Virus record (IMG/VR): IMGVR_UViG_3300015371_000010
Span: 18,688 to 82,687 of that record
Source of the DNA: a virus
Reading direction: 5' to 3' (one strand)
Length of the DNA stretch: 64,000 nucleotides
The translations under genes were made by a program, and so were the position numbers. Under the pieces are notes generated by a model. It saw nothing but the letters and a program-made list of their open reading frames with translations, was not told where the DNA came from and made no database searches. Below, piece by piece: positions 1 through 64,000 of the stretch (position 1 is the stretch's first letter; every line of letters starts with the position of its first letter).

Positions 1-99
1 CTGGGTGCTCTCCTGGGTGCCGCGGCCGCCTTCACGGTGGTCGGCGTGCATGTAGTTGAAGTAGCCCTGAACAAGGTTGCCGGCATGGCCGAGAACTAG
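1..99 (+). CDS. 3' end of a small hydrophobic protein (partial)
   Basis: Frame 1 reads LGALLGAAAAFTVVGVHVVEVALNKVAGMAEN* with TAG at 97-99; the start lies outside the window. Confidence 0.5.
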   Translation: MGALLGAAAAFTVVGVHVVEVALNKVAGMAEN

Positions 100-113
100 T
101 CCGCTCGGACCTG

Positions 114-141
114 TTGACGCCTCCTCGAACAGGTGTACGGT
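114..141 (+). promoter_or_regulatory. SigA-like promoter for a leaderless transcript
   Basis: TTGACG (114-119), 16 nt spacer, TACGGT (136-141), then exactly 6 nt to ATG 148. Confidence 0.55.
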
Positions 142-147
142 CGCCAG

Positions 148-489
148 ATGCCCACCGTCTGGGTCACCGCGAACCGGAAGCGTCGAACCCGCTTCCACCG
201 CAGCCCAGACTGCCGGCAGCTGAAGAAGGCGCCTGCTCGTGGCGAGCGCCAGCCGGTCCAGGCCCTGGACCTGAACGACGTGGGCGTCCGCCCGTGCAAG
301 ACCTGCTACCCGGACGCGCCGGCGCTCAAGATCTTCAAGCCCTACTGCCACAAGTGCCGCTCCCCCTACCCCTGCCGGCACAACGGCGGGATCGAGGTCG
401 TGGACCGTCGTGGTCATCGTCGGTACGTGTGGCCGGACACCAACCAGGCACCGTACTACCGAGCGCAGGGGCTTGACTGCGTGTCGTAG
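148..489 (+). CDS. Small Cys/His-rich putative Zn-binding protein
   Basis: FHRSPDC...PCKTC and YCHKC...PCRH motifs; ATG 148 follows the promoter. Confidence 0.7.
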   Translation: MPTVWVTANRKRRTRFHRSPDCRQLKKAPARGERQPVQALDLNDVGVRPCKTCYPDAPALKIFKPYCHKCRSPYPCRHNGGIEVVDRRGHRRYVWPDTNQAPYYRAQGLDCVS

Positions 490-553
490 ATGCGATTGCA
501 TCATTGCATGTAGTGCATAGTGTGAAGGACGAGCACACGAGGGAGCATCCACA

Positions 554-1852
554 ATGCCCGCAGCACCTGCAGAGACCCTGTTGATCTCTGCCCTGCTCAA
601 TGGCCAGTGCGTCGGCACCGAGGTCCAGTACGGCATCACGGTCGGGGACTTCGAGGGGTACGCCGATGAGTTCAATTGGCTCACCAACTACGTGGCCACC
701 TACGGGTGCCAGCCGACCCGGGACATCTTTCGGATCAGGTTCCCCGGCTTCATCTTCTCCGAGCACATAGATGTCCGGTCAGCGGCGGAGATGGTCCATC
801 AGTCCGCCAACCGACGCCGGATCAACACCGCGATTACCGAGGCGATGGACTCGCTCCACCTGGGTGATGCGACCGCCGCGTACGACCGGCTGGTCGCTGC
901 GAAGCCGAAGCGGGCGCTGGCTCCGCCGCGTGCTCTACTCACCGACGCGGGACGACTAGAGGCCTGGGGCGACCGCCGGTTCGCCATCGAGCTGCCCTAC
1001 CCCTCGCTGCAGCGCTGGACCGGCGGGATCCGGGCCGGCAACCTCTGGTACCTGGCGGCACGGCCCCAGCAGGGCAAGAGCGCCCATCTGGCCTCGATCT
1101 GCAAGTACGCCATGCTCCAGGGCCACCGGATCCTGTTCTTCTCCCTGGAGATGAGCGAGGAGGAGGTGGTCGGCCGGTTCCATGCCGCACTGGCCACCGA
1201 GATGGGCTACCCCACGCTGACCCTGACCGCGCTCCGGGACCGGCGGGTGGAGCTGGCCAGCTACCGGAAGTTCATCGGGGAGCTCGCAGAGAAGCTGGCC
1301 GATTGTGGTGGTGGTCTAGACATCCACACGCCGGCGGACGGCAAGGTCTCCCCGAGCACGGTGGCCTCCCGGTGCGGGGAGTACGACCTGACCTGCATCG
1401 ACTACGTGGGGCTGATGGCCTCCGACGCCGGTGGCCGGGCCGTGGACGACTGGCGGGTGATGGCCACCATCTCCAACAGCCTGAAGGAGACTGCGCTGGC
1501 CCAGCCGGATGCCCGGCTGCTGGCCGCGGCCCAGATCAACCGGGAGGGCGACACCGGGAGTGCCCCTCCGAAGCTCAGAAACCTGGCTCAGAGCGACGCA
1601 CTCGGCCAGGACGGGGATGTGGTCGTCACGATGCGTGCGAAGCCGCACAACGTCGCTACCACCTTCTCCCTGGAGAAGAACAGGCATGGGGTCAGTGGGA
1701 CCTCGTTCCACACCACCTTCGACCCGGACCGAGGCGCCTACGCCGAGATCTCCGCTGACCACGCGGAGGACCTGGTGATCAACGCCGAGGAACTGGCCAT
1801 CAACCCCGGCCCGCCTGCTCTGCGGGTCATCAAGAGTGAGGACAAGCCATGA
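554..1852 (+). CDS. dnaB: DnaB-like replicative helicase
   Basis: Walker A-like AARPQQGKS, FFSLEMS, Walker B IDYVGLM, AAAQINRE, LAQSDALGQDGD, LEKNRHG. Confidence 0.92.
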   Translation: MPAAPAETLLISALLNGQCVGTEVQYGITVGDFEGYADEFNWLTNYVATYGCQPTRDIFRIRFPGFIFSEHIDVRSAAEMVHQSANRRRINTAITEAMDSLHLGDATAAYDRLVAAKPKRALAPPRALLTDAGRLEAWGDRRFAIELPYPSLQRWTGGIRAGNLWYLAARPQQGKSAHLASICKYAMLQGHRILFFSLEMSEEEVVGRFHAALATEMGYPTLTLTALRDRRVELASYRKFIGELAEKLADCGGGLDIHTPADGKVSPSTVASRCGEYDLTCIDYVGLMASDAGGRAVDDWRVMATISNSLKETALAQPDARLLAAAQINREGDTGSAPPKLRNLAQSDALGQDGDVVVTMRAKPHNVATTFSLEKNRHGVSGTSFHTTFDPDRGAYAEISADHAEDLVINAEELAINPGPPALRVIKSEDKP

Positions 1853-1995
1853 GTGCAGCAGCCGCCCAGACCATCGAACATGTCTGGCACCGCCCAGAGC
1901 CCCATTACTTCGAGGGGCTGAGGAACACCTGGGTCTGCAACCAGGTGAACTGCGATGGCGAGCACCACCACTACGTGCCATGTGGTCCGCGCTGA
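1849..1995 (+). CDS. 48-aa His/Cys-rich small protein (not in ORF track)
   Basis: ATGA overlap with the dnaB stop; MSAAAAQTIEHVWHRPEPHYFEGLRNTWVCNQVNCDGEHHHYVPCGPR*; fills the gap to the primase start. Confidence 0.55.
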   Translation: MSAAAAQTIEHVWHRPEPHYFEGLRNTWVCNQVNCDGEHHHYVPCGPR

Positions 1996-2816
1996 CCCTG
2001 TCCGAGGCGCTGCGGTACGGGAAGGGGATCGAACGGTCGTTCCTGTGCCCTGAGCACGGGGACAGCCGCCCCAGCGCCTCGGTGAACATCGCCAAGGGGG
2101 TCTGGTACTGCTACACCTGCCATGCCCATGGAGACCTGACCGGCGACGCCAAGCTGGTCGAGCCGGACTACCAGAAGATGAAGCTCTGGCTGGACAACAA
2201 GCTGAGCGAGGGCACGATCTACCCTGAGTCCTGGCTGTCTCGCTATGACGCCGGCCCGGTCCATCCCTACTGGCTGGGTCGTGTGGGGGAGGTGGCGGCT
2301 AGACACTTCCGTCTTGGGGTCGACGTGGGTGCCGAGGCCGTCACCTATCCCCTGCGCGACCCGGCTGGTCAGGTGCTGGGCGTGGTGCGTCGAGCCCTGG
2401 ACTATGACGGCCAGGGCCCCAAGTACCGCTACCCCAAGGGCCTGGACATGGGCAGCCTGCTGTTCAACTACACCCCGGCGGCTCGGAACGCGGTGGTGCT
2501 CTGTGAGGGCGCGCTGGACGCGATCGCGCTGTGGAAGGTGGGCGTGGACGCCTTCGCCATCTACGGCTCTCGACTGTCCATGGCTCAGGTCATGCTGATC
2601 AACAAGATCGATCCCGAGTACGTCTACTGCTGCTACGACATGGACAAGGCCGGCTGGCAGGCCTACAAGGACACCGCGGACGCCTTCCCCGGTCGCCTGG
2701 TGGGCCGGCTCACCTGGCCTCGGGCCTGGGGTGGGGACATCGACGAGATCGGTGAGGCGCGCCGAAAGAAAGTAGTGAATGAGCTTGTATCAACAGGACG
2801 TGCGTGCATAGCATGA
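1980..2816 (+). CDS. dnaG: DNA primase (CHC2-type Zn finger + TOPRIM)
   Basis: CPEHGDSRPS...WYCYTC Zn finger; PKYRYP; VLCEGALDAI and YDMDKAG TOPRIM motifs; start re-called to ATG 1980. Confidence 0.9.
   Translation: MWSALTLSEALRYGKGIERSFLCPEHGDSRPSASVNIAKGVWYCYTCHAHGDLTGDAKLVEPDYQKMKLWLDNKLSEGTIYPESWLSRYDAGPVHPYWLGRVGEVAARHFRLGVDVGAEAVTYPLRDPAGQVLGVVRRALDYDGQGPKYRYPKGLDMGSLLFNYTPAARNAVVLCEGALDAIALWKVGVDAFAIYGSRLSMAQVMLINKIDPEYVYCCYDMDKAGWQAYKDTADAFPGRLVGRLTWPRAWGGDIDEIGEARRKKVVNELVSTGRACIA
2785..2814 (+). promoter_or_regulatory. SigA-like promoter, leaderless
   Basis: TTGTAT, 18 nt spacer, TAGCAT, then 6 nt to ATG 2821. Confidence 0.45.
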
Positions 2817-2820
2817 GCAC

Positions 2821-3204
2821 ATGACCCAGCCAGACCTACTCGTGGCGCAGTACCTGAACGCCAAGACCGAGTACGACAAGGCCAAGGCCCACTACGAGGA
2901 CCTGCAGGCCCAGGTGACCAAGCAGATGGAGGCAGACCACCGGAAGCGCTACAAGTGGAACCAGCAGGGCAAGGTCTGCACGCTCACCTTCGTGCAGCAG
3001 CACCAGACCGACATCGATGAGCCAGGGCTGCGCAAGGCCCTGACCGCCAAGGTCTTCGATCGCTACACCAAGCGGGTGCTGGACCGAAAGGCGATGGAAC
3101 TGGCCATGGACACCGGCGAGGTCGACCCGGTCACGGTCAGCCGGTTCGTGGCCACGCGGCCCAAGAAGCCATTCCTGACCTACACCGAGAAGGAGGCGGA
3201 GTGA
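2821..3204 (+). CDS. Hypothetical protein (N-terminal coiled coil)
   Basis: Strong high-GC codon bias; coupled to the next gene by a GTGA overlap. Confidence 0.75.
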   Translation: MTQPDLLVAQYLNAKTEYDKAKAHYEDLQAQVTKQMEADHRKRYKWNQQGKVCTLTFVQQHQTDIDEPGLRKALTAKVFDRYTKRVLDRKAMELAMDTGEVDPVTVSRFVATRPKKPFLTYTEKEAE

Positions 3205-3500
3205 AGATCGTCGACAGCAAGGAGATCAAGCGGAAGCCGAAGGTCTCTCCGGCCTCTCGGATGATCGAGGCCCTGCCGGCCGACCTGTTCTCGGCGCGCC
3301 AGGTGGCCGATCACTTCGGCGTGAACATCGAGACCATCCGCCGGCTGGCCAGGGCCAAGGACAGCGATGGCAACCCCAAGTTCACCGCGCCGTCCAAGGC
3401 GGCCAAGAACGGAGATCTGGTCGTCTGGGTCTACACCCAGGACGACATCGATGAGCTCGCAGAGTACTTCGGAGAGAAGGCGAGGAAGGTGAGGAAGTAG
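3201..3500 (+). CDS. MerR/excisionase-like HTH DNA-binding protein
   Basis: FSARQVADHFGVNIETIRRLAR helix-turn-helix followed by wing ...WVYTQDDIDEL. Confidence 0.75.
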   Translation: MKIVDSKEIKRKPKVSPASRMIEALPADLFSARQVADHFGVNIETIRRLARAKDSDGNPKFTAPSKAAKNGDLVVWVYTQDDIDELAEYFGEKARKVRK

Positions 3501-3745
3501 TGCCAGATGTGATCAAGAAGGGAATGAAGGCATACGAGTTGTTCGAGGGAGACCAGATCACCGTGGGAATCACCGCAGAGATCTCAGTCGGTCGCGACAA
3601 GTCGTGGTGCAAGTACGAGGCGACAACCAAGCTTCGCAGTGGTGAGAGAGCAGAAGACGCCAGGACACGGGCCATCGGCCACGTCAACGAGAGCGTGATG
3701 GAAGTAGTAGCCACAACAGTTGAGACGCAGAGGAGCTACAAGTGA
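3500..3745 (+). CDS. Hypothetical protein
   Basis: TAGTG overlap upstream and GTGA overlap downstream. Confidence 0.65.
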   Translation: MPDVIKKGMKAYELFEGDQITVGITAEISVGRDKSWCKYEATTKLRSGERAEDARTRAIGHVNESVMEVVATTVETQRSYK

Positions 3746-4542
3746 GGTTCGGCAAGAGCAAGACGGAGGCGGCCGAAGAGCCTGGCCGCGGTGGCGGTGG
3801 GGACTTCATCCGCTACCTCAAGGATGGATCCACGACCTTCCGGATCCTGCAGGAGCAGGACGAGTGGGTCTACTTCTGGGAGCACTTCTCCCCGGCCGGG
3901 TTCTCCTTCCCGTGCCCGCGCAGCGCTGACGACCCGGTGGAGATGTGCCCGGGCTGCTCCAGCGACAACGACAAGATGCGCAAGGCGGGCCGGAAGATCG
4001 CCTTCAACGTGCTGCACAGCGTGAACGGCAACGAGTACATCGACGCCTTCAAGGTGGGCCCGATGGTCGCGGACAAGCTGGAGAACCGGATCAAGCGGTA
4101 CGACACCATCACCGACCGGGACTACACGATCACCAAGTACAAGACCGGCAACGACCGCTGGGACTTCGACGTGGAGGGTGCCACGCCCACCCCGATCGAC
4201 CTGCGCAAGGAGGAGTGGAAGGACATCGAGGCGATGCTCCAGCAGGCCTGGGACGACGCCTGGGGTGACCCGGAGGCGGCTGAGCGCAACAAGGCGGCTG
4301 CTGAGATGCAGACCGCTCGCCCGCGCGCCACGATCGCGCCGGCGCCGAAGCGGGTGGCACCGAAGGAGGTTGCTCCCGAGGAGCCCCCTTTTGAGGAGAA
4401 GTCCTACCGAGAGGAGGACCTGCGGGCCATGGAGCTCCCCAAGTTGGTGGAGACGATCCGGGCCGACATGAAGGTGACCCCGCCGGAGACCCTCAAGACC
4501 AGCGATGAAGTGGTTGACTGGCTGATGGCCCTGCAGGGCTGA
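3742..4542 (+). CDS. Single-stranded DNA-binding protein (gp32-like, Zn-binding) with small C-terminal helical domain
   Basis: GGGDFIRYLKDG..FRIL, EH...C...CPGC Zn motif, RDYTITK; position next to the polymerase. Confidence 0.7.
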   Translation: MRFGKSKTEAAEEPGRGGGGDFIRYLKDGSTTFRILQEQDEWVYFWEHFSPAGFSFPCPRSADDPVEMCPGCSSDNDKMRKAGRKIAFNVLHSVNGNEYIDAFKVGPMVADKLENRIKRYDTITDRDYTITKYKTGNDRWDFDVEGATPTPIDLRKEEWKDIEAMLQQAWDDAWGDPEAAERNKAAAEMQTARPRATIAPAPKRVAPKEVAPEEPPFEEKSYREEDLRAMELPKLVETIRADMKVTPPETLKTSDEVVDWLMALQG

Positions 4543-4545
4543 GAC

Positions 4546-4588
4546 GTGGGTGGGGCCGGCGACTGATCCCCCGGCCGACCCCACTCAC
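4546..4588 (+). terminator. GC-rich imperfect hairpin between ssb and dnaE
   Basis: GTGGGTGGGGCCGG ... CCGGCCGACCCCACTCAC inverted repeat; no clear U-tract. Confidence 0.4.
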
Positions 4589-4619
4589 CATTACCCAACG
4601 ATCTACTAGGACACGGGTT

Positions 4620-7373
4620 ATGAAGATCATCCCTGCGCAGCGGCCCTGGCGTATCGAGCCCACGGTCACCGATGCCAAGTTCTGGCACCTGCACGCGCAC
4701 AGCCGGTACTCCTACAACGACGCGATGAGCCACGTCGAGGCGATGGTCAGGCAGGTCGCCGGCTACGGGCAGCCGGCGCTGGCGATCACCGACCACGGCA
4801 ACATGGCGGCCAGTGTGGAGCTGTACCAGGCCTGCCAGCGCTACGGCATCAAGCCGTTCCCGGGCTCCGAGTTGTACTTCGTGCCCGAGACCGCCCAGTA
4901 CCGGGCGGACCGGGCCACCAAGGACCTGAAGTCGACCATGTACCACCTGGGCGTGGTGGCCTACACCAGCGTCGGCTACGAGAACCTGGTCCGGCTGAGC
5001 ACCAACAGCCACAAGAATCATCACTGGAAGCCGCTTGTCGACTACCAGATGTTGGCCCAGATGGCGGAGGATGGTCACACCGAAGGGCTAGCGGTCACCA
5101 CCGGTTGCTACTACGGGTACCTGGCGCAGACATTGCTGGCTCAGGGCGAGGAGCCGGCGTTGCAGTTCTTGCACACGCTGTCCTCCTGGTTCCCGGACGG
5201 CGTCTACGTCGAGGTGCAGAACCACCACATCACCCACGACGAAGGCAGCACCGATGACCAACTGGCCGATGCGTTGGTCGGACTGGCGGACCAAGCGGGC
5301 CTCCCGGTCGTCCTCACGCAGGACTCGCACTACCTGGCGCCCGAGGACCGCGCGGACCATGACGGGCTCAAGAGGCTGGTTTCTTTCGGACCCGATCCCG
5401 ATGACGCGGTATTCCCAGGAGACGGCTTTCATCTGTGTGATGCCCAGTGGATCGCCCAGCACCACGGTCACCGTCGCCTTGCCCGAGGCATGGAGGGACT
5501 CGCAGATCTCCTCGGCCGGCATCGGCTCGGGATACCTGTACTTGACTCTTATTCGTACGCCGTCCCCGAAGTTGTAGCCGACCCGCAGCGGGCCATGGTG
5601 AGCCGGGCCCAGGCGGCGTTGGAGGGCATGTGGGCGCCCAAGGACCCACCGCCGCGGTACCAGGCCAAGCTGAACGAGGAGATCGAGGTCATCGAGGCCT
5701 CGGGAATGGCCGGCTACCTGATGCTGGTCTGCCAGGTCACCGACTGGCTACGCGGCCAGGACATCATGTTCCAGACCCGAGGCAGTGCGGCCGGCTCCAT
5801 GGTCTGCTGGCTGCTGGGCATCTCGAACGTGGATCCGATCAAGTGGAACCTTCGCTTCGAGCGGTTCCTGAGCAAGGATCGCACCAAGCCCCCGGACGTG
5901 GACTTGGACGTGGCCCACGACCGTCGCGACGAGCTCATCGAGATGCTCAACCTCAGATTCACTGCTCATCAGATCGGGTCGTGGGCCACTTACTCCCTGA
6001 ATGACACCGAGGACGAGTTCGGCGACACCCAGCGAGGGTCTCTGCGTGTCCGGTACTTCACTGCAGCAGGAAAGAAGGACGAGGGGGCCACCTCCTGGGG
6101 TGAGGTTCCTGCAGAGGACAAGGCCATGTTGTCGTCGCTCTCCGATCGCCACCTCTACAAGGGTATGGGCACGAATGCCGCCGGAATAGTACTCACCAGT
6201 ACCCAGGCGGAGTTCGACCGACTCGTGCCGATGGCGCATATGACCCGGCCTGGGGGCAAGACCGGGCTGGTCACCCAGTACTCCAAGGACCAGATCGAGG
6301 CGCTGGGCCTGGTCAAGCTGGATGCCCTCGGGCTGAAGACCATGACGGTGCTGGACCGCACCATGCGGCTGCTGAACCTGGACCTGGCCCGGATCAACGA
6401 CATCACCTACAAGGACCAGCCCACCTACCAGCTGATCCGCTCGGGCAGCACCGAGGGCATCTTTCAGCTGGAGGGCCGCTCCACGATGTGGGGGCTGCGG
6501 GACCTGAAGCCGACCAGCATCAAGGACGTGATCGCGGCCATGGCGCTGTTCCGGCCGGCGACCATGAACACCGGTGCGACCAGGGCGTTCATCGCGCGCA
6601 AGCATCGTCAGCAGGCCCTGCCGCTGCGGCATCAGCTGATCATGGCGGTCACCAAGGACACCAACGGGATCATGCTCTACCAGGAGCAGGTGATCGACCT
6701 GCTGCGTGGGCTGGGCATGGACGCGGACAACCTGACCATCTTCCTCAAGGCGGTCAAGGCCTCGAACAAGGACATCGGCAGCGCTGGTGCGGTGATCGAG
6801 ACCTACCAGGAGTGGATCCGCAACGCCTGTGAGGCCGTGGGCATGAGTCAGCTGGACCAGCAGTACCTCCACGACGCCATCGCCGGCTTCAGCGAGTACG
6901 GCTTCAACCGTGCCCACGCGACGGTGTATGGGATCACTGCGTACCGGATGGCGTACCTCGCTGCACGGCACCCACTGGAGTTCCACACCGCGCTGTTGGG
7001 CGTGGCCAGTGGTGGCGAGGCCAAGAAGGAGGACCGGTACCTGAGAGCAACCCGTCGGAGGCAGATTCGGGTGCTGGCTCCGGACATCAACGTCTCGGGA
7101 GCCACCTACTCCATCGACGCTGCTCGCGGGGCCATCCGCAAAGGGCTGCAAAGCATAGACGGCGTGGGATCGATCTCCGCGGCGCGTCTGGAGGCCTTGC
7201 AACCCTTCACTGATCTTGACGACCTGGTCGCCAAGGCGGCTGAGCATCACATCTCTGGGTTCAAGGAGTATGACGGCACTCTCGATTCCCTTACTGGGAT
7301 CTTAGGCAAGCTCCACGCCTCTGGGTGCCTAACCAGGCTGACCAATGTGAGGAGGATCGATGCACAGATGTGA
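4620..7373 (+). CDS. dnaE: DNA polymerase III alpha-like (family C), compact
   Basis: PHP motifs HLHAHSRYS, ALAITDHG, TQDSHY; RGSAAGS; FERFL; catalytic PDVDLD; KLDALGL; YQEQ; YGFNRAHA; HhH GLQSIDGVG. Confidence 0.95.
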   Translation: MKIIPAQRPWRIEPTVTDAKFWHLHAHSRYSYNDAMSHVEAMVRQVAGYGQPALAITDHGNMAASVELYQACQRYGIKPFPGSELYFVPETAQYRADRATKDLKSTMYHLGVVAYTSVGYENLVRLSTNSHKNHHWKPLVDYQMLAQMAEDGHTEGLAVTTGCYYGYLAQTLLAQGEEPALQFLHTLSSWFPDGVYVEVQNHHITHDEGSTDDQLADALVGLADQAGLPVVLTQDSHYLAPEDRADHDGLKRLVSFGPDPDDAVFPGDGFHLCDAQWIAQHHGHRRLARGMEGLADLLGRHRLGIPVLDSYSYAVPEVVADPQRAMVSRAQAALEGMWAPKDPPPRYQAKLNEEIEVIEASGMAGYLMLVCQVTDWLRGQDIMFQTRGSAAGSMVCWLLGISNVDPIKWNLRFERFLSKDRTKPPDVDLDVAHDRRDELIEMLNLRFTAHQIGSWATYSLNDTEDEFGDTQRGSLRVRYFTAAGKKDEGATSWGEVPAEDKAMLSSLSDRHLYKGMGTNAAGIVLTSTQAEFDRLVPMAHMTRPGGKTGLVTQYSKDQIEALGLVKLDALGLKTMTVLDRTMRLLNLDLARINDITYKDQPTYQLIRSGSTEGIFQLEGRSTMWGLRDLKPTSIKDVIAAMALFRPATMNTGATRAFIARKHRQQALPLRHQLIMAVTKDTNGIMLYQEQVIDLLRGLGMDADNLTIFLKAVKASNKDIGSAGAVIETYQEWIRNACEAVGMSQLDQQYLHDAIAGFSEYGFNRAHATVYGITAYRMAYLAARHPLEFHTALLGVASGGEAKKEDRYLRATRRRQIRVLAPDINVSGATYSIDAARGAIRKGLQSIDGVGSISAARLEALQPFTDLDDLVAKAAEHHISGFKEYDGTLDSLTGILGKLHASGCLTRLTNVRRIDAQM

Positions 7374-7701
7374 GGCGTTGGTGGGGATGACCAACGTGAT
7401 CAGCAACCGGACCATCTACGTGCCGTGCGGTCGGGTGGACGCCGAGCTGCACCACAAGGTGACCAGGGCGCGGGGTGGATTGATCCTGGACCAGTCCGGT
7501 GAGACCTACCACCACATGTACCTGTGCCGGCACCACCACAACGTTGCGCATGACGCACCAGCGTTCGAGAACGGCCTGCTGATCCGGGGCACGGTGATCA
7601 CCGGTGCCGATGGTCGGCCGTTGTACTCCGGGCCCGATGAGTACCTCACCGAGCACTACGGGAGACGAGATGCGATTCGCGGACACGACCAAGCTAGTTG
7701 A
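7360..7701 (+). CDS. HNH endonuclease-like protein
   Basis: CE...C...ELHHKVTRARGG...LCRHHHNVAH. Confidence 0.7.
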   Translation: MHRCEALVGMTNVISNRTIYVPCGRVDAELHHKVTRARGGLILDQSGETYHHMYLCRHHHNVAHDAPAFENGLLIRGTVITGADGRPLYSGPDEYLTEHYGRRDAIRGHDQAS

Positions 7702-8443
7702 CCCCAACCTGGTGGTGAGCCGGCGCCATGAGGACTGGCTGACCAAGTACGACCAGCCGGTGTACTCCCAGCGGGCCCTGGCCTTCGCTCACGAGCAGCT
7801 GTCCAAGCCTGGCCGGGTGCGGATGGGCACGGTGAGCGCGAGCTCGCTGGGGGACTGTCACCGCTACCAGCAGTTCACCTACCTGGGCCTGCCCAAGCTG
7901 CCCAATGACGCCAAGACCGCGCTGAAGTTCCAGAACGGCGCGTTCATGCACCTGCGCTGGCAGATGGCTGGGCTGAGCGAGGGCTGGCTGGTCGAGGCCG
8001 AGGTGCCGGTACGCGATCGAGAGCGTGGCTTGCAGGGCACCATGGATGGTGTGCTCTATGATGAGTCAATACTTGAACTCAAGAGCATCAACGCACACGG
8101 GTTCAGCGGGGTGATGACCTTCGGACCCAAGCACGAACACCTGTTCCAGATGGCCACCTACATGGTCTGCACGAAGCGGACCAAGGGCGTGTTCATCTAC
8201 GAGAACAAGGACACCCAGGAGTACACCGAGATCGTGGTGAACGCCGATGAGGTGCCCTTGGAAGAGGCCATGGTTCAGGCCAGAACCTTATGGCAGGGGA
8301 TTGAAGCCACCAACCTGGCCGAGCCCCTGGAGAAGTGCATCGACAGGACGGGCTGGAAGTACCAGTCCTGCCCGTTCCGTGACCGTTGTCTGGAGCTCTA
8401 CACCTGGGAGGAGGCGCTCCATGCGCGTGATTCCCACGCCTGA
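7670..8443 (+). CDS. Cas4-like PD-(D/E)xK exonuclease
   Basis: SASSLGDCHR, GAFMH, GTMDGVL..ILELKS, QMATYM, C-terminal C..CPFRDRC; start re-called to ATG 7670. Confidence 0.8.
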   Translation: MRFADTTKLVDPNLVVSRRHEDWLTKYDQPVYSQRALAFAHEQLSKPGRVRMGTVSASSLGDCHRYQQFTYLGLPKLPNDAKTALKFQNGAFMHLRWQMAGLSEGWLVEAEVPVRDRERGLQGTMDGVLYDESILELKSINAHGFSGVMTFGPKHEHLFQMATYMVCTKRTKGVFIYENKDTQEYTEIVVNADEVPLEEAMVQARTLWQGIEATNLAEPLEKCIDRTGWKYQSCPFRDRCLELYTWEEALHARDSHA

Positions 8444-8852
8444 CACGCCGGCGGTGATGGCGCCCAAGGCCCAGTTCAGCCGGCGACTGACCGATGTCGA
8501 TGTCCTGGAGGGCCTGCCCAGCGTCGAAGAGCTGCACGACGAGCTGCTGGGTTACGCCAACATCATCCTTGGGCGTGCCGACCCACCAATGGAGATCGAT
8601 GGGTTTTACTTGGATCTGATGGAAGTGGCAGCCGCGTACTACGCGCGGGCCAAGGAGATCGACATGCTGATCCACTGGGAGGAGCAGAACCGGCGGGTGA
8701 TCAGGGGGTCGCCGTACTACAAGTTCCGGACCGGTCAACTGAGGAGCTTCATCGAGATGGCCAAGATGATGGCGGAGCTGGGGAGCAGACGCCTGACTCA
8801 GGAACGGCTGCTCTCGGATCAGCGGTTCGATGCGGGGAACGGTGGTGAGTGA
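8421..8852 (+). CDS. Hypothetical helical protein
   Basis: ATG 8421 after GGAGGAGG; good codon bias. Confidence 0.7.
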   Translation: MRVIPTPDTPAVMAPKAQFSRRLTDVDVLEGLPSVEELHDELLGYANIILGRADPPMEIDGFYLDLMEVAAAYYARAKEIDMLIHWEEQNRRVIRGSPYYKFRTGQLRSFIEMAKMMAELGSRRLTQERLLSDQRFDAGNGGE

Positions 8853-9229
8853 TGAGGATCATCCCGACCCATGGTCCGGACTGGGAGCGTCGGATGGTGG
8901 AAGCCCTGGAGCGGGTGGGCTACGTCTGCCACCCACCGGGTCAGAGCTGTGTGGGTGCGGAGCATGTCTTCGCGGGGAAACAGGACACCAGCTACAGCGC
9001 CAGCGTGTACGTGGCTCCGAGGACGGGCACGCTGCGCCAGATGATCCTGATGGAGCTGCAACTGAACGGGCCCAGTACCGATGTGGAGCTGCAAGAGTCG
9101 CTGAAGCTGCATGGCAACAGCGAACGACCGCGGCGGGTCGAGCTCGTGGAGGGCGGATTCGTTCGTGACTCTGGACTGCGGCGCAAGCATCACGGTAAGG
9201 AACACATCGTGTGGGAGGCGATCAGATGA
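8849..9229 (+). CDS. Winged-HTH domain protein
   Basis: GPSTDVELQESLKLHGNSERPRRVELVEGGFVRDSG...IVW pattern. Confidence 0.65.
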   Translation: MMRIIPTHGPDWERRMVEALERVGYVCHPPGQSCVGAEHVFAGKQDTSYSASVYVAPRTGTLRQMILMELQLNGPSTDVELQESLKLHGNSERPRRVELVEGGFVRDSGLRRKHHGKEHIVWEAIR

Positions 9230-9426
9230 GCACCATGGTTGATGAGATCACCGATGCAGAGTTGCATGCCGCGATGCGAGCGAGAAAGGTCGCGGGAGAG
9301 AGGTACCTGCAGCTCGTCCTCCAGGCCAAGGAGCAAGGCTGGAGCAACTCCCGGATCGCGCGGGCAGTGGGTCTCAGCGAGGCTGCGATCCGGCTGATGC
9401 TGCTCCGACGCGACAAGGCAGCCTGA
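9226..9426 (+). CDS. Small HTH protein
   Basis: AKEQGWSNSRIARAVGLSEAAIR; ATGA overlap. Confidence 0.7.
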   Translation: MSTMVDEITDAELHAAMRARKVAGERYLQLVLQAKEQGWSNSRIARAVGLSEAAIRLMLLRRDKAA

Positions 9427-9430
9427 CCCG

Positions 9431-10168
9431 GTGAGTGCATACCGCTGGGCTCATGGGAACACCCACTTCCCGCTGATGCGGGACAAGACGATGTCGCGCT
9501 GGCAGCAGTGCGAGAACCTGATCAGCGCCCAGGCGGGCAAGGCGGTGGCGCGGGGAGTGCCCTACTTCCTGACCGTGGATCACAACGATCACAGCGGGGA
9601 CAGGTTCAATCCCAAGGGCTTCCGACGTATCGGTGGGCACGGGATCGATTACATCGGGGTCAGGCTGCCTGAGGACTGGAAGCTCCAGCCCAGCGACAAG
9701 GGGCGGGCCAAGAGCGTCAGCATTCTGAACGAGAAGATGGTGCCCGGGACCATCGACAGGCATGACTTCTACGGGGCTCGGGTGCTGATCGTCTACACCG
9801 AGCAGGTCCAGCTCCGGTTCTGGCTGGTCACCGCCAACCTGGGTCGTGGTGAGCCGGTGAATGTGTTCGAGCGCAATGTGCGCCGGATCAAGCGGGCCTT
9901 CCCCAAGGAGGCCTCGTTCGGGTTCCAGGAGATCGATGAGGCTGATCGGCCGCGGGAGCATGAGGAGTTGCGCCAGGAGTTCCCCCGGGCCCGGATGGTG
10001 GGCTGGGGCACGATGAACCCGATCGTGACCAAGAGGCTGATGGTGCGCTCGGCCCGGATCACTAAGGCCTGTGATGGCCTGGCCAGGTACACCCCGACCC
10101 GGATGCTGGCCGAGGGCGAGTTCGAGGTGAAGGGTGATATCACCAAGCGAAGTGATATCAGTGGGTGA
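9431..10168 (+). CDS. EEP (endonuclease/exonuclease/phosphatase) fold protein, circularly permuted
   Basis: Motifs NTHF, TVDHN, IDYIG, IDRH come before LVTANLG and FGFQEID, the reverse of the canonical order. Confidence 0.65.
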   Translation: MSAYRWAHGNTHFPLMRDKTMSRWQQCENLISAQAGKAVARGVPYFLTVDHNDHSGDRFNPKGFRRIGGHGIDYIGVRLPEDWKLQPSDKGRAKSVSILNEKMVPGTIDRHDFYGARVLIVYTEQVQLRFWLVTANLGRGEPVNVFERNVRRIKRAFPKEASFGFQEIDEADRPREHEELRQEFPRARMVGWGTMNPIVTKRLMVRSARITKACDGLARYTPTRMLAEGEFEVKGDITKRSDISG

Positions 10169-10179
10169 TATCACCAAGC
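10132..10179. promoter_or_regulatory. Palindromic operator array (probable RHH binding sites)
   Basis: Perfect palindrome GGTGATATCACC at 10133-10144 and 10164-10175, with core TGATATCA at 10153-10160; 17-nt direct repeat GGGTGATATCACCAAGC. Confidence 0.6.
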
Positions 10180-10337
10180 AGGTCTCGCTGCGGCTGCCCG
10201 CGCACCAGCTGAACGAGGTGGACGAGCGGGCCGAGGCGCTGGGCATCTCCCGCAACCAGTGGTTCGAGAACATGCTCGACTGGGTGCTGCTGCACACCTA
10301 CACGAACGCCGCGGGTGAGGTGCAGCGCAAGGGATGA
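10161..10337 (+). CDS. Ribbon-helix-helix (CopG/Arc-like) regulator
   Basis: KQVSLRLPAHQLNEVDERAEALGISRNQWF; start is either GTG 10134 or GTG 10161. Confidence 0.8.
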   Translation: MGDITKQVSLRLPAHQLNEVDERAEALGISRNQWFENMLDWVLLHTYTNAAGEVQRKG

Positions 10338-10344
10338 TGTGGCC

Positions 10345-11508
10345 ATGGCGGGCGAGAACCACTGGTACCACCAGAACGGCGACCTCTACACGCTGACCCA
10401 GCTGGCCAAGCTGGATGTCGGTGATGTGGTCTACCGCAAGGGCGGAGCCAGGAACAAGCTCGACCAGGCCGAGCTCAATGCCATCAAGGCCTATCTGCAG
10501 GCCAACAAGGCCCAGGCCCAGCACCAGGCCAAGTTCCCGCAGTTCGGGCACATCCACTGCTCATCGCGGTTCGACCGCTCTGCGGCTTCGCTGGAGGCGG
10601 ACCTGGATGACTGGATGAGCCAGGTCGGGCTGATCACCCTGACCGAGATCAGCAACGACAACCGGGCCAACCAGATGCGGGAGAAGGGCTGGCAGTACTA
10701 CAACGCCAAGGCCTCCCAGGGCCAGGACGAGTGCGGTACCGCCTGGCGGATGGACACCTGGCGTCGGGTGGCGGCCACGGTGCGCAAGCTCAACAACGAG
10801 CAGTACTACCGCCTGGACGGGAGAGTGGCCGATCCCGTGGTCAGCTCCACGGTGGTGCTCAAGCGGGCCGATACCGGGCATCGGCTGATGGTCTCGGTCA
10901 CGCACATGCCCGCGCATGTGGAGGGCAGAGGTGGCTGGCGGACCACGGAGAACAAGTGGCAGGCCCGCAAGGCCGCCTACCTGAGCTCCCTGGCCAACTG
11001 GGCCACCCATGTCCAGGCCCTGGAGAACCAGTACAAGCCGGACGCCACGCTGGTGGTGGCGGACTGGAACCTCAACCTCAAGGAGGAGTGGGTCAGGGAT
11101 CTGCTGCGCAACCGCTGGGGCGCGGCCTATCGGCAGGCCTGGACGCACTTCCCCACCAGTGGTGGAAGCCTGGTAGGAGGCGCCTCCGCGCCCCCAGGCG
11201 CGCCGGGCAAGGGCTATGGCGACCGAATCATCGACGGCACCCTGATCAGGGGCGTGGAGACGATCGGCGGCCCAGTGCTGATGCCACGAGTGAGCAGCTC
11301 GGATCACCGGCCCTACCGAGAGAGCTTCGAGTTCACCACCAAGGCCGGCCATCCGGGCTCAGCCGGTGCGGCTGGCGGGGATGGAGACGATGAGGCCACC
11401 GGAGACACTCACCGTGGCGACCCCTGGTGGGGCTTCGGGGACTACATGGACGACGAGATCTACCAGGTCCCGGTCACGGTGGGTGCGCCTGGAGGTGAGG
11501 TGCTGTGA
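10345..11508 (+). CDS. EEP family nuclease/phosphatase (canonical order)
   Basis: LITLTEI, VTHMP, VVADWN, RIIDG, SSDHRP; acidic C-terminal tail. Confidence 0.8.
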   Translation: MAGENHWYHQNGDLYTLTQLAKLDVGDVVYRKGGARNKLDQAELNAIKAYLQANKAQAQHQAKFPQFGHIHCSSRFDRSAASLEADLDDWMSQVGLITLTEISNDNRANQMREKGWQYYNAKASQGQDECGTAWRMDTWRRVAATVRKLNNEQYYRLDGRVADPVVSSTVVLKRADTGHRLMVSVTHMPAHVEGRGGWRTTENKWQARKAAYLSSLANWATHVQALENQYKPDATLVVADWNLNLKEEWVRDLLRNRWGAAYRQAWTHFPTSGGSLVGGASAPPGAPGKGYGDRIIDGTLIRGVETIGGPVLMPRVSSSDHRPYRESFEFTTKAGHPGSAGAAGGDGDDEATGDTHRGDPWWGFGDYMDDEIYQVPVTVGAPGGEVL

Positions 11509-11657
11509 GCGAAGAGCCATCGGTGATCGTCTACTGCGAGAACGACCATTGCCGGGTGCTGCTGTTCTCCACCAGGGCCAAGGCCACCCAGGGCGAGGTT
11601 GCGGAGCAGGAGAACTGCCCGGGCTGCGGCCAGTTCGGACGGACCAAGGGCAAGTGA
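11505..11657 (+). CDS. 50-aa Zn-ribbon protein (not in ORF track)
   Basis: GTGA overlap; MSEEPSVIVYCENDHC...ENCPGCGQFGRTKGK*. Confidence 0.6.
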   Translation: MSEEPSVIVYCENDHCRVLLFSTRAKATQGEVAEQENCPGCGQFGRTKGK

Positions 11658-11686
11658 GGGTACTGGGTGAGGAGGAGGTGAGAGCC

Positions 11687-11779
11687 ATGGACAACGAGAC
11701 GTTCCACTGGCTCATCCTGATCGGCGTGATCGTGGTCATCGTGCTGCTGATCGTGCCCTTGGTGAGGCCCAGGCGGTGA
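11687..11779 (+). CDS. 30-aa single-pass membrane protein
   Basis: GGAGGAGG RBS; MDNETFHWLILIGVIVVIVLLIVPLVRPRR. Confidence 0.65.
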   Translation: MDNETFHWLILIGVIVVIVLLIVPLVRPRR

Positions 11780-11783
11780 TGAC

Positions 11784-11861
11784 ATGAGCACACTGATCTG
11801 GGTGCTGATCATCGTGGTGATCGTGGTGCTGGTACTGGCCCTGTTGCGCGGCCGGTTCTAG
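11784..11861 (+). CDS. 25-aa single-pass membrane protein
   Basis: MSTLIWVLIIVVIVVLVLALLRGRF*. Confidence 0.55.
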   Translation: MSTLIWVLIIVVIVVLVLALLRGRF

Positions 11862-11962
11862 TGCCGGCATGGCTTCCTACCGTCCTGATCATCGCCGGCG
11901 TACTGCTGGTCGTGGCCTGGGTCTTCCGTGTCCCACCGTTTCGGGGTAGAGACAAGGGATGA
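11861..11962 (+). CDS. 33-aa single-pass membrane protein
   Basis: TAGTG overlap upstream and ATGA overlap with ruvC; MPAWLPTVLIIAGVLLVVAWVFRVPPFRGRDKG*. Confidence 0.55.
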   Translation: MPAWLPTVLIIAGVLLVVAWVFRVPPFRGRDKG

Positions 11963-12492
11963 GCATCGTCGGCATCGATCTGGGCGTGCACAAGATCGCC
12001 CTGGTCTGCATCACCACGGGTGAGCAGGAGGCCTGGCTGTACTCGGCCACCCATCTCGAGCGCGACCTCCAGCTGTCCGAGCTGGGGGCGATGGCCCATG
12101 ACTTCTGCCTGCTGCACCAGGCCGATTCGGTGTGGATCGAGGACGTGATCATCGGCAACAACCGGAAGTACTCCATCGGCCTGGCTCAGACCCTGGGCGC
12201 GGTGATGGCGGATCTGGCTCAGCTCCGGATGGGACAGGGCACCGACATCTGCACCGTGGACAACAAGACCTGGAAGAAGGCCCTGCTCGGCAACGGCAAT
12301 GCCAGCAAGGATGAGATCAGGGACTACATCGATGTGAGTCAATCTGGCTATGCTCCGCAATGTGAGGGCGAGCAAGACCTATACGACGCCACCTGCATCG
12401 CCCTCTACGGACAACAGATCCTGGATCGAGCCGCCCACCTCCAGCTACAGCCTGGACGAGTGGATTCAGAGGACGAATCAGTTCGTTCCTGA
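11959..12492 (+). CDS. ruvC: RuvC-like Holliday junction resolvase
   Basis: IVGIDLG, VWIED, WKKALLGNGNASKDEI, DLYDATCIA. Confidence 0.88.
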   Translation: MSIVGIDLGVHKIALVCITTGEQEAWLYSATHLERDLQLSELGAMAHDFCLLHQADSVWIEDVIIGNNRKYSIGLAQTLGAVMADLAQLRMGQGTDICTVDNKTWKKALLGNGNASKDEIRDYIDVSQSGYAPQCEGEQDLYDATCIALYGQQILDRAAHLQLQPGRVDSEDESVRS

Positions 12493-12973
12493 GACCGACT
12501 CCGAACGCTGGGTCAGCTACAACATCGACGACCTCTATCCCGAGTGGCAGGTGCGCGCGCACTGTCGTGGGGTGGGGGTCGCCTACTACTTCGGGGACGA
12601 TGACGACCAGCCGACCATGTCCATCAAGGCGGTACGCCGGGCCTCGAAGCTGTGCGAGGTCTGCCCGGTGTTCGTGGAGTGCCTGACCTGGGCCTTGACC
12701 ACGCGCGAGGAGTACGGGGTCTGGGCCGGCACCTCAGGGCGAGTGCGCCGGCGGATCTTCAAGATGGTGGACAATGGCGACACCACCGTGGCTGAGGTGG
12801 TTGAGAGGTTCTGCAATGGACAAGGTGACACCTATCGACTCCCCGGAAAAGCGGAGACGCAAGCCCGTGGTGACCTCGTCCCGATCCATCCGGGACAAGT
12901 CGGTGGAACTGGAGCGGATGCGGAAGGCCCGCTCGGCCTACGAGCTGGTGCTGGCGGGGAAGTCGCACTCTGA
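12350..12973 (+). CDS. whiB: WhiB family transcription factor (start uncertain, probably downstream)
   Basis: WQVRAHC...KLCEVCPVFVECL...YGVWAGTS..R; four Cys plus the G(V/I)W(G/A)G turn. Confidence 0.85.
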   Translation: MLRNVRASKTYTTPPASPSTDNRSWIEPPTSSYSLDEWIQRTNQFVPETDSERWVSYNIDDLYPEWQVRAHCRGVGVAYYFGDDDDQPTMSIKAVRRASKLCEVCPVFVECLTWALTTREEYGVWAGTSGRVRRRIFKMVDNGDTTVAEVVERFCNGQGDTYRLPGKAETQARGDLVPIHPGQVGGTGADAEGPLGLRAGAGGEVAL

Positions 12974-13319
12974 GATCGCAGAGCTCCTGGACCTGAGCGG
13001 TGGCGACGTGGTCTGGACCATGATGACCGAGATGTTCCTCAAGGATGCTCGCCGGCTCACCGCCGCTGAGCGCCAGGAGATGCTCGGCACCGAGCTGCTC
13101 CGGCTCAACGCCCTGCAGGCCGCGGTCTGGCCGGCAGCCATGATGGGTGATCCCAAGTCCGTGGACTCGGCGGTGCGGATCATCCAGGCCCGTGCCAGGA
13201 TCTCCGGGCTGGAGCAGGTCGACCCGGTGGTGCAGAAGAACCTGGTCCTGGTGATGGGGGAGAAGGAAGAGGACTACATCGCCGCGCTCAAGGCGGCTGG
13301 CGGGGACGGCGAGGATTAG
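12816..13319 (+). CDS. Probable terminase small subunit (HTH + helical)
   Basis: AYELVLAGKSHSEIAELL HTH followed by ELLRLNALQAAVWPAAMMGD...RARISGL, a pattern typical of actinophage TerS-like proteins. Confidence 0.6.
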   Translation: MDKVTPIDSPEKRRRKPVVTSSRSIRDKSVELERMRKARSAYELVLAGKSHSEIAELLDLSGGDVVWTMMTEMFLKDARRLTAAERQEMLGTELLRLNALQAAVWPAAMMGDPKSVDSAVRIIQARARISGLEQVDPVVQKNLVLVMGEKEEDYIAALKAAGGDGED

Positions 13320-13322
13320 GTC

Positions 13323-13715
13323 ATGGGAGCCGCGTACGTTCCGATCGACATCGACCAGGGCGAGGACTGGACCGGGAATGTCATCTACACCGATGACTTC
13401 GACCAGCCCTACAACGTGATCGCTCCGTGCCGGCTGGACATCAAGTCCAAGCAGGGCGCCACCCAGCTGTCCCTGACCACGCCGGCCGATGACGAGGTGA
13501 TCCCGGAGGGGATGATCCCGGAGATCACGCTGAGCAGCGACATCGGGCTGATCCAGATCCACATCGAGGACACGGTCACCGCGGCCATGGTGCCCGGGGT
13601 CTACAACTACGACCTGTTCGTGACCGTGAATGACGGGAACGAGTACTCGGGCAACCAGATCCAGCGGCTGATCAAGGGCGAGGTCACCGTGAACCAGAGA
13701 GTGACGGTGCTGTGA
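13323..13715 (+). CDS. Virion structural adaptor (Ig-like/BppU-like)
   Basis: IDIDQGEDW...GVYNYDLFV...RLIKGEVTV pattern. Confidence 0.6.
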   Translation: MGAAYVPIDIDQGEDWTGNVIYTDDFDQPYNVIAPCRLDIKSKQGATQLSLTTPADDEVIPEGMIPEITLSSDIGLIQIHIEDTVTAAMVPGVYNYDLFVTVNDGNEYSGNQIQRLIKGEVTVNQRVTVL

Positions 13716-13716
13716 G

Positions 13717-14406
13717 ATGGCGAACGTAGTCAGACTGGTCAACGGCGGGTCCATCCAGGTCCGCACCGGGGTGCTGCAGGGCATCGGCCCGATCGGCCCG
13801 CGTGGGGTGGCTGGCCCGCAGGGCATCGACGGTCCCCAAGGACCACAGGGCGACCAGGGCCCGATCGGCCAGATCCTGCAGCTGCAGGGCAAGTCCAACG
13901 TGGCCACCAACAACCCGTTAGCCGCGAACACCGACAGCCTGATCGCCTTCGGCTCGGTGAGCTATGACGACCTGAGCTGCTTCACCTCCACCTCGAACAT
14001 CACCCTGGTCACGCCGGGCGACTACCTGCTCAGCGCCTGGCTCAGGTTCGACGACGCCGCAGCTACCGCCCGAGAGCTGTGGTTCCAGGTCGGCAGCACC
14101 ACCATCGCCAGAACCAGCAGGATGGCCGGTAGTGGTGCTGCCTTCTATGTGGACCTGGCCAGCCAGTACCGAGCGGCGGCGGGTGAGGTGGTCAACGTGA
14201 TGGCCCGCACCGGCACGGCCACGGGCGTGAGCATGGGCCAGGTGATGGTGACCAGGATCGGCTCCGGCCCGGTGGGACCGGTCGGTCCGCCTGGACCGCA
14301 GGGCTTGGTTGGTCCGCAGGGCATCCAGGGCCCGAAGGGTGACGACGGAGACGCGAACAGCGGTTTCGGCACCTACGCGGACCTGATGGCCGCCACTGGC
14401 CCCTAG
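13717..14406 (+). CDS. Collagen-repeat fibre protein
   Basis: Two (Gly-X-Y)n runs flanking a C1q/TNF-like beta domain. Confidence 0.75.
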   Translation: MANVVRLVNGGSIQVRTGVLQGIGPIGPRGVAGPQGIDGPQGPQGDQGPIGQILQLQGKSNVATNNPLAANTDSLIAFGSVSYDDLSCFTSTSNITLVTPGDYLLSAWLRFDDAAATARELWFQVGSTTIARTSRMAGSGAAFYVDLASQYRAAAGEVVNVMARTGTATGVSMGQVMVTRIGSGPVGPVGPPGPQGLVGPQGIQGPKGDDGDANSGFGTYADLMAATGP

Positions 14407-14415
14407 CATCAGCCC

Positions 14416-16545
14416 ATGACCTTCGACCAGGCTCAGTCCCCCAGGCTGGGTCAACGGACACCGGTCGAGTCCACCTATGTCCGATCCTTCGATGTCACCC
14501 CAGGCAACGACATCGCAGACCTGCTGGAGGCGGCCTGGCCCGGTCAGCTCATCCACCGGGCCGACCTGAACATCCTGCAGATCTACGACGGTGCGGCCTG
14601 GCTGGACATCGCTGGTGGCATCGCCGGCAACCGCACCTTCGTGGGCGATGAGCCCCCGACCGAGGGCCCGTTCAACATCGGGGACCTCTGGTATGACCAG
14701 AACGACGCCTACCGGGCCTACATCTGGGACGGGGACAGCTGGGAGCCGACCAAGGCCGGCGGTGGGGTGCTCACCTTCCGCCAGCCCGAGCCGCCCACCT
14801 CGGTGAACATCGGGGACATCTGGATCGACTCCGACGACAAGAACAAGCAGTACCGGGCCAACCGGGTCGGGATCAACACCATCAGCGCCGACGGGATCGA
14901 GGACGGCTGGGTGCTGGTCCGGGACACCGATATCCCGGTGGCCCTGGACACCGCGAACCGGAAGACCCGGGCCTACTACGCGCCCGGCTTCCTGGCCGAT
15001 GACGACAGCGACCCGACCACGTTGGCCCCGATCGGCTGGCTGACCACAGCCCCGGACGGTGCTCCACTGACCATCGGGGACATCTGGTATCAGACCGACT
15101 ACTCCAACCATCCGTGGTTCTGGGCCGGTCCGGACACCAGCGCCCCCAATGCCGGCTGGGTGGACGCGGTCGATCCGAACGTGGCCAGCAGCATCGACCT
15201 GTCCAAGCTGGCCACCCAGGTGGAGAACCTGACCCTGACCAGCTCCTCCACCAACAACACCGCAGATACTGCGGACGGCCGGATCTCCACCTCGGACTAC
15301 CGACCCGGCATCGATGACCTGACCTACACCCAGACCCAGAAGCGACTGGACTCCTCGGTCAGCCCACCGGTGGAGATCGAGGTGCAGTACCAGGTGCCTC
15401 GGGTGGACGGCTCGATCTGGTTCACCCAGACCCGCCCGCGCGTGAACTACTGCACCAACCCCAGCTTCGAGGTCGACACCCAGTTCTGGACCAACTCGGC
15501 CTGCACCGTGGCCCGGACCACCGCACCCGATGTGCCGGCCGGGATGTGGACGCTGCAGGTGACCAACACCACCACGGCGGACCACAACGTGGCCTGGGGT
15601 GTGAGCACGCCGGCGCCGGCCTCCCAGGGTCAGGCCTGGACCGCCTCGATCTTCGCCGAGCTGATCAGCGGCAACGGCACCGGGCTGACCATCCAGCTGG
15701 TCTGGCTGGACGCCAGCAACGCGGTGCTGGCCCTGGACCAGAGCGCCCCCTTCGATCTGGTCCTCAACGCCTGGTCACCCGAGATCGCCGGCACCATCGC
15801 TGAGCCGCGGTACTGGGTGACCGCTACGGCGCCGGCGAACACCGCTGGGGTCTACCTCCGGGTCAGCAGTCCACACGGTGCGAACGACTCCGATGTCTGG
15901 CACATGGGTGCGGCGCTGCTGGAGCCGCGCGCGGACCTGGGCCGGTACTTCGACGGCGACTCCTGGACCGTGATGGGTGGAGACGGGCACTGGCAGGGCA
16001 CGCCGCATGCCTCCCGCTCCGAGCTCACCGGCGACCGGATCTTCCAGGTCTGGGAGCTGCGGGAGAGCAACTGGGTGCGCAAGTACCTCACCGACGACGC
16101 CCAGGCCCCGGTGAACGGCAGTGTGCTGGTCGGCACCATCGACGGGGAGCTGATCGCGGACAACTCCCTGACCCCGGAGAAGCAGCAGGCGGCCCTGGTC
16201 AAGGCCTACGAGGCGCTGAGCTACGGGGACCTGGTGCACATCTACAACGACCACGGCGTCTTCACCGCGCGCAAGGCCGATGCCTCGTTGGGCAAGGTCT
16301 ACGAGGCGCACGGCTATGTCATCGACACCGCGGCTTCGGGCGCGAACGTACGGGTCTACCACGTCGGCTACATGGACCTGCCTGGGGTGACCCTGACCCC
16401 GGGCTCGCAGTGGCTGTCCACCACGCCCGGCAAGACCCAGACCCGGCCGCCCAATGGTCCTGGCCAGCTGATCCAGATGGTCGGCGTCGCGCCCAGTGCG
16501 CACATCCTCAACTTCGAGCCCCGGCTAGCTGTGAAGATCACCTGA
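14416..16545 (+). CDS. Fibre protein with IGDxW repeats, carbohydrate-binding-like domain and cement-like C-terminal domain
   Basis: Repeats P..IGD(L/I)W(Y/I); NYCTNPSFE CBM-type start; YFDGD; C-terminal EALSYGDLV...ADA...GQLIQMVGVA. Confidence 0.7.
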   Translation: MTFDQAQSPRLGQRTPVESTYVRSFDVTPGNDIADLLEAAWPGQLIHRADLNILQIYDGAAWLDIAGGIAGNRTFVGDEPPTEGPFNIGDLWYDQNDAYRAYIWDGDSWEPTKAGGGVLTFRQPEPPTSVNIGDIWIDSDDKNKQYRANRVGINTISADGIEDGWVLVRDTDIPVALDTANRKTRAYYAPGFLADDDSDPTTLAPIGWLTTAPDGAPLTIGDIWYQTDYSNHPWFWAGPDTSAPNAGWVDAVDPNVASSIDLSKLATQVENLTLTSSSTNNTADTADGRISTSDYRPGIDDLTYTQTQKRLDSSVSPPVEIEVQYQVPRVDGSIWFTQTRPRVNYCTNPSFEVDTQFWTNSACTVARTTAPDVPAGMWTLQVTNTTTADHNVAWGVSTPAPASQGQAWTASIFAELISGNGTGLTIQLVWLDASNAVLALDQSAPFDLVLNAWSPEIAGTIAEPRYWVTATAPANTAGVYLRVSSPHGANDSDVWHMGAALLEPRADLGRYFDGDSWTVMGGDGHWQGTPHASRSELTGDRIFQVWELRESNWVRKYLTDDAQAPVNGSVLVGTIDGELIADNSLTPEKQQAALVKAYEALSYGDLVHIYNDHGVFTARKADASLGKVYEAHGYVIDTAASGANVRVYHVGYMDLPGVTLTPGSQWLSTTPGKTQTRPPNGPGQLIQMVGVAPSAHILNFEPRLAVKIT

Positions 16546-18125
16546 TGGGCACCGACTGGGGAGCGTATGAGAACTCCGGAGGCCGAGGCATCCGGTGTGG
16601 TCTCACCTACAACTGGCAGGCGGTCGGCCATGGAGACGGCAATGCGCACCTGGACCTCGACTGCCTGACCCAGAACAGCGCCAAGTACAACAACGACGCC
16701 CAGAGCCTGAACATCTCCGGTGACTGGACCTTCACGGTCAACTACACCAACGACCAGGGCACCGGGGTCATCACTCGAAACTCGCGCACGCTCGCCTGGT
16801 CCTACCCTGGCAACTCCTACGGCTCCTCACCGGGCAACATCACCGTCAAGTCCCTGCTCAGCGGGGCGGACAACGGGGTCACTCCTGGTGTCCAGGTCAC
16901 GTTGGCGATCCCGGCTCGGCCCTATGGAGCGCCGAATGCGCCGTTCTTCCAGTCCGCGCAGGCCCAGTCCGACACCCAGATCCTGGTGCAGTGGCTGCAG
17001 CAGCCCACCGTTGGTGAGCCGTACCAAGCGGTCTACGTAGACCGGTACACCTACAACTTCGAGTCCTGGACCCGGATCATGAACGGCGGCGCGACCGGGG
17101 CCACCTCCGGCTCGGTGATGGCCGGCGCCCAGGCGAACCGGAAGTACACCTATCGGGTCTGGGCGGCCAACAGCGCTGGCAGCTCGGCGGCGGTGCAGAC
17201 CAACGATGAGTACACCTCGCCGGGAGCTCCCGTGGGCGTGAGCCGGACCACGGCGGGCACCACCCAGAACCTGGCCTGGACCAACAACGTCGGCTATAGC
17301 GAGTACCAGACCGAGATCTGGGTCTCGGTCAACGGGGGCGGCTGGTCCCTGCTGGCCACCAAGGCAGCCGGAGTCACCACGCACGCGCACACCGGCACCT
17401 CGGTGGCGAACAAGTACAAGTACCAGCTCCGAACCAAGGCCACCGAAGAGCTCTCGCTCTACTCGGCCTACGTGGTGACCGACGAGTCCTCAGGTGTCAC
17501 GACAGCCCCAGCCGCCCCGACCGCACTGGCTCCCGGTGGCGACATCGTGGTCGATGGCCTCAACCCCGTGGTGATGAGCTGGACCTACAACAGCACCGAC
17601 GGCTCGGACCAGACCCAGTTCGAGCTCCAGCACCGGGAGGTGGGCACCAGTACCTGGAATGTCACCTCGCCACCGGTGAACATCACCGCGACCCGGAACT
17701 ACACCCTTGCCGGTGGCACCTACGACTACTCCAAGCACGTGGAGTGGCAGGTACGCACCTGGGGTGTGAACACCTCGCTGCCCTCGCCCTGGGCCTCGGC
17801 GTCCTTCCTGACTGCGGACGAGGTGCCGGTCAAGTACCCGCTGGTGATCAACCTGTCCTCGGGCCGGGTGGAGGCACTCTCCGGTGGTGGCGCGGCCGGG
17901 GTCGGGGATGCGAACGTCTTCTACTACGAGCAGAACTACACCACGGCCACCACCACGGTGGGCTACAACCATGGCCTGGGGACCAAGGGACTGGAGATCG
18001 AGTTCTACGACTCGGGTGGAGTCCAGCGGTTCGGAGACGTGACCAAGACCGCCGACACGATCACCATGACTTTCTATCACCCAGTGACTGGGCTGATGAT
18101 CGTGTACGGCGCGGTTGCGGCCTAA
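16545..18125 (+). CDS. Minor structural protein with fibronectin type III repeats
   Basis: TGATG overlap; PNAP..W..YTYRVWAANSAGSS FN3-like repeats; C-terminal HGLG domain. Confidence 0.75.
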   Translation: MGTDWGAYENSGGRGIRCGLTYNWQAVGHGDGNAHLDLDCLTQNSAKYNNDAQSLNISGDWTFTVNYTNDQGTGVITRNSRTLAWSYPGNSYGSSPGNITVKSLLSGADNGVTPGVQVTLAIPARPYGAPNAPFFQSAQAQSDTQILVQWLQQPTVGEPYQAVYVDRYTYNFESWTRIMNGGATGATSGSVMAGAQANRKYTYRVWAANSAGSSAAVQTNDEYTSPGAPVGVSRTTAGTTQNLAWTNNVGYSEYQTEIWVSVNGGGWSLLATKAAGVTTHAHTGTSVANKYKYQLRTKATEELSLYSAYVVTDESSGVTTAPAAPTALAPGGDIVVDGLNPVVMSWTYNSTDGSDQTQFELQHREVGTSTWNVTSPPVNITATRNYTLAGGTYDYSKHVEWQVRTWGVNTSLPSPWASASFLTADEVPVKYPLVINLSSGRVEALSGGGAAGVGDANVFYYEQNYTTATTTVGYNHGLGTKGLEIEFYDSGGVQRFGDVTKTADTITMTFYHPVTGLMIVYGAVAA

Positions 18126-18140
18126 GGACGAGGAGACGCG

Positions 18141-19487
18141 ATGCCCACCTTCGACTCACAGGTGAAGTTCACCAAGATCCCCACCGTGGATCTGGTGGCA
18201 CCGCAGGCGGCCGCAGCCTCGCCACCGGCCTCGCCCATCGCGGGCCAGCTCTGGTACGACACCACCAACAACCAGCTCAAGGTCTGCACCAACGCCACCG
18301 GACCGGTCTGGACCCAGTGCGACAACGCTGCGGTCGCCAACCTCACCGACGGGGACAAGGGCGACATCACCATCTCCTCGGGCATCTGGACCATCGACAA
18401 CCTGGTGGTCACCGCGGCCAAGATCGCCAATGCCACGATCACCGACACCCAGATCGCCGCCGGCAACAAGGACGGCACCACTGCCGTGCCGTCGATGCGC
18501 ACCCTGGGGTTCAGCGGCAACTCGGCCATGCCCGGCACCGCCTCCCTCAACCAGCTGGCCTCGCCCACCGCGCTGATCAACATGAACGGGCAGCGGCTGA
18601 CCCAGCTGGGCGCTTCGGCGGCCGGCACGGACGCGGTCAACCGCAACGAGCTGGACGCGGTGGCTGCCGGCTTGGACTCCAAGGGCAGTGTGCGAGTGGC
18701 CACCACCGCGAACATCACCCTGTCCGGCACGCAGACCATCGATACCGTGGCTGTAGTGGTTGGCGACCGGGTGCTGGTGATGAACCAGAGCACCGCGGCG
18801 AACAACGGCATCTACGTGGTCGCCTCGGGCGCGTGGACCAGGGCCACCGACATGGACAGCTGGATCGAGGTGCCCGGGGCCTACACCTTCGTCGAGGACG
18901 GCTCGGCCAACATCAACAACGGCTACGTGTGCACCTCCAAGGCCGGCGGCACCCTGGGCACCACCGCGATCACCTGGACCCAGTTCTCCGGGGCCGGTCA
19001 GATCACCGACGGCATCGGACTGCTGAAGACCGGGAACACCCTGGATGTCCGGCTGGACAACACCACCATCGAGGCGCCCTCGGACATCCTGCAGGTCAAG
19101 GCGGGCGGGATCGGTGGCACTCAGCTGGCCACGGGTGCGGTGGACCTGACCACCGCCAAGGTCGCCGGCATCCTGCCCCCGGCCAAGGGCGGAACCGGTG
19201 CCGATGCCACCACCGCGGCCGGTCAGCTCAGCGTTCGGCAGAACCTGGGCGTGATGGGTCAGTACGCCACCCTGTCGCCCTCGTTGACCGCCGGGGTCTG
19301 GGCCACCATCACTCACAACATGCAGTCCCGAGCTCGGCACGTCTCCTTCGAGGAGGTGTCCTCTGGTGAGGGCCGGCTCCTGGACTGGCGGGTGAACTCC
19401 ACCAACCCGCTCACCCAGATCGACATCCGCTGTGACGTGCCCGGGGGCCGGGCGGCCAGCTACTACAACGTGAACGTTGGCTGTTGA
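18141..19487 (+). CDS. Fibre/decoration protein
   Basis: AGQLWYDTT; TDAVN; SVRVATTANITLSGTQTID..GDRVLV.NQ...NGIY repeat. Confidence 0.8.
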   Translation: MPTFDSQVKFTKIPTVDLVAPQAAAASPPASPIAGQLWYDTTNNQLKVCTNATGPVWTQCDNAAVANLTDGDKGDITISSGIWTIDNLVVTAAKIANATITDTQIAAGNKDGTTAVPSMRTLGFSGNSAMPGTASLNQLASPTALINMNGQRLTQLGASAAGTDAVNRNELDAVAAGLDSKGSVRVATTANITLSGTQTIDTVAVVVGDRVLVMNQSTAANNGIYVVASGAWTRATDMDSWIEVPGAYTFVEDGSANINNGYVCTSKAGGTLGTTAITWTQFSGAGQITDGIGLLKTGNTLDVRLDNTTIEAPSDILQVKAGGIGGTQLATGAVDLTTAKVAGILPPAKGGTGADATTAAGQLSVRQNLGVMGQYATLSPSLTAGVWATITHNMQSRARHVSFEEVSSGEGRLLDWRVNSTNPLTQIDIRCDVPGGRAASYYNVNVGC

Positions 19488-21172
19488 TGCCAGGACTCGA
19501 CGCGCCACTGGACATGGCCCAGCTGGGTTCCCCGACCAGAACCCCGACGACCGGGCGGACCTTCCTCTATCCCCGGGCCGACGGGCTGATGTGGGTGAAG
19601 ACGCCGTCCTCGGAGTATGCCCTTCAGGTGGCCCAGCAGGCGGTCTCGCTGATCGCCAACGGGGACATGGAGATAGCCAAGGCCGGCACCCCACCGGTCG
19701 AGCCCTTGGCCTGGAGCGGCTTCTGGCACTCAGGCACCACCTCGGTGGCTCAGGACACCACCGTGTACGCCGGCGGGCTGGCCTCGCTCAAGGCCACCAT
19801 CTCGGCAACCGCTGGTGACAACGTGGTCTGTCAGTCCGATGTGTTCCCGGTCCAGGGCGGCAGCACGCTGCTGCTGGACTACGACATGAAGGGCGAGGTG
19901 GGCGCTCAGTTCACCTGCGAGCTGCAGACCTCGGCGGATGCCAGCAACGGCGCGCCGAACTTCTTCGCCACCGGCACCTATGTGACCGGTGGTGCGCCGG
20001 TGGTGTTCTCCAACACCAACTGGACTCATGCCACCCGCGCGCTGGCCATCCCGGCCAACCACACCCTGGCCCGGATCAACTTCCGACTCGGTCACGTCGG
20101 CTCGGACGCAGCGGCTCACACCGGCTACATCGACAACGTGGTGGCCAGGATGGATGCCACCGCGGCTCCTAAGGCGAACTGGCCGCTGGTGGAGTGCCGG
20201 CTGGTCTCCACCACCAACATCACCCTGTCCGGAAACCAGAGCATCGACTCCTTCACCACCGCGGCCGGGGACCGGATCCTGGTGGCCGGACAGACCACGG
20301 CCGCCGACAACGGCATCTACCTGGCCGACGCCGCGGCCTGGATCCGCGCCGGCGATGCAGACACCGCGGCCGAGCTGGCCGGGGCGATGGTGGCCATCCA
20401 GGCCGGCTCGGTCAACGGCGGCACCAGGTGGGGCACCAGCTTCCGGGCCACCGACGTGGTGGGCAGCACCGCGATGAACTGGGCCAACCTCAGCGTGGAG
20501 ACGCTGGAGTGGCAGATGCTGTTCCTGAACGCGAACTACACGGGCACCACTGGCGGCGGGATCATGCCGTTCAAGACGGTGAGCGGTACCGGCGGCGGGA
20601 TGACCGTGGACTCCTTCGGCCGGCATGTGGTGGCCAAGGCCGGGGTCTACCACGTGGCGGTCCAGTTCGAGTTCACCAACGCCGGCTCCGGGTACGCCAT
20701 CGAGCGGATGAACCTGATCCGGGGCGGGACCGCGATCAAGGTGGTGGAGACCGTGGAGTCCGGTGCCGGCTGGCACTCCGGGGTGGTCTTCGCCGACTGG
20801 GACTGCCAGGCCGGGGACATCTTCGAGGCGTTCGTGGCCTGTCAGACGGCGGGCCAGGTGCAGTTCGAGAACACCCGGAACCAGTTCATCGCGCATCGGT
20901 TGGCCACCGCGGCCCCGGCCGGTGCCGGAGGCGGGGGCGGCGCGGCGGGGCAGACGGTGGCCTCGCCGGCGATGGCCACGGCTGGGACCTGGTACTCGGT
21001 CTCCCACACCCTGGGCGTGCAGGTGCGCGAGGTGACCGCGGTGGACTCCTCGGGGGAGACCAGGCTGGTCGACTGGCGGCCCACCAGCGGGTCCATCGCC
21101 TCCTCGATCGACGTGCGCAGTGGGCTGGGCTCGCTGGCCGCCGGCTACTACAACCTGTATCTGGAGGGCTGA
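19487..21172 (+). CDS. Fibre protein (CBM-like, fibre repeat, C1q-like domains)
   Basis: LIANGDME; second copy of the TNITLSG..ID...GDRILV.GQ...NGIY repeat; AGVYHV. Confidence 0.8.
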   Translation: MPGLDAPLDMAQLGSPTRTPTTGRTFLYPRADGLMWVKTPSSEYALQVAQQAVSLIANGDMEIAKAGTPPVEPLAWSGFWHSGTTSVAQDTTVYAGGLASLKATISATAGDNVVCQSDVFPVQGGSTLLLDYDMKGEVGAQFTCELQTSADASNGAPNFFATGTYVTGGAPVVFSNTNWTHATRALAIPANHTLARINFRLGHVGSDAAAHTGYIDNVVARMDATAAPKANWPLVECRLVSTTNITLSGNQSIDSFTTAAGDRILVAGQTTAADNGIYLADAAAWIRAGDADTAAELAGAMVAIQAGSVNGGTRWGTSFRATDVVGSTAMNWANLSVETLEWQMLFLNANYTGTTGGGIMPFKTVSGTGGGMTVDSFGRHVVAKAGVYHVAVQFEFTNAGSGYAIERMNLIRGGTAIKVVETVESGAGWHSGVVFADWDCQAGDIFEAFVACQTAGQVQFENTRNQFIAHRLATAAPAGAGGGGGAAGQTVASPAMATAGTWYSVSHTLGVQVREVTAVDSSGETRLVDWRPTSGSIASSIDVRSGLGSLAAGYYNLYLEG

Positions 21173-22506
21173 TGCCCGGTTACGACGCGCCCCTGGACCT
21201 GGCCGAGATCCCGACTCCGAGTTGGAACCCGGCAACGGGCCGGAACCAGCTCTACACCAAGACCGACGACGTGTTGTACCGGAAGAACTCGGCCGGCATC
21301 GAGACCCCGATCGGGCTGGGCCAGCCGGGCTACGAGGTACGGGGCGGCTGCAACATCCCGTTGAACTCTACGGGTGCAACCACCGGCTGGCTCCAGATCA
21401 CAGGTACGCCCACGACGATCACCGTCGACCCATTGATGGGCGGAATGGCGCTGGGCAGCAACGGGCTCACCGTGCCAGTGACCGGCTACTACCTCGTCAC
21501 CGGGATCGCCTCGTTCAACACCGGCTCCTCGGCCACCGGGCGCAAAGGTGTCGGGGTCGGGATCAACGGGGCGCTTCCCACGAACGCGCAGCTCGTGGAC
21601 ACCAACGCCAACAACGCCTCGGGGAATCTACCGGTCTCATACTGCCTGGCGCTGAATGCCGGGGACACTCTTGGGGTCTGGCGCTACATCGACGCAGCGA
21701 ACATCTTCAACGGGGTCACCGGTGTCCTCCAAGCGGTGCTGCTCTCCGGTGGGAGCAGCGCTCCGGCGGCGGCTGGGTTCCGGGGACCGGGCCAGACCCT
21801 CTCCAATGCGGCGGTTGCCGCTGTGGACCTTTCCGCTACGCCGGACCACAACATCGGTGGGGTGTTCTCCGTCGCCGGGAGTGTGGTCACGGTGGCGCGG
21901 GCCGGGGTCTACGCCTTCTCCGCCAACGTCACCTTCGACGCGGTGGGGGCGGGCGGTCGGCGGCTGCTGACTCTGGAGACGTGGACTGGTGCCGATCCCG
22001 GAGTCAGCCTTGCCACCCAATTGGGTCGTGCAGAGATAGCCGCCTCATCGGCCTCCTACTTCAGCGCCGTCGTCGCCGATCAGGCCAACCTCGCGGCGGG
22101 GGCGAAACTGCGGTTGGCGGCCTATCAGATCAGCGGCGGGACCATGAGCATCCTCCCCGCCTCGAACCTCGCGCCGAGGCTCAACGTCCACCAGGTGCCG
22201 ACCGCGCTGTTCTCTGCCCCGGACATCCCCTGGACCTCGCTGACGCCCACCGCGAACATGACCGGGACCATCCAGTACACCCGTAGGTCGGGCAACGTCT
22301 ACGTGGAGATGGCGGGCAGCAAGTCCGGCACGTCCGGTGCCATCCTGGCCACCCTCCCGCCCGGCTGCTGGCCGGCAGTGCAGGTGATCCGCCCTGCCGT
22401 GCAGGCGGGGGGAGTGCAGTCCGGGGTCTTCGTGGACACCGTCGGCAACATCAAGTCCGACTATGGCACCGGTGCCTACGGCGGCTTCTCGTTCCCGGCG
22501 GCCTGA
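21172..22506 (+). CDS. Distal fibre / receptor-binding protein
   Basis: TGATG overlap; two C1q-like domains (VPVTGYY, ARAGVY); C-terminal YTRRSGNVY...ATLPPGCWP. Confidence 0.75.
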   Translation: MPGYDAPLDLAEIPTPSWNPATGRNQLYTKTDDVLYRKNSAGIETPIGLGQPGYEVRGGCNIPLNSTGATTGWLQITGTPTTITVDPLMGGMALGSNGLTVPVTGYYLVTGIASFNTGSSATGRKGVGVGINGALPTNAQLVDTNANNASGNLPVSYCLALNAGDTLGVWRYIDAANIFNGVTGVLQAVLLSGGSSAPAAAGFRGPGQTLSNAAVAAVDLSATPDHNIGGVFSVAGSVVTVARAGVYAFSANVTFDAVGAGGRRLLTLETWTGADPGVSLATQLGRAEIAASSASYFSAVVADQANLAAGAKLRLAAYQISGGTMSILPASNLAPRLNVHQVPTALFSAPDIPWTSLTPTANMTGTIQYTRRSGNVYVEMAGSKSGTSGAILATLPPGCWPAVQVIRPAVQAGGVQSGVFVDTVGNIKSDYGTGAYGGFSFPAA

Positions 22507-22567
22507 GAGGAGACGATATGAGCTATCTGACCCAGAGTGCCATTGCGGCGGACAACTAGGAGGAGTC

Positions 22568-22840
22568 ATGAAGCTCGACGGAGACATCATCAAGAACGAG
22601 CCGGTGCTGATCACCGGATTCGTGGAGGCCGTGCTGGTGCTGCTGCTGGCCTTCGGTGTGGACCTGGACAACGACAAGATCGCCGCGATCATGGCGGTGG
22701 TCACCATCGGCCTGGCCATCCTGGCGCGGAAGTTCACCACGCCCACCAACAAGGTCACCCCGCAGCCGGAGGCTGAGGACAAGCCGATGTTCCCCGAGGA
22801 GCCGCCCCCAGCGCCGCCGCCAGTGCCGCCGAGCGTCTAG
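22568..22840 (+). CDS. Holin
   Basis: GGAGGAG RBS; EPVLI + two TM helices + ARKFTTP, like actinophage holins. Confidence 0.7.
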   Translation: MKLDGDIIKNEPVLITGFVEAVLVLLLAFGVDLDNDKIAAIMAVVTIGLAILARKFTTPTNKVTPQPEAEDKPMFPEEPPPAPPPVPPSV

Positions 22841-22874
22841 CCAGCGATGAGACCATCTGAACAAGGAGGCAGCC

Positions 22875-23201
22875 ATGCCAGGAACCACCCCCGCCCAGGG
22901 CTTTCGCGTCCCGGTGGCCGGCGATGACCCCGATGTCGTAGACGACATGACCCAGCTCGCCAAGATGATCGAGAAGCGGGTGATCGGGGTCTACGCCAAT
23001 GCATCCGCGCGAGACACCGCGACCGCAGCGGCCGGGCTGGAGGAGGGCATGTTCGCCTTCACCAGGGACAACAACCAGGTCTACTACTTCGATGGTGCGA
23101 CCTGGCAGGCCTGGCCGGCGATCCCGCCGGCGATCACCTCGGGCACCTCGGTCCCGCCGAACTCCAGCGGCAACAACGGCGACGTGTTCTTCCAGGTGTA
23201 G
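22875..23201 (+). CDS. Small fibre-anchor structural protein
   Basis: YANASARD...EGMFAF..D...YYFDGATW; ITSGTSVP...GNNGDVFFQ. Confidence 0.65.
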   Translation: MPGTTPAQGFRVPVAGDDPDVVDDMTQLAKMIEKRVIGVYANASARDTATAAAGLEEGMFAFTRDNNQVYYFDGATWQAWPAIPPAITSGTSVPPNSSGNNGDVFFQV

Positions 23202-23203
23202 TA

Positions 23204-24307
23204 GTGGCGCTCTACCAGAAGGTCGACGACGAGTGGGTGCTCTGCCAGCGCCCCTACGTCAAGTACTCCGGGATCTGGACCGCCTGCACCAACGCCTACG
23301 TGAAGCGGTCCGGAGTCTGGGTCAAGGCCTACTCCTACGACACCACGCCTCCGGTCAAGCCCGAGGTCGGGCTGATCCTGGTCGAGGACTTCGACACCGT
23401 CGGTGGCAAGAAGACCCTGAAGACCCGCTACATCCGGGTCGGGGTGCGGATGCCGCTCGCGGCCCACGACCCCACGGTGCCGATGATCCGGGTGCTCACC
23501 GACTACGGCGGTCAGGCGCCGACCACGCCGTTCGGTGGCACCTACACCTCGCAGACCGACAGCAGCTACCCCTACGAGCCCTGGAGCGACTGGACCTACG
23601 GGGCTGGTCGGCACGGAGACAACTCCAAGCTGATCTACAAGCAGTGGCCGCGGAACGCCACCGACGGCACCCAGCTCAAGGGCGACACCAACTACCACTT
23701 CGGGGCCTGGGCGGTGGACCAGAACGGAAACTGGTCGCTGGCCACCCAGGCTCAGCTGAACATCCCCAAGGGCGGGGTGGATGAGCCCCGGGTGCTCAAG
23801 CGCGAGGTCGGCTTCCTGCCCAACGCCACCGGCTCCTGGAAGCGGAACGAGTGGGCGGCTGGTCGGCTGATCCAGCAGAAGTCCCCGCGCTCGATGGGGC
23901 TGTGGATGTACGGCCGGCAGTTCCCGGACAACTTCAGCACCAAGTCCCGGATCACCTCGGCCCAGGTCTACATCTACCGGCACAACGACTCGGGTGCGGC
24001 CAACGCCAACATCTACATGTTCTGGCACGCCTACAAGAACACCGCCGACTTGCCGGCCACCGGCGGCGCGATCGTGCGCAACCAGACCCAGAAGCTGGGC
24101 CAGCTGGCCAAGGGCCAGGGCAAGTGGTTCGACCTGCCCGGCCAGTTCCGGGACGACATCAAGGACGGCTCGGCCAAGGGGTTCGGGCTGGACTGGAAGG
24201 ACCCGGCCAAGGCCGACGCCAACGCCAACGACTACTCCCTGGTGGCCACTACCGCCGAGGTCCCGCGGTGCGGCGAGATCCACATCATCTGGGAAGAGGA
24301 CGTGTAG
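23204..24307 (+). CDS. Minor tail protein
   Basis: N-terminal YxKxxGxW repeats; C-terminal GLWMYG...ITSAQVYIYR...GQGKWFDLP domain. Confidence 0.7.
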   Translation: MALYQKVDDEWVLCQRPYVKYSGIWTACTNAYVKRSGVWVKAYSYDTTPPVKPEVGLILVEDFDTVGGKKTLKTRYIRVGVRMPLAAHDPTVPMIRVLTDYGGQAPTTPFGGTYTSQTDSSYPYEPWSDWTYGAGRHGDNSKLIYKQWPRNATDGTQLKGDTNYHFGAWAVDQNGNWSLATQAQLNIPKGGVDEPRVLKREVGFLPNATGSWKRNEWAAGRLIQQKSPRSMGLWMYGRQFPDNFSTKSRITSAQVYIYRHNDSGAANANIYMFWHAYKNTADLPATGGAIVRNQTQKLGQLAKGQGKWFDLPGQFRDDIKDGSAKGFGLDWKDPAKADANANDYSLVATTAEVPRCGEIHIIWEEDV

Positions 24308-24349
24308 TTCGGGCACCGTACGACTAGGCAACTAGGGAAGGATGAAGAC

Positions 24350-24676
24350 ATGACCGCCAATCCGTATGAGCACGAGACCTCCGACTCCGACATCGAGATG
24401 GATGAGGGTGGCAGCGGCATCAAGGGGCAGATCGTGTACCCCGACCGTGAGGTGGACGCCGAGCAGGCGGGCCGGTTTGCGGCCATGAAGGAGGACGCGC
24501 TCAACCCGGACCGCCCGGATCAGAGCGGCTGGCAGAACCCGGCCGACCGGCCTGGTGAGGTGGAGGACGCCGAGGGCGCCGCCGAGGGCAAGCCCGGCGA
24601 CGAGACCGGTGAAGAGACCGAGCCCGAGGGTGTTGGCGGCAATCCCTACGGCGACGGCAGCGACACGGAGGAGTAA
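24350..24676 (+). CDS. Highly acidic, probably disordered protein
   Basis: D/E/G/P-rich; TAATG overlap with the endolysin. Confidence 0.6.
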   Translation: MTANPYEHETSDSDIEMDEGGSGIKGQIVYPDREVDAEQAGRFAAMKEDALNPDRPDQSGWQNPADRPGEVEDAEGAAEGKPGDETGEETEPEGVGGNPYGDGSDTEE

Positions 24677-25086
24677 TGGCATATCGCGCCAGCGTGTGCG
24701 CACGCAATGCAGAGAACGACCGGCACAACGCCCCGGGCTACTGCCTACAGCAGGTGCGCACCTGGTGCGGTATCCCAGCCAGGTACGGGACCGCAGCCCT
24801 GGCCTGGGCCAACACCAATGACCGGCACACCGATCGGCGCCCTCCGCGTGGTGCCCCGGTGTTCTGGACCGGGGGCTCTCGGAGCTATGGCCATATCGCG
24901 CTGAGCCTGGGAGACCGGAATAAGGACGGCACCTTCATGGTGCGCTCCACCGACGTGAACGGCTATGGCGGAGTCGGCACGGTGGACCTGGGCTGGATCG
25001 AGCGGAACTGGCACCTGAAGTACGTCGGCTGGTCCTGGGACCTCAATGAGGTCCGAATCCCGCACTCCAAGGGCAAGAACCGCTAG
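24676..25086 (+). CDS. Endolysin, CHAP/NlpC-type amidase (catalytic domain only)
   Basis: GYCLQQVR (Cys), PPRGAPVFWTGG..YGHIALS (His), RSTD, YVGW. Confidence 0.8.
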   Translation: MAYRASVCARNAENDRHNAPGYCLQQVRTWCGIPARYGTAALAWANTNDRHTDRRPPRGAPVFWTGGSRSYGHIALSLGDRNKDGTFMVRSTDVNGYGGVGTVDLGWIERNWHLKYVGWSWDLNEVRIPHSKGKNR

Positions 25087-25108
25087 ATGTAGTGGATAGG
25101 ATGGAGTC

Positions 25109-25426
25109 ATGGTCAGCGCCTGCATGATCACCGGCTCCTTCACCACTTCGCAGGGACGACCGGTCCAGGGCCTGGTCCGGTTCATACCCAGCAGGCTCTG
25201 GGTGGTGGTAGACAACATCACCTGGGCCTGTCTGGCGCCCACGATCCAGACCGGCAGGGACGGCAGCTTCACTGCCTGGGTCACGGCCACCGACAACGAT
25301 GCGGTGCCCTGGACCTACCAGGTGGAGACACCAGCCGGCATCTGGACCACCTACATCCCCTGGATCGCCTCCGGCTACGCGCTGCCTGACCTGTTGCACG
25401 GCCATGGAGTAGAACACTCCACATGA
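25109..25426 (+). CDS. Small beta-sandwich virion protein
   Basis: G.PVQGLVRFIPS...DGSF...ATD....WTYQV, resembling the N-terminal domain of actinophage minor tail proteins. Confidence 0.55.
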   Translation: MVSACMITGSFTTSQGRPVQGLVRFIPSRLWVVVDNITWACLAPTIQTGRDGSFTAWVTATDNDAVPWTYQVETPAGIWTTYIPWIASGYALPDLLHGHGVEHST

Positions 25427-26925
25427 CGCTGATGCTGGGTCGGGCCCCCAGGACCGATGATGAGCTGTACGAGCTGGTCAAGGTCATGTGGGGGATCACC
25501 ATCCCCCGGCACAAGGTGTGCGGCGAGCACGATGCCCCCTTCGACGCCTTCGCCTGCGCCTACTTCAACCGCGAGCCGCAGATCCTGATCCACGGCTCTC
25601 GTGGTCTGTCCGGGAAGTCCCGGCTGCTCTCCATCCTGGGCATCACCATGGCCGCGGTGAAGGGCTCGGACGTGAACATCGTCGGTGGCTCGCTGAACCA
25701 GTCGATCAACATCCACAACACCATCCGCGATGCCTGGGAGTCCGAGCACGCCCCGAACTACCTGGTCCGCGAGGAGAGCGCCACCAAGATCCGGCTGTTC
25801 AACAAGGCCGTGATCATGCCGCTGACCGCCAGCCAGAAGACCGTGCGTGGCCCGCACCCACCGACCCTGTTGCTGGATGAGATCGACGAGATGGACCAGG
25901 CCATCTTCGATGCGGCCAAGGGCCAGCCGATGCCGCAGCAGAACTGGCGCGGGGAGATCGTCCGGCCGCAGACCGCGATGAGCTCGACCTGGCAGTACCC
26001 GGACAAGACCTTCGCGCACGAGTACCAGCGCTTCCAGGAGGAGGGGCTGCCGATCTTCACCTGGTGCTACCGGGACACCTCCAACCCGATCGATGGCTGG
26101 CTGGACCAGGAGACCATCGACCAGAAGAAGCGCGAGATCCCGACCGAGATGTGGCGGGTGGAGTACGACCTGGGTGAGCCCTCGATCGGCAACCGTGCCA
26201 TCGACTCCCAGGCGGTGGAGGAGATGTTCTCACTGCCCACCGACACCATCCACGAGTCGGTGCAGAAGGAGCGCCAGGAGTACCGGTTCGAGAACCCGAA
26301 CTCCTCCGCGGAGTACGTGATCAGTGCGGACTGGGCTCAGGCCCAGGACTGGACGGTGATCACGGTGACCGATGTGAGCTTCTTCCCGGTCCGGGTGGTG
26401 CACTGGCTGCGGATGCGCCGGCACCCCTACCCAGTGATGATCGGGCACTTCAACCGGCTGATGAAGGAGTACAACGCCGAGGGCATCCACGATGCCACTG
26501 GGCTCGGAGCCGTGGTCGCGGACTACGTGGACCGGCGGGCCCGGGGCTTCCTGATGACCGGTGCCCAGCGGGACAACATGCTCAGCGAGTACATCTCCGC
26601 GGTGGAGAACGGGAAGTGGCGCGCCCCTCGGATCCCGGTCTTCTACAAGTCCCACCTGTATGCCTCGGTGGAGATGATCTACGCGCGCGGCAAGGAGTTC
26701 CACCTGCCCGACGAGATCTGCTCGATGGCGCTGGGCTGGCGGCTGGTCTCCAAGCGGGCCATCCCGGCCCAGCCGATCATGGTGCCCGGTGACCACGGCC
26801 CGACCTGGATCGAGAAGGAGATGCAGGAGAACCGGGACGCCAAGCGGAAGCCAGGTCCCTGGGTGGTCGGCTCGGTGCAGAACAAGTCCGATGAGGTGCC
26901 CGAGGAGTTCGACCTGATGGTCTGA
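25423..26925 (+). CDS. terL: Terminase large subunit
   Basis: GSRGLSGKS Walker A, VRGPHP..LLLDE Walker B, nuclease ADWAQAQDWTV, DATGLG, PDEICSMALG. Confidence 0.9.
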   Translation: MTLMLGRAPRTDDELYELVKVMWGITIPRHKVCGEHDAPFDAFACAYFNREPQILIHGSRGLSGKSRLLSILGITMAAVKGSDVNIVGGSLNQSINIHNTIRDAWESEHAPNYLVREESATKIRLFNKAVIMPLTASQKTVRGPHPPTLLLDEIDEMDQAIFDAAKGQPMPQQNWRGEIVRPQTAMSSTWQYPDKTFAHEYQRFQEEGLPIFTWCYRDTSNPIDGWLDQETIDQKKREIPTEMWRVEYDLGEPSIGNRAIDSQAVEEMFSLPTDTIHESVQKERQEYRFENPNSSAEYVISADWAQAQDWTVITVTDVSFFPVRVVHWLRMRRHPYPVMIGHFNRLMKEYNAEGIHDATGLGAVVADYVDRRARGFLMTGAQRDNMLSEYISAVENGKWRAPRIPVFYKSHLYASVEMIYARGKEFHLPDEICSMALGWRLVSKRAIPAQPIMVPGDHGPTWIEKEMQENRDAKRKPGPWVVGSVQNKSDEVPEEFDLMV

Positions 26926-26979
26926 ACATGAGACAGCCCCTGATGCCTCGGGTACACCAGGGGCTGGGTCTCGTGGAGC

Positions 26980-27588
26980 TCAGGACTCGGGCGAGACGAA
27001 CTGGCCGGTGTCCGGGTCGCGCGGCAGGTCGCCGGGCAGGGTGTTGTCCGGGTGCGGGTCGTCCGGGTTGGACGGCAGGTCGCCGGGCAGGGTGTTGTCC
27101 GGGTGCGGCTGGGAGTCGTCGGGCTCGGTGGCTCCGCTGTCCTGGCCATCGTCCGGCTCGGGCGGCTCCTCGGTGCTGCCGTCCGGCGGAGGCTCTTCGG
27201 AGCCGGTGTCGCCACCAGTGTCGGGCTCGACCGGGGTCTCCGGGTTTGCACCGATCTGGTTGAGCTCGTCGATCTGCTCGTTGATCGCGTCTGCGGCCTG
27301 GCTGGCCTGGTCAAGGGCCTCCTGGAGCTGCTGCTGCATCGCAGCGTCGTCGAGCTCCTCGTCGGCCAGGGCCTGGTTGGCGGCGTCCAGAGCCTCCTGG
27401 AGCTCCTGAACCTTGCCGGCGAACCGGGCGTTGATGTCGTCCACGGCGGACTGAAGGTCTGCCACCGACTTGCTGAGATCTGCCATGCGCTTCTCCATCT
27501 GGTCGAGAGTGTCAATGATGTAGAACAGCAGCTGTCGATCCGACAGGCCACTCAGGGGAACGAGCACCCTGGTCTCGGGGTCAGCCAT
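26980..27588 (-). CDS. Acidic coiled-coil protein with Pro/Asp-rich repeats
   Basis: Own codon bias on the minus strand; TAAGTT-6 nt-ATG leaderless signal; fills the terL-portal gap. Confidence 0.7.
   Translation of the reverse strand: MADPETRVLVPLSGLSDRQLLFYIIDTLDQMEKRMADLSKSVADLQSAVDDINARFAGKVQELQEALDAANQALADEELDDAAMQQQLQEALDQASQAADAINEQIDELNQIGANPETPVEPDTGGDTGSEEPPPDGSTEEPPEPDDGQDSGATEPDDSQPHPDNTLPGDLPSNPDDPHPDNTLPGDLPRDPDTGQFVSPES
27022..27108. repeat. 36-nt direct repeat, two copies (encodes PHPDNTLPGDLP)
   Basis: CGGCAGGTCGCCGGGCAGGGTGTTGTCCGGGTGCGG at 27022-27057 and 27073-27108. Confidence 0.9.
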
Positions 27589-27641
27589 AGCCTCAACTTA
27601 GTCAGTCTGTCTAGGCGTGACATCGCTGCGACGATGGGGGC

Positions 27642-29537
27642 ATGGCAGACGTTCGGCTTCCTCAGGGCGACATCTCCACCTGGGACGAGGACAACGCCGG
27701 GGATGAGATCCCGCAGCGCGTCGGACCCATGGAGGAGCTCGGTGTCACCGGGGTCAAGCGCGTCTCCGGCTACATCGACGAGGAGTTCCTGCCGGCACTG
27801 CGTGGCCGCAAGGCGGTCCGGGTCTACCGGGAGATGTCGGCCAACGACTCGATGGTCGGCGCCCTGCTGTTCAGCATCGACAAGCTGATCCGCGAGGTGG
27901 AGTGGAAGGTGCTCCCCGCCGAGCAGACCGATGAGGGGGTGCTGGCCCAGGAGTTCCTGGAGTCCTGCATGGAGGACATGTCCCACAGCTGGGACGACTT
28001 CATCGGTGAGGTGCTCTCCATGATGATCTACGGCTGGAGCTGGCACGAGATCGTCTACAAGCGTCGGATCGGGCCCTGGGAGAAGGACCCGAGGAAGCGG
28101 AGCAAGTACGAGGATGGGCTGATCGGCTGGCGGAAGATGCCGATCCGGGCGCAGGAGACGATGCTGCGGTGGAGCTTCGACGAGACCGGTGGAGTCCGTG
28201 CGTTGGTCCAGATGGCGCCGCCCCGCTACCAGACCACGGTGATCCCGATCGAGAAGTCGATCCTGTTCCGCACCAGCATCGCCAAGGGCAACCCGGAGGG
28301 TGTCTCCTTGCTCCGTACCGCCTACCGGGCCTGGTACTTCAAGAAGCGGCTCGAAGAGTTCGAGGCGATCGGGGTGGAGCGCGACCTGGCCGGCATGCCC
28401 GTCGGTAGGGTCCCCGCCGACTACCTGACCGCTCAGAAGGGCACGCCCCAGGCCAAGACGGTGGAGGCCTTCCGGAAGATGGTCCGAGGCGTCCGCCGGG
28501 ACGAGAACGAAGGCCTGGTGCTGCCCACCCAGTACGACCCGGACACCAAGCAGCCGCTGTTCGACTTCGAGCTGATGAGCTCGGGTGGCACCCGGCAGTT
28601 CGACACCAACTCGATCATCCAGCGCTATGAGCAGCGGATCCTGATGAGCGTGCTGGCCGACTTCATCCTGGTCGGCCACGAGTCCACCGGCTCCTACTCG
28701 CTGCACACCGACAAGACCGGCATCTTCCGGGCCGCGCTGAACGCGATCACCAAGGCCATCGCGGACACCCTGAACCGGTACGCGGTGCCCCGGCTGTTCG
28801 CGGTCAACGGCTGGAAGCTGGACCAGCTGCCTCGGTTCGAGCCCACCAACGTCGACCCGCCTGACCTGCAGCAACTGGCTGCCTTCATCTCCTCCACCGC
28901 CGGCGCCGGCATGCAGTGGTTCCCGGACCCGGAGCTGGAGAAGTACGTCCGCGAGATCGCCCGCCTGCCGGAGATGACCGACGAGGACGTGGACTACAAG
29001 AGGATGATGCTGGAGCAGGAGAAGGCGATGGAGTACGGGCAGAGCCAGATGGAGCTGCTCGGGATCCAGCAGAAGGCCGAGCTCACCGCCCAGGGCATGA
29101 CCCCGGAGCAGGCCGAGATGCACGCCGCGACCCCACACCCAGCCACCCAGGAGCAGGAGCTGCAGATGCAGGAGCAGCAGATGGCCCTGCAGAACCAGCC
29201 GCCGCCGGAAGACCCGAACGCGGAGAAGCAGCACGGCCGGGAGCTGCAGCGGATGCAGGCCGAGGAGAAGGTGGCCCAGTCCGCGCACGGCCGGGAGAAG
29301 GAGAAGCTGCGGCTCCAGGACGTGATGGCCGAGCGCGACCACAAGCGAACCAAGGAGCAGTTGCGGCTCAAGGATCGCTCGGCTGCCCAGCAGGCCAAGC
29401 TGCAGAGTCAGTCCATGAAGGACAAGGCCAAGTTCGGTCGTCCGGTGGCCGGGAAGAAGCAGCCGGCCACGCCGCCCAAGAAGGGGGCGGCCAAGAAGAT
29501 GCCACCGCGGAAGCAGCCGCCGAAGAAGAGAGGCTGA
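27642..29537 (+). CDS. Portal protein (DUF935/Mu gp29-like) with long Q/E/K-rich C-terminal extension
   Basis: YGWSWHEIVYK, GNPEGVSLLR..Y..WYFKK, ERDLAGMP, GSYSL; follows terL. Confidence 0.88.
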   Translation: MADVRLPQGDISTWDEDNAGDEIPQRVGPMEELGVTGVKRVSGYIDEEFLPALRGRKAVRVYREMSANDSMVGALLFSIDKLIREVEWKVLPAEQTDEGVLAQEFLESCMEDMSHSWDDFIGEVLSMMIYGWSWHEIVYKRRIGPWEKDPRKRSKYEDGLIGWRKMPIRAQETMLRWSFDETGGVRALVQMAPPRYQTTVIPIEKSILFRTSIAKGNPEGVSLLRTAYRAWYFKKRLEEFEAIGVERDLAGMPVGRVPADYLTAQKGTPQAKTVEAFRKMVRGVRRDENEGLVLPTQYDPDTKQPLFDFELMSSGGTRQFDTNSIIQRYEQRILMSVLADFILVGHESTGSYSLHTDKTGIFRAALNAITKAIADTLNRYAVPRLFAVNGWKLDQLPRFEPTNVDPPDLQQLAAFISSTAGAGMQWFPDPELEKYVREIARLPEMTDEDVDYKRMMLEQEKAMEYGQSQMELLGIQQKAELTAQGMTPEQAEMHAATPHPATQEQELQMQEQQMALQNQPPPEDPNAEKQHGRELQRMQAEEKVAQSAHGREKEKLRLQDVMAERDHKRTKEQLRLKDRSAAQQAKLQSQSMKDKAKFGRPVAGKKQPATPPKKGAAKKMPPRKQPPKKRG

Positions 29538-29538
29538 G

Positions 29539-32500
29539 ATGCCGTACGCCAGTAACAAGCAGGCCGCCTACATGCACATCCATCACCCGGATATCGCGGC
29601 CAAGTGGCACGAGGCAGGCCACGGCTACGTCAAGGGCGGCAAGAACGACCCGGCCAAGAAGAAGCGCAAGGTGCGGAAGAACGCCCAGATGCAGGGCTGG
29701 CTCAAGCCGCTGAGCGTCGGCGTGATCGGCGGGGCGCTGGCCAACCAGTTCCCCTCCTACGAGGAGCGGGAGCGGCGCAGGGCGCTCAAGGCCCGGCGCA
29801 AGGGTCAGATCAAGAAGATGCAGGCGCCGGCCTCGGACGACCCCCACTACAACCAGGAGGCGGCTCAGAAGGCCTTCGACCTGGTGATGAAGATGGACGA
29901 CGACACCGCCGAGGTGTTCTGCCACGTCGTGACCTCGGACTACTTCGAGGAGACGGTGGAGAAGAACCTGGGCACCCTGCAGCGCCATCTCAACGAGACC
30001 CTGCAGGCTCAGCTGGCGGACCTGAAGAAGGCGCACGTCCGGCTGGTGGCCAAGGGCATGGACAGCCAGGAGGCGGTCGCCTACGCCCAGGCCATCGCGC
30101 TGATCGAGAAGCAGCTGGCCGACCCGATCAGCAAGGCGCAGGGCAAGAAGAACCCCTACCAGTACGGCTATGTCTGGCGGGAGCAGGACTTCAACCGGGA
30201 CCCGGGCTCCGGTCAGTTCCGGACCAAGATCAGCCACAACCAGACCAAGGAGCTGGACGACAAGGTCTTCACCCAGCTCACCGGGGCATCCACGCCGTCC
30301 CGGTCGCGCAGTGGCAAGAAGCTGACCGAGGAGGACCGGGTCCGGTTCCAGGACGAGTACCGCCAGCTGTCCGGCTTCATGCAGGCGGTGCGGGCCTCCA
30401 CCGGTCCCGGCGGCAACACCTCGGTGATGCTGCACTACCGGGACCGGAACGGGAACGACTTCTCCCAGGTGCACTTCGGTACCAAGCCGCCGATCGACGA
30501 CCTGGCCGACCCGGACTTCAGGCTGCTGGGGGTGGAGGCCAAGCCGACCACGCTGACCGCCGGCGGAGCTGCCTTCGGACTGGCCACCGCGCTGGGCGGC
30601 GGGATGAACTCCCAGCAGATCGAGGCGATCAACAACGTCGAGGGCGGGGCTGGTCGGTCCTTCTCGGAGAAGTGGCTCTCCTCGGGAGACGCCCAGAACT
30701 CCAACGCCAAGCTGTACGGCCGGCTGGCGGCCAGCGGGGATCTGATCTCCTCGGTGGGTGGGCCCAAGGCCCAGATGGCCGGCAAGTTCGCCTCGATCGT
30801 GGGCAGTGCCGGTCCGCAGGCCGAGGCGGTGCTGGGCCCGACCACGCGCAAGACCGCCTACCGATACCGGGGCACCGAGAAGAGTCCGGAGCGGAACCTG
30901 GTCCGGGCCTACGACCAGGGCATCAAGCAGGGCAAGGTCTGGGGCGACCTGTCCGAGGCCGAGCAGGAAGAGGCTGTCCGCGGCTATGCCACCCGCCCGC
31001 GTGGGAAGGCGCCACGGGCCAAGGAAGGTGGAGCGCCGCAGGTTCACCGGATGGCCGAGAACCGGATGGCCCTGGAGCAGCGCGCTCCGGAGTGGGGCGA
31101 GCGGGAACCGGGTCGACGGGCCATCGTGGACCATCTGCGGGCCAAGCTGCCCAAGAAGAACCTCTACGAGCTTCAGCTGGCCAGCGGGAACACGCCACCG
31201 TCCGAGGGCGTGATCCTGAATGCGGATGGGCAGATCGTCACCCAGGCGGTGGGTTACGGCGATGATCACTACCTCCCGTTCAACCTGAAGAACCTCAAGG
31301 GTCTGAAGGGCGGGGAGTACATCCGTACCCGGAGCGTCGGCGGGCTGACCAGCGAAGACATCTACACCGCGATGATGATGGGAGCCCGCCGGGTCACGGT
31401 CACCTCGCGCTCGGGCACCTACGTGATGGAGTTCGAGCCGGACTTCAGGGGCGGGCGTCGGCACAACGACAAGGCCCGCCGGATGACCAGGCGCTACGAG
31501 CAGCTCCTGGACGCGGTGCAGTCCCAGCAGGTGGAGCGGATCGACATCGACCCGGAGATGCGCCAGCAGATCGAGAACGAGGTCAAGGAGGAGATGTCGG
31601 GCGCTGGCTGGACCCAGCGGGACCGAATGGAGGCGATCCGGGAGCGGATCGATGAGTTCAAGGAGAACCCCTACATCACCGAGCAGGACGAGAAGCGGGC
31701 CGAGGCGATCATCACTTCCCGGGGCGCCAACGCCAGTGAGGCGGAGAAGGCCAGGATCCGGGCCTCGGTCTACGACGACCTGATGGACCAGAAGGAGACC
31801 AAGTTCCGGCTGAACAGCGCCGGCTACAAGGCCGCCCTGGACGCGCTGCAGGAGCAGTTCCCCTACTACATCAAGCAGCCGCGCTGGACCCCGCCTCGGG
31901 ACGAGGGCAAGAAGATCGAGACCGCGCTGGACCGCGGCTATGTGGAGCCGGGCCGGAACCGGCCCACGGCGGCCAAGGCCGGCCTGTACGGCACCAAGGC
32001 CAACCCGGGCCAGAAGTTCTCTGCTTCCCACGCCGACTACCAGGGCACTCGACACGCGCCCGGTCGGGCCGTCCCGGTGGAGACCGAGGAGGCCGCTGCC
32101 GTCAGTGCCGGCGGGGACCGGAAGAGCACCGAGAAGGAGCGGCGCAAGGCACTGGCCGGGGCCCAGAACGAGTACAAGGTCTCCGAGGTGGCGACCAAGA
32201 TCCAGGAGAACGCCAAGGGCAAGCTCGGGCCGAAGTCCCAGGCCGACCCGGACATCAAGCGGTACCTGGACATGACTGGCGATGAGCTGAAGGACGCCGA
32301 CAACCTGGAGGGCTTCAACAACTGGGTGGGCCGGTACCTGGGCATGGCCGAGGTCAACGAACCCGGTCTGCGCCGGGAGTGGGAAGCGGCCTACGGCGGG
32401 CTGAACCGGGAGAAGTTCGACCGGAAGAACATCCAGAGCTACCCCAAGTTCCCGCCCAAGTTCGATGAGGACGCCTACGAGGCCGGGGCCAGCCGGAGCG

Positions 32501-33120
32501 AGGTCGACAAGGAGCTGAACCGGATCGACCGGAAGGCACGCAGCGGGGTGGTGAACGCGGTGCCACTGTCCGGGATGACCGAGCAGGAGTACGCCTCGGA
32601 GCACCGAGCGCTGGCCGGGATGCACCGGGCGCTGCAGATCAACCCGGAGCAGCCGCTGTCCAACGCCGTGCTGCAGGACCTGGGCGTGGACACCACCGCG
32701 CCGGCGGTAGCCAAGCTGCGCCGGGATCCGGACGCGATCGTGGAGCAGATGGAGTACCTCCAGCGGGCCCGGGCGCTGACCAGCGGCATGTCCTCGGAGA
32801 CCCGAGAGGCACGGCAGAGCGCGGCCACCCAACGTGAGGTGGTCCGGGCCCAGCCGCAGACCAAGACGGCTCGCGCGGCGGTGACCGGGAACGTGCAGGC
32901 CAACATCAACCTGGCTCGATCGATCGCAGATCAGCTGGAGACGCTGGAGGACAAGGACGAGGACGAGATCGAGACGATTCGGAACCTGGCCTCGGACTGG
33001 GAGGAAGGAGCCGGCGAGCTCACCAACCCGGAGCAGACGCAGGCGTTCAACGCAGTACACGATGACGCACTGCGGACGCTGATGCGGGCGATGCACCGGC
33101 TCAACAACCCGAGTAGCTGA
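29539..33120 (+). CDS. Large head-associated multidomain protein
   Basis: 1193 aa with strong codon bias between portal and MuF; N-terminal MPYASNKQAAYMHIHHPDIAAKW motif; JAB-like segment. Confidence 0.75.
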   Translation: MPYASNKQAAYMHIHHPDIAAKWHEAGHGYVKGGKNDPAKKKRKVRKNAQMQGWLKPLSVGVIGGALANQFPSYEERERRRALKARRKGQIKKMQAPASDDPHYNQEAAQKAFDLVMKMDDDTAEVFCHVVTSDYFEETVEKNLGTLQRHLNETLQAQLADLKKAHVRLVAKGMDSQEAVAYAQAIALIEKQLADPISKAQGKKNPYQYGYVWREQDFNRDPGSGQFRTKISHNQTKELDDKVFTQLTGASTPSRSRSGKKLTEEDRVRFQDEYRQLSGFMQAVRASTGPGGNTSVMLHYRDRNGNDFSQVHFGTKPPIDDLADPDFRLLGVEAKPTTLTAGGAAFGLATALGGGMNSQQIEAINNVEGGAGRSFSEKWLSSGDAQNSNAKLYGRLAASGDLISSVGGPKAQMAGKFASIVGSAGPQAEAVLGPTTRKTAYRYRGTEKSPERNLVRAYDQGIKQGKVWGDLSEAEQEEAVRGYATRPRGKAPRAKEGGAPQVHRMAENRMALEQRAPEWGEREPGRRAIVDHLRAKLPKKNLYELQLASGNTPPSEGVILNADGQIVTQAVGYGDDHYLPFNLKNLKGLKGGEYIRTRSVGGLTSEDIYTAMMMGARRVTVTSRSGTYVMEFEPDFRGGRRHNDKARRMTRRYEQLLDAVQSQQVERIDIDPEMRQQIENEVKEEMSGAGWTQRDRMEAIRERIDEFKENPYITEQDEKRAEAIITSRGANASEAEKARIRASVYDDLMDQKETKFRLNSAGYKAALDALQEQFPYYIKQPRWTPPRDEGKKIETALDRGYVEPGRNRPTAAKAGLYGTKANPGQKFSASHADYQGTRHAPGRAVPVETEEAAAVSAGGDRKSTEKERRKALAGAQNEYKVSEVATKIQENAKGKLGPKSQADPDIKRYLDMTGDELKDADNLEGFNNWVGRYLGMAEVNEPGLRREWEAAYGGLNREKFDRKNIQSYPKFPPKFDEDAYEAGASRSEVDKELNRIDRKARSGVVNAVPLSGMTEQEYASEHRALAGMHRALQINPEQPLSNAVLQDLGVDTTAPAVAKLRRDPDAIVEQMEYLQRARALTSGMSSETREARQSAATQREVVRAQPQTKTARAAVTGNVQANINLARSIADQLETLEDKDEDEIETIRNLASDWEEGAGELTNPEQTQAFNAVHDDALRTLMRAMHRLNNPSS

Positions 33121-35096
33121 TGACCACAGCCCCGTACGTTGAGCTCCGGTTCAACCCGACGGACCTGCGACCCCAGGACATCCCTCGTGCCGGGGCCTAC
33201 CTGGGGTCGCCGGCCCGGGCCATCGAGGCGGCCCTGGCGGTGGCTCGGGCCTCGATGGTGGACCAGATGAAGAAGGAGGTCCGGGGGCTCTCCCAGCCCA
33301 CCCACAACCAGCTGCTCCGGATCGCGGACCTGGCCTGGCAGGCCACGTTCTGGCGGTTCCGGAAGGTCTCCGCCCCGGTGATCGCGGATGCCTACCTGCA
33401 CGCCTACCGGGACGCGGACGCCGGCGACGTGCCGGCCAGCCTGATCTACGACCTGGCCGACAAGCACGCGGAGAAGATCGGGGACTACTTCCACGCCACC
33501 TCCCGAGAGGCCCTGGCCGAGGGGTTCAACGGGCTGGTGAACCGGCGGGTCCCGGCCCGAGCGGCGGCGGACCGGGTGCTGGATGCCTACGGACTGACCC
33601 CACGGCAGATGCGTACCTACACCGCGGCCAAGCAGTTCGACACCCCGGTCAGTGATGTGATGCCCCGCTCGATCAAGGCCAAGGCCCGGGCCTACATCGA
33701 CAAGGCGTTCACCACCCGGAACCGGAAGCTGTCTGACCAGGAGGAGCACAACATCGACGAGCAGGCCAAGCAGCTGGCCTGGATGTGGCTCCAGGACAAG
33801 GGCCGGCTCAACGACCGGGCCCAGAAGATGTGGCTGACCGCCAAGGACGAGCGGGTCTGCCCGGTCTGTGGTCCGCTGCACGGCAAGAAGGTCGGGATCA
33901 ACGAGAAGTTCGTGACCCACCAGGGCGAGTTCTGGTCGCCGGGGCTGCACCCGAACTGCCGCTGTGAGCTCCGGCTGATCGAGAACAAGTTCTCCAAGGC
34001 CGACTGGGATCCCCAGGAGCACCCGCGCGGAGGCGACCCCGAGAACCGGGGCCGGTTCTCCCGAGTGGCGTCCCGGCCTGGCCCGCTGTTCAAGGAGCCG
34101 GACCGGCCGGTGATCGAGACCACCGAGGAGGAGGCGCCGGTGGAGATGGCCTCCGAGACGGTGGAGATGGTCGGCAACGTGGAGATGAACCAGAAGGTCG
34201 AGATGACTCCGGTGGAGATGATCCGGCCGGAGATGACCCGGGGCCGGGCCGAGCTGATCCAGCCGGAGCTGACCGACGAGCGCAGGCGGGAGCTCCTGGA
34301 GATGACCGTCACCCCGCAGATGCGGCTGGAGATGGAGCGCAGCTTCGCCGACATCATCGCGGAGGGAGAGCGCAGGCGTCCGACGAAGCGGCCCAAGCGC
34401 GTCTACGACCGGCCGACCATCTCGATCCAGGACGAGAACGGGCACGAGTACCCGGTCTACGCGGTGGTGGACCGCAATGACGACGTGAACTGGCACGGAG
34501 GCAAGATGCAGTTGCACCAGGACGTGCGCTTCTACACCTCGCAGTCCCAGGCCTACCGGATCGCCACCGACAAGTTCGAGCAGGCCATCGAGGACGAGTA
34601 CGACGCCATCATCGGCAGTGGCCGGCACAACCAGAAGCAGTGGCTGGGCAACCAGCAGTACGAGCTGATCTTCGACGAGGAGGACGTGTACAACGCTGTC
34701 ATCTGGACCGCCTACCAGGGTCGGGTGCCGGAAGGGATGGAGGCGCCCACGCACAGCTCGGTGGTGGCGGAGTTCCACGGCACCGGTCCGACCAGCGAGA
34801 TCATCGAGCGGGAGATGAGCCTGAACGAAGCGGCCCGGTTGCTCAACATCGACCGGCGCAACTTCGACGTGCAGATCCTGCGGATGGACGAGGGCCATGC
34901 CTCCTACGAGGGCCAGACCACTGAGCTGGAGCACGGGACTCGGAAGGCCGACCAGGTCTGGGTGACCGAGGGGATCTACAACGTGACCCCGCTGCACGGC
35001 GAGATGGTGGACGAGACCCTCTCCCTGCAGCTGAACTACATCGAGCCGGACGTGGAGGAGACCGAGCGTCCGCTGCCACGGGGGATTCTCGACTAG
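33120..35096 (+). CDS. MuF-like (SPP1 gp7) head morphogenesis protein with C-terminal extension
   Basis: WLTAKDERVCPVCGPLHG...PGLHPNCRC. Confidence 0.85.
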   Translation: MTTAPYVELRFNPTDLRPQDIPRAGAYLGSPARAIEAALAVARASMVDQMKKEVRGLSQPTHNQLLRIADLAWQATFWRFRKVSAPVIADAYLHAYRDADAGDVPASLIYDLADKHAEKIGDYFHATSREALAEGFNGLVNRRVPARAAADRVLDAYGLTPRQMRTYTAAKQFDTPVSDVMPRSIKAKARAYIDKAFTTRNRKLSDQEEHNIDEQAKQLAWMWLQDKGRLNDRAQKMWLTAKDERVCPVCGPLHGKKVGINEKFVTHQGEFWSPGLHPNCRCELRLIENKFSKADWDPQEHPRGGDPENRGRFSRVASRPGPLFKEPDRPVIETTEEEAPVEMASETVEMVGNVEMNQKVEMTPVEMIRPEMTRGRAELIQPELTDERRRELLEMTVTPQMRLEMERSFADIIAEGERRRPTKRPKRVYDRPTISIQDENGHEYPVYAVVDRNDDVNWHGGKMQLHQDVRFYTSQSQAYRIATDKFEQAIEDEYDAIIGSGRHNQKQWLGNQQYELIFDEEDVYNAVIWTAYQGRVPEGMEAPTHSSVVAEFHGTGPTSEIIEREMSLNEAARLLNIDRRNFDVQILRMDEGHASYEGQTTELEHGTRKADQVWVTEGIYNVTPLHGEMVDETLSLQLNYIEPDVEETERPLPRGILD

Positions 35097-35118
35097 CGCA
35101 GGTGAGGACGATGAACAC

Positions 35119-36141
35119 ATGAGCAACGTGCGCGAGCTGCTGGCCACGGATGAGACGTTCCGCGAGGTGGCCGACCTGTTGTTCGGCGGTGGCGCCGACG
35201 AGCTGATCAGCAAGATGAGCCCGACCCAGTCTGACCTGGCCGCTCACGAGCGGAAGAAGCGCAAGATCACCGCTGGGCTGAGCGCGGTGGGCGCCGGCGC
35301 CGGGGCGGCTGGACTGGCGCTGGGCACGCACAACCTGCGGCGTGGCTACCTGGCCGCGCGGGCCGGGCAGAAGGCCAACTTCGCCTTCCATGCACCTGGG
35401 GCCAAGCGGAAGGCGCTGAAGACCGCGGTCAGCCACGAGAAGCTGGCCACCGGCCTGGTGCCCCTGGAGGTGGCCGGTCTGGGCGGGGAGATCATGGCGA
35501 CCAAGATCCTGCACGGGGACACGAAGAAGAAGGGCTCCCTGGTCAAGAAGGACCTGGGTGAGCTGCTGAACAACGCTTCGGACTCCAAGAGTCAGCTGAC
35601 CCGAGCCAAGATCCCCAGCCCGAAGCAGGTCGCGGCCAAGAAGGGGATCGAGTACACCGCCAAGTCGGGGGTGCTGAAGAAGCTCCCGGACAAGGTGCTG
35701 ACCCATCACAAGGTCAAGAAGAACGAGGAGCCCAGCGAGGTCGACGTGATCTGGGAGGGCGAGTTCGCCAAGGCCGACCCGGACAAGCAGCAGGTCTTCG
35801 GCTGGGCCAGCGTGGTCGAGGTCAACGGCGAGCCGGTGGTGGACCTGCAGGGCGACGTGATCGCGCCGGAGGAGATGGAGAAGGCCGGCTACGAGTACGT
35901 GATGAAGTCCCGCAAGGGCGGGGACATGCACCTGCGGAACAACTGGGAGCCGATCAAGAAGTCGGAGATGATCGAGAGCTTCATCGTCACCGAGGAGAAG
36001 CGCGAGGCCATGGGCCTTCCCGACTCGGTACCGACGGGCTGGTGGGTCGGCTTCCAGGTCCAGGACCCCGAGGTGTGGTCGATGATCAAGGACGGCCGGC
36101 GTACGGGCTTCTCGATCCACGGTCACGGCAAGCGTTCATGA
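35119..36141 (+). CDS. Prohead (capsid maturation) protease, XkdF-like, with N-terminal extension
   Basis: KQQVFGWASV, VDLQGD, GDMH, IESFI, PTGWWVG, W..IKDG..TGFSIHG. Confidence 0.85.
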   Translation: MSNVRELLATDETFREVADLLFGGGADELISKMSPTQSDLAAHERKKRKITAGLSAVGAGAGAAGLALGTHNLRRGYLAARAGQKANFAFHAPGAKRKALKTAVSHEKLATGLVPLEVAGLGGEIMATKILHGDTKKKGSLVKKDLGELLNNASDSKSQLTRAKIPSPKQVAAKKGIEYTAKSGVLKKLPDKVLTHHKVKKNEEPSEVDVIWEGEFAKADPDKQQVFGWASVVEVNGEPVVDLQGDVIAPEEMEKAGYEYVMKSRKGGDMHLRNNWEPIKKSEMIESFIVTEEKREAMGLPDSVPTGWWVGFQVQDPEVWSMIKDGRRTGFSIHGHGKRS

Positions 36142-37979
36142 CCACCAAGCGACAGGAGCGCACCGCCTCCGGAGCGGCCATCGCCGCCGGCGGTGGGGTA
36201 GCGGCCGGGACAGGGCTTGCCGCCGGCGGGGTGCCAGGCGGCAAGTCCGACTTCACCACGGTGCTCAACCTGAAGGAGCCCAAGGGCAAGACCAAGCCGG
36301 GTCGGCTGGCCAGCGCTGCGATCCGGAACCGGCACGTGGCCCGAGCCGCGCCCGGTGGCATCCTCGGCTTCCGCACCCACGCGCACCAGGGCGGGATGGT
36401 GGGCTTCGAGCAGCAGGCCGCGCACAAGGCTGGGGTGAAGCCCCCGTCGGGCAAGGAGGCCGGCCATGCCTTCTCGCACGGCTACGTCCAGGGCAAGATC
36501 GCGCCCGAGGCCAAGATCATCCGGCACATGAAGGGCGGCAAGAAGGCCGCTGCCGGGCTCCTGGTCGGTGGGGCCGCGACCACGGCGTACGGCCTGAAGC
36601 GGACCAAGGTGGAGAAGGCCCAGCGCCACAACGACCAGTACAGCGGCACTCTGGCCGGAGCCGGCGGGGCCGGACTGGCGGTCAGCGCCGGCGGGCACAA
36701 GCTGTTCCGGGGCCAGGAGCGCAAGTGGCGCAACACCGCGAACACCAGCGTCGACGAGGCCCAGAAGCTGGTGCCGGGGTTGGGTGGCCGACAGGGCCAG
36801 CGACTCTCGCTGAAGCAGATGCACAAGTACCGGCAGAAGCATGGACCGGACAAGCCGTGGCCGAAGTCGATGACCCCGGAGCGCTCGATGAGCGAGATCT
36901 CCCGGGACAAGAAGGTCTTCCAGGGGGTGCACCCGGAGGTGGCCCGGAAGGCCGGTCAGCTCCGAGGCGTGGCGGCTCAGGCCGAGCACTTCTCGCACGT
37001 CTACGGGAGCACAGCGAAGGTGGTGGGCAGGTTGCGGGGTCCAAGCGCGATCGTGGCGGGAGCCGGAGTCGGCGGGCTGGCGGCCTCCAGGAAGCCGGAC
37101 AAGCGGGTCTCCAAGTCGGACAAGCCGCTGATGAGCGATGCCCAGCTGCGCCGCCGACGCAAGGCGCAGAGCTCCATCGGCCGGACCACCTCCACCATGG
37201 GCCTGACCGGTCTGGGCGTCACCGGAGTCGCGGCGGTGGCCGCCAAGAAGCCGGGTGTGCTCCGGGCGGTGCGCAAGGCACCGGGGCTGAAGGATGTCAC
37301 GCCCAAGAAGATGGAGGGCTACGCGCTCAAGACCGGCATCGTCTCCGGTGGCATCGGCGGGATCGGTGGGTTCAACCAGGCCGCGATCTATGGCGACGAG
37401 GCGCGGCGCAAGAAGCAGACCACCCTGAAGAAGGGGCTGACGGAAGGCACGGACATGGGTGTCATCGAGATGGGGTTCTTCGGTGAGGAGGGCCGGCCGG
37501 TCAAGCTGAAGGAGATCGAGGCCGAGGTGGAGAAGGCCTGGACCCCCGCCGCGCGCAACTTCGACTCCGAGGCCAGCCGGCAGAAGCGGGCCAAGGTCTA
37601 CGAGGGCGGGTCCCTGGTGGCTGCCGGCGGGGCCGGCGCGTACACCGCGCACCACGGGCTGAAGACGATCGAGGCAGGGCGTGGGGCCAAGCCCAAGGTG
37701 ATGGCTCCGGTGGAGCACCGCCGCAACGCCAAGGGGAACCCGTACAAGATCGCGCTGGCCACCAAGGGCGAGCACGCCATCCCGGTAAAGGGTCTCAAGG
37801 CGGTGGGCCGTCATGGTGGACGCACTGCGCTTGGTGCTGGCGCGGTTGCGGCTGCGGCTGGCACGCATGCTGCGCTGAAGCGGAAGCAGAGTGGCTCGTG
37901 GCAGCCCTACGCCAAGCGAGACACCTTCTCGGCCTTCGGCGTGGACCACGGACTGGACAGCTCAGAGTCCACTGTCTGA
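36138..37979 (+). CDS. Basic Gly/Ala-rich putative polyprotein (internal virion cargo)
   Basis: ATGA overlap with the protease; repeated Gly-zipper segments; C-terminal SAFGVDHG. Confidence 0.7.
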   Translation: MTTKRQERTASGAAIAAGGGVAAGTGLAAGGVPGGKSDFTTVLNLKEPKGKTKPGRLASAAIRNRHVARAAPGGILGFRTHAHQGGMVGFEQQAAHKAGVKPPSGKEAGHAFSHGYVQGKIAPEAKIIRHMKGGKKAAAGLLVGGAATTAYGLKRTKVEKAQRHNDQYSGTLAGAGGAGLAVSAGGHKLFRGQERKWRNTANTSVDEAQKLVPGLGGRQGQRLSLKQMHKYRQKHGPDKPWPKSMTPERSMSEISRDKKVFQGVHPEVARKAGQLRGVAAQAEHFSHVYGSTAKVVGRLRGPSAIVAGAGVGGLAASRKPDKRVSKSDKPLMSDAQLRRRRKAQSSIGRTTSTMGLTGLGVTGVAAVAAKKPGVLRAVRKAPGLKDVTPKKMEGYALKTGIVSGGIGGIGGFNQAAIYGDEARRKKQTTLKKGLTEGTDMGVIEMGFFGEEGRPVKLKEIEAEVEKAWTPAARNFDSEASRQKRAKVYEGGSLVAAGGAGAYTAHHGLKTIEAGRGAKPKVMAPVEHRRNAKGNPYKIALATKGEHAIPVKGLKAVGRHGGRTALGAGAVAAAAGTHAALKRKQSGSWQPYAKRDTFSAFGVDHGLDSSESTV

Positions 37980-38027
37980 CACACCGAATGGACAGCACCG
38001 TGAGACTGAGAACTAGAGGTTGATGAC

Positions 38028-38834
38028 ATGCCACAGCGACGGAACTTGACCGACATGGAGATCGACGAGATCTCCACGGTGGACAAGGCAGCGAACCAGC
38101 TTTCCAGGTTCGTCATTGCGAAGCGGGCTCCCGAGGAGGAAGAGATGCCCAAGCTCTACAACCAGGAGGGACAGCCCCTCGACGAAGACAACCTGGAGTT
38201 CGGCGACATCGTCTACGACGACCAGGGCCAGGCCTACGAGTGGGTCGAGGACAAGGGTGAGGAGGAGGAGAAGGACGAGCCCGTTCCCGAGCTCGCCACG
38301 GTCGGCAAGTCGGCCTTCTTCGAGCGCCAGGCTCCTCAGGCCGGCAGCTTCACCCAGTCGGTGATGGAGGAGCTCTCCAAGGCCTTCTCCGACGAGGACC
38401 GAGACGCCGTGATCGCCAAGGCGCTCGGCCGGGTCGAGGAGCTGGAGAAGGCGCAGAAGGAGGCCGCCGAGATCGCCAAGAGCGAGCGGGACCTCCGGCT
38501 GACCCGGGAGTACATCTCCAAGGCCGCCGAGTACAACCTGCCGGTCGCGCCGACCGAGCTGGGCCCGGTGCTCTTCCGGATGGCCGAGTCGATGTCCTAC
38601 GAGGACTGCGCAGTGATCGCCAAGTGCCTGGAGACGGCCGGCGAGATCCTCTTCGAGGAGCGCGGCTACCAGGGCGGCGGCGACAACGCCGACATCTACA
38701 GCCAGGTCTCCGCTCACGCTCACGAGGCCTTCGGCAAGTCCGAGGACTTCAACGAGGTGACCGCCATCAACAAGGTGTTCGACGAGAACCCGGACGCCTA
38801 CGACGAGTACCTGCGTTCGCAGCAGATCCGATAG
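38028..38834 (+). CDS. Capsid scaffolding protein
   Basis: N-terminal LTDMEIDEISTVDKAAN; acidic helical body; many hydrophobic-x-K-(A/S) sites; position before cement and MCP. Confidence 0.75.
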   Translation: MPQRRNLTDMEIDEISTVDKAANQLSRFVIAKRAPEEEEMPKLYNQEGQPLDEDNLEFGDIVYDDQGQAYEWVEDKGEEEEKDEPVPELATVGKSAFFERQAPQAGSFTQSVMEELSKAFSDEDRDAVIAKALGRVEELEKAQKEAAEIAKSERDLRLTREYISKAAEYNLPVAPTELGPVLFRMAESMSYEDCAVIAKCLETAGEILFEERGYQGGGDNADIYSQVSAHAHEAFGKSEDFNEVTAINKVFDENPDAYDEYLRSQQIR

Positions 38835-38846
38835 GAGGGAAGCTCA

Positions 38847-39248
38847 ATGGCCTACGAAGAGAGCCTTCGGTCGATCACGCTGAACGCGGACTCGTCCCTG
38901 GGCATCTACACGGGGGTTCCGGGTCAGCCCGGCTCCCCGGACCCACACGGAGGGCGGCAGTACCACTTCGTGAAGGTCACCGGCGTCCACCAGTGTGGGC
39001 TCGCGGCTGCCACCGGCGATGTCTGTGGGGTGCTGCAGAACAAGCCCCAGGGCACCGGCCAGGCCGCCACGGTCGCCATCGCGGGGGTCTCCAAGGTGGT
39101 CTCCGATGTGGCGATCACCGCAGGTGACCCGATCTACGCCAGCGCCGACGGCCAGGCTGCCAAGACCGGCACCGGTCCACGGGTCGGCACCGCACTGTCC
39201 ACCACCGCCAACCCCGGAGAACTCGTCAACGTTCTCCTCACGCTCTGA
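38847..39248 (+). CDS. Capsid cement/decoration protein (DUF2190-like)
   Basis: QYHFVK, GVLQNKP..GQAATV...GVSKV, ITAGD....ADGQA, GTAL. Confidence 0.8.
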   Translation: MAYEESLRSITLNADSSLGIYTGVPGQPGSPDPHGGRQYHFVKVTGVHQCGLAAATGDVCGVLQNKPQGTGQAATVAIAGVSKVVSDVAITAGDPIYASADGQAAKTGTGPRVGTALSTTANPGELVNVLLTL

Positions 39249-39264
39249 GAGGGAGTGACTAGCC

Positions 39265-40263
39265 ATGCCTAACCCCACCCAGAGCGATCTCCACGTCAAC
39301 GTTCCGCTGACCAATGTCTCCGTCGCCTACATGCAGGACAAGTCGCAGTTCATCGCGGACAAGGTCTTCCCCCGGGTGCCGGTGCAGAAGCAGAGCGATC
39401 TGTACTGGAAGTACTCCAAGTCCGACTGGCGCCGGACCGACGCGCAGAAGCGCGCCCCCGGCACCGAGACGGCTGGCGTTGGCTGGAAGGTCGACACGGG
39501 GCAGTACTTCGCCGAGGTCTGGGGTGTCCACAAGGACATCGACGACCAGGTCCGGGCGAACGCTGACTCCAACTGGAGGCTCGACAGCGACGCGACGACG
39601 TTCGTCACCAACCAGCTCCTGCTCCGCCGGGACCTGGACTGGAACGACAAGTACTTCAAGACCGGACAGTGGGGCACCGACCTCACCGGGGTCACCGGAA
39701 CCGTGGGTGCCGGCCAGTTCCTGCAGTGGAGCGACCCGGCTTCAGACCCGATCGTGCAGTTCTCCGACCTGCAGACCAACTTCGTGGAGCAGTCCGGCCG
39801 CAAGGCCAACACGCTGGTCCTCGGAGCACGGGCGATCACTCAGCTGAAGAACCACCCCGACATCATCGACCGCATCAAGTACACCCAGCGTGGTGTGGTG
39901 ACCACCGACCTGCTCGCGTCGCTGTTCGATGTGGAGCGGATCCTGGTCAGCTACGCGACGGTGACCGATGTGGCCGAGCTGAACGACGCCAAGGCGCAGG
40001 ATGCTGCGGCGACCTACCGGTTCATGTCCAACTCGAAGAGCGCGCTGCTCTGCTTCACCCCGAGCAGCCCGTCCCTGATGACCCCGGCTGCGGGCTACAT
40101 CTTCACCTGGAACGGCTACCTGGCTGGCAACAGCTACGGGATCCGCATGAAGAACTTCCGGATGGAGCCGATCGCTGCGGACCGCATCGAGGGCGAGATG
40201 ACCTACGACATGCGTGTCGTGGCGAAGGACATGGGCATCTTCCTGGCCAACGCTGTCGCCTAG
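39265..40263 (+). CDS. Major capsid protein
   Basis: LTNVSVAY.Q, FIADKVFPRVPVQKQS, RAPGT, WSD..SDP, LKNHPDIIDRIKYT. Confidence 0.9.
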   Translation: MPNPTQSDLHVNVPLTNVSVAYMQDKSQFIADKVFPRVPVQKQSDLYWKYSKSDWRRTDAQKRAPGTETAGVGWKVDTGQYFAEVWGVHKDIDDQVRANADSNWRLDSDATTFVTNQLLLRRDLDWNDKYFKTGQWGTDLTGVTGTVGAGQFLQWSDPASDPIVQFSDLQTNFVEQSGRKANTLVLGARAITQLKNHPDIIDRIKYTQRGVVTTDLLASLFDVERILVSYATVTDVAELNDAKAQDAAATYRFMSNSKSALLCFTPSSPSLMTPAAGYIFTWNGYLAGNSYGIRMKNFRMEPIAADRIEGEMTYDMRVVAKDMGIFLANAVA

Positions 40264-40271
40264 GAGGCGTC

Positions 40272-40472
40272 ATGGAGAGCGCCTTCGGCGTCGAGCATGG
40301 CGGAATCAGCAAGGGGCTCGGCGGGTTTCTGAAGCCCGCCGGGTCCAAGGCTGGCAAGGCCGTAGCAGTGGCTGGGAAGCGTCGTGGGCCGGTTACCGTC
40401 ACCGGCGGCGCGCAGACCGGCGGTAAGTACCGGGCTGGGCAGCTGCCCTACAAGGGCAAGCACACGGGGTAG
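40272..40472 (+). CDS. SAFGxxHG-leader small basic protein 1
   Basis: GGAGG RBS; MESAFGVEHGGISKGLGG... then K/G/A-rich. Confidence 0.75.
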   Translation: MESAFGVEHGGISKGLGGFLKPAGSKAGKAVAVAGKRRGPVTVTGGAQTGGKYRAGQLPYKGKHTG

Positions 40473-40474
40473 CC

Positions 40475-40579
40475 ATGAAGCGGTTGGCCTGGTTGATCGG
40501 GCGGTTCGTGCGATGGTTTCTGGGAATGCCTAGACAGCTACCAGGACCAGTACAGAGAAGGGCGGAGTTCCATGCCTAG
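40475..40579 (+). CDS. Possible 34-aa amphipathic peptide
   Basis: MKRLAWLIGRFVRWFLGMPRQLPGPVQRRAEFHA*; fills the gap and overlaps the next start. Confidence 0.35.
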   Translation: MKRLAWLIGRFVRWFLGMPRQLPGPVQRRAEFHA

Positions 40580-41096
40580 CCAGCTGATCAACAACGAGGC
40601 CATCTCTTTCGTCTGCGCCAAGAACTTCACCTACGCCGGCGAGGACTACCAGATGGGGGACGACTTCCCCCAGGAGGTGGCCAAGAACATCGAGTCTCTC
40701 GTCCGAGCTCGGTTCCTGATCCCGGTCATTGAGTCCACCGACGACAAGCCGCGGCACTGGCATCGAGAGGTACGGACTCGTGAGGAGGCCATGGAGTACC
40801 TCAACCGGGATCGGGTGCAGCTGCGAATGCACCACGAACCGGACTCGGACGAGGTGGTGGACATCGAGAAGCTCACCTACCCGGAGACCACTCCAGAGGC
40901 CGAGGAGCTGGCGGAGTCCCAGAGCGAGGAGACCACGACGGCTGCTCAGGCGGTGCACGACGACCAGTACGACCCCAGCTACCACACGGTGGTGGAGGTC
41001 AACACCTACCTGGCCACCGCCGACGCGGAGGAGCGGGAGCGGGTGCTGGAGGCCGAGCGCAACGGCAAGGCCCGCAAGGGCATCCTGGAGGCCTGA
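40572..41096 (+). CDS. Head-associated protein with small C-terminal helical domain
   Basis: Acidic; C-terminal TVVEVNTYL...ERERVLEAERNGKARKGIL. Confidence 0.7.
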   Translation: MPSQLINNEAISFVCAKNFTYAGEDYQMGDDFPQEVAKNIESLVRARFLIPVIESTDDKPRHWHREVRTREEAMEYLNRDRVQLRMHHEPDSDEVVDIEKLTYPETTPEAEELAESQSEETTTAAQAVHDDQYDPSYHTVVEVNTYLATADAEERERVLEAERNGKARKGILEA

Positions 41097-41458
41097 TGAT
41101 CAGCGCGTTCGGTGTGGACCACGGCGAGGTCTCCAAGGCCTTCGGCTCCAACATCACCCGGTTGGGCTCCAAGCTCGGCTCCGCGACCTCACGGGCCGGC
41201 ACCAACCTGGTCGGCCGGGGTGTGGCCAACAAGGGTGCGGCTCGGGCGATGGGGAAGCCGATGACCGGCGCGATGCGCGGGTTCCAGCGGGGTCTGGGCG
41301 TGGGCGGCAGTGCACAGGGTGCTGTGGGCGGCCGGCTGCAGCGAGCCGGTGCCGGCATGATGAAGCGGCCCGGACTGACCGGGAGCCTGGCCGTGGGTGG
41401 CGCTGGCGCCGGTGGTGGCGCGGCTCTCCTCGGGAATCGGCAGCGCAGGACGTTCTGA
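41096..41458 (+). CDS. SAFGxxHG-leader small basic protein 2
   Basis: TGATG coupling; MISAFGVDHGEVSKAFG...; ends with Gly-zipper RPGLTGSLAVGGAGAGGGAALL. Confidence 0.8.
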   Translation: MISAFGVDHGEVSKAFGSNITRLGSKLGSATSRAGTNLVGRGVANKGAARAMGKPMTGAMRGFQRGLGVGGSAQGAVGGRLQRAGAGMMKRPGLTGSLAVGGAGAGGGAALLGNRQRRTF

Positions 41459-41766
41459 TGCAGAGCGCGTTCGGGATCGAGCACGGGGAGGTCGCCAAGG
41501 CCTTCCGCGCGCCCCGGCCCAAGAAGGGCTACGTCCCGAGGGGCGGTGGCCAGACCGGCCCGCAGAAGACCAAGGGGGCGCTGCACCGGATCGGAGAGGC
41601 CGACATCTCCCTGAAGAACATCGGGACCGCCGCCGGCCGGGGCATGAAGGGCACTGGCGGCTTCCTGGAGCGGCATCCTGGTCTGACCGGCACGGCACTG
41701 GTGGGAGGTGGCGGTGCCGCCGGGTACAAGTACCTGAGCACCAAGCCGCGCAAGAAGGGGTCCTGA
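41458..41766 (+). CDS. SAFGxxHG-leader small basic protein 3
   Basis: TGATG coupling; MQSAFGIEHGEVAKAF...; HPGLTGTALVGGGGAAGY. Confidence 0.8.
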   Translation: MQSAFGIEHGEVAKAFRAPRPKKGYVPRGGGQTGPQKTKGALHRIGEADISLKNIGTAAGRGMKGTGGFLERHPGLTGTALVGGGGAAGYKYLSTKPRKKGS

Positions 41767-42272
41767 TGACCACCACCTACACGGTCCCTGGCGATACCGA
41801 CAAGGACACCCTGCGGTTCCTGATCCAGGACACCGACCCGCACGACGCGGATGAGTGGCAGCTCCAGGACGAAGAGATCCAATGGGCCTACGACACCTGG
41901 TTCCCGCTCTACAACAACCTCTACTTTGTGGCGGCGACGCTGGCAGATACGATCGCAGCGCGTTACGCACGCGAGGCGTCTTACAGCGCCGACGGGGTGA
42001 GCATCAGTCTCGGGCCGGTGGGGGATCAGTACCGAGCTCTGGCTGCGTCGCTTCGAGAGCAGTACAAGAGCTCGCTCGTTGGGGGCGGACCCGACGTGGG
42101 TGGCATGGCCCCCAACGAGCAGCTCCTGCCCGACACCAAGCCGTTCTCCTTCGGCAAGGGGCTGCACGACAACATCGAGGCCGGCCCCCAGGAGTACGGC
42201 GGGGTCTACCCGCCTGAGCAGGCCCTGCAGATCCTGGCCGTGCCCGAGTACGAGCAGGTCGTCGAGCCGTGA
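41766..42272 (+). CDS. Head-to-tail adaptor
   Basis: DTLRFLIQDTD...LQDEEI...AA....IAARYAR....SADGVSIS. Confidence 0.75.
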   Translation: MTTTYTVPGDTDKDTLRFLIQDTDPHDADEWQLQDEEIQWAYDTWFPLYNNLYFVAATLADTIAARYAREASYSADGVSISLGPVGDQYRALAASLREQYKSSLVGGGPDVGGMAPNEQLLPDTKPFSFGKGLHDNIEAGPQEYGGVYPPEQALQILAVPEYEQVVEP

Positions 42273-42682
42273 CCAGCCCGATCACCGCCGAGGCTCGGAA
42301 GTACGTCCGGACCCGGGCCACCGAGGTGATGGAGTACACCTGCCGGATCGAGCGCACCGGGGTGCCCGGGAGCTATGACGAGGACTCGCTGATCTACACC
42401 CCCGAGGGCATGGCCGAGGTGATCTACGAGGGTCCCTGCCGGATCTGGGAGGTCTCTGGAGCGGCCGCGATCGTGGTGGGCGACACCGATGTCTACCAGG
42501 TCAGCACCAACCTCTCGATCCCCTGGGACACCCAGGCCATCGTCAAGCGCTATGACCAGGTGACCGTGCTGACCGCGCCCCAGGACAGCCAGATGGTGGG
42601 CAAGCGGTTCGAGATCCAGACGGTGGCCAAGGCCGGTGAGCTCCGGGCCACCCGCCGCTTCGAGGTCACGGGGCTGCAGTGA
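42269..42682 (+). CDS. Head-to-tail stopper (DUF6093-like)
   Basis: MEYTCRIER...IYEGPCRI...LSIPW...D.V......D..MVGKRF..ATRRF. Confidence 0.7.
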   Translation: MTSPITAEARKYVRTRATEVMEYTCRIERTGVPGSYDEDSLIYTPEGMAEVIYEGPCRIWEVSGAAAIVVGDTDVYQVSTNLSIPWDTQAIVKRYDQVTVLTAPQDSQMVGKRFEIQTVAKAGELRATRRFEVTGLQ

Positions 42683-43137
42683 CCGCCGTCGCCTCTGCCG
42701 ACATCTCTCGGCTGACCGAGGCGTTGCGGAAGACCGCCCAGGAGTCCCAGATCACCACCCAGCAGGTGCTGATCCAGTCCGCCAACCACATCCTGGCGGA
42801 GATCGAGGCCCGGGTCCCGGTGAAGACCGGCACGCTGCGGCGCTCCCTGGCGATCAAGGTGGAGACCAACAAGGTGACCATCGGGCCCAACGAGGCCCAG
42901 GCCCCGTACGCCGGCTACGTGGAGTTCGGGACCAAGCCGCATGTGATCAAGCCCAAGAAGCCCGGTGGCTACCTGGTCTTCACCATCGGCGGTCGGAAGA
43001 TCTTCGCCCGGCAGGTCCGCCATCCCGGCACCCGAGCGCAGCCCTACGTGGAGCCAGGCTTCGAGGCCTGGGTGGACAGTCTCGGGACGATGGCTGCAGA
43101 AGCGAATGTGAAGGTGTTCAAGGACGCTGCCAACTGA
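42679..43137 (+). CDS. HK97 gp10-like neck protein
   Basis: PVKTGTLRRS, YAGYVEFGT.PH.I.PK, V.HPGT.AQPY. Confidence 0.85.
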   Translation: MTAVASADISRLTEALRKTAQESQITTQQVLIQSANHILAEIEARVPVKTGTLRRSLAIKVETNKVTIGPNEAQAPYAGYVEFGTKPHVIKPKKPGGYLVFTIGGRKIFARQVRHPGTRAQPYVEPGFEAWVDSLGTMAAEANVKVFKDAAN

Positions 43138-43604
43138 TGCCAAGCTCACTCTCCCGAGGACCGATCACCGACCGGCTACTGGCCGAGTTGGTGACCGAGA
43201 ACTTCCCGGTGGGCGACAACGCCTCACCGACGGTGCCCTACGGCTGGCAGGGCGAGCCGAACGACCCAGGGACCACCTTCACGCCATGGATGTCCCTCAC
43301 CCCCGGAGCCTCCACCCTGCAGGCGCCTCCGGGGGCGATGGGCGACTCCCAGAGTGAGTGGCGACTGAGCTACCTGGTCATGTACTCCGGCATCTCCCGG
43401 AAGCAGACCGAGGCGCTGGCGGATCGGATGCGACTCAACCTGACCAACATCGTTCGGGAGTCGATCGACACGCCCACGGGGAAGTGGCGGATCCAGAAGA
43501 CCACCTGTACCGCCATCGGCAACACCGCCCGGATCGGGTCGGCCTATCCGGACTACTTCACACAGACAGACTCATTCGAGGTATGGGTCACGAAGGGAAG
43601 CTGA
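43137..43604 (+). CDS. Tail terminator
   Basis: TGATG overlap; GISRKQTEALADRMR; synteny before the major tail gene. Confidence 0.65.
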   Translation: MPSSLSRGPITDRLLAELVTENFPVGDNASPTVPYGWQGEPNDPGTTFTPWMSLTPGASTLQAPPGAMGDSQSEWRLSYLVMYSGISRKQTEALADRMRLNLTNIVRESIDTPTGKWRIQKTTCTAIGNTARIGSAYPDYFTQTDSFEVWVTKGS

Positions 43605-43605
43605 G

Positions 43606-43830
43606 ATGCCGCGTCCGAAGCAGATCAAGATCACCAAGGACGACCAGGTGGGCTACTGCCTGGAGTCCTCACTGAAGGCCTGGGAGCGCGCTGGCTGGAC
43701 GCCTGCGGATGATGGAAGTAGTGAAGAGGAAGCCCAGGTGAGCGCACACCCGATGGAGACCCAGGTGGTTGACACCGGTGAGCCAGGCCAGGAGGTTCCG
43801 CCGAAGAAGACTGCGAGGAAGGCACCGTAA
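43606..43830 (+). CDS. Small hypothetical protein
   Basis: ESSLKAWERAGW motif; TAATG coupling to the major tail gene. Confidence 0.6.
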   Translation: MPRPKQIKITKDDQVGYCLESSLKAWERAGWTPADDGSSEEEAQVSAHPMETQVVDTGEPGQEVPPKKTARKAP

Positions 43831-44309
43831 TGGCCCGGATCATCCCGAACGAGAACACCTGGATCGGGTTCACGACTGCCGATATCACCGACCTGTCGGC
43901 CCCTACGGCCGCGCAGGTGGCGGCGTGTGTGGACCTCACTGGCTTCTGCATCAGCCTGAATGCCTCGGCCCGAGGCAACACCGTGCCGACGCCGGCCTTC
44001 GACTCCCTGTTCGAGACCAGCACGGCCGGTACCAGCGCGGCGACCTTCGACGCGGACTTCTACCGCGACGACGAGGACGACACCGCCTGGGAGACGCTGC
44101 CGCGCGGAACCCGTGGGACGTTCATCATCGCCAGGTTCGGTGGCACCGGTACCGACAACCTGCCGATCGCCGGGGATGACGTGGAGGTCTGGACCGTGAT
44201 GGTGACCAGCCGGACGATGGCGAACATGAGCTCCAACACGGTGCTCACCTTCACCGCCTCCTGCTCGGTCAACATCGAGCCGGCGGAGGATGCTGTAGTC
44301 GCTGCATAG
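43830..44309 (+). CDS. Major tail (tube) protein
   Basis: ITDLSAPTAAQV...DLT; AWETLPRGTRG.FIIARFG..AGDDVEVW. Confidence 0.8.
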   Translation: MARIIPNENTWIGFTTADITDLSAPTAAQVAACVDLTGFCISLNASARGNTVPTPAFDSLFETSTAGTSAATFDADFYRDDEDDTAWETLPRGTRGTFIIARFGGTGTDNLPIAGDDVEVWTVMVTSRTMANMSSNTVLTFTASCSVNIEPAEDAVVAA

Positions 44310-44328
44310 GAAGGGCTAGCATCAGCCC

Positions 44329-44766
44329 GTGCCGACACAGAACGCGGGCAAGACCGTTGAGGCGCGCTCGAAGCAGTCGCAGGCTTCCAAGCGCGCCACC
44401 CTGGAGATGCTCCAGAACAAGCCACGCTCCACCACCGAGTTCTCGCTGTACCTGGGCGACGGCAATGGTGGAGCCAACGAGGTGACCCTGAAGTACCAGG
44501 CGATCGGGATGCGCGCCTACGACCGGCTGGTGGCCAAGCACCCACCCAAGCCCGAGCAGCGGGCCGAGGGTGCTTCCTTCGACATCGACACATTCGCGCC
44601 GGCGCTGATCGCCGCCTGCTCGGTGGACCCGGAGATCTCCCCGGCCGAGGCCAAGCAGATCTGGGACTCCGAGGACTGGTCGCGCGGGGATGTGATGGTC
44701 CTGTTCCGCAACGCGGTCGAGCTGAACAACCGGGGGCTGGACATCCCTTTCAGCGAGCGCGGCTGA
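44329..44766 (+). CDS. Tail assembly chaperone G
   Basis: AIG...YD.LVAKHPP...FDIDTFAPALIAAC; located between tail tube and TMP. Confidence 0.8.
   Translation: MPTQNAGKTVEARSKQSQASKRATLEMLQNKPRSTTEFSLYLGDGNGGANEVTLKYQAIGMRAYDRLVAKHPPKPEQRAEGASFDIDTFAPALIAACSVDPEISPAEAKQIWDSEDWSRGDVMVLFRNAVELNNRGLDIPFSERG
44745..44751 (+). other. Programmed -1 frameshift slippery site
   Basis: C CCT TTC (XXXYYYZ) just before the G stop; the -1 frame is open into the 44793-45119 ORF. Confidence 0.7.
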
Positions 44767-45119
44767 GGAAGGACCAGAACTTCTACCTGGAGATGCGCTA
44801 CTGCAACGAGCACGCCATCCCGCACTCCAAGTTCCTGACCTGGGACCCCGAGGACCGCGCCAAGTGTGTCGCCTTCATCCTGGAGGACTCGCTGCGCTGC
44901 AGCATGTGTGGCACTGCTCCCTGGGAGTGGGAGGAGAACAAGTTCGCCTTCACCGCGGTCGATGAGTTCTGCCAGGGCTGCTACCAGAAGGCCATCTTCG
45001 GCGACACGCAGGGGTCGTCACTGCCCGGGACCAATGTCAAACTGATCCCAACCACCCCGCAGCTCACAGCTCAGATGGCCATCAAGGCCAAGAAGCGGGC
45101 CAGGCTGAAGATGGACTAG
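44751..45119 (+). CDS. Tail assembly chaperone GT, frameshifted part
   Basis: -1 frame QRARLRKDQNFYLEMRYC...W..EDR...CSMCG...CQGC. Confidence 0.75.
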   Translation, partial: QRARLRKDQNFYLEMRYCNEHAIPHSKFLTWDPEDRAKCVAFILEDSLRCSMCGTAPWEWEENKFAFTAVDEFCQGCYQKAIFGDTQGSSLPGTNVKLIPTTPQLTAQMAIKAKKRARLKMD

Positions 45120-45127
45120 GACGAGAT

Positions 45128-48100
45128 GTGACGAGCCAGCCGGTTGAGGCGAACGTTGTCCTGACAGCGGACAACACTCAATACGACCAGGCGATGAACC
45201 AGTCGACTCAGTCGACTGACCGGTTGGGCTCCTCCCTCGACTCGCTGGGCCGCAAGATCTCCTCGATCACCAAGATGGCGGGGAAGTCCCTGCTCGGGAT
45301 CACTGCCGCCGACGTGGGGATGGTCACCTCCTTCACGGCTGCCTGGAACAGCTACGAGAAGCAGATGGCACGGCTGGAGGCTCAGGCTGCAGTGCTGAGC
45401 CGGTCCCAGGACACCCAGCGCCGGACCATGAAGGACTACACCGCAGCGGTCAAGGGGCTGCGGAACGAGTACGGCACCACCACCGGTGAGGCCGCGAAGC
45501 TGGTGCAGACCCTGGCCAAGGTCACCGATCAGCGGCAGACCAGAGGCCTGCAGGACCTGTCCAAGGTCTTCGTGGACATGTCGCATGCAACCGGGGAGAG
45601 CTCGGACGGTCTGGCCAGCTCGCTGACCAACCTGCAGAAGATCATGGGCACCCCGGTCAACGCCAAGACCACCCGGGATTACGCCGACACCTTCACCTAT
45701 CTGGCTGCCCAGACCAACACCAGCGCCCAGGGGCTGATCGACTTCACCGCCCAGCTGGCTCCGGTCTCCAAGCAGCTGGGGATGAGCACCCAGCAGGTCG
45801 CCGGCTTCGCCACCGCCTTCACCAAGGCCGGTGCCGAGGGGTTCACCGCGGCCAACGTCTACAACAAGGTCACCACCGACCTGGCCCAGTCCCTGGCCAC
45901 CGGGTCTCCGCAGCTCAAGCAGTACGCGAACCTGGTCGGGCTGACCGTCGAGTCCTTCAAGCGACTGGACCCGGCCGAGCAGTTCGTGGAGATCCTGGAG
46001 GCGATCCAGTCCAAGGGCAAGGGCGCGACCATCGAGCTGCAGCGGATGGGTCTGGATGCCCCTCGGACCATCGCGGCGGTCAACAAGATGGTCCAGGACT
46101 CCGGTGGCATCCGGGAGGCCCTGGGGATGGCCACCGACCCCAACGCCCGAGGTGCGGCAGCGCGCGGGGCTGAGGCGTCCACCAAGTCGCTGACCGATGA
46201 GTTCGGCAAGCTCCGCCAGGAGATGGAGCAGACCGCGGAGTCCATGGCCACCGTGGTCGGCCCCGGCTTCGAGAAGGTGATGCAGGGCATCGTCAAGCTC
46301 GCCGGCGTGGTCCAGGACATCGCCGAAGGGCCGATCGGTGAGTTCCTCCAGGTCGTGATGGCCATCGTGGCCCCGCTGACTGCCGGGGCCGGCGCGCTGC
46401 TGCTCTTCGCCGGCGCGCTGCTCAAGGTGGCCTCGGCCTTCATGGTGCTGCGCAACAGCGGCTCCATGGGTGTGCGCGAGGGCATGCGGGGCGCCCCCGG
46501 CATCGTCCGGAACCCGGACGGCACCTACTCCGGCCGGGGTGGTGCGGAGCTGGGCACCTTCGGTGGGCAGCTGGCTGCCGGTCCGAGCACCATGTTCCAG
46601 CGCGGGCTGTACAACACCGGGCAGATGGGTGGCTATGCACTGCGCCAGGCCACTGGTGGCATCCGCGGTGGCTGGCAGGCCGGTCGGTCCTGGTTCGATC
46701 CGAACTACACCCCGGGTCCCCAGCGCAGCGTGTTCTCCTACATGGCCGGTGGCACCGGGCGCGCCATCGACATGCTGCTCACCCCGCAGTTCGACCAGAT
46801 GCGCTACTCCGACCCGACCCGACGAGTACGCAGCCAGTTCTTCTCTCCCACCGTGCCGGTCTCCGAGGAGATGGCGACGGCCCGGGCAGCTTCTGAGGCG
46901 GCACGAGCCCAGGCCCGAATGAGCCGGGACGTGTTCGGGGCCACGGTGGCCTCCGGCGTTGGTGGTGATGTCGAGGAGCGAGCCCGCCGGCAGATGCACC
47001 GGGACAACCAGGCAGCCGCTGCAGCAGAACGGGCCTCTCGGCAGCTGACCGTCGCCCAGACCGAGGCGGTGCAGGCCACTCGGACCCAGAGCCGTGAGGT
47101 GAGCAGCAGCACCACCGGATTCCGCCGGCTGGGTCAGTCGCTGGTGGGGTTGGGTGGTGGCGCGATCGGTGGGCTCTACGGAGCCGGGGCCACCGGCGTC
47201 AGCGCCCTGATGCGCTCCGGCATGGGCGCCCAGATCGGTGCCGGTGTGGGCCTGGCCGGGATGCAGGCGGCCGGCGTGCAGTCCAACATGCTCACGCTCG
47301 GCGCGATGGGCACCATGATCATGCCCGGTTACGGCACTGCGGCCGGAGCTGCAGTCGGTGCCGCGCTGGACATGGCCCAGGGCAACAACGATGTCGCGGA
47401 CTCCATCAAGAACATCAACGATGCGGCCGACGAGGCCAGCCAGTCGGGGATGGGCCTGGCTGGGCTGAACGACGAGTTCGACAAGACCCAGACCAAGCTC
47501 AACGACTTCCAGAAGACCCTGGGCGACACCCACCCGCACGACGCGATCGTCCACACCGGGCGCTGGCTGACCTCGATCAAGAACGACTGGGAGGGCTGGC
47601 TCGGTACCTCCGATGTCGACGAGCTGCAGCAGCAGGTCGATGAGGCCGGCGGCAAGCTGAGCAAGGTCGAGGGCACCATCCGGGACCTGGCCAAGCAGTC
47701 CGGGGTCAAGTTCACCGGCACCCGGGAGAACCAGCTCCAGCAGATGGAGCAGTTCATGCAGACCACCGGGGCGGCTGGTCTGAGCCGGGCCGGGATCGAC
47801 TTCGGGACCCTGCAGAACCTGCGGAACATGCCTCTGGGCGCACCGATCTACCAGGCGGTCCTGGCCCAGGTCGGGATGCCCAGCATGGACCAGTCGGTGC
47901 AGGCTCGGCTGACCGCTCAGGGCGGGGCCGGTGCCGCGCTGTACACCAACCGTGAAGCCCAGCTGGCCCTGCAGAACCAGGGCGACGTGGCCCAGCAGTA
48001 TCGGGCCGTCAACTCGCTGTACCGGGACCTGCGCGGCAAGGGCATGACCAACCTGCAGATCCTGGGCTCTGCGGTGGCCGCCCAGGCCGAGATCGGCGTG

Positions 48101-50761
48101 GAGAGCGACCCCGGGTACATCCTGCAGGCCGCGCTGGCCGGGCGGACCCAGCAGAACCTGCAGATCGGCGCGCCGATGCTGACCCGGACCCAGGGGCTGC
48201 AGCAGCAGATCGGTGCCTATCGGCAGGTAGCGGCCACCGCACCGACCACTGGGCCGCTGGCCGAGCAGGCCGAGCAGATGCGGACCGCCACCGCGCAGGC
48301 CTTCGTCGACCAGGGTGCCTACTTCAAGCAGCTGCTCCTGGCCCAGCAGCAGTTCGAGCTCTCCCGGTCCCGGGCCCAGGAGGACTACAACCTGCAGCGG
48401 CAGTACTCCGAGTACGACTTCAACCTGAGCCGTGAGCGGGCCGAGGAGAACTACCAGCGGCAGCGGAGTCGGGGCGTCCAGGACTACTACCGGGGCGTAC
48501 GCCGGGCCAATCAGGAGTTCAACATCCAGCGCCGGCGCCAGGAAGCCGACTTCAACCACCAGGTCGAGGTCCAGGCCACCCAGATGGCCCAGAGCGTCTA
48601 CAACATCTACGAGCGGGTGCAGACCCAGCGCACCAGCTCGGCGGAGTGGATCCTGAACAACGCTCGGGACCAGCTGCAGCGGATGCAGGAGCAGGAGCAG
48701 AACCTGGACGCCCTGCGTCAGCGCGGCCTGAGCAACACCGCGATCCAGCAGCTCGGCCTGACCGACCCGAACAACGCCCAGCAGCTGGCTCGGTTCGTCA
48801 CCGAGGTCACCCCGCAGATGATCGCCCAGTTCAACAAGGTGGCCGGCTCGGAGCGGGTCAAGGCGGCCAAGGAGCTGGTCACCGACCCGTCCAGCTTGGA
48901 GTTCCAGGAGATGGTCCGGGGCCAGCGGGTCTCGATGCGCCGGGCCAAGTCCGACTTCGACCGGATGATGGAGCAGGGCCACGACGACTTCGAGCGGATG
49001 CTGAAGCGTCAGGATGACGACTTCGACCGGATGATGTCCCAGCAGCTGGAGGACTACCACACCGGGATGGCCCGACAGGAGAAGGCCTACAACCGGCAGA
49101 TGGACCGGGCGGCCGAGGACTTCGCCAACATGGCCAACGAGATCGACATGTCTCTGGAGCAGGTGCTGGAGACCGCCACCACCAAGCTGTCCGGCCACGC
49201 CCAGGAGCAGGCGCAGCAGGTGCTGAAGTCCTTCAAGAACCTCAAGCACAGCGCCAAGCCCGAGGCCGTGGCGCTGATGCAGGACCTGGCCGACATCTTC
49301 GGGTTCGAGTACACCGCGCCGAAGAAGAACAGCGCCGCGGAGATCACCACACCCAGCGGCAAGCCGGTCCCGCTACCCGGCGCCTACAACACCGGAGGCA
49401 CCGTGCCCGGCTACAACCCGGGTCGGGACACCCACGTCATCATGGTCGGCGGGGGCGAGGGCATCCTGCGGCCAGAGGCCACCCGGGCCCTGGGTGGTTC
49501 CAGGGCCATCGATGCGATCAACCATGCGGCCAAGCACGGTGGCTTCGCCGAGGGCGGGGTCTACTGGCCAGTGCCAGGGCATGAAGTCTCCACCTACCCG
49601 GGCCACGACGGCATCGACATCAACCGGGGCTCTGGCTCAGATGACCTGGGAGACCCGATCCGGGCGTTCCGCTCCGGCGTCATCAGCTATGTCGGCACCG
49701 GGCATGGCTATGGCCAGGCCATCTTCGAGAGCACCACGGCCGCTCCGGTGGTCTACGGCCACACCTCGAAGGTCTATGTGAAGGCCGGCCAGCAGGTGGA
49801 AGGCGGTCAGCTGATCGGCTTGGTCGGCTCCACCGGAAACTCCTCGGCACCACACCTGCACTTCGGCATCCCCGGCGGCACCAGCTCGCAGGCGATGGCG
49901 CTCCTGGCCGGGGCGATGATCTCCGGCTTTGCCCAGTCGATGTTCGGCGGTCCAGCCGCACCGGACCTGGCCGGAGTGCTCAAGGACAGCTACCCGAAGG
50001 CGGAGAAGGCGGCGGCGGAGATGTCCGGAGTGCACCCACTGCAGCCCGGGATGATCTCCTCGGTGATCAACCGGTTCGCCCGCAAGCGGATCCGTCAGCT
50101 CGGCCGGACCATGGGGTTCAGTGGCTCGGACATGGGGATCGGCCGGGAGCCCGGGGAGAACCTGACCAACGAGCAGATCGTGCACACCGGGGCGAACCGG
50201 CTGGGCTGGGGCGACCAGTGGTCGGCGCTGCGGCAGCTGATCATGCATGAGTCCGGGTTCAACAACCGGGCCCAGAACCCGAACTCCACCGCCTACGGAA
50301 TGTTCCAGTTCCTGGACAGCACCTGGGCCGGCACCGGGATCCAGAAGACCTCCGACCCCTGGAAGCAGACCCAGGCCGGCCTGAGGTACATCAAGGACCG
50401 GTACGGCTCGCCGGCCGACGCCTGGGCCTGGTGGCAGGACCACAACTGGTACAAGAACGGCTCGGTGTTCACCAGCCCGCAGACCATCGGAGTGGGCGAG
50501 GCCGGTCCCGAGGCAGTGATCCCGCTGAACGCCAAGGGCGGGGAGTTCATGGCCGATGTGATGGCGCGCTCGGTGGGGATGGGTGGCACCCCGGCCGGAG
50601 GTTCGATGCACGTCTACAACACCCGGGTGGACCGCTCCACCAACTTCACCGGGCCGATCATGGTGCAGGCCAACAACCCCGAGGAGCTGCTGGCCAAGCT
50701 GCAGCAGCGGCAGCGGGTGATGGCTCTGAGCAGGCCCTCACTGACAGGATCGGCGGCATGA
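45128..50761 (+). CDS. Tape measure protein with C-terminal M23 peptidase and lytic transglycosylase domains
   Basis: 1877 aa helical; 11-aa periodic (D/E)F.R repeats; HDGIDI, YGH, GNSSAPHLHF (M23); MHESGFN, AYGMFQFL, YIKDRYG (SLT). Confidence 0.92.
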   Translation: MTSQPVEANVVLTADNTQYDQAMNQSTQSTDRLGSSLDSLGRKISSITKMAGKSLLGITAADVGMVTSFTAAWNSYEKQMARLEAQAAVLSRSQDTQRRTMKDYTAAVKGLRNEYGTTTGEAAKLVQTLAKVTDQRQTRGLQDLSKVFVDMSHATGESSDGLASSLTNLQKIMGTPVNAKTTRDYADTFTYLAAQTNTSAQGLIDFTAQLAPVSKQLGMSTQQVAGFATAFTKAGAEGFTAANVYNKVTTDLAQSLATGSPQLKQYANLVGLTVESFKRLDPAEQFVEILEAIQSKGKGATIELQRMGLDAPRTIAAVNKMVQDSGGIREALGMATDPNARGAAARGAEASTKSLTDEFGKLRQEMEQTAESMATVVGPGFEKVMQGIVKLAGVVQDIAEGPIGEFLQVVMAIVAPLTAGAGALLLFAGALLKVASAFMVLRNSGSMGVREGMRGAPGIVRNPDGTYSGRGGAELGTFGGQLAAGPSTMFQRGLYNTGQMGGYALRQATGGIRGGWQAGRSWFDPNYTPGPQRSVFSYMAGGTGRAIDMLLTPQFDQMRYSDPTRRVRSQFFSPTVPVSEEMATARAASEAARAQARMSRDVFGATVASGVGGDVEERARRQMHRDNQAAAAAERASRQLTVAQTEAVQATRTQSREVSSSTTGFRRLGQSLVGLGGGAIGGLYGAGATGVSALMRSGMGAQIGAGVGLAGMQAAGVQSNMLTLGAMGTMIMPGYGTAAGAAVGAALDMAQGNNDVADSIKNINDAADEASQSGMGLAGLNDEFDKTQTKLNDFQKTLGDTHPHDAIVHTGRWLTSIKNDWEGWLGTSDVDELQQQVDEAGGKLSKVEGTIRDLAKQSGVKFTGTRENQLQQMEQFMQTTGAAGLSRAGIDFGTLQNLRNMPLGAPIYQAVLAQVGMPSMDQSVQARLTAQGGAGAALYTNREAQLALQNQGDVAQQYRAVNSLYRDLRGKGMTNLQILGSAVAAQAEIGVESDPGYILQAALAGRTQQNLQIGAPMLTRTQGLQQQIGAYRQVAATAPTTGPLAEQAEQMRTATAQAFVDQGAYFKQLLLAQQQFELSRSRAQEDYNLQRQYSEYDFNLSRERAEENYQRQRSRGVQDYYRGVRRANQEFNIQRRRQEADFNHQVEVQATQMAQSVYNIYERVQTQRTSSAEWILNNARDQLQRMQEQEQNLDALRQRGLSNTAIQQLGLTDPNNAQQLARFVTEVTPQMIAQFNKVAGSERVKAAKELVTDPSSLEFQEMVRGQRVSMRRAKSDFDRMMEQGHDDFERMLKRQDDDFDRMMSQQLEDYHTGMARQEKAYNRQMDRAAEDFANMANEIDMSLEQVLETATTKLSGHAQEQAQQVLKSFKNLKHSAKPEAVALMQDLADIFGFEYTAPKKNSAAEITTPSGKPVPLPGAYNTGGTVPGYNPGRDTHVIMVGGGEGILRPEATRALGGSRAIDAINHAAKHGGFAEGGVYWPVPGHEVSTYPGHDGIDINRGSGSDDLGDPIRAFRSGVISYVGTGHGYGQAIFESTTAAPVVYGHTSKVYVKAGQQVEGGQLIGLVGSTGNSSAPHLHFGIPGGTSSQAMALLAGAMISGFAQSMFGGPAAPDLAGVLKDSYPKAEKAAAEMSGVHPLQPGMISSVINRFARKRIRQLGRTMGFSGSDMGIGREPGENLTNEQIVHTGANRLGWGDQWSALRQLIMHESGFNNRAQNPNSTAYGMFQFLDSTWAGTGIQKTSDPWKQTQAGLRYIKDRYGSPADAWAWWQDHNWYKNGSVFTSPQTIGVGEAGPEAVIPLNAKGGEFMADVMARSVGMGGTPAGGSMHVYNTRVDRSTNFTGPIMVQANNPEELLAKLQQRQRVMALSRPSLTGSAA

Positions 50762-51201
50762 GCAGCCTGCAGTACATGGCGGCAGAGATCTCCTACGGGA
50801 CCAGGTGGATCAACCTCAACGACGGGATCAACTACAAGATCGGCGCAGAGGGCACTCGGGACCAGGTGTCCAAGAGCTGGCGCAAGGTGATCGCCAACTC
50901 CCCGATCCTGGGTGGTGACTACCTGGTCCATGCGGTGCCGGACATGGTCCAGGAACGGGTCTCGGTGTTCATCTACGGGCAGACCCATACCGAGGTGAGC
51001 GACAACCTGTACCAGCTCCAGGACCTGTTCGAGCAGTACGACTACCGGATCCGGTGGACCACCGATGAGTACCGGGAGTACTGGCGCTGCCAGCTGGCCG
51101 ACGCCACGCTGAGCCGGGGTCAGGTCTGGACCCACAACCTGATGGCCAAGGCCGACTTCGTGGTGCCGCGCTACCCGGATGTGTCCAGGGAGCATCTCTG
51201 A
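50758..51201 (+). CDS. Minor tail protein (Dit-like)
   Basis: ATGA overlap with the TMP stop; position. Confidence 0.6.
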   Translation: MSSLQYMAAEISYGTRWINLNDGINYKIGAEGTRDQVSKSWRKVIANSPILGGDYLVHAVPDMVQERVSVFIYGQTHTEVSDNLYQLQDLFEQYDYRIRWTTDEYREYWRCQLADATLSRGQVWTHNLMAKADFVVPRYPDVSREHL

Positions 51202-51641
51202 TGCCCGGTCGGCTCACGGTCTGGGGCGCTGGCCAGATCCTGACCAGCTACTTCGCCCGGACCACCACCCCGCCGCCGGCGTTCTACCTGGCCCTGGTCC
51301 GGAACATCCCGCCCACCCCGTACATGTCCGGCTCCGAGCTCGACGAGCCGGACAACATTGACTACGCCCGGGTGCTCATCGAGAACGACCTGGCGCACTG
51401 GTCGAACTCATCGCAGCCCCAGGAGATCTTCAACGTGATGCCCAGTCAGTTCATCACGGCCACCAGTGACTGGGGACAGATCAACTTCTGGGCGCTGTGC
51501 AACGCCGACGTGGACGGCTACAACCTGGTCGTGGGCAACCTGGACAACCCAGTGGTGATCGAGGCGGGAGATCAGGCAGTGTTCGCGGACGGGGACCTGA
51601 GCGTGTCCCTGGGCCCGTTCTACCTGGCCGAGGAGGCCTAG
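51201..51641 (+). CDS. Minor tail protein
   Basis: FYLAL....P...E....YARV...ATSDWGQI..WAL..A...N....G.L...I.AGD...F..GDL. Confidence 0.7.
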   Translation: MPGRLTVWGAGQILTSYFARTTTPPPAFYLALVRNIPPTPYMSGSELDEPDNIDYARVLIENDLAHWSNSSQPQEIFNVMPSQFITATSDWGQINFWALCNADVDGYNLVVGNLDNPVVIEAGDQAVFADGDLSVSLGPFYLAEEA

Positions 51642-52615
51642 TGGCCACGGTGCCGATCAAGCCCGGGAAGACCGAGATCCAGCTGACTGCGCGGGGCCGG
51701 CTGAACCGGATCCCGCCCCAACTGCTGGAGGTTCCTGGTGGGCTGTACCCACTGCACAGTGCGGCGTACGAGGTCGATGAGTACCGGATCATGGCGGGCT
51801 GGCCAGTGCCGGTACCGACGGGTGACATCCGCATCGACTGTCTGGTCAGCGCCGAGGGAGACGTGCTGGGTAATCGTGACGCGCCGACCTCACTGACCAC
51901 CAACGCGGACATGCGCTGGGTGGCGGATGCCGACTTCTACGACCAGATCGCGATGCTGTGGCGACCGCTGCAGAGCGATGTCTCGCCCTGGGTGACCTCG
52001 GTGGATCACGCGCCGGCGCTGATCACCAACTACGAGTATCGAGTGGGCCAGGAGCGGTTCGTCTCGATGACCGCGCTGAACTTCGACTCCGACAACGCCG
52101 ACTACATGTGGAACGACCTGAGCCTGTCCATGGGCGGGACCAGCGGCTACACGCTGATCATGGTGGTCTGCCCGAACTCGATCTACGGCAATGCGGTGGT
52201 CTTCGACAATGCCTTCTGGGGGCCGGACAACACCAGCGGCGCCTACGCCATGTTCTCGGTCCGGGAGAAGTCGGTGTTCATGACCACCGAGCTGATGCCG
52301 CCCCAGAAGGGGGTGCCGATCGGCGGTGCCCTGGTCAACACCGCGCCCACCTACCTGGCCCTGGTGGTGGCCAGGCCGCAGACGGTCATGTACGCGGCCT
52401 CAGGGCCCTCGAACGTGCAGACCAAGTCCTTGGTCGCTGGACCGGCTCCGGTGTCCCTGAGCACCCGTTTCCGGCTCGGCTGGGGGCCTTCCCCGGCCAG
52501 CGCCACCATGGACATGGCTCTGATGGACCTGGGCATCTACGGGGACGTGCTCACCAGGCAGCAGGTGCTGGCCGAGATCACCCTGCTCAGCCAGGTCTAC
52601 GGCGGTGACACGTGA
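51641..52615 (+). CDS. Minor tail protein (LamG/lectin-like)
   Basis: TAGTG overlap; RWVADAD start and ..IY..VLT..QV......L..VYG end. Confidence 0.6.
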   Translation: MATVPIKPGKTEIQLTARGRLNRIPPQLLEVPGGLYPLHSAAYEVDEYRIMAGWPVPVPTGDIRIDCLVSAEGDVLGNRDAPTSLTTNADMRWVADADFYDQIAMLWRPLQSDVSPWVTSVDHAPALITNYEYRVGQERFVSMTALNFDSDNADYMWNDLSLSMGGTSGYTLIMVVCPNSIYGNAVVFDNAFWGPDNTSGAYAMFSVREKSVFMTTELMPPQKGVPIGGALVNTAPTYLALVVARPQTVMYAASGPSNVQTKSLVAGPAPVSLSTRFRLGWGPSPASATMDMALMDLGIYGDVLTRQQVLAEITLLSQVYGGDT

Positions 52616-54846
52616 GGTCGCTGACCGCCTACGCCAGCGAGCAGCAGGCGCTGGGCTTCTTCCGGATCTTCGCCACCCCGCCCGGGGGCTTCGAGCGGGA
52701 GATCACCCTGTTCCGGAACGCCCCGGTGAAGCTCGGCTCGGTGACCACCCAGGACCCGTTCACCGAGCAGACCGCCAGCCTGAGCTTCCCGCAGATCACC
52801 ATCTTCGACACCCCCGGCCAGGGCGACCTGGACTGGCTGGTGCCGGACTGCGACATCGACATCGTCTTCCAGAACACCGGTGGCTACGACCTGGACTGGC
52901 GCTGGGAGGGCTACATCGCCTCCTACGCCTTCAGCCTGTCCGGCACTGACTCCTCCTTCAGCATGGACCTGAAGGGTGCCTTCTACGCGCTGGACGACTA
53001 CCTGGCGGTGCCCACCCATCCGAACCGACCGATCCCGTACGAGATTCTCATCGCCCAGGCCTTCGACCAGGACCAGCACCCGGCGCACCTGGGCAAGTTC
53101 CGGATCCGGTTCCCCAGCGACTGGGGTGACCATGCCGAGCATCGGGTGCCGCCGTTCACCGACCCGATCTACCTCTCCGCGCTCAAGCCCTGGGGTGTGG
53201 CCACCGACCAGCTCTGGACCGGGTTCACCTCCCGGAACACCGGCTCCTGGGAGCCGATGCTGTCCGGCTTCGTGCAGTCCCTGCTCACCGTGATGTTCGC
53301 CGAGGGCGGCGCCCAGTGGAGCATCCGGAACCGGAGCCGGCGCCGGCCGGAGCTGTTCCTGCGCAAGATCCCGGACGCGGCCGACGACTCGATCATCGAG
53401 ATCTACCTGGGGGCGCCCGGGGTCACCTTCGACGGCAGCCGGGACTTCACCCAGCGGGCCGGGGTGATCTACGGCTCCGGCAAGGATGAGGCCGGGGTCC
53501 AGTACTCGAACATCCAGGTCTCGCCTGATGGTCGGTCCACCTACTTCAAGCCGTTCGCCTACTCGGCCCGGATGTGGCCGCGGAAGAACAACCCGAACTA
53601 CGACCGCAAGGCCAAGCCCAAGGAGACGATGCTCCGGTTCCAGGACGGGGTGGACGAGGTGAGTGCCACCAAGATCGCCCTGGGCCAGTACCAGCGGTTC
53701 GCCGAGCCCGGGATCACCGGGTCGATCACCCTGACCACCGACCCCCGGCGCTCCAACGGCGCGCTGATGCCCCGGCTGATGATCCGGGGTGGCCAGAGCA
53801 TCCGGATCCACGGCCTGTTCGGGGTGCGCGAGGGCGTGCTGGCCCACATCACCTCAGCCACCGCAGACTTCGACTCGCTGACCACCCAGCTCACCTTCGA
53901 CACCAAGTACCGCGACCAGCTCACCGTGGAGGAGGTGCGAGCTCGGACCAGGGACGCGCTCACCCCGCTCCGGGCGCTGCAGGTGGGCAAGTACTCCAAC
54001 ACCATCCAGGACCTGGTGCTGCCCTGGTCCTACAAGGCCGGCTCCGGGATCGTGCCCACCGCGGCGATGGAGTTCTTCAACGAGAAGCTGCCCAGCAACG
54101 CCACCTTCCCCTACGAGGAGTGGACCCAGAAGTATCCGCCCAAGACCCACCCGTCCTGGTACATCAGGATCGGGCCCACCGACCGGGACAACGCCAGCAA
54201 CAACTGGTGCAGCGAGTCCAGGGATGGCCAGCAGACCATGGCGATCCCGATCCGGATGTCCCAGGCCGGCTCGATCCGGAGCACCCAGATCGCGGCCTAC
54301 GACAAGAACGGCAACCTGACGCCGGTCAAGTTCCACGCCAGCGTCTACATGAACAACGGCACCGCGGTGAACGCGATGCCCAAGTTCCCGGTGGCCCGGG
54401 CCGCGGCGCACTTCCCGAAGTACCTGGACGCCCGGAAGACCGACGGCTCGGTGATCCCGACCACCTACGACGTGTACCAGGCGCACCCGTTCTACAAGGG
54501 TGGCTGGGAGCATGTGCAGCCCGATGGCACCCACTTCCCGTGGGGCAACGACACCCAGCTGCCCACCGACACCGCTGGACTGGTGGTGGGCTGGGGCAAC
54601 TACTACGAGCCGGCCGGCTACTCCCCGGGTCGGTTCTCCAAGGGTGCGGCCAGGACCGGAGTACTGACCGACGACTCCGCCTGGAGCTGGGACCTGACCC
54701 CGGACCTGAACCTCGACAAGCCCAAGCAGAACGATCCAGAGAACTACGCCGGGATGCTGTTCATCATGATCTACTGCGATGACCAGAACACCGATCCGGT
54801 GTTCTTCATGGGCCGCTTCATCCGAGTGGAACCAGGACAGAGCTGA
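52612..54846 (+). CDS. Minor tail protein (baseplate hub/Tal-like)
   Basis: 744 aa in the tail operon; WEGYI, IRGGQSIRI...HIT. Confidence 0.65.
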   Translation: MRSLTAYASEQQALGFFRIFATPPGGFEREITLFRNAPVKLGSVTTQDPFTEQTASLSFPQITIFDTPGQGDLDWLVPDCDIDIVFQNTGGYDLDWRWEGYIASYAFSLSGTDSSFSMDLKGAFYALDDYLAVPTHPNRPIPYEILIAQAFDQDQHPAHLGKFRIRFPSDWGDHAEHRVPPFTDPIYLSALKPWGVATDQLWTGFTSRNTGSWEPMLSGFVQSLLTVMFAEGGAQWSIRNRSRRRPELFLRKIPDAADDSIIEIYLGAPGVTFDGSRDFTQRAGVIYGSGKDEAGVQYSNIQVSPDGRSTYFKPFAYSARMWPRKNNPNYDRKAKPKETMLRFQDGVDEVSATKIALGQYQRFAEPGITGSITLTTDPRRSNGALMPRLMIRGGQSIRIHGLFGVREGVLAHITSATADFDSLTTQLTFDTKYRDQLTVEEVRARTRDALTPLRALQVGKYSNTIQDLVLPWSYKAGSGIVPTAAMEFFNEKLPSNATFPYEEWTQKYPPKTHPSWYIRIGPTDRDNASNNWCSESRDGQQTMAIPIRMSQAGSIRSTQIAAYDKNGNLTPVKFHASVYMNNGTAVNAMPKFPVARAAAHFPKYLDARKTDGSVIPTTYDVYQAHPFYKGGWEHVQPDGTHFPWGNDTQLPTDTAGLVVGWGNYYEPAGYSPGRFSKGAARTGVLTDDSAWSWDLTPDLNLDKPKQNDPENYAGMLFIMIYCDDQNTDPVFFMGRFIRVEPGQS

Positions 54847-55211
54847 TGGCTGACGGCAGCATCACCGACGAGCAGGCCCACATCTGGTTGCAGGAGGTCG
54901 CGGACAACGGCTGGGTCAGCCTGCACTACGACACCCCGTCCCTGGGTGGCGCGGACCAGGCCGAGATCGCCGGCGGTGGCTATGTCCGGGTGAAGATGAG
55001 CTGGACCCAGCCGAACAACCGGGCCATCTGGTCCCTGGTGGATGCTCGGTTCACCGGGCTGGTGCAGACCAAGGTGACCTACTTCGGGGTCTGGGACAGC
55101 CAGTACCAGGGCATGCTGCGCGCCTACGCCGAGCTCCCGGAGCCGGCCACGGTGCTCCAAGGCAAGGGCTACATCCTCCATGCTGGACTCCTGGCCGTCT
55201 CCTTCGGATGA
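54846..55211 (+). CDS. Minor tail protein, paralog-like of 51201-51641
   Basis: VSLH...P.......EIAGGGYVR...TYFGVWD...G. Confidence 0.65.
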   Translation: MADGSITDEQAHIWLQEVADNGWVSLHYDTPSLGGADQAEIAGGGYVRVKMSWTQPNNRAIWSLVDARFTGLVQTKVTYFGVWDSQYQGMLRAYAELPEPATVLQGKGYILHAGLLAVSFG

Positions 55212-55295
55212 CCCGTTCTGGGTCAAGGTGCTCTACGCCGTGGCCTGGACGATGGTCACCGTCGGCTATCTGGTGCGCGACCTGGTTTCGGGCAT

Positions 55296-55353
55296 AAAAA
55301 AAGGCCCGAGAGGGCCCGCCCCTCCCGAAGGAGAGACGGGCCCGTGGGTCCTT
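55296..55353 (-). terminator. Intrinsic terminator at the convergence of the two arms
   Basis: Long hairpin with a cUUCGg loop on the minus strand followed by U7 (A-run 55296-55302 on +). Confidence 0.75.
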
Positions 55354-55355
55354 GA

Positions 55356-55637
55356 TCAGCCGCCAGCGAACTGGGCGGTCATGCGGATCTGCTCGGTCTC
55401 GGGGTTGAAGGTCCGGGTGGAGACCTCCTCCTTGATCTTGCCACCGCCCCAGCCCTGGACCTCGACGGTCTCGAAGGCGGCCATGCCGGTCAGCAGGGCC
55501 TTCTCGAAGGCGTCCTTGGCTGCCAGCACCGACTGTAGGTCGTCCTTGTCCCAGGTCACCTCGTTGATGGACCCCATCAGGATCCGCCCGGTCACCTTGG
55601 GCTCCTTCTTCGGCCGCAGGGCCGTCATCACACTCAT
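55356..55637 (-). CDS. Hypothetical protein
   Basis: GAAGGGA RBS; minus-strand codon bias. Confidence 0.7.
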   Translation of the reverse strand: MSVMTALRPKKEPKVTGRILMGSINEVTWDKDDLQSVLAAKDAFEKALLTGMAAFETVEVQGWGGGKIKEEVSTRTFNPETEQIRMTAQFAGG

Positions 55638-55663
55638 CTGGCATTCCCTTCATCTGTTGGACA

Positions 55664-55704
55664 TGCAGAAACCCCCGACCCCCTCCGAAGAGGGAGCCGG
55701 GGGC
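55664..55704 (-). terminator. Terminator-like hairpin
   Basis: Minus strand CCCCCGGCTCCCTC-TTCG-GAGGGGGTCGGGGG followed by TTTCTGCATGTCC. Confidence 0.6.
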
Positions 55705-55775
55705 TGGAGTGGGTCTCGTCACCCACCACTCACGGTCACACGACTGGACTCGACGACCGTGAGAGTCTCATCAGG

Positions 55776-56831
55776 CTAGCTAGCTTTTGGGTGGTCGATG
55801 ACCTCGGCACCCTCGGACTCAGCCTGCTCATCCTCAGTCTGCTCCTCGTCCTCGGTGTCCGACTTCAGGTCTTCGTACTCCCCGGACTCGTACTCGGCGT
55901 CGGAGAGCGGGCCGAAGGCGTCCTCCTGGGAGATGATGCGCGAGGCGACCTTGGGCATGACCAGCTCGCCGGTGCGCGACCGGGCCGCGATCTTCTGGAC
56001 GTAGGAGCGCTCCACGTCGAGGTTCCAGGCCTTGAGGAACATGGCGATCTGGACCTGAGTCTGCAGATGCTCGTTGTTCTTGGCCGCCGTACTGAACCGG
56101 TTGACCAGGGCCAGCAGAGCGGATCCCTCACGCTCTCGGTGCAGGTGCGCGATCCGGTCCAGGAACATGTCGGCCTCGACGTGGCCGGCCTCCTGGGCGA
56201 TCCACCAGTGTGCAGCGCCCAACGGTGAGGGTGGGAACACCTTCTGGAGCATCCCGGAGCGTGCGGCGTAGGCGCCCATCTCCGCGGAGTGCGCGAGATC
56301 CGGGTGTCGTTCCACCATGTCCAGGATCTCCTCGTTGGAGACCTTGATCTTCTTCCCCGTCGCCGCGCCCTGCTCCAGCAGCCAGGCCCAGCGCGCGACG
56401 CTGGCCAGGATGATGTAGTTGGCGTAGCCCTCGAACTTCAGCGCGTCCGCCGCGGTCCGAGCGATGCCGGTGTCGATCTGGTTCTGGGTGCTCGGCGGAA
56501 CGTCGCGGAGCACGTACCAGCGCTGGGTGGTGCGCGACTGGACCTGGGCGTGAAGACGGTGCTGACCGTCGATCAGGTTGCCATCCCAGTCGTAGACGAT
56601 GAAGCCGGCAGCGGCCCGGTACTGGAGCTTGGCCTCCTTGGCGCCCCAGAGCTTGTCCACCATCGAGCGCATGTACTGCTCGACTCGGGCCATGCGCAGG
56701 TTGCGGTTGGAGTTGTTCTTGGCCAGCGCCTCTTGGGCCATCTGCCAGGACCACACCTCCGGGACCACGTCCGCCCCGCAGATGGTCGGGGTCGGCTTTG
56801 TCTTGCCCCGACCGCGCTTGCCTGTAGTCAT
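55776..56831 (-). CDS. ParB/Srx N-terminal-like (DGQHR) protein
   Basis: NRNLR, LIDGQHRLHA, IDTGIART; acidic tail. Confidence 0.75.
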   Translation of the reverse strand: MTTGKRGRGKTKPTPTICGADVVPEVWSWQMAQEALAKNNSNRNLRMARVEQYMRSMVDKLWGAKEAKLQYRAAAGFIVYDWDGNLIDGQHRLHAQVQSRTTQRWYVLRDVPPSTQNQIDTGIARTAADALKFEGYANYIILASVARWAWLLEQGAATGKKIKVSNEEILDMVERHPDLAHSAEMGAYAARSGMLQKVFPPSPLGAAHWWIAQEAGHVEADMFLDRIAHLHREREGSALLALVNRFSTAAKNNEHLQTQVQIAMFLKAWNLDVERSYVQKIAARSRTGELVMPKVASRIISQEDAFGPLSDAEYESGEYEDLKSDTEDEEQTEDEQAESEGAEVIDHPKAS

Positions 56832-57127
56832 CTGGTATTCCCTTTCATGTGATGTGAGGAGTCAGCGGTGCGCTGTTCTCCGTACTTCAGCCCGAGGATG
56901 AAGCCCAGGATGAAGACCTGGGCCCAGCTCTGCGGGTCTCCGGGGTCCACGTCATGGGACTTGAAGAAGGCAGCGATCGCGTTGAACGCGGTCTCGGCCA
57001 TCTCCCCGGAGTCGATCCCAGTGACAGCCTCGAACGAGGGGCCGCTGGCGATCTCCTGGGTCAGCTCGTTGATGAGCCTGTCCAGGTTGGGGTCACCGCT
57101 CTGTTCCGGTGCGTGCCAGGTGGGCAC
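56828..57127 (-). CDS. Hypothetical protein
   Basis: GTG 57127 after GAAGGGA; hydrophobic C-terminal helix. Confidence 0.6.
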   Translation of the reverse strand: MPTWHAPEQSGDPNLDRLINELTQEIASGPSFEAVTGIDSGEMAETAFNAIAAFFKSHDVDPGDPQSWAQVFILGFILGLKYGEQRTADSSHHMKGNTR

Positions 57128-57197
57128 ATTCCATTCCCTTCTGGAGAGCCCGTGAGGGACCGGGGCGTGACAGACACCGGCCCCCCACGGACGACTG

Positions 57198-57938
57198 TTA
57201 GGACTCGCCGTAGCGCTCCTGGATCCACTTCTCGCGTTCCGTGCCCTTCTCAGCGGCGAGGATGACACCAACAGCGAGGTCCTTCTCCAGCAACGCCTTG
57301 ACGGTGGCGGCGTCCATGTGGAAGAACTTCGCCTCCTCGTCGAGACCCTTGACCATCTCGGCCATCAGCTGGTTCTTCATGCCCTGTTCCTCGATCAGAT
57401 CGAGGATCCGAGGCTGGGCCATCGCATGTTGCAGGTAGGCGAACATGTAGCCCGCCGCCCCGCCTTCCTCCGCGCTCAGGTAGGTGTGGTTGACCTCGTC
57501 CCAGTGCACGGTGTCTTCCTTGATCCGAAACGCCTGACTGCTGAACCCGTACTCACCGCCACGCTCGTGGATCGAGGAGGTGAGCCCCTCGATCACCCAG
57601 CCCCGGTCCAGTGCATCCGGGTTGGTCTGAGCCACGTACTGCATCTCGTGGGTGCGCCATTCCTTCCCGGTGATCGGGGACTGCGGAAGGTGGCTCTGGT
57701 AGCCCTCGAAGGTGACGCACATGGTGTCGGCGTTGAAGCCGGTTGCCGCCATGGAACCGGCCTGTAGCGCGATGTCCCGATCCAGCGTGCAGATCACGGT
57801 GGCGACCAGGTGGTCACCACGCCAGAGGTGCAGATGGATCGGGAGATCGGTGTTGTTGGGCTTGTTGGCGACCCAGGACTCCTTGACCTCCCGCATCGCC
57901 ACCGTGATCGCCTCCAGCTTCTCTCGGAGGGTGGTCAC
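57198..57938 (-). CDS. Hypothetical protein
   Basis: Codon bias; GTGA coupling. Confidence 0.75.
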   Translation of the reverse strand: MTTLREKLEAITVAMREVKESWVANKPNNTDLPIHLHLWRGDHLVATVICTLDRDIALQAGSMAATGFNADTMCVTFEGYQSHLPQSPITGKEWRTHEMQYVAQTNPDALDRGWVIEGLTSSIHERGGEYGFSSQAFRIKEDTVHWDEVNHTYLSAEEGGAAGYMFAYLQHAMAQPRILDLIEEQGMKNQLMAEMVKGLDEEAKFFHMDAATVKALLEKDLAVGVILAAEKGTEREKWIQERYGES

Positions 57939-58594
57939 CTGGGGTCACCCTCACTCGCCAGGACGATCCCGTCGAACTCGTCGCGCTCGGCCCAGCTCGC
58001 ACCCAGGGCATGACCGGACATGTAGCTCGCGGCCGTGGTCGCGGTACCGGTCATCATCCAGATGTCCCAGACCTTGTTATGGTCCACCTCCGAGTGTGCG
58101 AACCCGGTGATGTGCGAGATGTGGGACAGCCCGCCGACGACGTAGTCGGTGAAGAACTCCAGCACCGCCGGGTCCTCGGCGAACCCATCGCCCATGGTCT
58201 TGGACTTGGCCCGGAAGTCGTCGTCGTGGAACAGGTGCTCCACGTTGCCGAAGTGCATGCACATCTTGACCAGGTGGTCGTCGTGATGCCCGATCAGCAC
58301 GCCGTCGGAGAAGACCAACATGCACATGGCGATCATCCGGTCGACCAGGAACTCCCCGGTCTTGGCCAGCAGGTCGTCACCGGCCGAAGGCAGGGTGGAC
58401 CCGGCGAAGTGCCGGTAGGCCCTACGCACCAGCACGTGCAGCTTCTCGTCGTAGTGGTGACGCATCCCGTTGAAGCCGGGACACAGCTCATCGTCACCGC
58501 TACGCAGCACCTGGATCGGACCCGGGGTGCCTTCCTGCTGCGTCCGGGTCTTGGCGAACGCTGTTTTGACCTGGTCGACCAGATCGGTGCTCAT
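57935..58594 (-). CDS. Hypothetical protein
   Basis: Codon bias; ATGA coupling. Confidence 0.75.
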   Translation of the reverse strand: MSTDLVDQVKTAFAKTRTQQEGTPGPIQVLRSGDDELCPGFNGMRHHYDEKLHVLVRRAYRHFAGSTLPSAGDDLLAKTGEFLVDRMIAMCMLVFSDGVLIGHHDDHLVKMCMHFGNVEHLFHDDDFRAKSKTMGDGFAEDPAVLEFFTDYVVGGLSHISHITGFAHSEVDHNKVWDIWMMTGTATTAASYMSGHALGASWAERDEFDGIVLASEGDPR

Positions 58595-58857
58595 GCGGGC
58601 CCCCTCTGCAGGAGGAACTCCAGGAACTCGTTCTTCAGCGCGCGGGTCATCATCACCGGGGTCTCCAGGTCCTCCTGGTAGGCCCGGCCGGCTACGAAGC
58701 AGAGCACGCAGATGTTCTCCTCCTCGCGGGTCATCTCGATCTCCTGGAGCTTCAGCAGGTGTTGGATCACCTCCCGCAGCTCATTCTCCTCGTGACCACC
58801 GACATCGACGCCGGTCGTCTCGATGGCCCCCTGGGTGAAGGCCTCGGTTATGTCCAT
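58591..58857 (-). CDS. Hypothetical protein
   Basis: CACATGAAAGGGA upstream. Confidence 0.7.
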   Translation of the reverse strand: MDITEAFTQGAIETTGVDVGGHEENELREVIQHLLKLQEIEMTREEENICVLCFVAGRAYQEDLETPVMMTRALKNEFLEFLLQRGPA

Positions 58858-58944
58858 GTCATCCCTTTCATGTGCGGAGAACCCCGGAGGGTGACGTGAC
58901 CGGCACTCACGTCGACCACGCCATCCCTCCGGGGGGCTTTGGAA

Positions 58945-60450
58945 CTACTCGCGGACCAGGATCTCCCCCGTGTCCCCCACGTCCACGAAGTGGCGCTGCA
59001 GCTCGTCCGCGATCAGGACGCGGAACTGCGCCTCCAGAGGCTCCGGCTTCTTGGGCCGGTCCTCGGACTCGGTGTGCAGCTGCCATGCCGGACGCAGAGC
59101 GTTGGCACAGCGCACGAAGTCCTCGGTAGCCAGCGGTTGACCCAGCTCGCGAGTCCGGATCACCGACTGCTTGGAGACGCCCTTGAGCGCCTGCACGATC
59201 CACGAGGGAGCGTAGCCCTCGTAGGCGGTGTGCAGTTGCTCGTAGTCGAGCTCCTCACGCTGCTCCTCCGGGATGAGCACGTTGATCAGCCGCTCCACGC
59301 CAGCCTTGTCCAGGTCGCTGACGTAGACCATCCGGTTGATCCGGCCGGCTCGCGTCATCGCCTTGGGCAGTTCTCCGACGTGGTTGGAGGTCATGAGCAG
59401 GAGCACCTCACGACCCTTGGTCCGCATGCCGTCGAACTGCTCCAGGAGCTGGTCCATCTTCTGCGGGTTCTGACTGATCAGCTTCTCCATGTCCTCGATC
59501 ACCAGGACCGTCGGCGTGCCGAGGAGCTCGGCGAACCGCAGGACATGCTTGAGGTCCTCGTCCCAGCGAGCCTGGATGAACGACCACTCGTGCTCCAGGC
59601 AGTGCTGAGCGGTGACCGCGGCGGCCAGCGTCTTGCCGGTGCCGTTCTCACCGTGGAGCAGGACCTTGTTCCCGATCTCGTTGCCGTTCTGCCGGAGCAG
59701 TTCGGTGCACCAGATGTGACCCCATACCTCATCTTCCAGTGCCTCCGCGACATCGGTGGAGTACACCACCTTCTCGCGGTCCACGATGTACGGGTTGAAG
59801 AACTCCGGCTCCTTGTAGGTGCCGGACACGATTCGACCGACACCGATCAGGGCCTTGTTCCGGTAGATCGAGTTCTCCCGGATGTAGGCCTCGACCAGCA
59901 TCAGCAGGCCGCGGATCTCCACCTCGAACTTCTTCTTCGCCATGACGTAGACCTGGAAGGCCATCCCGTAGTCGTCGTCCTGACGCTCCTGGAGGTAGAA
60001 CTGCGCCCCCAGCGGTGGGAAGTTCAGAAGCCCGAAGGGCACCTGCACCTCCTCGGTCGGAGAGATCTTCACCGTACGGAGCTCGGGGAGCTGACCCCCG
60101 AAGAACGACCGGATCTCCTTGCCGATCGCCGTCATGCCGAACACGTCCTTCAGCACCTTGTTGAAGGCGTAGGCGCCGTCGAGCGGCCGGCACTCGAACT
60201 CCTTGGTGAACTCGTGCATGGCCTCTTCGGCCTCGGCCTGCGCCAGCAGCATGTTCGCTGCCTTCTTCAGGCTCATCTTGGTGGGCTTGGACGGCAGCGC
60301 GATGCGGATGCCGTCGTCCTCCCTGTACTCGAACGCGGACTCGATGGTGATCCGGCCCCCCGCGACATCCCGGAGGAAGTCATTGGCCTTCTTCACCACG
60401 CCCTTGTTCGTCTTGTCGGTCCACATGCTCTCTTCTGCTGTGTTGGTCAC
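58945..60450 (-). CDS. AAA+ ATPase
   Basis: VLLHGENGTGKT, LVIEDME, LMTSNH, Arg-finger RAGRINR. Confidence 0.9.
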   Translation of the reverse strand: MTNTAEESMWTDKTNKGVVKKANDFLRDVAGGRITIESAFEYREDDGIRIALPSKPTKMSLKKAANMLLAQAEAEEAMHEFTKEFECRPLDGAYAFNKVLKDVFGMTAIGKEIRSFFGGQLPELRTVKISPTEEVQVPFGLLNFPPLGAQFYLQERQDDDYGMAFQVYVMAKKKFEVEIRGLLMLVEAYIRENSIYRNKALIGVGRIVSGTYKEPEFFNPYIVDREKVVYSTDVAEALEDEVWGHIWCTELLRQNGNEIGNKVLLHGENGTGKTLAAAVTAQHCLEHEWSFIQARWDEDLKHVLRFAELLGTPTVLVIEDMEKLISQNPQKMDQLLEQFDGMRTKGREVLLLMTSNHVGELPKAMTRAGRINRMVYVSDLDKAGVERLINVLIPEEQREELDYEQLHTAYEGYAPSWIVQALKGVSKQSVIRTRELGQPLATEDFVRCANALRPAWQLHTESEDRPKKPEPLEAQFRVLIADELQRHFVDVGDTGEILVRE

Positions 60451-60464
60451 TAGATGGGGTCTCT

Positions 60465-60725
60465 CTACTCGATTGGACCAAGTTGATCAGCGGATGCTTC
60501 TACATCTGGACGGCACCGGTCGTAGCGGGCGTCATGGTGGTGCACGCGCACGTGCTTGTACTGGTCCTCCAGCAGGAGCTTGGCGCGATCTTCGAGGCCC
60601 TCGAACGCAGCCACCCGGATGTAGGTCTGGGTGCGCTGGCCGAGCCTCTGCAGTAGGGGCGCGCTGAGTGGTTTCTTCGCCTCATAGACGGCATCCACCA
60701 CGATGCGAGCCCGATAGATGGGCAA
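60465..60725 (-). CDS. Hypothetical protein
   Basis: GAAAGG RBS before TTG. Confidence 0.5.
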   Translation of the reverse strand: MPIYRARIVVDAVYEAKKPLSAPLLQRLGQRTQTYIRVAAFEGLEDRAKLLLEDQYKHVRVHHHDARYDRCRPDVEASADQLGPIE

Positions 60726-60773
60726 TGTCGAACCTTTCCAGTCGGGGTATCTAGAACTGGTTCTGTATGGGTC

Positions 60774-61172
60774 CTACGTGTCGTTCTCCTCTCCGTTGGC
60801 TTCAGAGAAGAGCGCCTGGTACTGCTCCTGGACGCTCTCAAAGTCGTCAGTCCTGGTTGTCCAGCTCGTCTGCGGTGGCGTGTACAGGATGAAGTGGAAG
60901 CTGCGGTCGGGCAGGTACTCCACGACCGTCGTCCGGGGTCCGCCGAGACCCAGGTGATGGGCGGAGATATAGGCCACGCCCTTGAGCACGCCCTGCTCTT
61001 CAAGGCGCTCCCGAACGCGGCGCAGCTCCCCGGACTGGAACTCACTGCGGTAGATCGCCTCCCTGACCTCGTTGTGATGGTCGAAGAAGACGATCCGCTC
61101 GCCCACAGGTCCCTGGATCTCTACCCGGACCGCCTTGTTGAACGCGCCGTCCTGCGGCGCGCGCCTGGTCAT
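60774..61172 (-). CDS. Hypothetical protein
   Basis: ATGA coupling with the upstream gene. Confidence 0.65.
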   Translation of the reverse strand: MTRRAPQDGAFNKAVRVEIQGPVGERIVFFDHHNEVREAIYRSEFQSGELRRVRERLEEQGVLKGVAYISAHHLGLGGPRTTVVEYLPDRSFHFILYTPPQTSWTTRTDDFESVQEQYQALFSEANGEENDT

Positions 61173-61429
61173 GCCCCCACCTGCTCGTCACCGAACTCGT
61201 ACTCGACGAGCTGCTTCATCTCCGGTGACGGCTCGCCGAACTCGACCTTGCGGAGCACTCGACCCTTTTCGTCAAGGAACTCCAGGGCGAAGTTGGCGTT
61301 CTTCACCTGGGCGATCGCGTTGGAGACGCGATCCATCCAGTGGATGTCGGTGCGCGTGAAGTTGCCGGCTTCGGTCTCGAAGACGAATCTGGCTTCACGC
61401 ACCCCCTGCTTCATGTTGGCCATGGTCAT
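61169..61429 (-). CDS. Hypothetical protein
   Basis: GGAAAGGA RBS. Confidence 0.7.
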   Translation of the reverse strand: MTMANMKQGVREARFVFETEAGNFTRTDIHWMDRVSNAIAQVKNANFALEFLDEKGRVLRKVEFGEPSPEMKQLVEYEFGDEQVGA

Positions 61430-61458
61430 CGTCCTTTCCTTGATGTGAATCTCATGAC

Positions 61459-61497
61459 AGAAGGGAGAGGAGCCGCCCCCCAGCGGCTCCTCCCCCT
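61459..61497 (-). terminator. Terminator-like hairpin
   Basis: GGGAGAGGAGCCGC-loop-GCGGCTCCTCCCCC; followed by TTCTGT on the minus strand. Confidence 0.6.
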
Positions 61498-61517
61498 CCT
61501 TGGTGGTGATGCAGGTA

Positions 61518-62339
61518 CTACTTGGCCGAGATCAGCGCGGCCTTGAGCTGAGCCACGTCCTTGAGACGCTGGGCCTCACGCTCGACGCCCTGTCGCATGG
61601 CGCTGAGCGACCACATCTCCTCGTTCGGCTCCGTCCGCAGCGCGGAGGCCTTGCAGGCCCGGTAGATGTCGGGCACCGAGGCGTTCTTGGTGACCTTGCC
61701 CCCGTTCCCGCTGCGCACCTGGAGCAGGAACAGCCGACCGGTGAGGTCGGAGAACAGGTCCACGTCCTCCTCAGCCGAAGCCGTGTTCTGCAGGCTCTCC
61801 AGGTACTCGTACCGAGACTCGATGGTCTCGTCCGAGCTGAGGTCGATGTCCAGCGTGGACTCGTAGCTCTCACCCTGGGTCGGGATCGACAGGCGGCCCT
61901 CCGTCGCCGGCGACGCGAGCGCCACGGGCCGACGGGCACGCCAGAACAGGATGACCAGAGCGGCGGTGACCGCGGTCATCGCGCCGATCATGAACAACGG
62001 CGGCATGACAGCGCCGACGACGCCACCACCGAGCACCCACGGCACCGGCCCACGCCAGACACCGTGCCGGAGCCAGCCGCCGAAGCTGCGGGCCTGAGCC
62101 ACCGTCCAGCGGACCGGGGCGAGGTTCCACACCCACTTGGCACCGCTGACGATCTTGTCGCGCGACCACTGCAGGGCGCGCACGAACCAGTTGCCGACCC
62201 GCTTCAGGCCGGCCTTGATCTTCTGCCCCCAGTTGCTGAGGCGGGTTCCGACGCGGGCCCAGAAGCCCTCGGCGGTGGGGATGCTGGAGGCCGGACGAAC
62301 CGCCACCTCAACATCCGGGGAGACAACGGCAGTAGCCAT
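61518..62339 (-). CDS. Membrane protein (amphipathic Trp/Arg helices + 2 TM + soluble domain)
   Basis: ATG 62339 after CACATGAAAGGA; W-periodic amphipathic stretch, then hydrophobic segments. Confidence 0.7.
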   Translation of the reverse strand: MATAVVSPDVEVAVRPASSIPTAEGFWARVGTRLSNWGQKIKAGLKRVGNWFVRALQWSRDKIVSGAKWVWNLAPVRWTVAQARSFGGWLRHGVWRGPVPWVLGGGVVGAVMPPLFMIGAMTAVTAALVILFWRARRPVALASPATEGRLSIPTQGESYESTLDIDLSSDETIESRYEYLESLQNTASAEEDVDLFSDLTGRLFLLQVRSGNGGKVTKNASVPDIYRACKASALRTEPNEEMWSLSAMRQGVEREAQRLKDVAQLKAALISAK

Positions 62340-62412
62340 TGTTGTGATTCCTTTCATGTGGTTTCGACTGCTGTCCTGGGAGTGCCACTCCTCCACCACG
62401 CCGTGGTGCGGA

Positions 62413-62452
62413 CATGCAAAAAGCCCCGCAGCCATCTGGGCTACGGGGCTTG
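62413..62452 (-). terminator. Intrinsic terminator-like hairpin
   Basis: AAGCCCCGTAGCC-CAGAT-GGCTGCGGGGCTT followed by TTTGCATGT on the minus strand. Confidence 0.7.
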
Positions 62453-62483
62453 CGTGCGGGCATGCTTACGCCAGCACAGGACT

Positions 62484-62513
62484 ATTGTATCACATTTCAT
62501 ACACAACAGTCCA
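62484..62513 (-). promoter_or_regulatory. SigA-like promoter with extended -10
   Basis: Minus strand TGGACT-N18-TACAAT with TGn before the -10; AT-rich patch. Confidence 0.65.
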
Positions 62514-62515
62514 GG

Positions 62516-63226
62516 TCAGTTGGTGAGGTTGGGGAAGTTCCACTCCTCGTCGGTCAGATCACCGATCTGATCGCAGTCCTCACAACGGAGTCGCGCCTGG
62601 TGCTCTGATTCCTCCTCGACATCGCTGACCGGGACGTAGTGGTCCTGGTCGTCGAGGGTCACCAGACCGACCTTCGCGGTGTAGGTGATCTGTCGGACCA
62701 CCTCGATGATCACGTGCCGGCCCTGGCAGGCCGGGCACGCAATGATGCGAGGCACCGTGTCCGGCGCCTGCTTGGCCAGCTCATCGGTCCACTTCAAGTA
62801 GGTCTGCTCGACCCACTCCGGCAGCTCCTCGGGGAAGCCCTCGGTGAGCCACTTGCGCGCCTCTCGGTACCGGTAGGAGCTGATCGGGAACAGCTTGAGC
62901 CTGCTGACCCAGCCGATCGTGAGCTCGGGGTCCACTCGCGAGAACAGCTGACACAGCACGTGGGAGGCCCAACCGGAGCCGGCCAGGCCGGCCATCCGTT
63001 CCTCCCAGTCCGGGAACTCCTCAGCATGCTTTGCCGGATCAACACCCTTGGCGATCACGAAGTCACGCTCCAGTGGGGTGTTCGCCATGGCCAGGATGGC
63101 GTGGCTGCCGGGCCCGAAGTCGAGCTGGGCCTGAATCGGTTGGATCCGATCCTCGAAGGCCTCGGACGGGCCCACGAAGGAGGTACCGCCGAGCAGCAGC
63201 ATCATCAGCGGATGGGGTTCACTCAT
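62516..63226 (-). CDS. Hypothetical protein with C-terminal Zn ribbon
   Basis: CPAC...CEDC. Confidence 0.7.
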   Translation of the reverse strand: MSEPHPLMMLLLGGTSFVGPSEAFEDRIQPIQAQLDFGPGSHAILAMANTPLERDFVIAKGVDPAKHAEEFPDWEERMAGLAGSGWASHVLCQLFSRVDPELTIGWVSRLKLFPISSYRYREARKWLTEGFPEELPEWVEQTYLKWTDELAKQAPDTVPRIIACPACQGRHVIIEVVRQITYTAKVGLVTLDDQDHYVPVSDVEEESEHQARLRCEDCDQIGDLTDEEWNFPNLTN

Positions 63227-63329
63227 CTCTTCTCATTCCTTTCACGTCGCGGATCATGTTGCGGATCGTGATCCACACTGCGATCGCCAGGATCGCGGTG
63301 ATGAACAGACCCACAGCGTCGACCACCAT
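63219..63329 (-). CDS. 36-aa membrane protein
   Basis: MVVDAVGLFITAILAIAVWITIRNMIRDVKGMRRDE; AAGGAG upstream. Confidence 0.55.
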   Translation of the reverse strand: MVVDAVGLFITAILAIAVWITIRNMIRDVKGMRRDE

Positions 63330-63331
63330 CC

Positions 63332-63622
63332 TCAAGAGAGCTCCTTGTAGACCTCGACGTACTTCTTGCAGGTGGCGCCGAACCAGTAGACCCAGCTGGC
63401 GATGGGCATGGGACCGGGATCCTCGGCACCGTCCAGCGAGATCGTGTCCCACACGGGCTCGCCATAGCCGCCCTTGCAGATCTGGATCTCATCGCTGTGG
63501 CCGTCCCAGATGAAGGAGAGCAGCGTCTCCTTGTCGTAGTAGGCCAGATGTGGCACCCCGTCCTCACTCTGCAGCGGCAGGGCGCCGAACGATGACGGCT
63601 TGGAGTCGGGGTCACTGGTCAC
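63332..63622 (-). CDS. Hypothetical protein
   Basis: GTGA overlap and GGAGGAG RBS. Confidence 0.65.
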   Translation of the reverse strand: MTSDPDSKPSSFGALPLQSEDGVPHLAYYDKETLLSFIWDGHSDEIQICKGGYGEPVWDTISLDGAEDPGPMPIASWVYWFGATCKKYVEVYKELS

Positions 63623-63843
63623 GCGAACTCCTCCCAGGTGAGCATCGACTCCAGCTGCATCTGAACCCACTCCCCGGGCAGCTGCTCACCGTCCAGGTCC
63701 CGCATCACCGCGACATCGTTGACCAGGGCGCGGATCGCGGACTCCTGGCGGTGCAGCTTGGCCCAGGTGCCGATGTAGCAGGCGATGTAGCCGGCGATGC
63801 ACCCACAGATCGCGGAGAGGATGATGACGATGAGGACAGTCAC
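63619..63843 (-). CDS. Small membrane-anchored protein
   Basis: N-terminal TM helix; GGAGGAG RBS. Confidence 0.65.
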   Translation of the reverse strand: MTVLIVIILSAICGCIAGYIACYIGTWAKLHRQESAIRALVNDVAVMRDLDGEQLPGEWVQMQLESMLTWEEFA

Positions 63844-64000
63844 TGTTCACTCTCCTCCGGTCCCATCACTCGCTTCGCCTTCTGGGCGATCTCCTGGACC
63901 TGCGCGAAGCCGATATCCAGGTGGTCAGCGCAGTAGCGCTCCCCATTGATGGCGACCACCGCCTGGTTCACGCACCCCGTCTTCTCGCACAGCCCGTTCA
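63840..64000 (-). CDS. Partial small Zn-finger protein
   Basis: ..LCEKTGC...RYCADH...*; start lies beyond the window. Confidence 0.55.
   Translation of the reverse strand, partial: NGLCEKTGCVNQAVVAINGERYCADHLDIGFAQVQEIAQKAKRVMGPEESEQ

What the first reader, a model, noticed from the sequence alone, without database searches (positions are those of the whole stretch)
36138..41766. Candidate capsid-cargo system: shared SAFG(V/I)(D/E)HG tag next to a protease-type site on four head-module proteins
Seen: three small genes after the major capsid gene start with almost the same leader, MESAFGVEHGGISK|G (40272), MISAFGVDHGEVSK|A (41096) and MQSAFGIEHGEVAK|A (41458). The large 36138 protein carries the same motif at its C-terminus (YAK|RDTFSAFGVDHG, 37929-37952). 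The acidic tag always sits beside a hydrophobic-x-K site, while the attached bodies are divergent, very basic and Gly/Ala-rich; two end in PGLTG + Gly-zipper helices. Known: T4 internal proteins are loaded by a short capsid-targeting sequence that the prohead protease removes. Inference: this is a position-independent (N- or C-terminal) capsid-targeting tag that loads a family of cationic, membrane- or DNA-active peptides, which the XkdF-like protease releases for ejection with the genome. I know of no description of this motif.
Basis: partly seen in the sequence, partly recalled or inferred. Interest (0 to 1): 0.85.

Follow-up and report, generated by a model that had tools for sequence, protein, structure and literature searches.

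The report
Capsid-loading tag on phage head proteins
A clade of uncultured phages of actinobacteria puts the same short peptide on four to eight otherwise unrelated, very basic head-module proteins per genome, most likely a removable address label that loads them into the capsid, much as phage T4 does with its internal proteins.

Summary
SAFG[VI][DE]HG occurs exactly four times in the window, all in head-module ORFs: three N-terminal and one C-terminal. The same DNA pattern gives 84 distinct sites in public viral contigs. Of these, 75 have a start codon two codons upstream and 78 are followed by hydrophobic-x-Lys. In 596 Gb of cellular genomes it gives 76 sites, with 0 and 1 respectively. Related ~80 kb genomes carry 4-8 tags each.

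Tagged bodies fall into 75 unrelated clusters, and 130 of 131 have pI above 9. They are Gly/Ala-rich. Rare tagged proteins are a portal, an HNH endonuclease and a GNAT fragment. When the tag is C-terminal or internal, the hydrophobic-x-Lys site lies on the cargo side, so cleavage there would always excise the tag.

The adjacent XkdF protein has a T4 gp21-like protease fold (Z 9.1). Its own conserved N-terminal propeptide ends in ISK.

Best reading (about 0.5): a T4 CTS-like, excisable capsid-targeting tag for a variable set of internal proteins. Packaging, cleavage, the tag's receptor and ejection are all inferred, not shown. I found no description in print. Verdict: a new variant of a known kind.

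The parts
27642..29537 (+). Portal protein (631 aa). It has no tag in the window. In two relatives the portal itself carries the tag at or near its C-terminus.
   Evidence: Pfam Portal_Mu 2.3e-35. L078 portal ends ..KRKVGKSAFGIEHQ*. L077 portal has ..KKVKKSDTTSAFGVDHGDISKG.. at residue 561 of 642.
29539..33120 (+). 1193-aa protein of unknown family that follows the portal. It is conserved in relatives.
   Evidence: No Pfam or PHROG family at useful E-values. Homologues lie in tag-bearing contigs at 23-49% identity.
33120..35096 (+). MuF-like minor head protein.
   Evidence: Pfam Phage_Mu_F 8.5e-10 and PHROG head morphogenesis families.
35119..36141 (+). Prohead protease candidate (340 aa). It has an N-terminal propeptide ending ..ELISK (K32, 35206-35214), two G/A-rich helices and a C-terminal XkdF core (about residues 211-337; GGDMH 35917-35931, GFSIHG 36106-36123).
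   Evidence: Pfam Peptidase_S78_2 1.7e-17. The AF2 model has core pLDDT above 90. The best structural match is the T4 gp21 protease 5jbl_A: Z 9.1, rmsd 3.0 A, 107 residues. K32 is at least 90% conserved among 103 homologues.
36138..37979 (+). 613-aa basic (pI 10.7), G/A-rich protein with a C-terminal tag: YAK-RDTF (37908-37928) then SAFGVDHG (37929-37952). It looks like a fusion of two modules that are separate tagged ORFs in relatives. The junction RVSKSD (37104-37121) keeps the hydrophobic-S-K site but has no tag.
   Evidence: No Pfam or PHROG family. Homologues carry the tag at the N-terminus (L020, L049, L004) or the C-terminus (L008, L013, L021, L042, L051-53 and others). Split form in L024 and L067.
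38028..38834 (+). Acidic scaffold-like protein (pI 4.3) with a conserved N-terminal module EIDEISTVDKAANQLSRFVIAK|R (K32 at 38121-38123).
   Evidence: The N-terminus is nearly invariant in 21 homologues. A like module heads the scaffold-like proteins of RDJL Phi1, RHph_Y60, Kovu and ValentiniPuff. In Bacillus phage B83 gp09 it precedes the XkdF core.
38847..39248 (+). Cement / decoration protein.
   Evidence: Pfam Phage_cement_2 8.6e-8.
39265..40263 (+). Major capsid protein.
   Evidence: phrog_1005 major head protein 1.9e-87. It is 59-96% identical in tag-bearing contigs.
40272..40472 (+). 66-aa tagged protein: M-E-SAFGVEHG (40278-40301) G-ISK (40305-40313), then a basic G/A-rich body (pI 10.6).
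40572..41096 (+). 174-aa acidic untagged protein, conserved between the tagged genes in relatives.
   Evidence: phrog_29381 1.9e-9. Synteny.
41096..41458 (+). 120-aa tagged protein: M-I-SAFGVDHG (41102-41125) E-VSK (41129-41137). The body has pI 12.0 and ends PGLTG (41369-41383) plus a G/A stretch plus RQRRTF.
   Evidence: It has 30 metagenomic homologues, all unnamed. In the AF2 model the tag is coil at pLDDT about 58 and the body is helical.
41458..41766 (+). 102-aa tagged protein: M-Q-SAFGIEHG (41464-41487) E-VAK (41491-41499). The body has pI 10.7 and ends PGLTG (41677-41691) plus a G/A stretch plus a basic tail.
   Evidence: Homologues in many contigs.

Best explanation
SAFG[VI][DE]HG is a short, trans-acting, excisable tag, analogous in function to the capsid targeting sequence (CTS) of the phage T4 internal proteins. 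A clade of uncultured ~80 kb siphovirus-like phages of actinobacteria attaches it to 4-8 proteins per genome. It is usually at the extreme N-terminus (M-x-tag) and sometimes at the C-terminus or between two bodies.

Proposed steps, all inferred:
1. The tag docks the protein onto a component of the assembling prohead. The receptor is unknown.
2. The XkdF/gp21-type prohead protease encoded in the same module cuts after the hydrophobic-x-Lys site, which always lies between tag and body. The same kind of site ends the protease's own propeptide and the N-terminal module of the scaffold.
3. The freed bodies stay in the head with the DNA. They are mostly small, extremely basic and Gly/Ala-rich, with occasional enzymes. 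They probably leave with the DNA at infection.

Shown here: the tag's specificity, modularity, selection at the protein level, placement rule, gene neighbourhood, and the fold of the protease.

Inferred only: packaging, cleavage, the receptor and ejection.
For: 1. Specificity. With the same DNA pattern, 75 of 84 viral sites have a start codon at -2 and 78 of 84 have hydrophobic-x-K after the tag. In cellular genomes the figures are 0 of 76 and 1 of 76.

2. Selection acts on the peptide, not the DNA. All Ser codon families and all Gly and Ala codons are used at tag positions. S, A, F, G and H are invariant in 137 of 137 N-terminal tags.

3. Modularity. 131 tagged bodies fall into 75 BLASTP clusters. 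The same protein family (the 613-aa protein) carries the tag at the N-terminus in some genomes and the C-terminus in others.

4. Placement rule. The first K lies 2-6 residues after HG in 132 of 137 N-terminal tags, mostly as [IVF][SEA]K. All 11 C-terminal or internal tags have hydrophobic-x-K 0-9 residues upstream. The three internal ones (L024, L057, L077) have a site on both sides.

5. Protease. Pfam XkdF 1.7e-17 and a gp21-like fold at Z 9.1. PF14550 is present in 9 of 10 other tag-bearing records searched; the tenth is a fragment that ends at the portal. The protease's own propeptide ends in I/V-S/A-K, and that K is at least 90% conserved.

6. Context. Tagged genes occupy variable slots among terminase, portal, MuF, protease, scaffold, capsid and connector genes. 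The portal itself is tagged in L077 and L078.

7. Bodies resemble the T4 internal proteins in being small and basic. Median pI is 11.5, and 130 of 131 have pI above 9. T4 facts come from passages of PMC9026906 section 2.6 and PMC3012670 section 6.

8. The tag is predicted to be unstructured on its own: coil at pLDDT about 58. That fits a linear motif read by a partner.

9. Starts are supported. 126 of 137 are ATG. GGAG or GAGG lies at -16..-4 in 64 of 137, against 14% at random positions.
Against: - No experiment or proteome exists for any of these viruses, and none is cultured. All 5 cultured relatives checked lack the tag.
- The receptor is unknown.
- The resemblance between the tag and the protease propeptide does not hold statistically. 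hhalign aligned only the ISK end: 6 columns, probability 0.3%, E 0.18.
- Bodies are K/R-rich, so some nearby lysines are expected by chance. Only the hydrophobic-x-K context and its mirrored placement argue for a cleavage site.
- Some tagged genes lie beside collagen-like, fibre-like genes, away from the capsid gene. That fits virion proteins in general rather than capsid contents specifically.
- A tag on the portal is not needed for targeting in the simple sense, because the portal is incorporated anyway.
- XkdF proteases are only predicted proteases. I know of no measured cleavage specificity for this family, and a search of the paper library found none.
Confidence: 0.5

Rival explanations
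1. The tag is only a processing signal. It is an exosite or pro-sequence that lets the prohead protease find and cut its substrates, or that keeps the basic, possibly membrane-active bodies inert until maturation. Incorporation into the prohead would depend on something else, for example the very basic bodies binding the very acidic scaffold.
For: The protease propeptide, the scaffold N-terminal module and the tags all end in hydrophobic-x-K. The portal, which needs no targeting, carries the tag in L077 and L078. The scaffold has pI 4.3 and the bodies have median pI 11.5.
Against: The spacer between the invariant 8-mer and the K varies by 0-4 residues. The 8-mer also lies on either side of the putative scissile bond. 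That is hard to reconcile with reading by an active-site cleft, though an exosite is not excluded.
Confidence: 0.2
2. The tag is a permanent docking peptide that is not cleaved. It would anchor accessory proteins to a structural part of the virion, such as the portal or neck, the inner or outer capsid surface, or fibres. The tagged proteins would then be minor structural or decoration proteins rather than cargo.
For: Tagged genes lie next to cement, connector and collagen-like genes. Nothing run here shows cleavage.
Against: The mirrored hydrophobic-x-K placement and the doubly flanked internal tags have no explanation under this reading. The bodies are unrelated, extremely basic and predicted to be poorly ordered, which is unlike decoration proteins. 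An HNH endonuclease and a GNAT fragment carry the tag.
Confidence: 0.12
3. The tag mimics a host signal and is read by a host protease, chaperone or export system. The model is staphylococcal phage 80alpha, whose head proteins copy the ribosomal protein L27 leader cut by the host Prp protease. That example is recalled from memory and was not checked here.
For: Short shared N-terminal leaders on phage head proteins are known to work this way in Firmicutes (recalled).
Against: None of the 76 occurrences of the DNA pattern in one genome each of 185,579 prokaryote species lies at an N-terminus. C-terminal and internal copies exclude Sec or Tat signal peptides. The tag is acidic and lacks a hydrophobic core. 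The phages encode their own gp21-like protease.
Confidence: 0.04

Closest known systems
Phage T4 capsid targeting sequence (CTS) on internal proteins IPI, IPII, IPIII and Alt, removed by the prohead protease gp21
   Same: In both systems a short terminal propeptide is the only thing shared by otherwise diverse, small, basic proteins encoded in variable loci. A gp21-fold protease is encoded in the head module (Z 9.1 to 5jbl_A). The protease has its own propeptide. T4 Alt is processed at both ends. T4 facts come from passages of PMC9026906 section 2.6 and PMC3012670 section 6.
   Different: The tag has a different sequence and is far more conserved: five of its eight residues are invariant in all 137 N-terminal tags tallied, taken from many different contigs. 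It is used at the N-terminus, at the C-terminus and internally. The putative cut is after Lys, not after Glu as for gp21. The tag is separated from the cut site by a variable spacer. The hosts are actinobacteria (WhiB gene) and the virus is siphovirus-like, with a lambda-E-type capsid protein and an XkdF-family protease. Nothing has been shown experimentally.
Propeptides of the ejection and inner-body proteins of giant phages (SPN3US, phiKZ group), cleaved by their prohead protease
   Same: Many head proteins are processed by one gp21-related protease at a short motif, and the bodies are packaged and ejected (abstracts of PMC5694885, PMC7411985 and PMC10052503, seen in the listings).
   Different: In those phages the shared element is a cleavage motif, not a long invariant tag. 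The propeptides are long and dissimilar. Those phages have genomes of about 240 kb.
Encapsulin cargo-loading peptides
   Same: A short terminal peptide directs unrelated cargo into an HK97-fold shell. The peptide can sit at either end of the cargo (recalled; only listings and abstracts were seen).
   Different: Encapsulin peptides stay attached and bind the shell protein directly. No protease, portal, scaffold or DNA is involved. Binding of this tag to the capsid protein was not tested.
XkdF-type protease-scaffold proteins of cultured phages (Bacillus phage B83 gp09; RDJL Phi1 gp71/gp72; Rhizobium phage RHph_Y60 058/057)
   Same: They share the protease core (PF14550) and the scaffold N-terminal module ..EIS.VD.(P/A)A....I.K. 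RDJL Phi1 and RHph_Y60 also share the capsid protein family.
   Different: All three of these records lack the SAFG tag, even with one mismatch allowed. They also lack the G/A-rich N-terminal half of the window's protease protein.

Membership tests
T4-type CTS / internal-protein system | A short terminal propeptide is the only similarity among otherwise unrelated head-internal proteins. | tested here: met
   137 N-terminal tags are invariant at S, A, F, G and H. 131 bodies fall into 75 BLASTP clusters.
T4-type CTS / internal-protein system | The propeptide is removed by the prohead protease. | not testable with these tools
   Only the conserved hydrophobic-x-K between tag and body argues for cleavage.
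T4-type CTS / internal-protein system | The propeptide is sufficient to load foreign proteins into the head. | not testable with these tools
   This needs tag-reporter fusions. Natural fusions to an HNH endonuclease, a GNAT fragment and a portal exist.
T4-type CTS / internal-protein system | A gp21-fold prohead protease is encoded with the head genes. | tested here: met
   5jbl_A at Z 9.1, rmsd 3.0 A, 107 residues, model residues 211-337. Foldseek alone gave no hit at E <= 0.001; gp21 was rank 13 with probability 0.51.
T4-type CTS / internal-protein system | Cleavage after Glu in an L/I-x-E context, and sequence similarity to the T4 CTS. | not tested
   No T4 sequence was compared. The candidate site here ends in Lys, so the specificity would differ. 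The gp21 glutamyl-alanyl bond is from PMC9026906 section 2.5.
Peptidase_S78_2 (XkdF) prohead protease | Match to Pfam PF14550 above the gathering score. | tested here: met
   64.0 bits against a cut-off of 24, E 1.7e-17, residues 216-339.
Peptidase_S78_2 (XkdF) prohead protease | Conserved candidate catalytic His and Ser. | tested here: met
   H271 (GGDMH), S332 and H334 (GFSIHG) are invariant in 103 homologues. Their catalytic role is inferred.
Encapsulin cargo-loading peptide | The peptide binds the lumenal face of the HK97-fold shell protein. | not tested
Encapsulin cargo-loading peptide | The shell is a cellular compartment without portal, terminase or tail. | tested here: not met
   Portal, terminase, tape measure and tail tube genes are in the window.
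Host-cleaved leader (80alpha / L27 / Prp type; recalled) | The same leader occurs at the N-terminus of a host protein. | tested here: not met
   0 of 76 pattern sites in genome contigs have a start codon at -2. The pattern covers only the AGC serine codon.
Sec/Tat signal peptide | N-terminal only, with a basic n-region and a hydrophobic h-region. | tested here: not met
   The tag is acidic with no hydrophobic core, and it also occurs at C-termini and internally.

The most novel reading that the evidence does not exclude
The tag is a true cargo-loading peptide of a tailed phage. It would be a position-independent address that binds a conserved pocket inside the assembling HK97-fold shell, on the capsid protein or its scaffold. 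It would be cut out by the prohead protease on whichever side the cargo lies. These phages could then swap in any protein, such as DNA-coating basic peptides, membrane-active pilot proteins, nucleases, acetyltransferases or candidate metalloproteases, for delivery into the host with the DNA. This would be a natural, programmable protein-packaging system and a functional bridge between phage capsids and encapsulins.
Probability: 0.2. Interest if true: 0.85.

Novelty: new variant of a known kind. Interest (0 to 1): 0.72.

Why it matters
Outside T4 and the giant phages, it is essentially unknown how tailed phages choose which proteins travel inside the head.

This finding offers a sequence-defined, 8-14 residue, nearly invariant tag that marks the candidate head contents of a whole clade directly from sequence. 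The clade is large: the protease family has 3674 cluster representatives in metagenomes.

If the reading holds, it has four consequences:
1. It gives a way to read the 'injected proteome' of uncultured phages. That set includes likely anti-defence or host-takeover factors.
2. It gives a testable cleavage rule for the uncharacterised XkdF protease family.
3. It offers a compact handle for packaging foreign proteins into phage capsids.
4. It shows the T4 CTS principle arising independently in a distant lineage, with an added feature: an excisable tag used at either end of the cargo.

Tried and rejected
1. Complex prediction of the XkdF core (residues 196-340, 103-row alignment) with the first 40 residues of the 41096 protein (98 rows). 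Verdict: 'no answer', score 0.00 against a mark of 0.32, and the controls were not run. This says nothing either way. The receptor of the tag stays open, and the capsid protein, scaffold and portal were not tried because only one job was allowed.

2. Homology between the tag and the protease propeptide. By eye both read [FY]-G, a spacer, then hydrophobic-S-K. hhalign aligned only 6 columns (ISK), with probability 0.3% and E 0.18, so I dropped the homology claim. The regex [FY]G.{3,8}[IVLF].K is enriched in protease N-termini (34 of 97 against 2.2 in shuffles). That shows only that the propeptide itself is conserved.

3. Idea that the scaffold N-terminal module is a missing strand of the protease fold. 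Pfam PF14550 is complete in the window's protein (positions 5-124 of 126). Kovu and ValentiniPuff have the module but no detectable XkdF core. This is left open as a lead.

4. Looking for the tag in cultured phages.
   - megablast of 36000-42300 gave no match.
   - tblastn of the 120-aa protein gave no match at E <= 1.
   - tblastn of the first 21 residues gave no match at E <= 10. This is a weak test for so short a query.
   - tblastn of the scaffold-like protein gave no match.

5. Family searches of tagged proteins.
   - Pfam on 132 proteins: 127 had no family at E <= 0.001.
   - PHROGs on 28 of the longer ones: only the HNH endonuclease and one unknown-function family matched.
   - ESM Atlas for the 120-aa protein: only unnamed viral clusters, scores 0.85.
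   - Search for longer proteins sharing the tag words: 11 candidates, none at E <= 10.

6. PDB searches. A sequence search with the protease protein found nothing at E <= 10. A profile of the HExxH proteins found nothing meaningful.

8. Literature. Four full-text searches found only the T4, giant-phage, P1 and encapsulin literature, and nothing on this motif or on XkdF specificity. The term sets were: 'capsid targeting sequence' / 'prohead protease' / 'internal protein'; XkdF / protease / capsid; cargo-loading peptide / bacteriophage / encapsulin / HK97; prohead protease / propeptide / cleavage motif / ejection protein / siphovirus. Amino-acid motifs cannot be searched as text, so absence from print is not proven.

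Full report
**What the window is**

The window is bases 18688-82687 of an 82.7 kb viral record that CheckV rates as complete. GC content is about 66%. It encodes a WhiB regulator, DnaB, a primase and a Pol III alpha subunit, so the host is almost certainly an actinobacterium.

The head module lies on the + strand in this order:

| Coordinates | Product |
|---|---|
| 25423-26925 | terminase |
| 27642-29537 | portal (Portal_Mu) |
| 29539-33120 | 1193-aa unknown protein |
| 33120-35096 | MuF-like protein |
| 35119-36141 | 340-aa protein whose C-terminal third is an XkdF (Peptidase_S78_2) domain |
| 36138-37979 | 613-aa basic Gly/Ala-rich protein |
| 38028-38834 | acidic scaffold-like protein |
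| 38847-39248 | cement protein |
| 39265-40263 | major capsid protein |
| 40272 onward | small genes, then connector and tail genes |

These assignments rest.

- A profile built from tags of other genomes finds only those four sites in the window: 39.5, 33.7, 32.9 and 14.8 bits, with the next best at 3.7.
- Three copies are residues 3-10 of ORFs of 66, 120 and 102 aa. Each is followed by ISK, VSK or VAK.
- The fourth copy is 16 residues from the end of the 613-aa protein and is preceded by YAK-RDTF.
- The small ORFs have gene-like GC3, ATG starts and coupled stop/start signals. They are very basic and Gly/Ala-rich.

**The tag generalises**

A degenerate DNA pattern for the motif found 114 stretches in IMG/VR contigs.

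| Same DNA pattern | Distinct sites | Start codon at -2 | Hydrophobic-x-K within 7 residues after HG | Both |
|---|---|---|---|---|
| Viral contigs | 84 | 75 | 78 | 73 |
| Cellular genomes (one per each of 185,579 prokaryote species) | 76 | 0 | 1 | 0 |

An amino-acid scan of the fetched viral loci gives 152 distinct tagged ORFs.
- 137 are N-terminal. The start codon is at -2 in 121, at -3 in 12 and at -1 in 4.
- Of the other 15, by inspection 11 are C-terminal or internal, 3 are N-terminal with a seven-residue lead, and 1 (L096) is a chance hit of the kind seen in bacteria.

The consensus is M-x-S-A-F-G-[V107/I30]-[D96/E41]-H-G, then 0-3 residues, then [IVF]-[SEA]-K-[AGS]. All serine codon families and all Gly and Ala codons are used at tag positions, so selection acts on the peptide. 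Starts are supported by ATG in 126 of 137 and by Shine-Dalgarno-like sequences in 47%, against 14% at random positions.

Tag counts per record:
- Five large records (four rated 99-100% complete, one 72%) carry 4, 8, 6, 7 and 6 tags, all on the coding strand, with 0 hits to the reversed-pattern control.
- Five incomplete records carry 2-5.
- The window's own genome has 4.

**What is tagged**

The 131 bodies of at least 30 residues fall into 75 BLASTP clusters. Median pI is 11.5, and 130 of 131 have pI above 9. Gly plus Ala makes up 31% of residues. About half (65 of 134) contain an uncharged G/A-rich stretch of 18 or more residues, often as ..PGLTG-(G/A)n-basic tail.

Of 132 tagged proteins scanned with Pfam, 127 have no family. 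The exceptions are informative:
- an HNH endonuclease with the tag at its C-terminus (L004, 5e-17; confirmed by PHROGs);
- a GNAT fragment (L058);
- a DUF7218 protein (L084);
- a weak DUF6582 hit (L016), which also matches a PHROG family of unknown function (2.7e-17);
- a portal protein (L077).

The portal of L078 also ends in ..KRKVGK-SAFGIEHQ.

Homologues of the window's 613-aa protein carry the tag at the N-terminus in some genomes (L020, L049, L004) and at the C-terminus in others. The window's protein looks like a fusion of two modules that are separate C-terminally tagged ORFs in L024 and L067. The junction RVSK-SD survives without a tag.

**The placement rule**

- In N-terminal tags, the first lysine lies 2-6 residues after HG in 132 of 137.
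- In all 11 C-terminal or internal tags, a hydrophobic-x-K lies 0-9 residues upstream, often as K-(R/S)-D-(T/S)-x-SAFG.
- The three internal tags have a site on both sides. An example is VSK-RDTE-SAFGVEHG-EVSK-LFG in L024.

So the site always lies between tag and body. Cutting there would remove the tag whichever end it is on. This is the strongest internal argument for an excisable tag, but it is an inference.

**The protease**

- The 340-aa protein matches PF14550.
- Its AF2 model (103-row alignment, mean pLDDT 72.9, core above 90) is most similar to the T4 prohead protease gp21: 5jbl_A, Z 9.1, rmsd 3.0 A over 107 residues.
- Foldseek alone was not significant. gp21 and the HCMV protease appeared at E about 1.
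- His271, Ser332 and His334 are invariant in the family.
- The family is large: 3674 cluster representatives at E <= 0.001.
- None of the top 150 representatives carries the SAFG tag.
- The N-termini examined share a propeptide of the form ..F.EVA.LL[FY]G.G...L[IV][SA]K|M.P..SDL (12 homologues in the fetched loci and the first 60 library hits, read by eye). It is predicted helical at pLDDT 80-91, and the K is at least 90% conserved in 103 homologues.
- The scaffold-like protein has a near-invariant N-terminal module, EIDEIS(T/L)VDK(A/G)ANQ....VIAK|R.

Three kinds of N-terminal module in this head module therefore end in hydrophobic-x-K. That fits one protease cutting after Lys.

PF14550 is present in 9 of 10 other tag-bearing records. 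The exception is a fragment that stops at the portal. A tagged gene often starts right at the stop codon of the protease gene.

**Where tagged genes sit**

They occupy variable slots in this order: terminase-[tag]-portal-[tag]-1193-aa protein-MuF-protease-[tag]-613-aa protein-scaffold-cement-capsid-[tags]-acidic 174-aa protein-[tags]-connector.

In several genomes they also lie beside a collagen-like gene cluster. The window's equivalent of that cluster is 13323-16545, and it has no tagged gene there.

**Interpretation**

The pattern matches what is written about T4.
- Its internal proteins are small, basic and diverse. They share only a 10-19 residue N-terminal CTS that targets them to the scaffolding core and is removed by gp21.
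- gp21 may use its own propeptides in the same way.
- Alt is processed at both ends.

These points come from passages of PMC9026906 section 2.6 and PMC3012670 section 6.

I therefore read the SAFG motif as a CTS-like tag in a distant lineage, with two new features: use at either end of the cargo, and a separate cut site after Lys. Confidence is about 0.5.

The main rival (0.2) is that the tag serves only as a processing or pro-sequence signal and that loading is electrostatic, since the bodies have pI about 11.5 and the scaffold 4.3. Permanent docking (0.12) and host-signal mimicry (0.04) fit less well.

**What failed or stays open**

- The one complex prediction allowed (protease core plus tag) gave no answer.
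- The by-eye similarity of the tag to the protease propeptide is not supported by hhalign beyond the ISK end.
- The tag alone is predicted to be disordered.
- No cultured phage with the tag was found: 0 of 5 relatives, plus negative BLAST searches.
- No paper describing the motif or the specificity of XkdF proteases was found in four searches.
- Packaging, cleavage, the receptor, ejection and the activity of the bodies all need experiments.

Noticed in passing
L022:4903-5664, L040:6048-6824 (-), L043:4081-5058 (-), L048:3354-4163: A family of N-terminally tagged 254-326 aa proteins lies between terminase and portal, or just after the portal (L043). All four members share an invariant HExxH followed about 22 residues later by REEARAD. 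This is a zincin-like signature seen by eye. No Pfam, PHROG or PDB match supports it. The window has a minus-strand coiled-coil gene (26980-27588) in that slot instead.
   Followed up: partly
L004:3592-4131 (-): An HNH endonuclease (Pfam HNH_3 5e-17, phrog_826 1.2e-25) upstream of the portal gene ends in ..PVSK-SAFGVEHGV. This is an enzyme of the DNA-packaging neighbourhood carrying the head tag.
   Followed up: partly
L077:564-2489 and the portal ORF of L078: Portal proteins carry the tag after their Lys-rich C-terminal tail. In L077 the tag is followed by an 82-residue Gln-rich extension. In L078 it ends the protein.
   Followed up: partly
window 38028-38123; L193:4886-5998; L194:4833-5924; L001:7799-8581; L002:7589-8608; L195:2872-4068: An N-terminal module of the form ..EIS.VD.(P/G/A)A....(V/I)..K heads the scaffold-like proteins of this clade and of RDJL Phi1, RHph_Y60, Kovu and ValentiniPuff. 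In Bacillus phage B83 gp09 it sits in front of the XkdF core of a protease-scaffold fusion. The module has apparently moved between protease and scaffold genes.
   Followed up: partly
window 35119-35214: The protease protein has a conserved helical N-terminal propeptide (..FREVADLLFGGGADELISK|M) followed by two G/A-rich helices preceded by basic residues. The propeptide is shared by hundreds of metagenomic homologues. Its role is unknown.
   Followed up: partly
window 37104-37121: The 613-aa protein looks like a fusion of two modules that are separate, C-terminally tagged ORFs in L024 and L067. The junction RVSKSD keeps the hydrophobic-S-K site without a tag. One internal tag shared by two bodies (L024) suggests that tags are also points where cargo genes fuse and split.
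   Followed up: partly
window 13323-16545: A conserved trio of genes: a 130-aa protein, a collagen-repeat protein (Pfam Collagen 2.7e-7) and a 709-aa protein. In relatives, tagged genes are inserted among these three. The window has none there.
   Followed up: no
window 12350-12973, 554-1852, 1836-2816, 4620-7373: The window encodes a WhiB-family regulator (4.8e-17), a DnaB helicase, a DnaG-type primase and a Pol III alpha subunit. WhiB points to an actinobacterial host.
   Followed up: no
window 45128-50761: The 1877-aa tape measure protein carries Peptidase_M23 and SLT transglycosylase domains near its C-terminus.
   Followed up: no
L001:2124-3782 and L003:1324-2979: The MuF-like proteins of Arthrobacter phages Kovu and Ottawa end in ..SDRSTF and ..TDRSAF. 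This recalls the K-R-D-T-F-SAF context upstream of the window's C-terminal tag. It may be coincidence.
   Followed up: no
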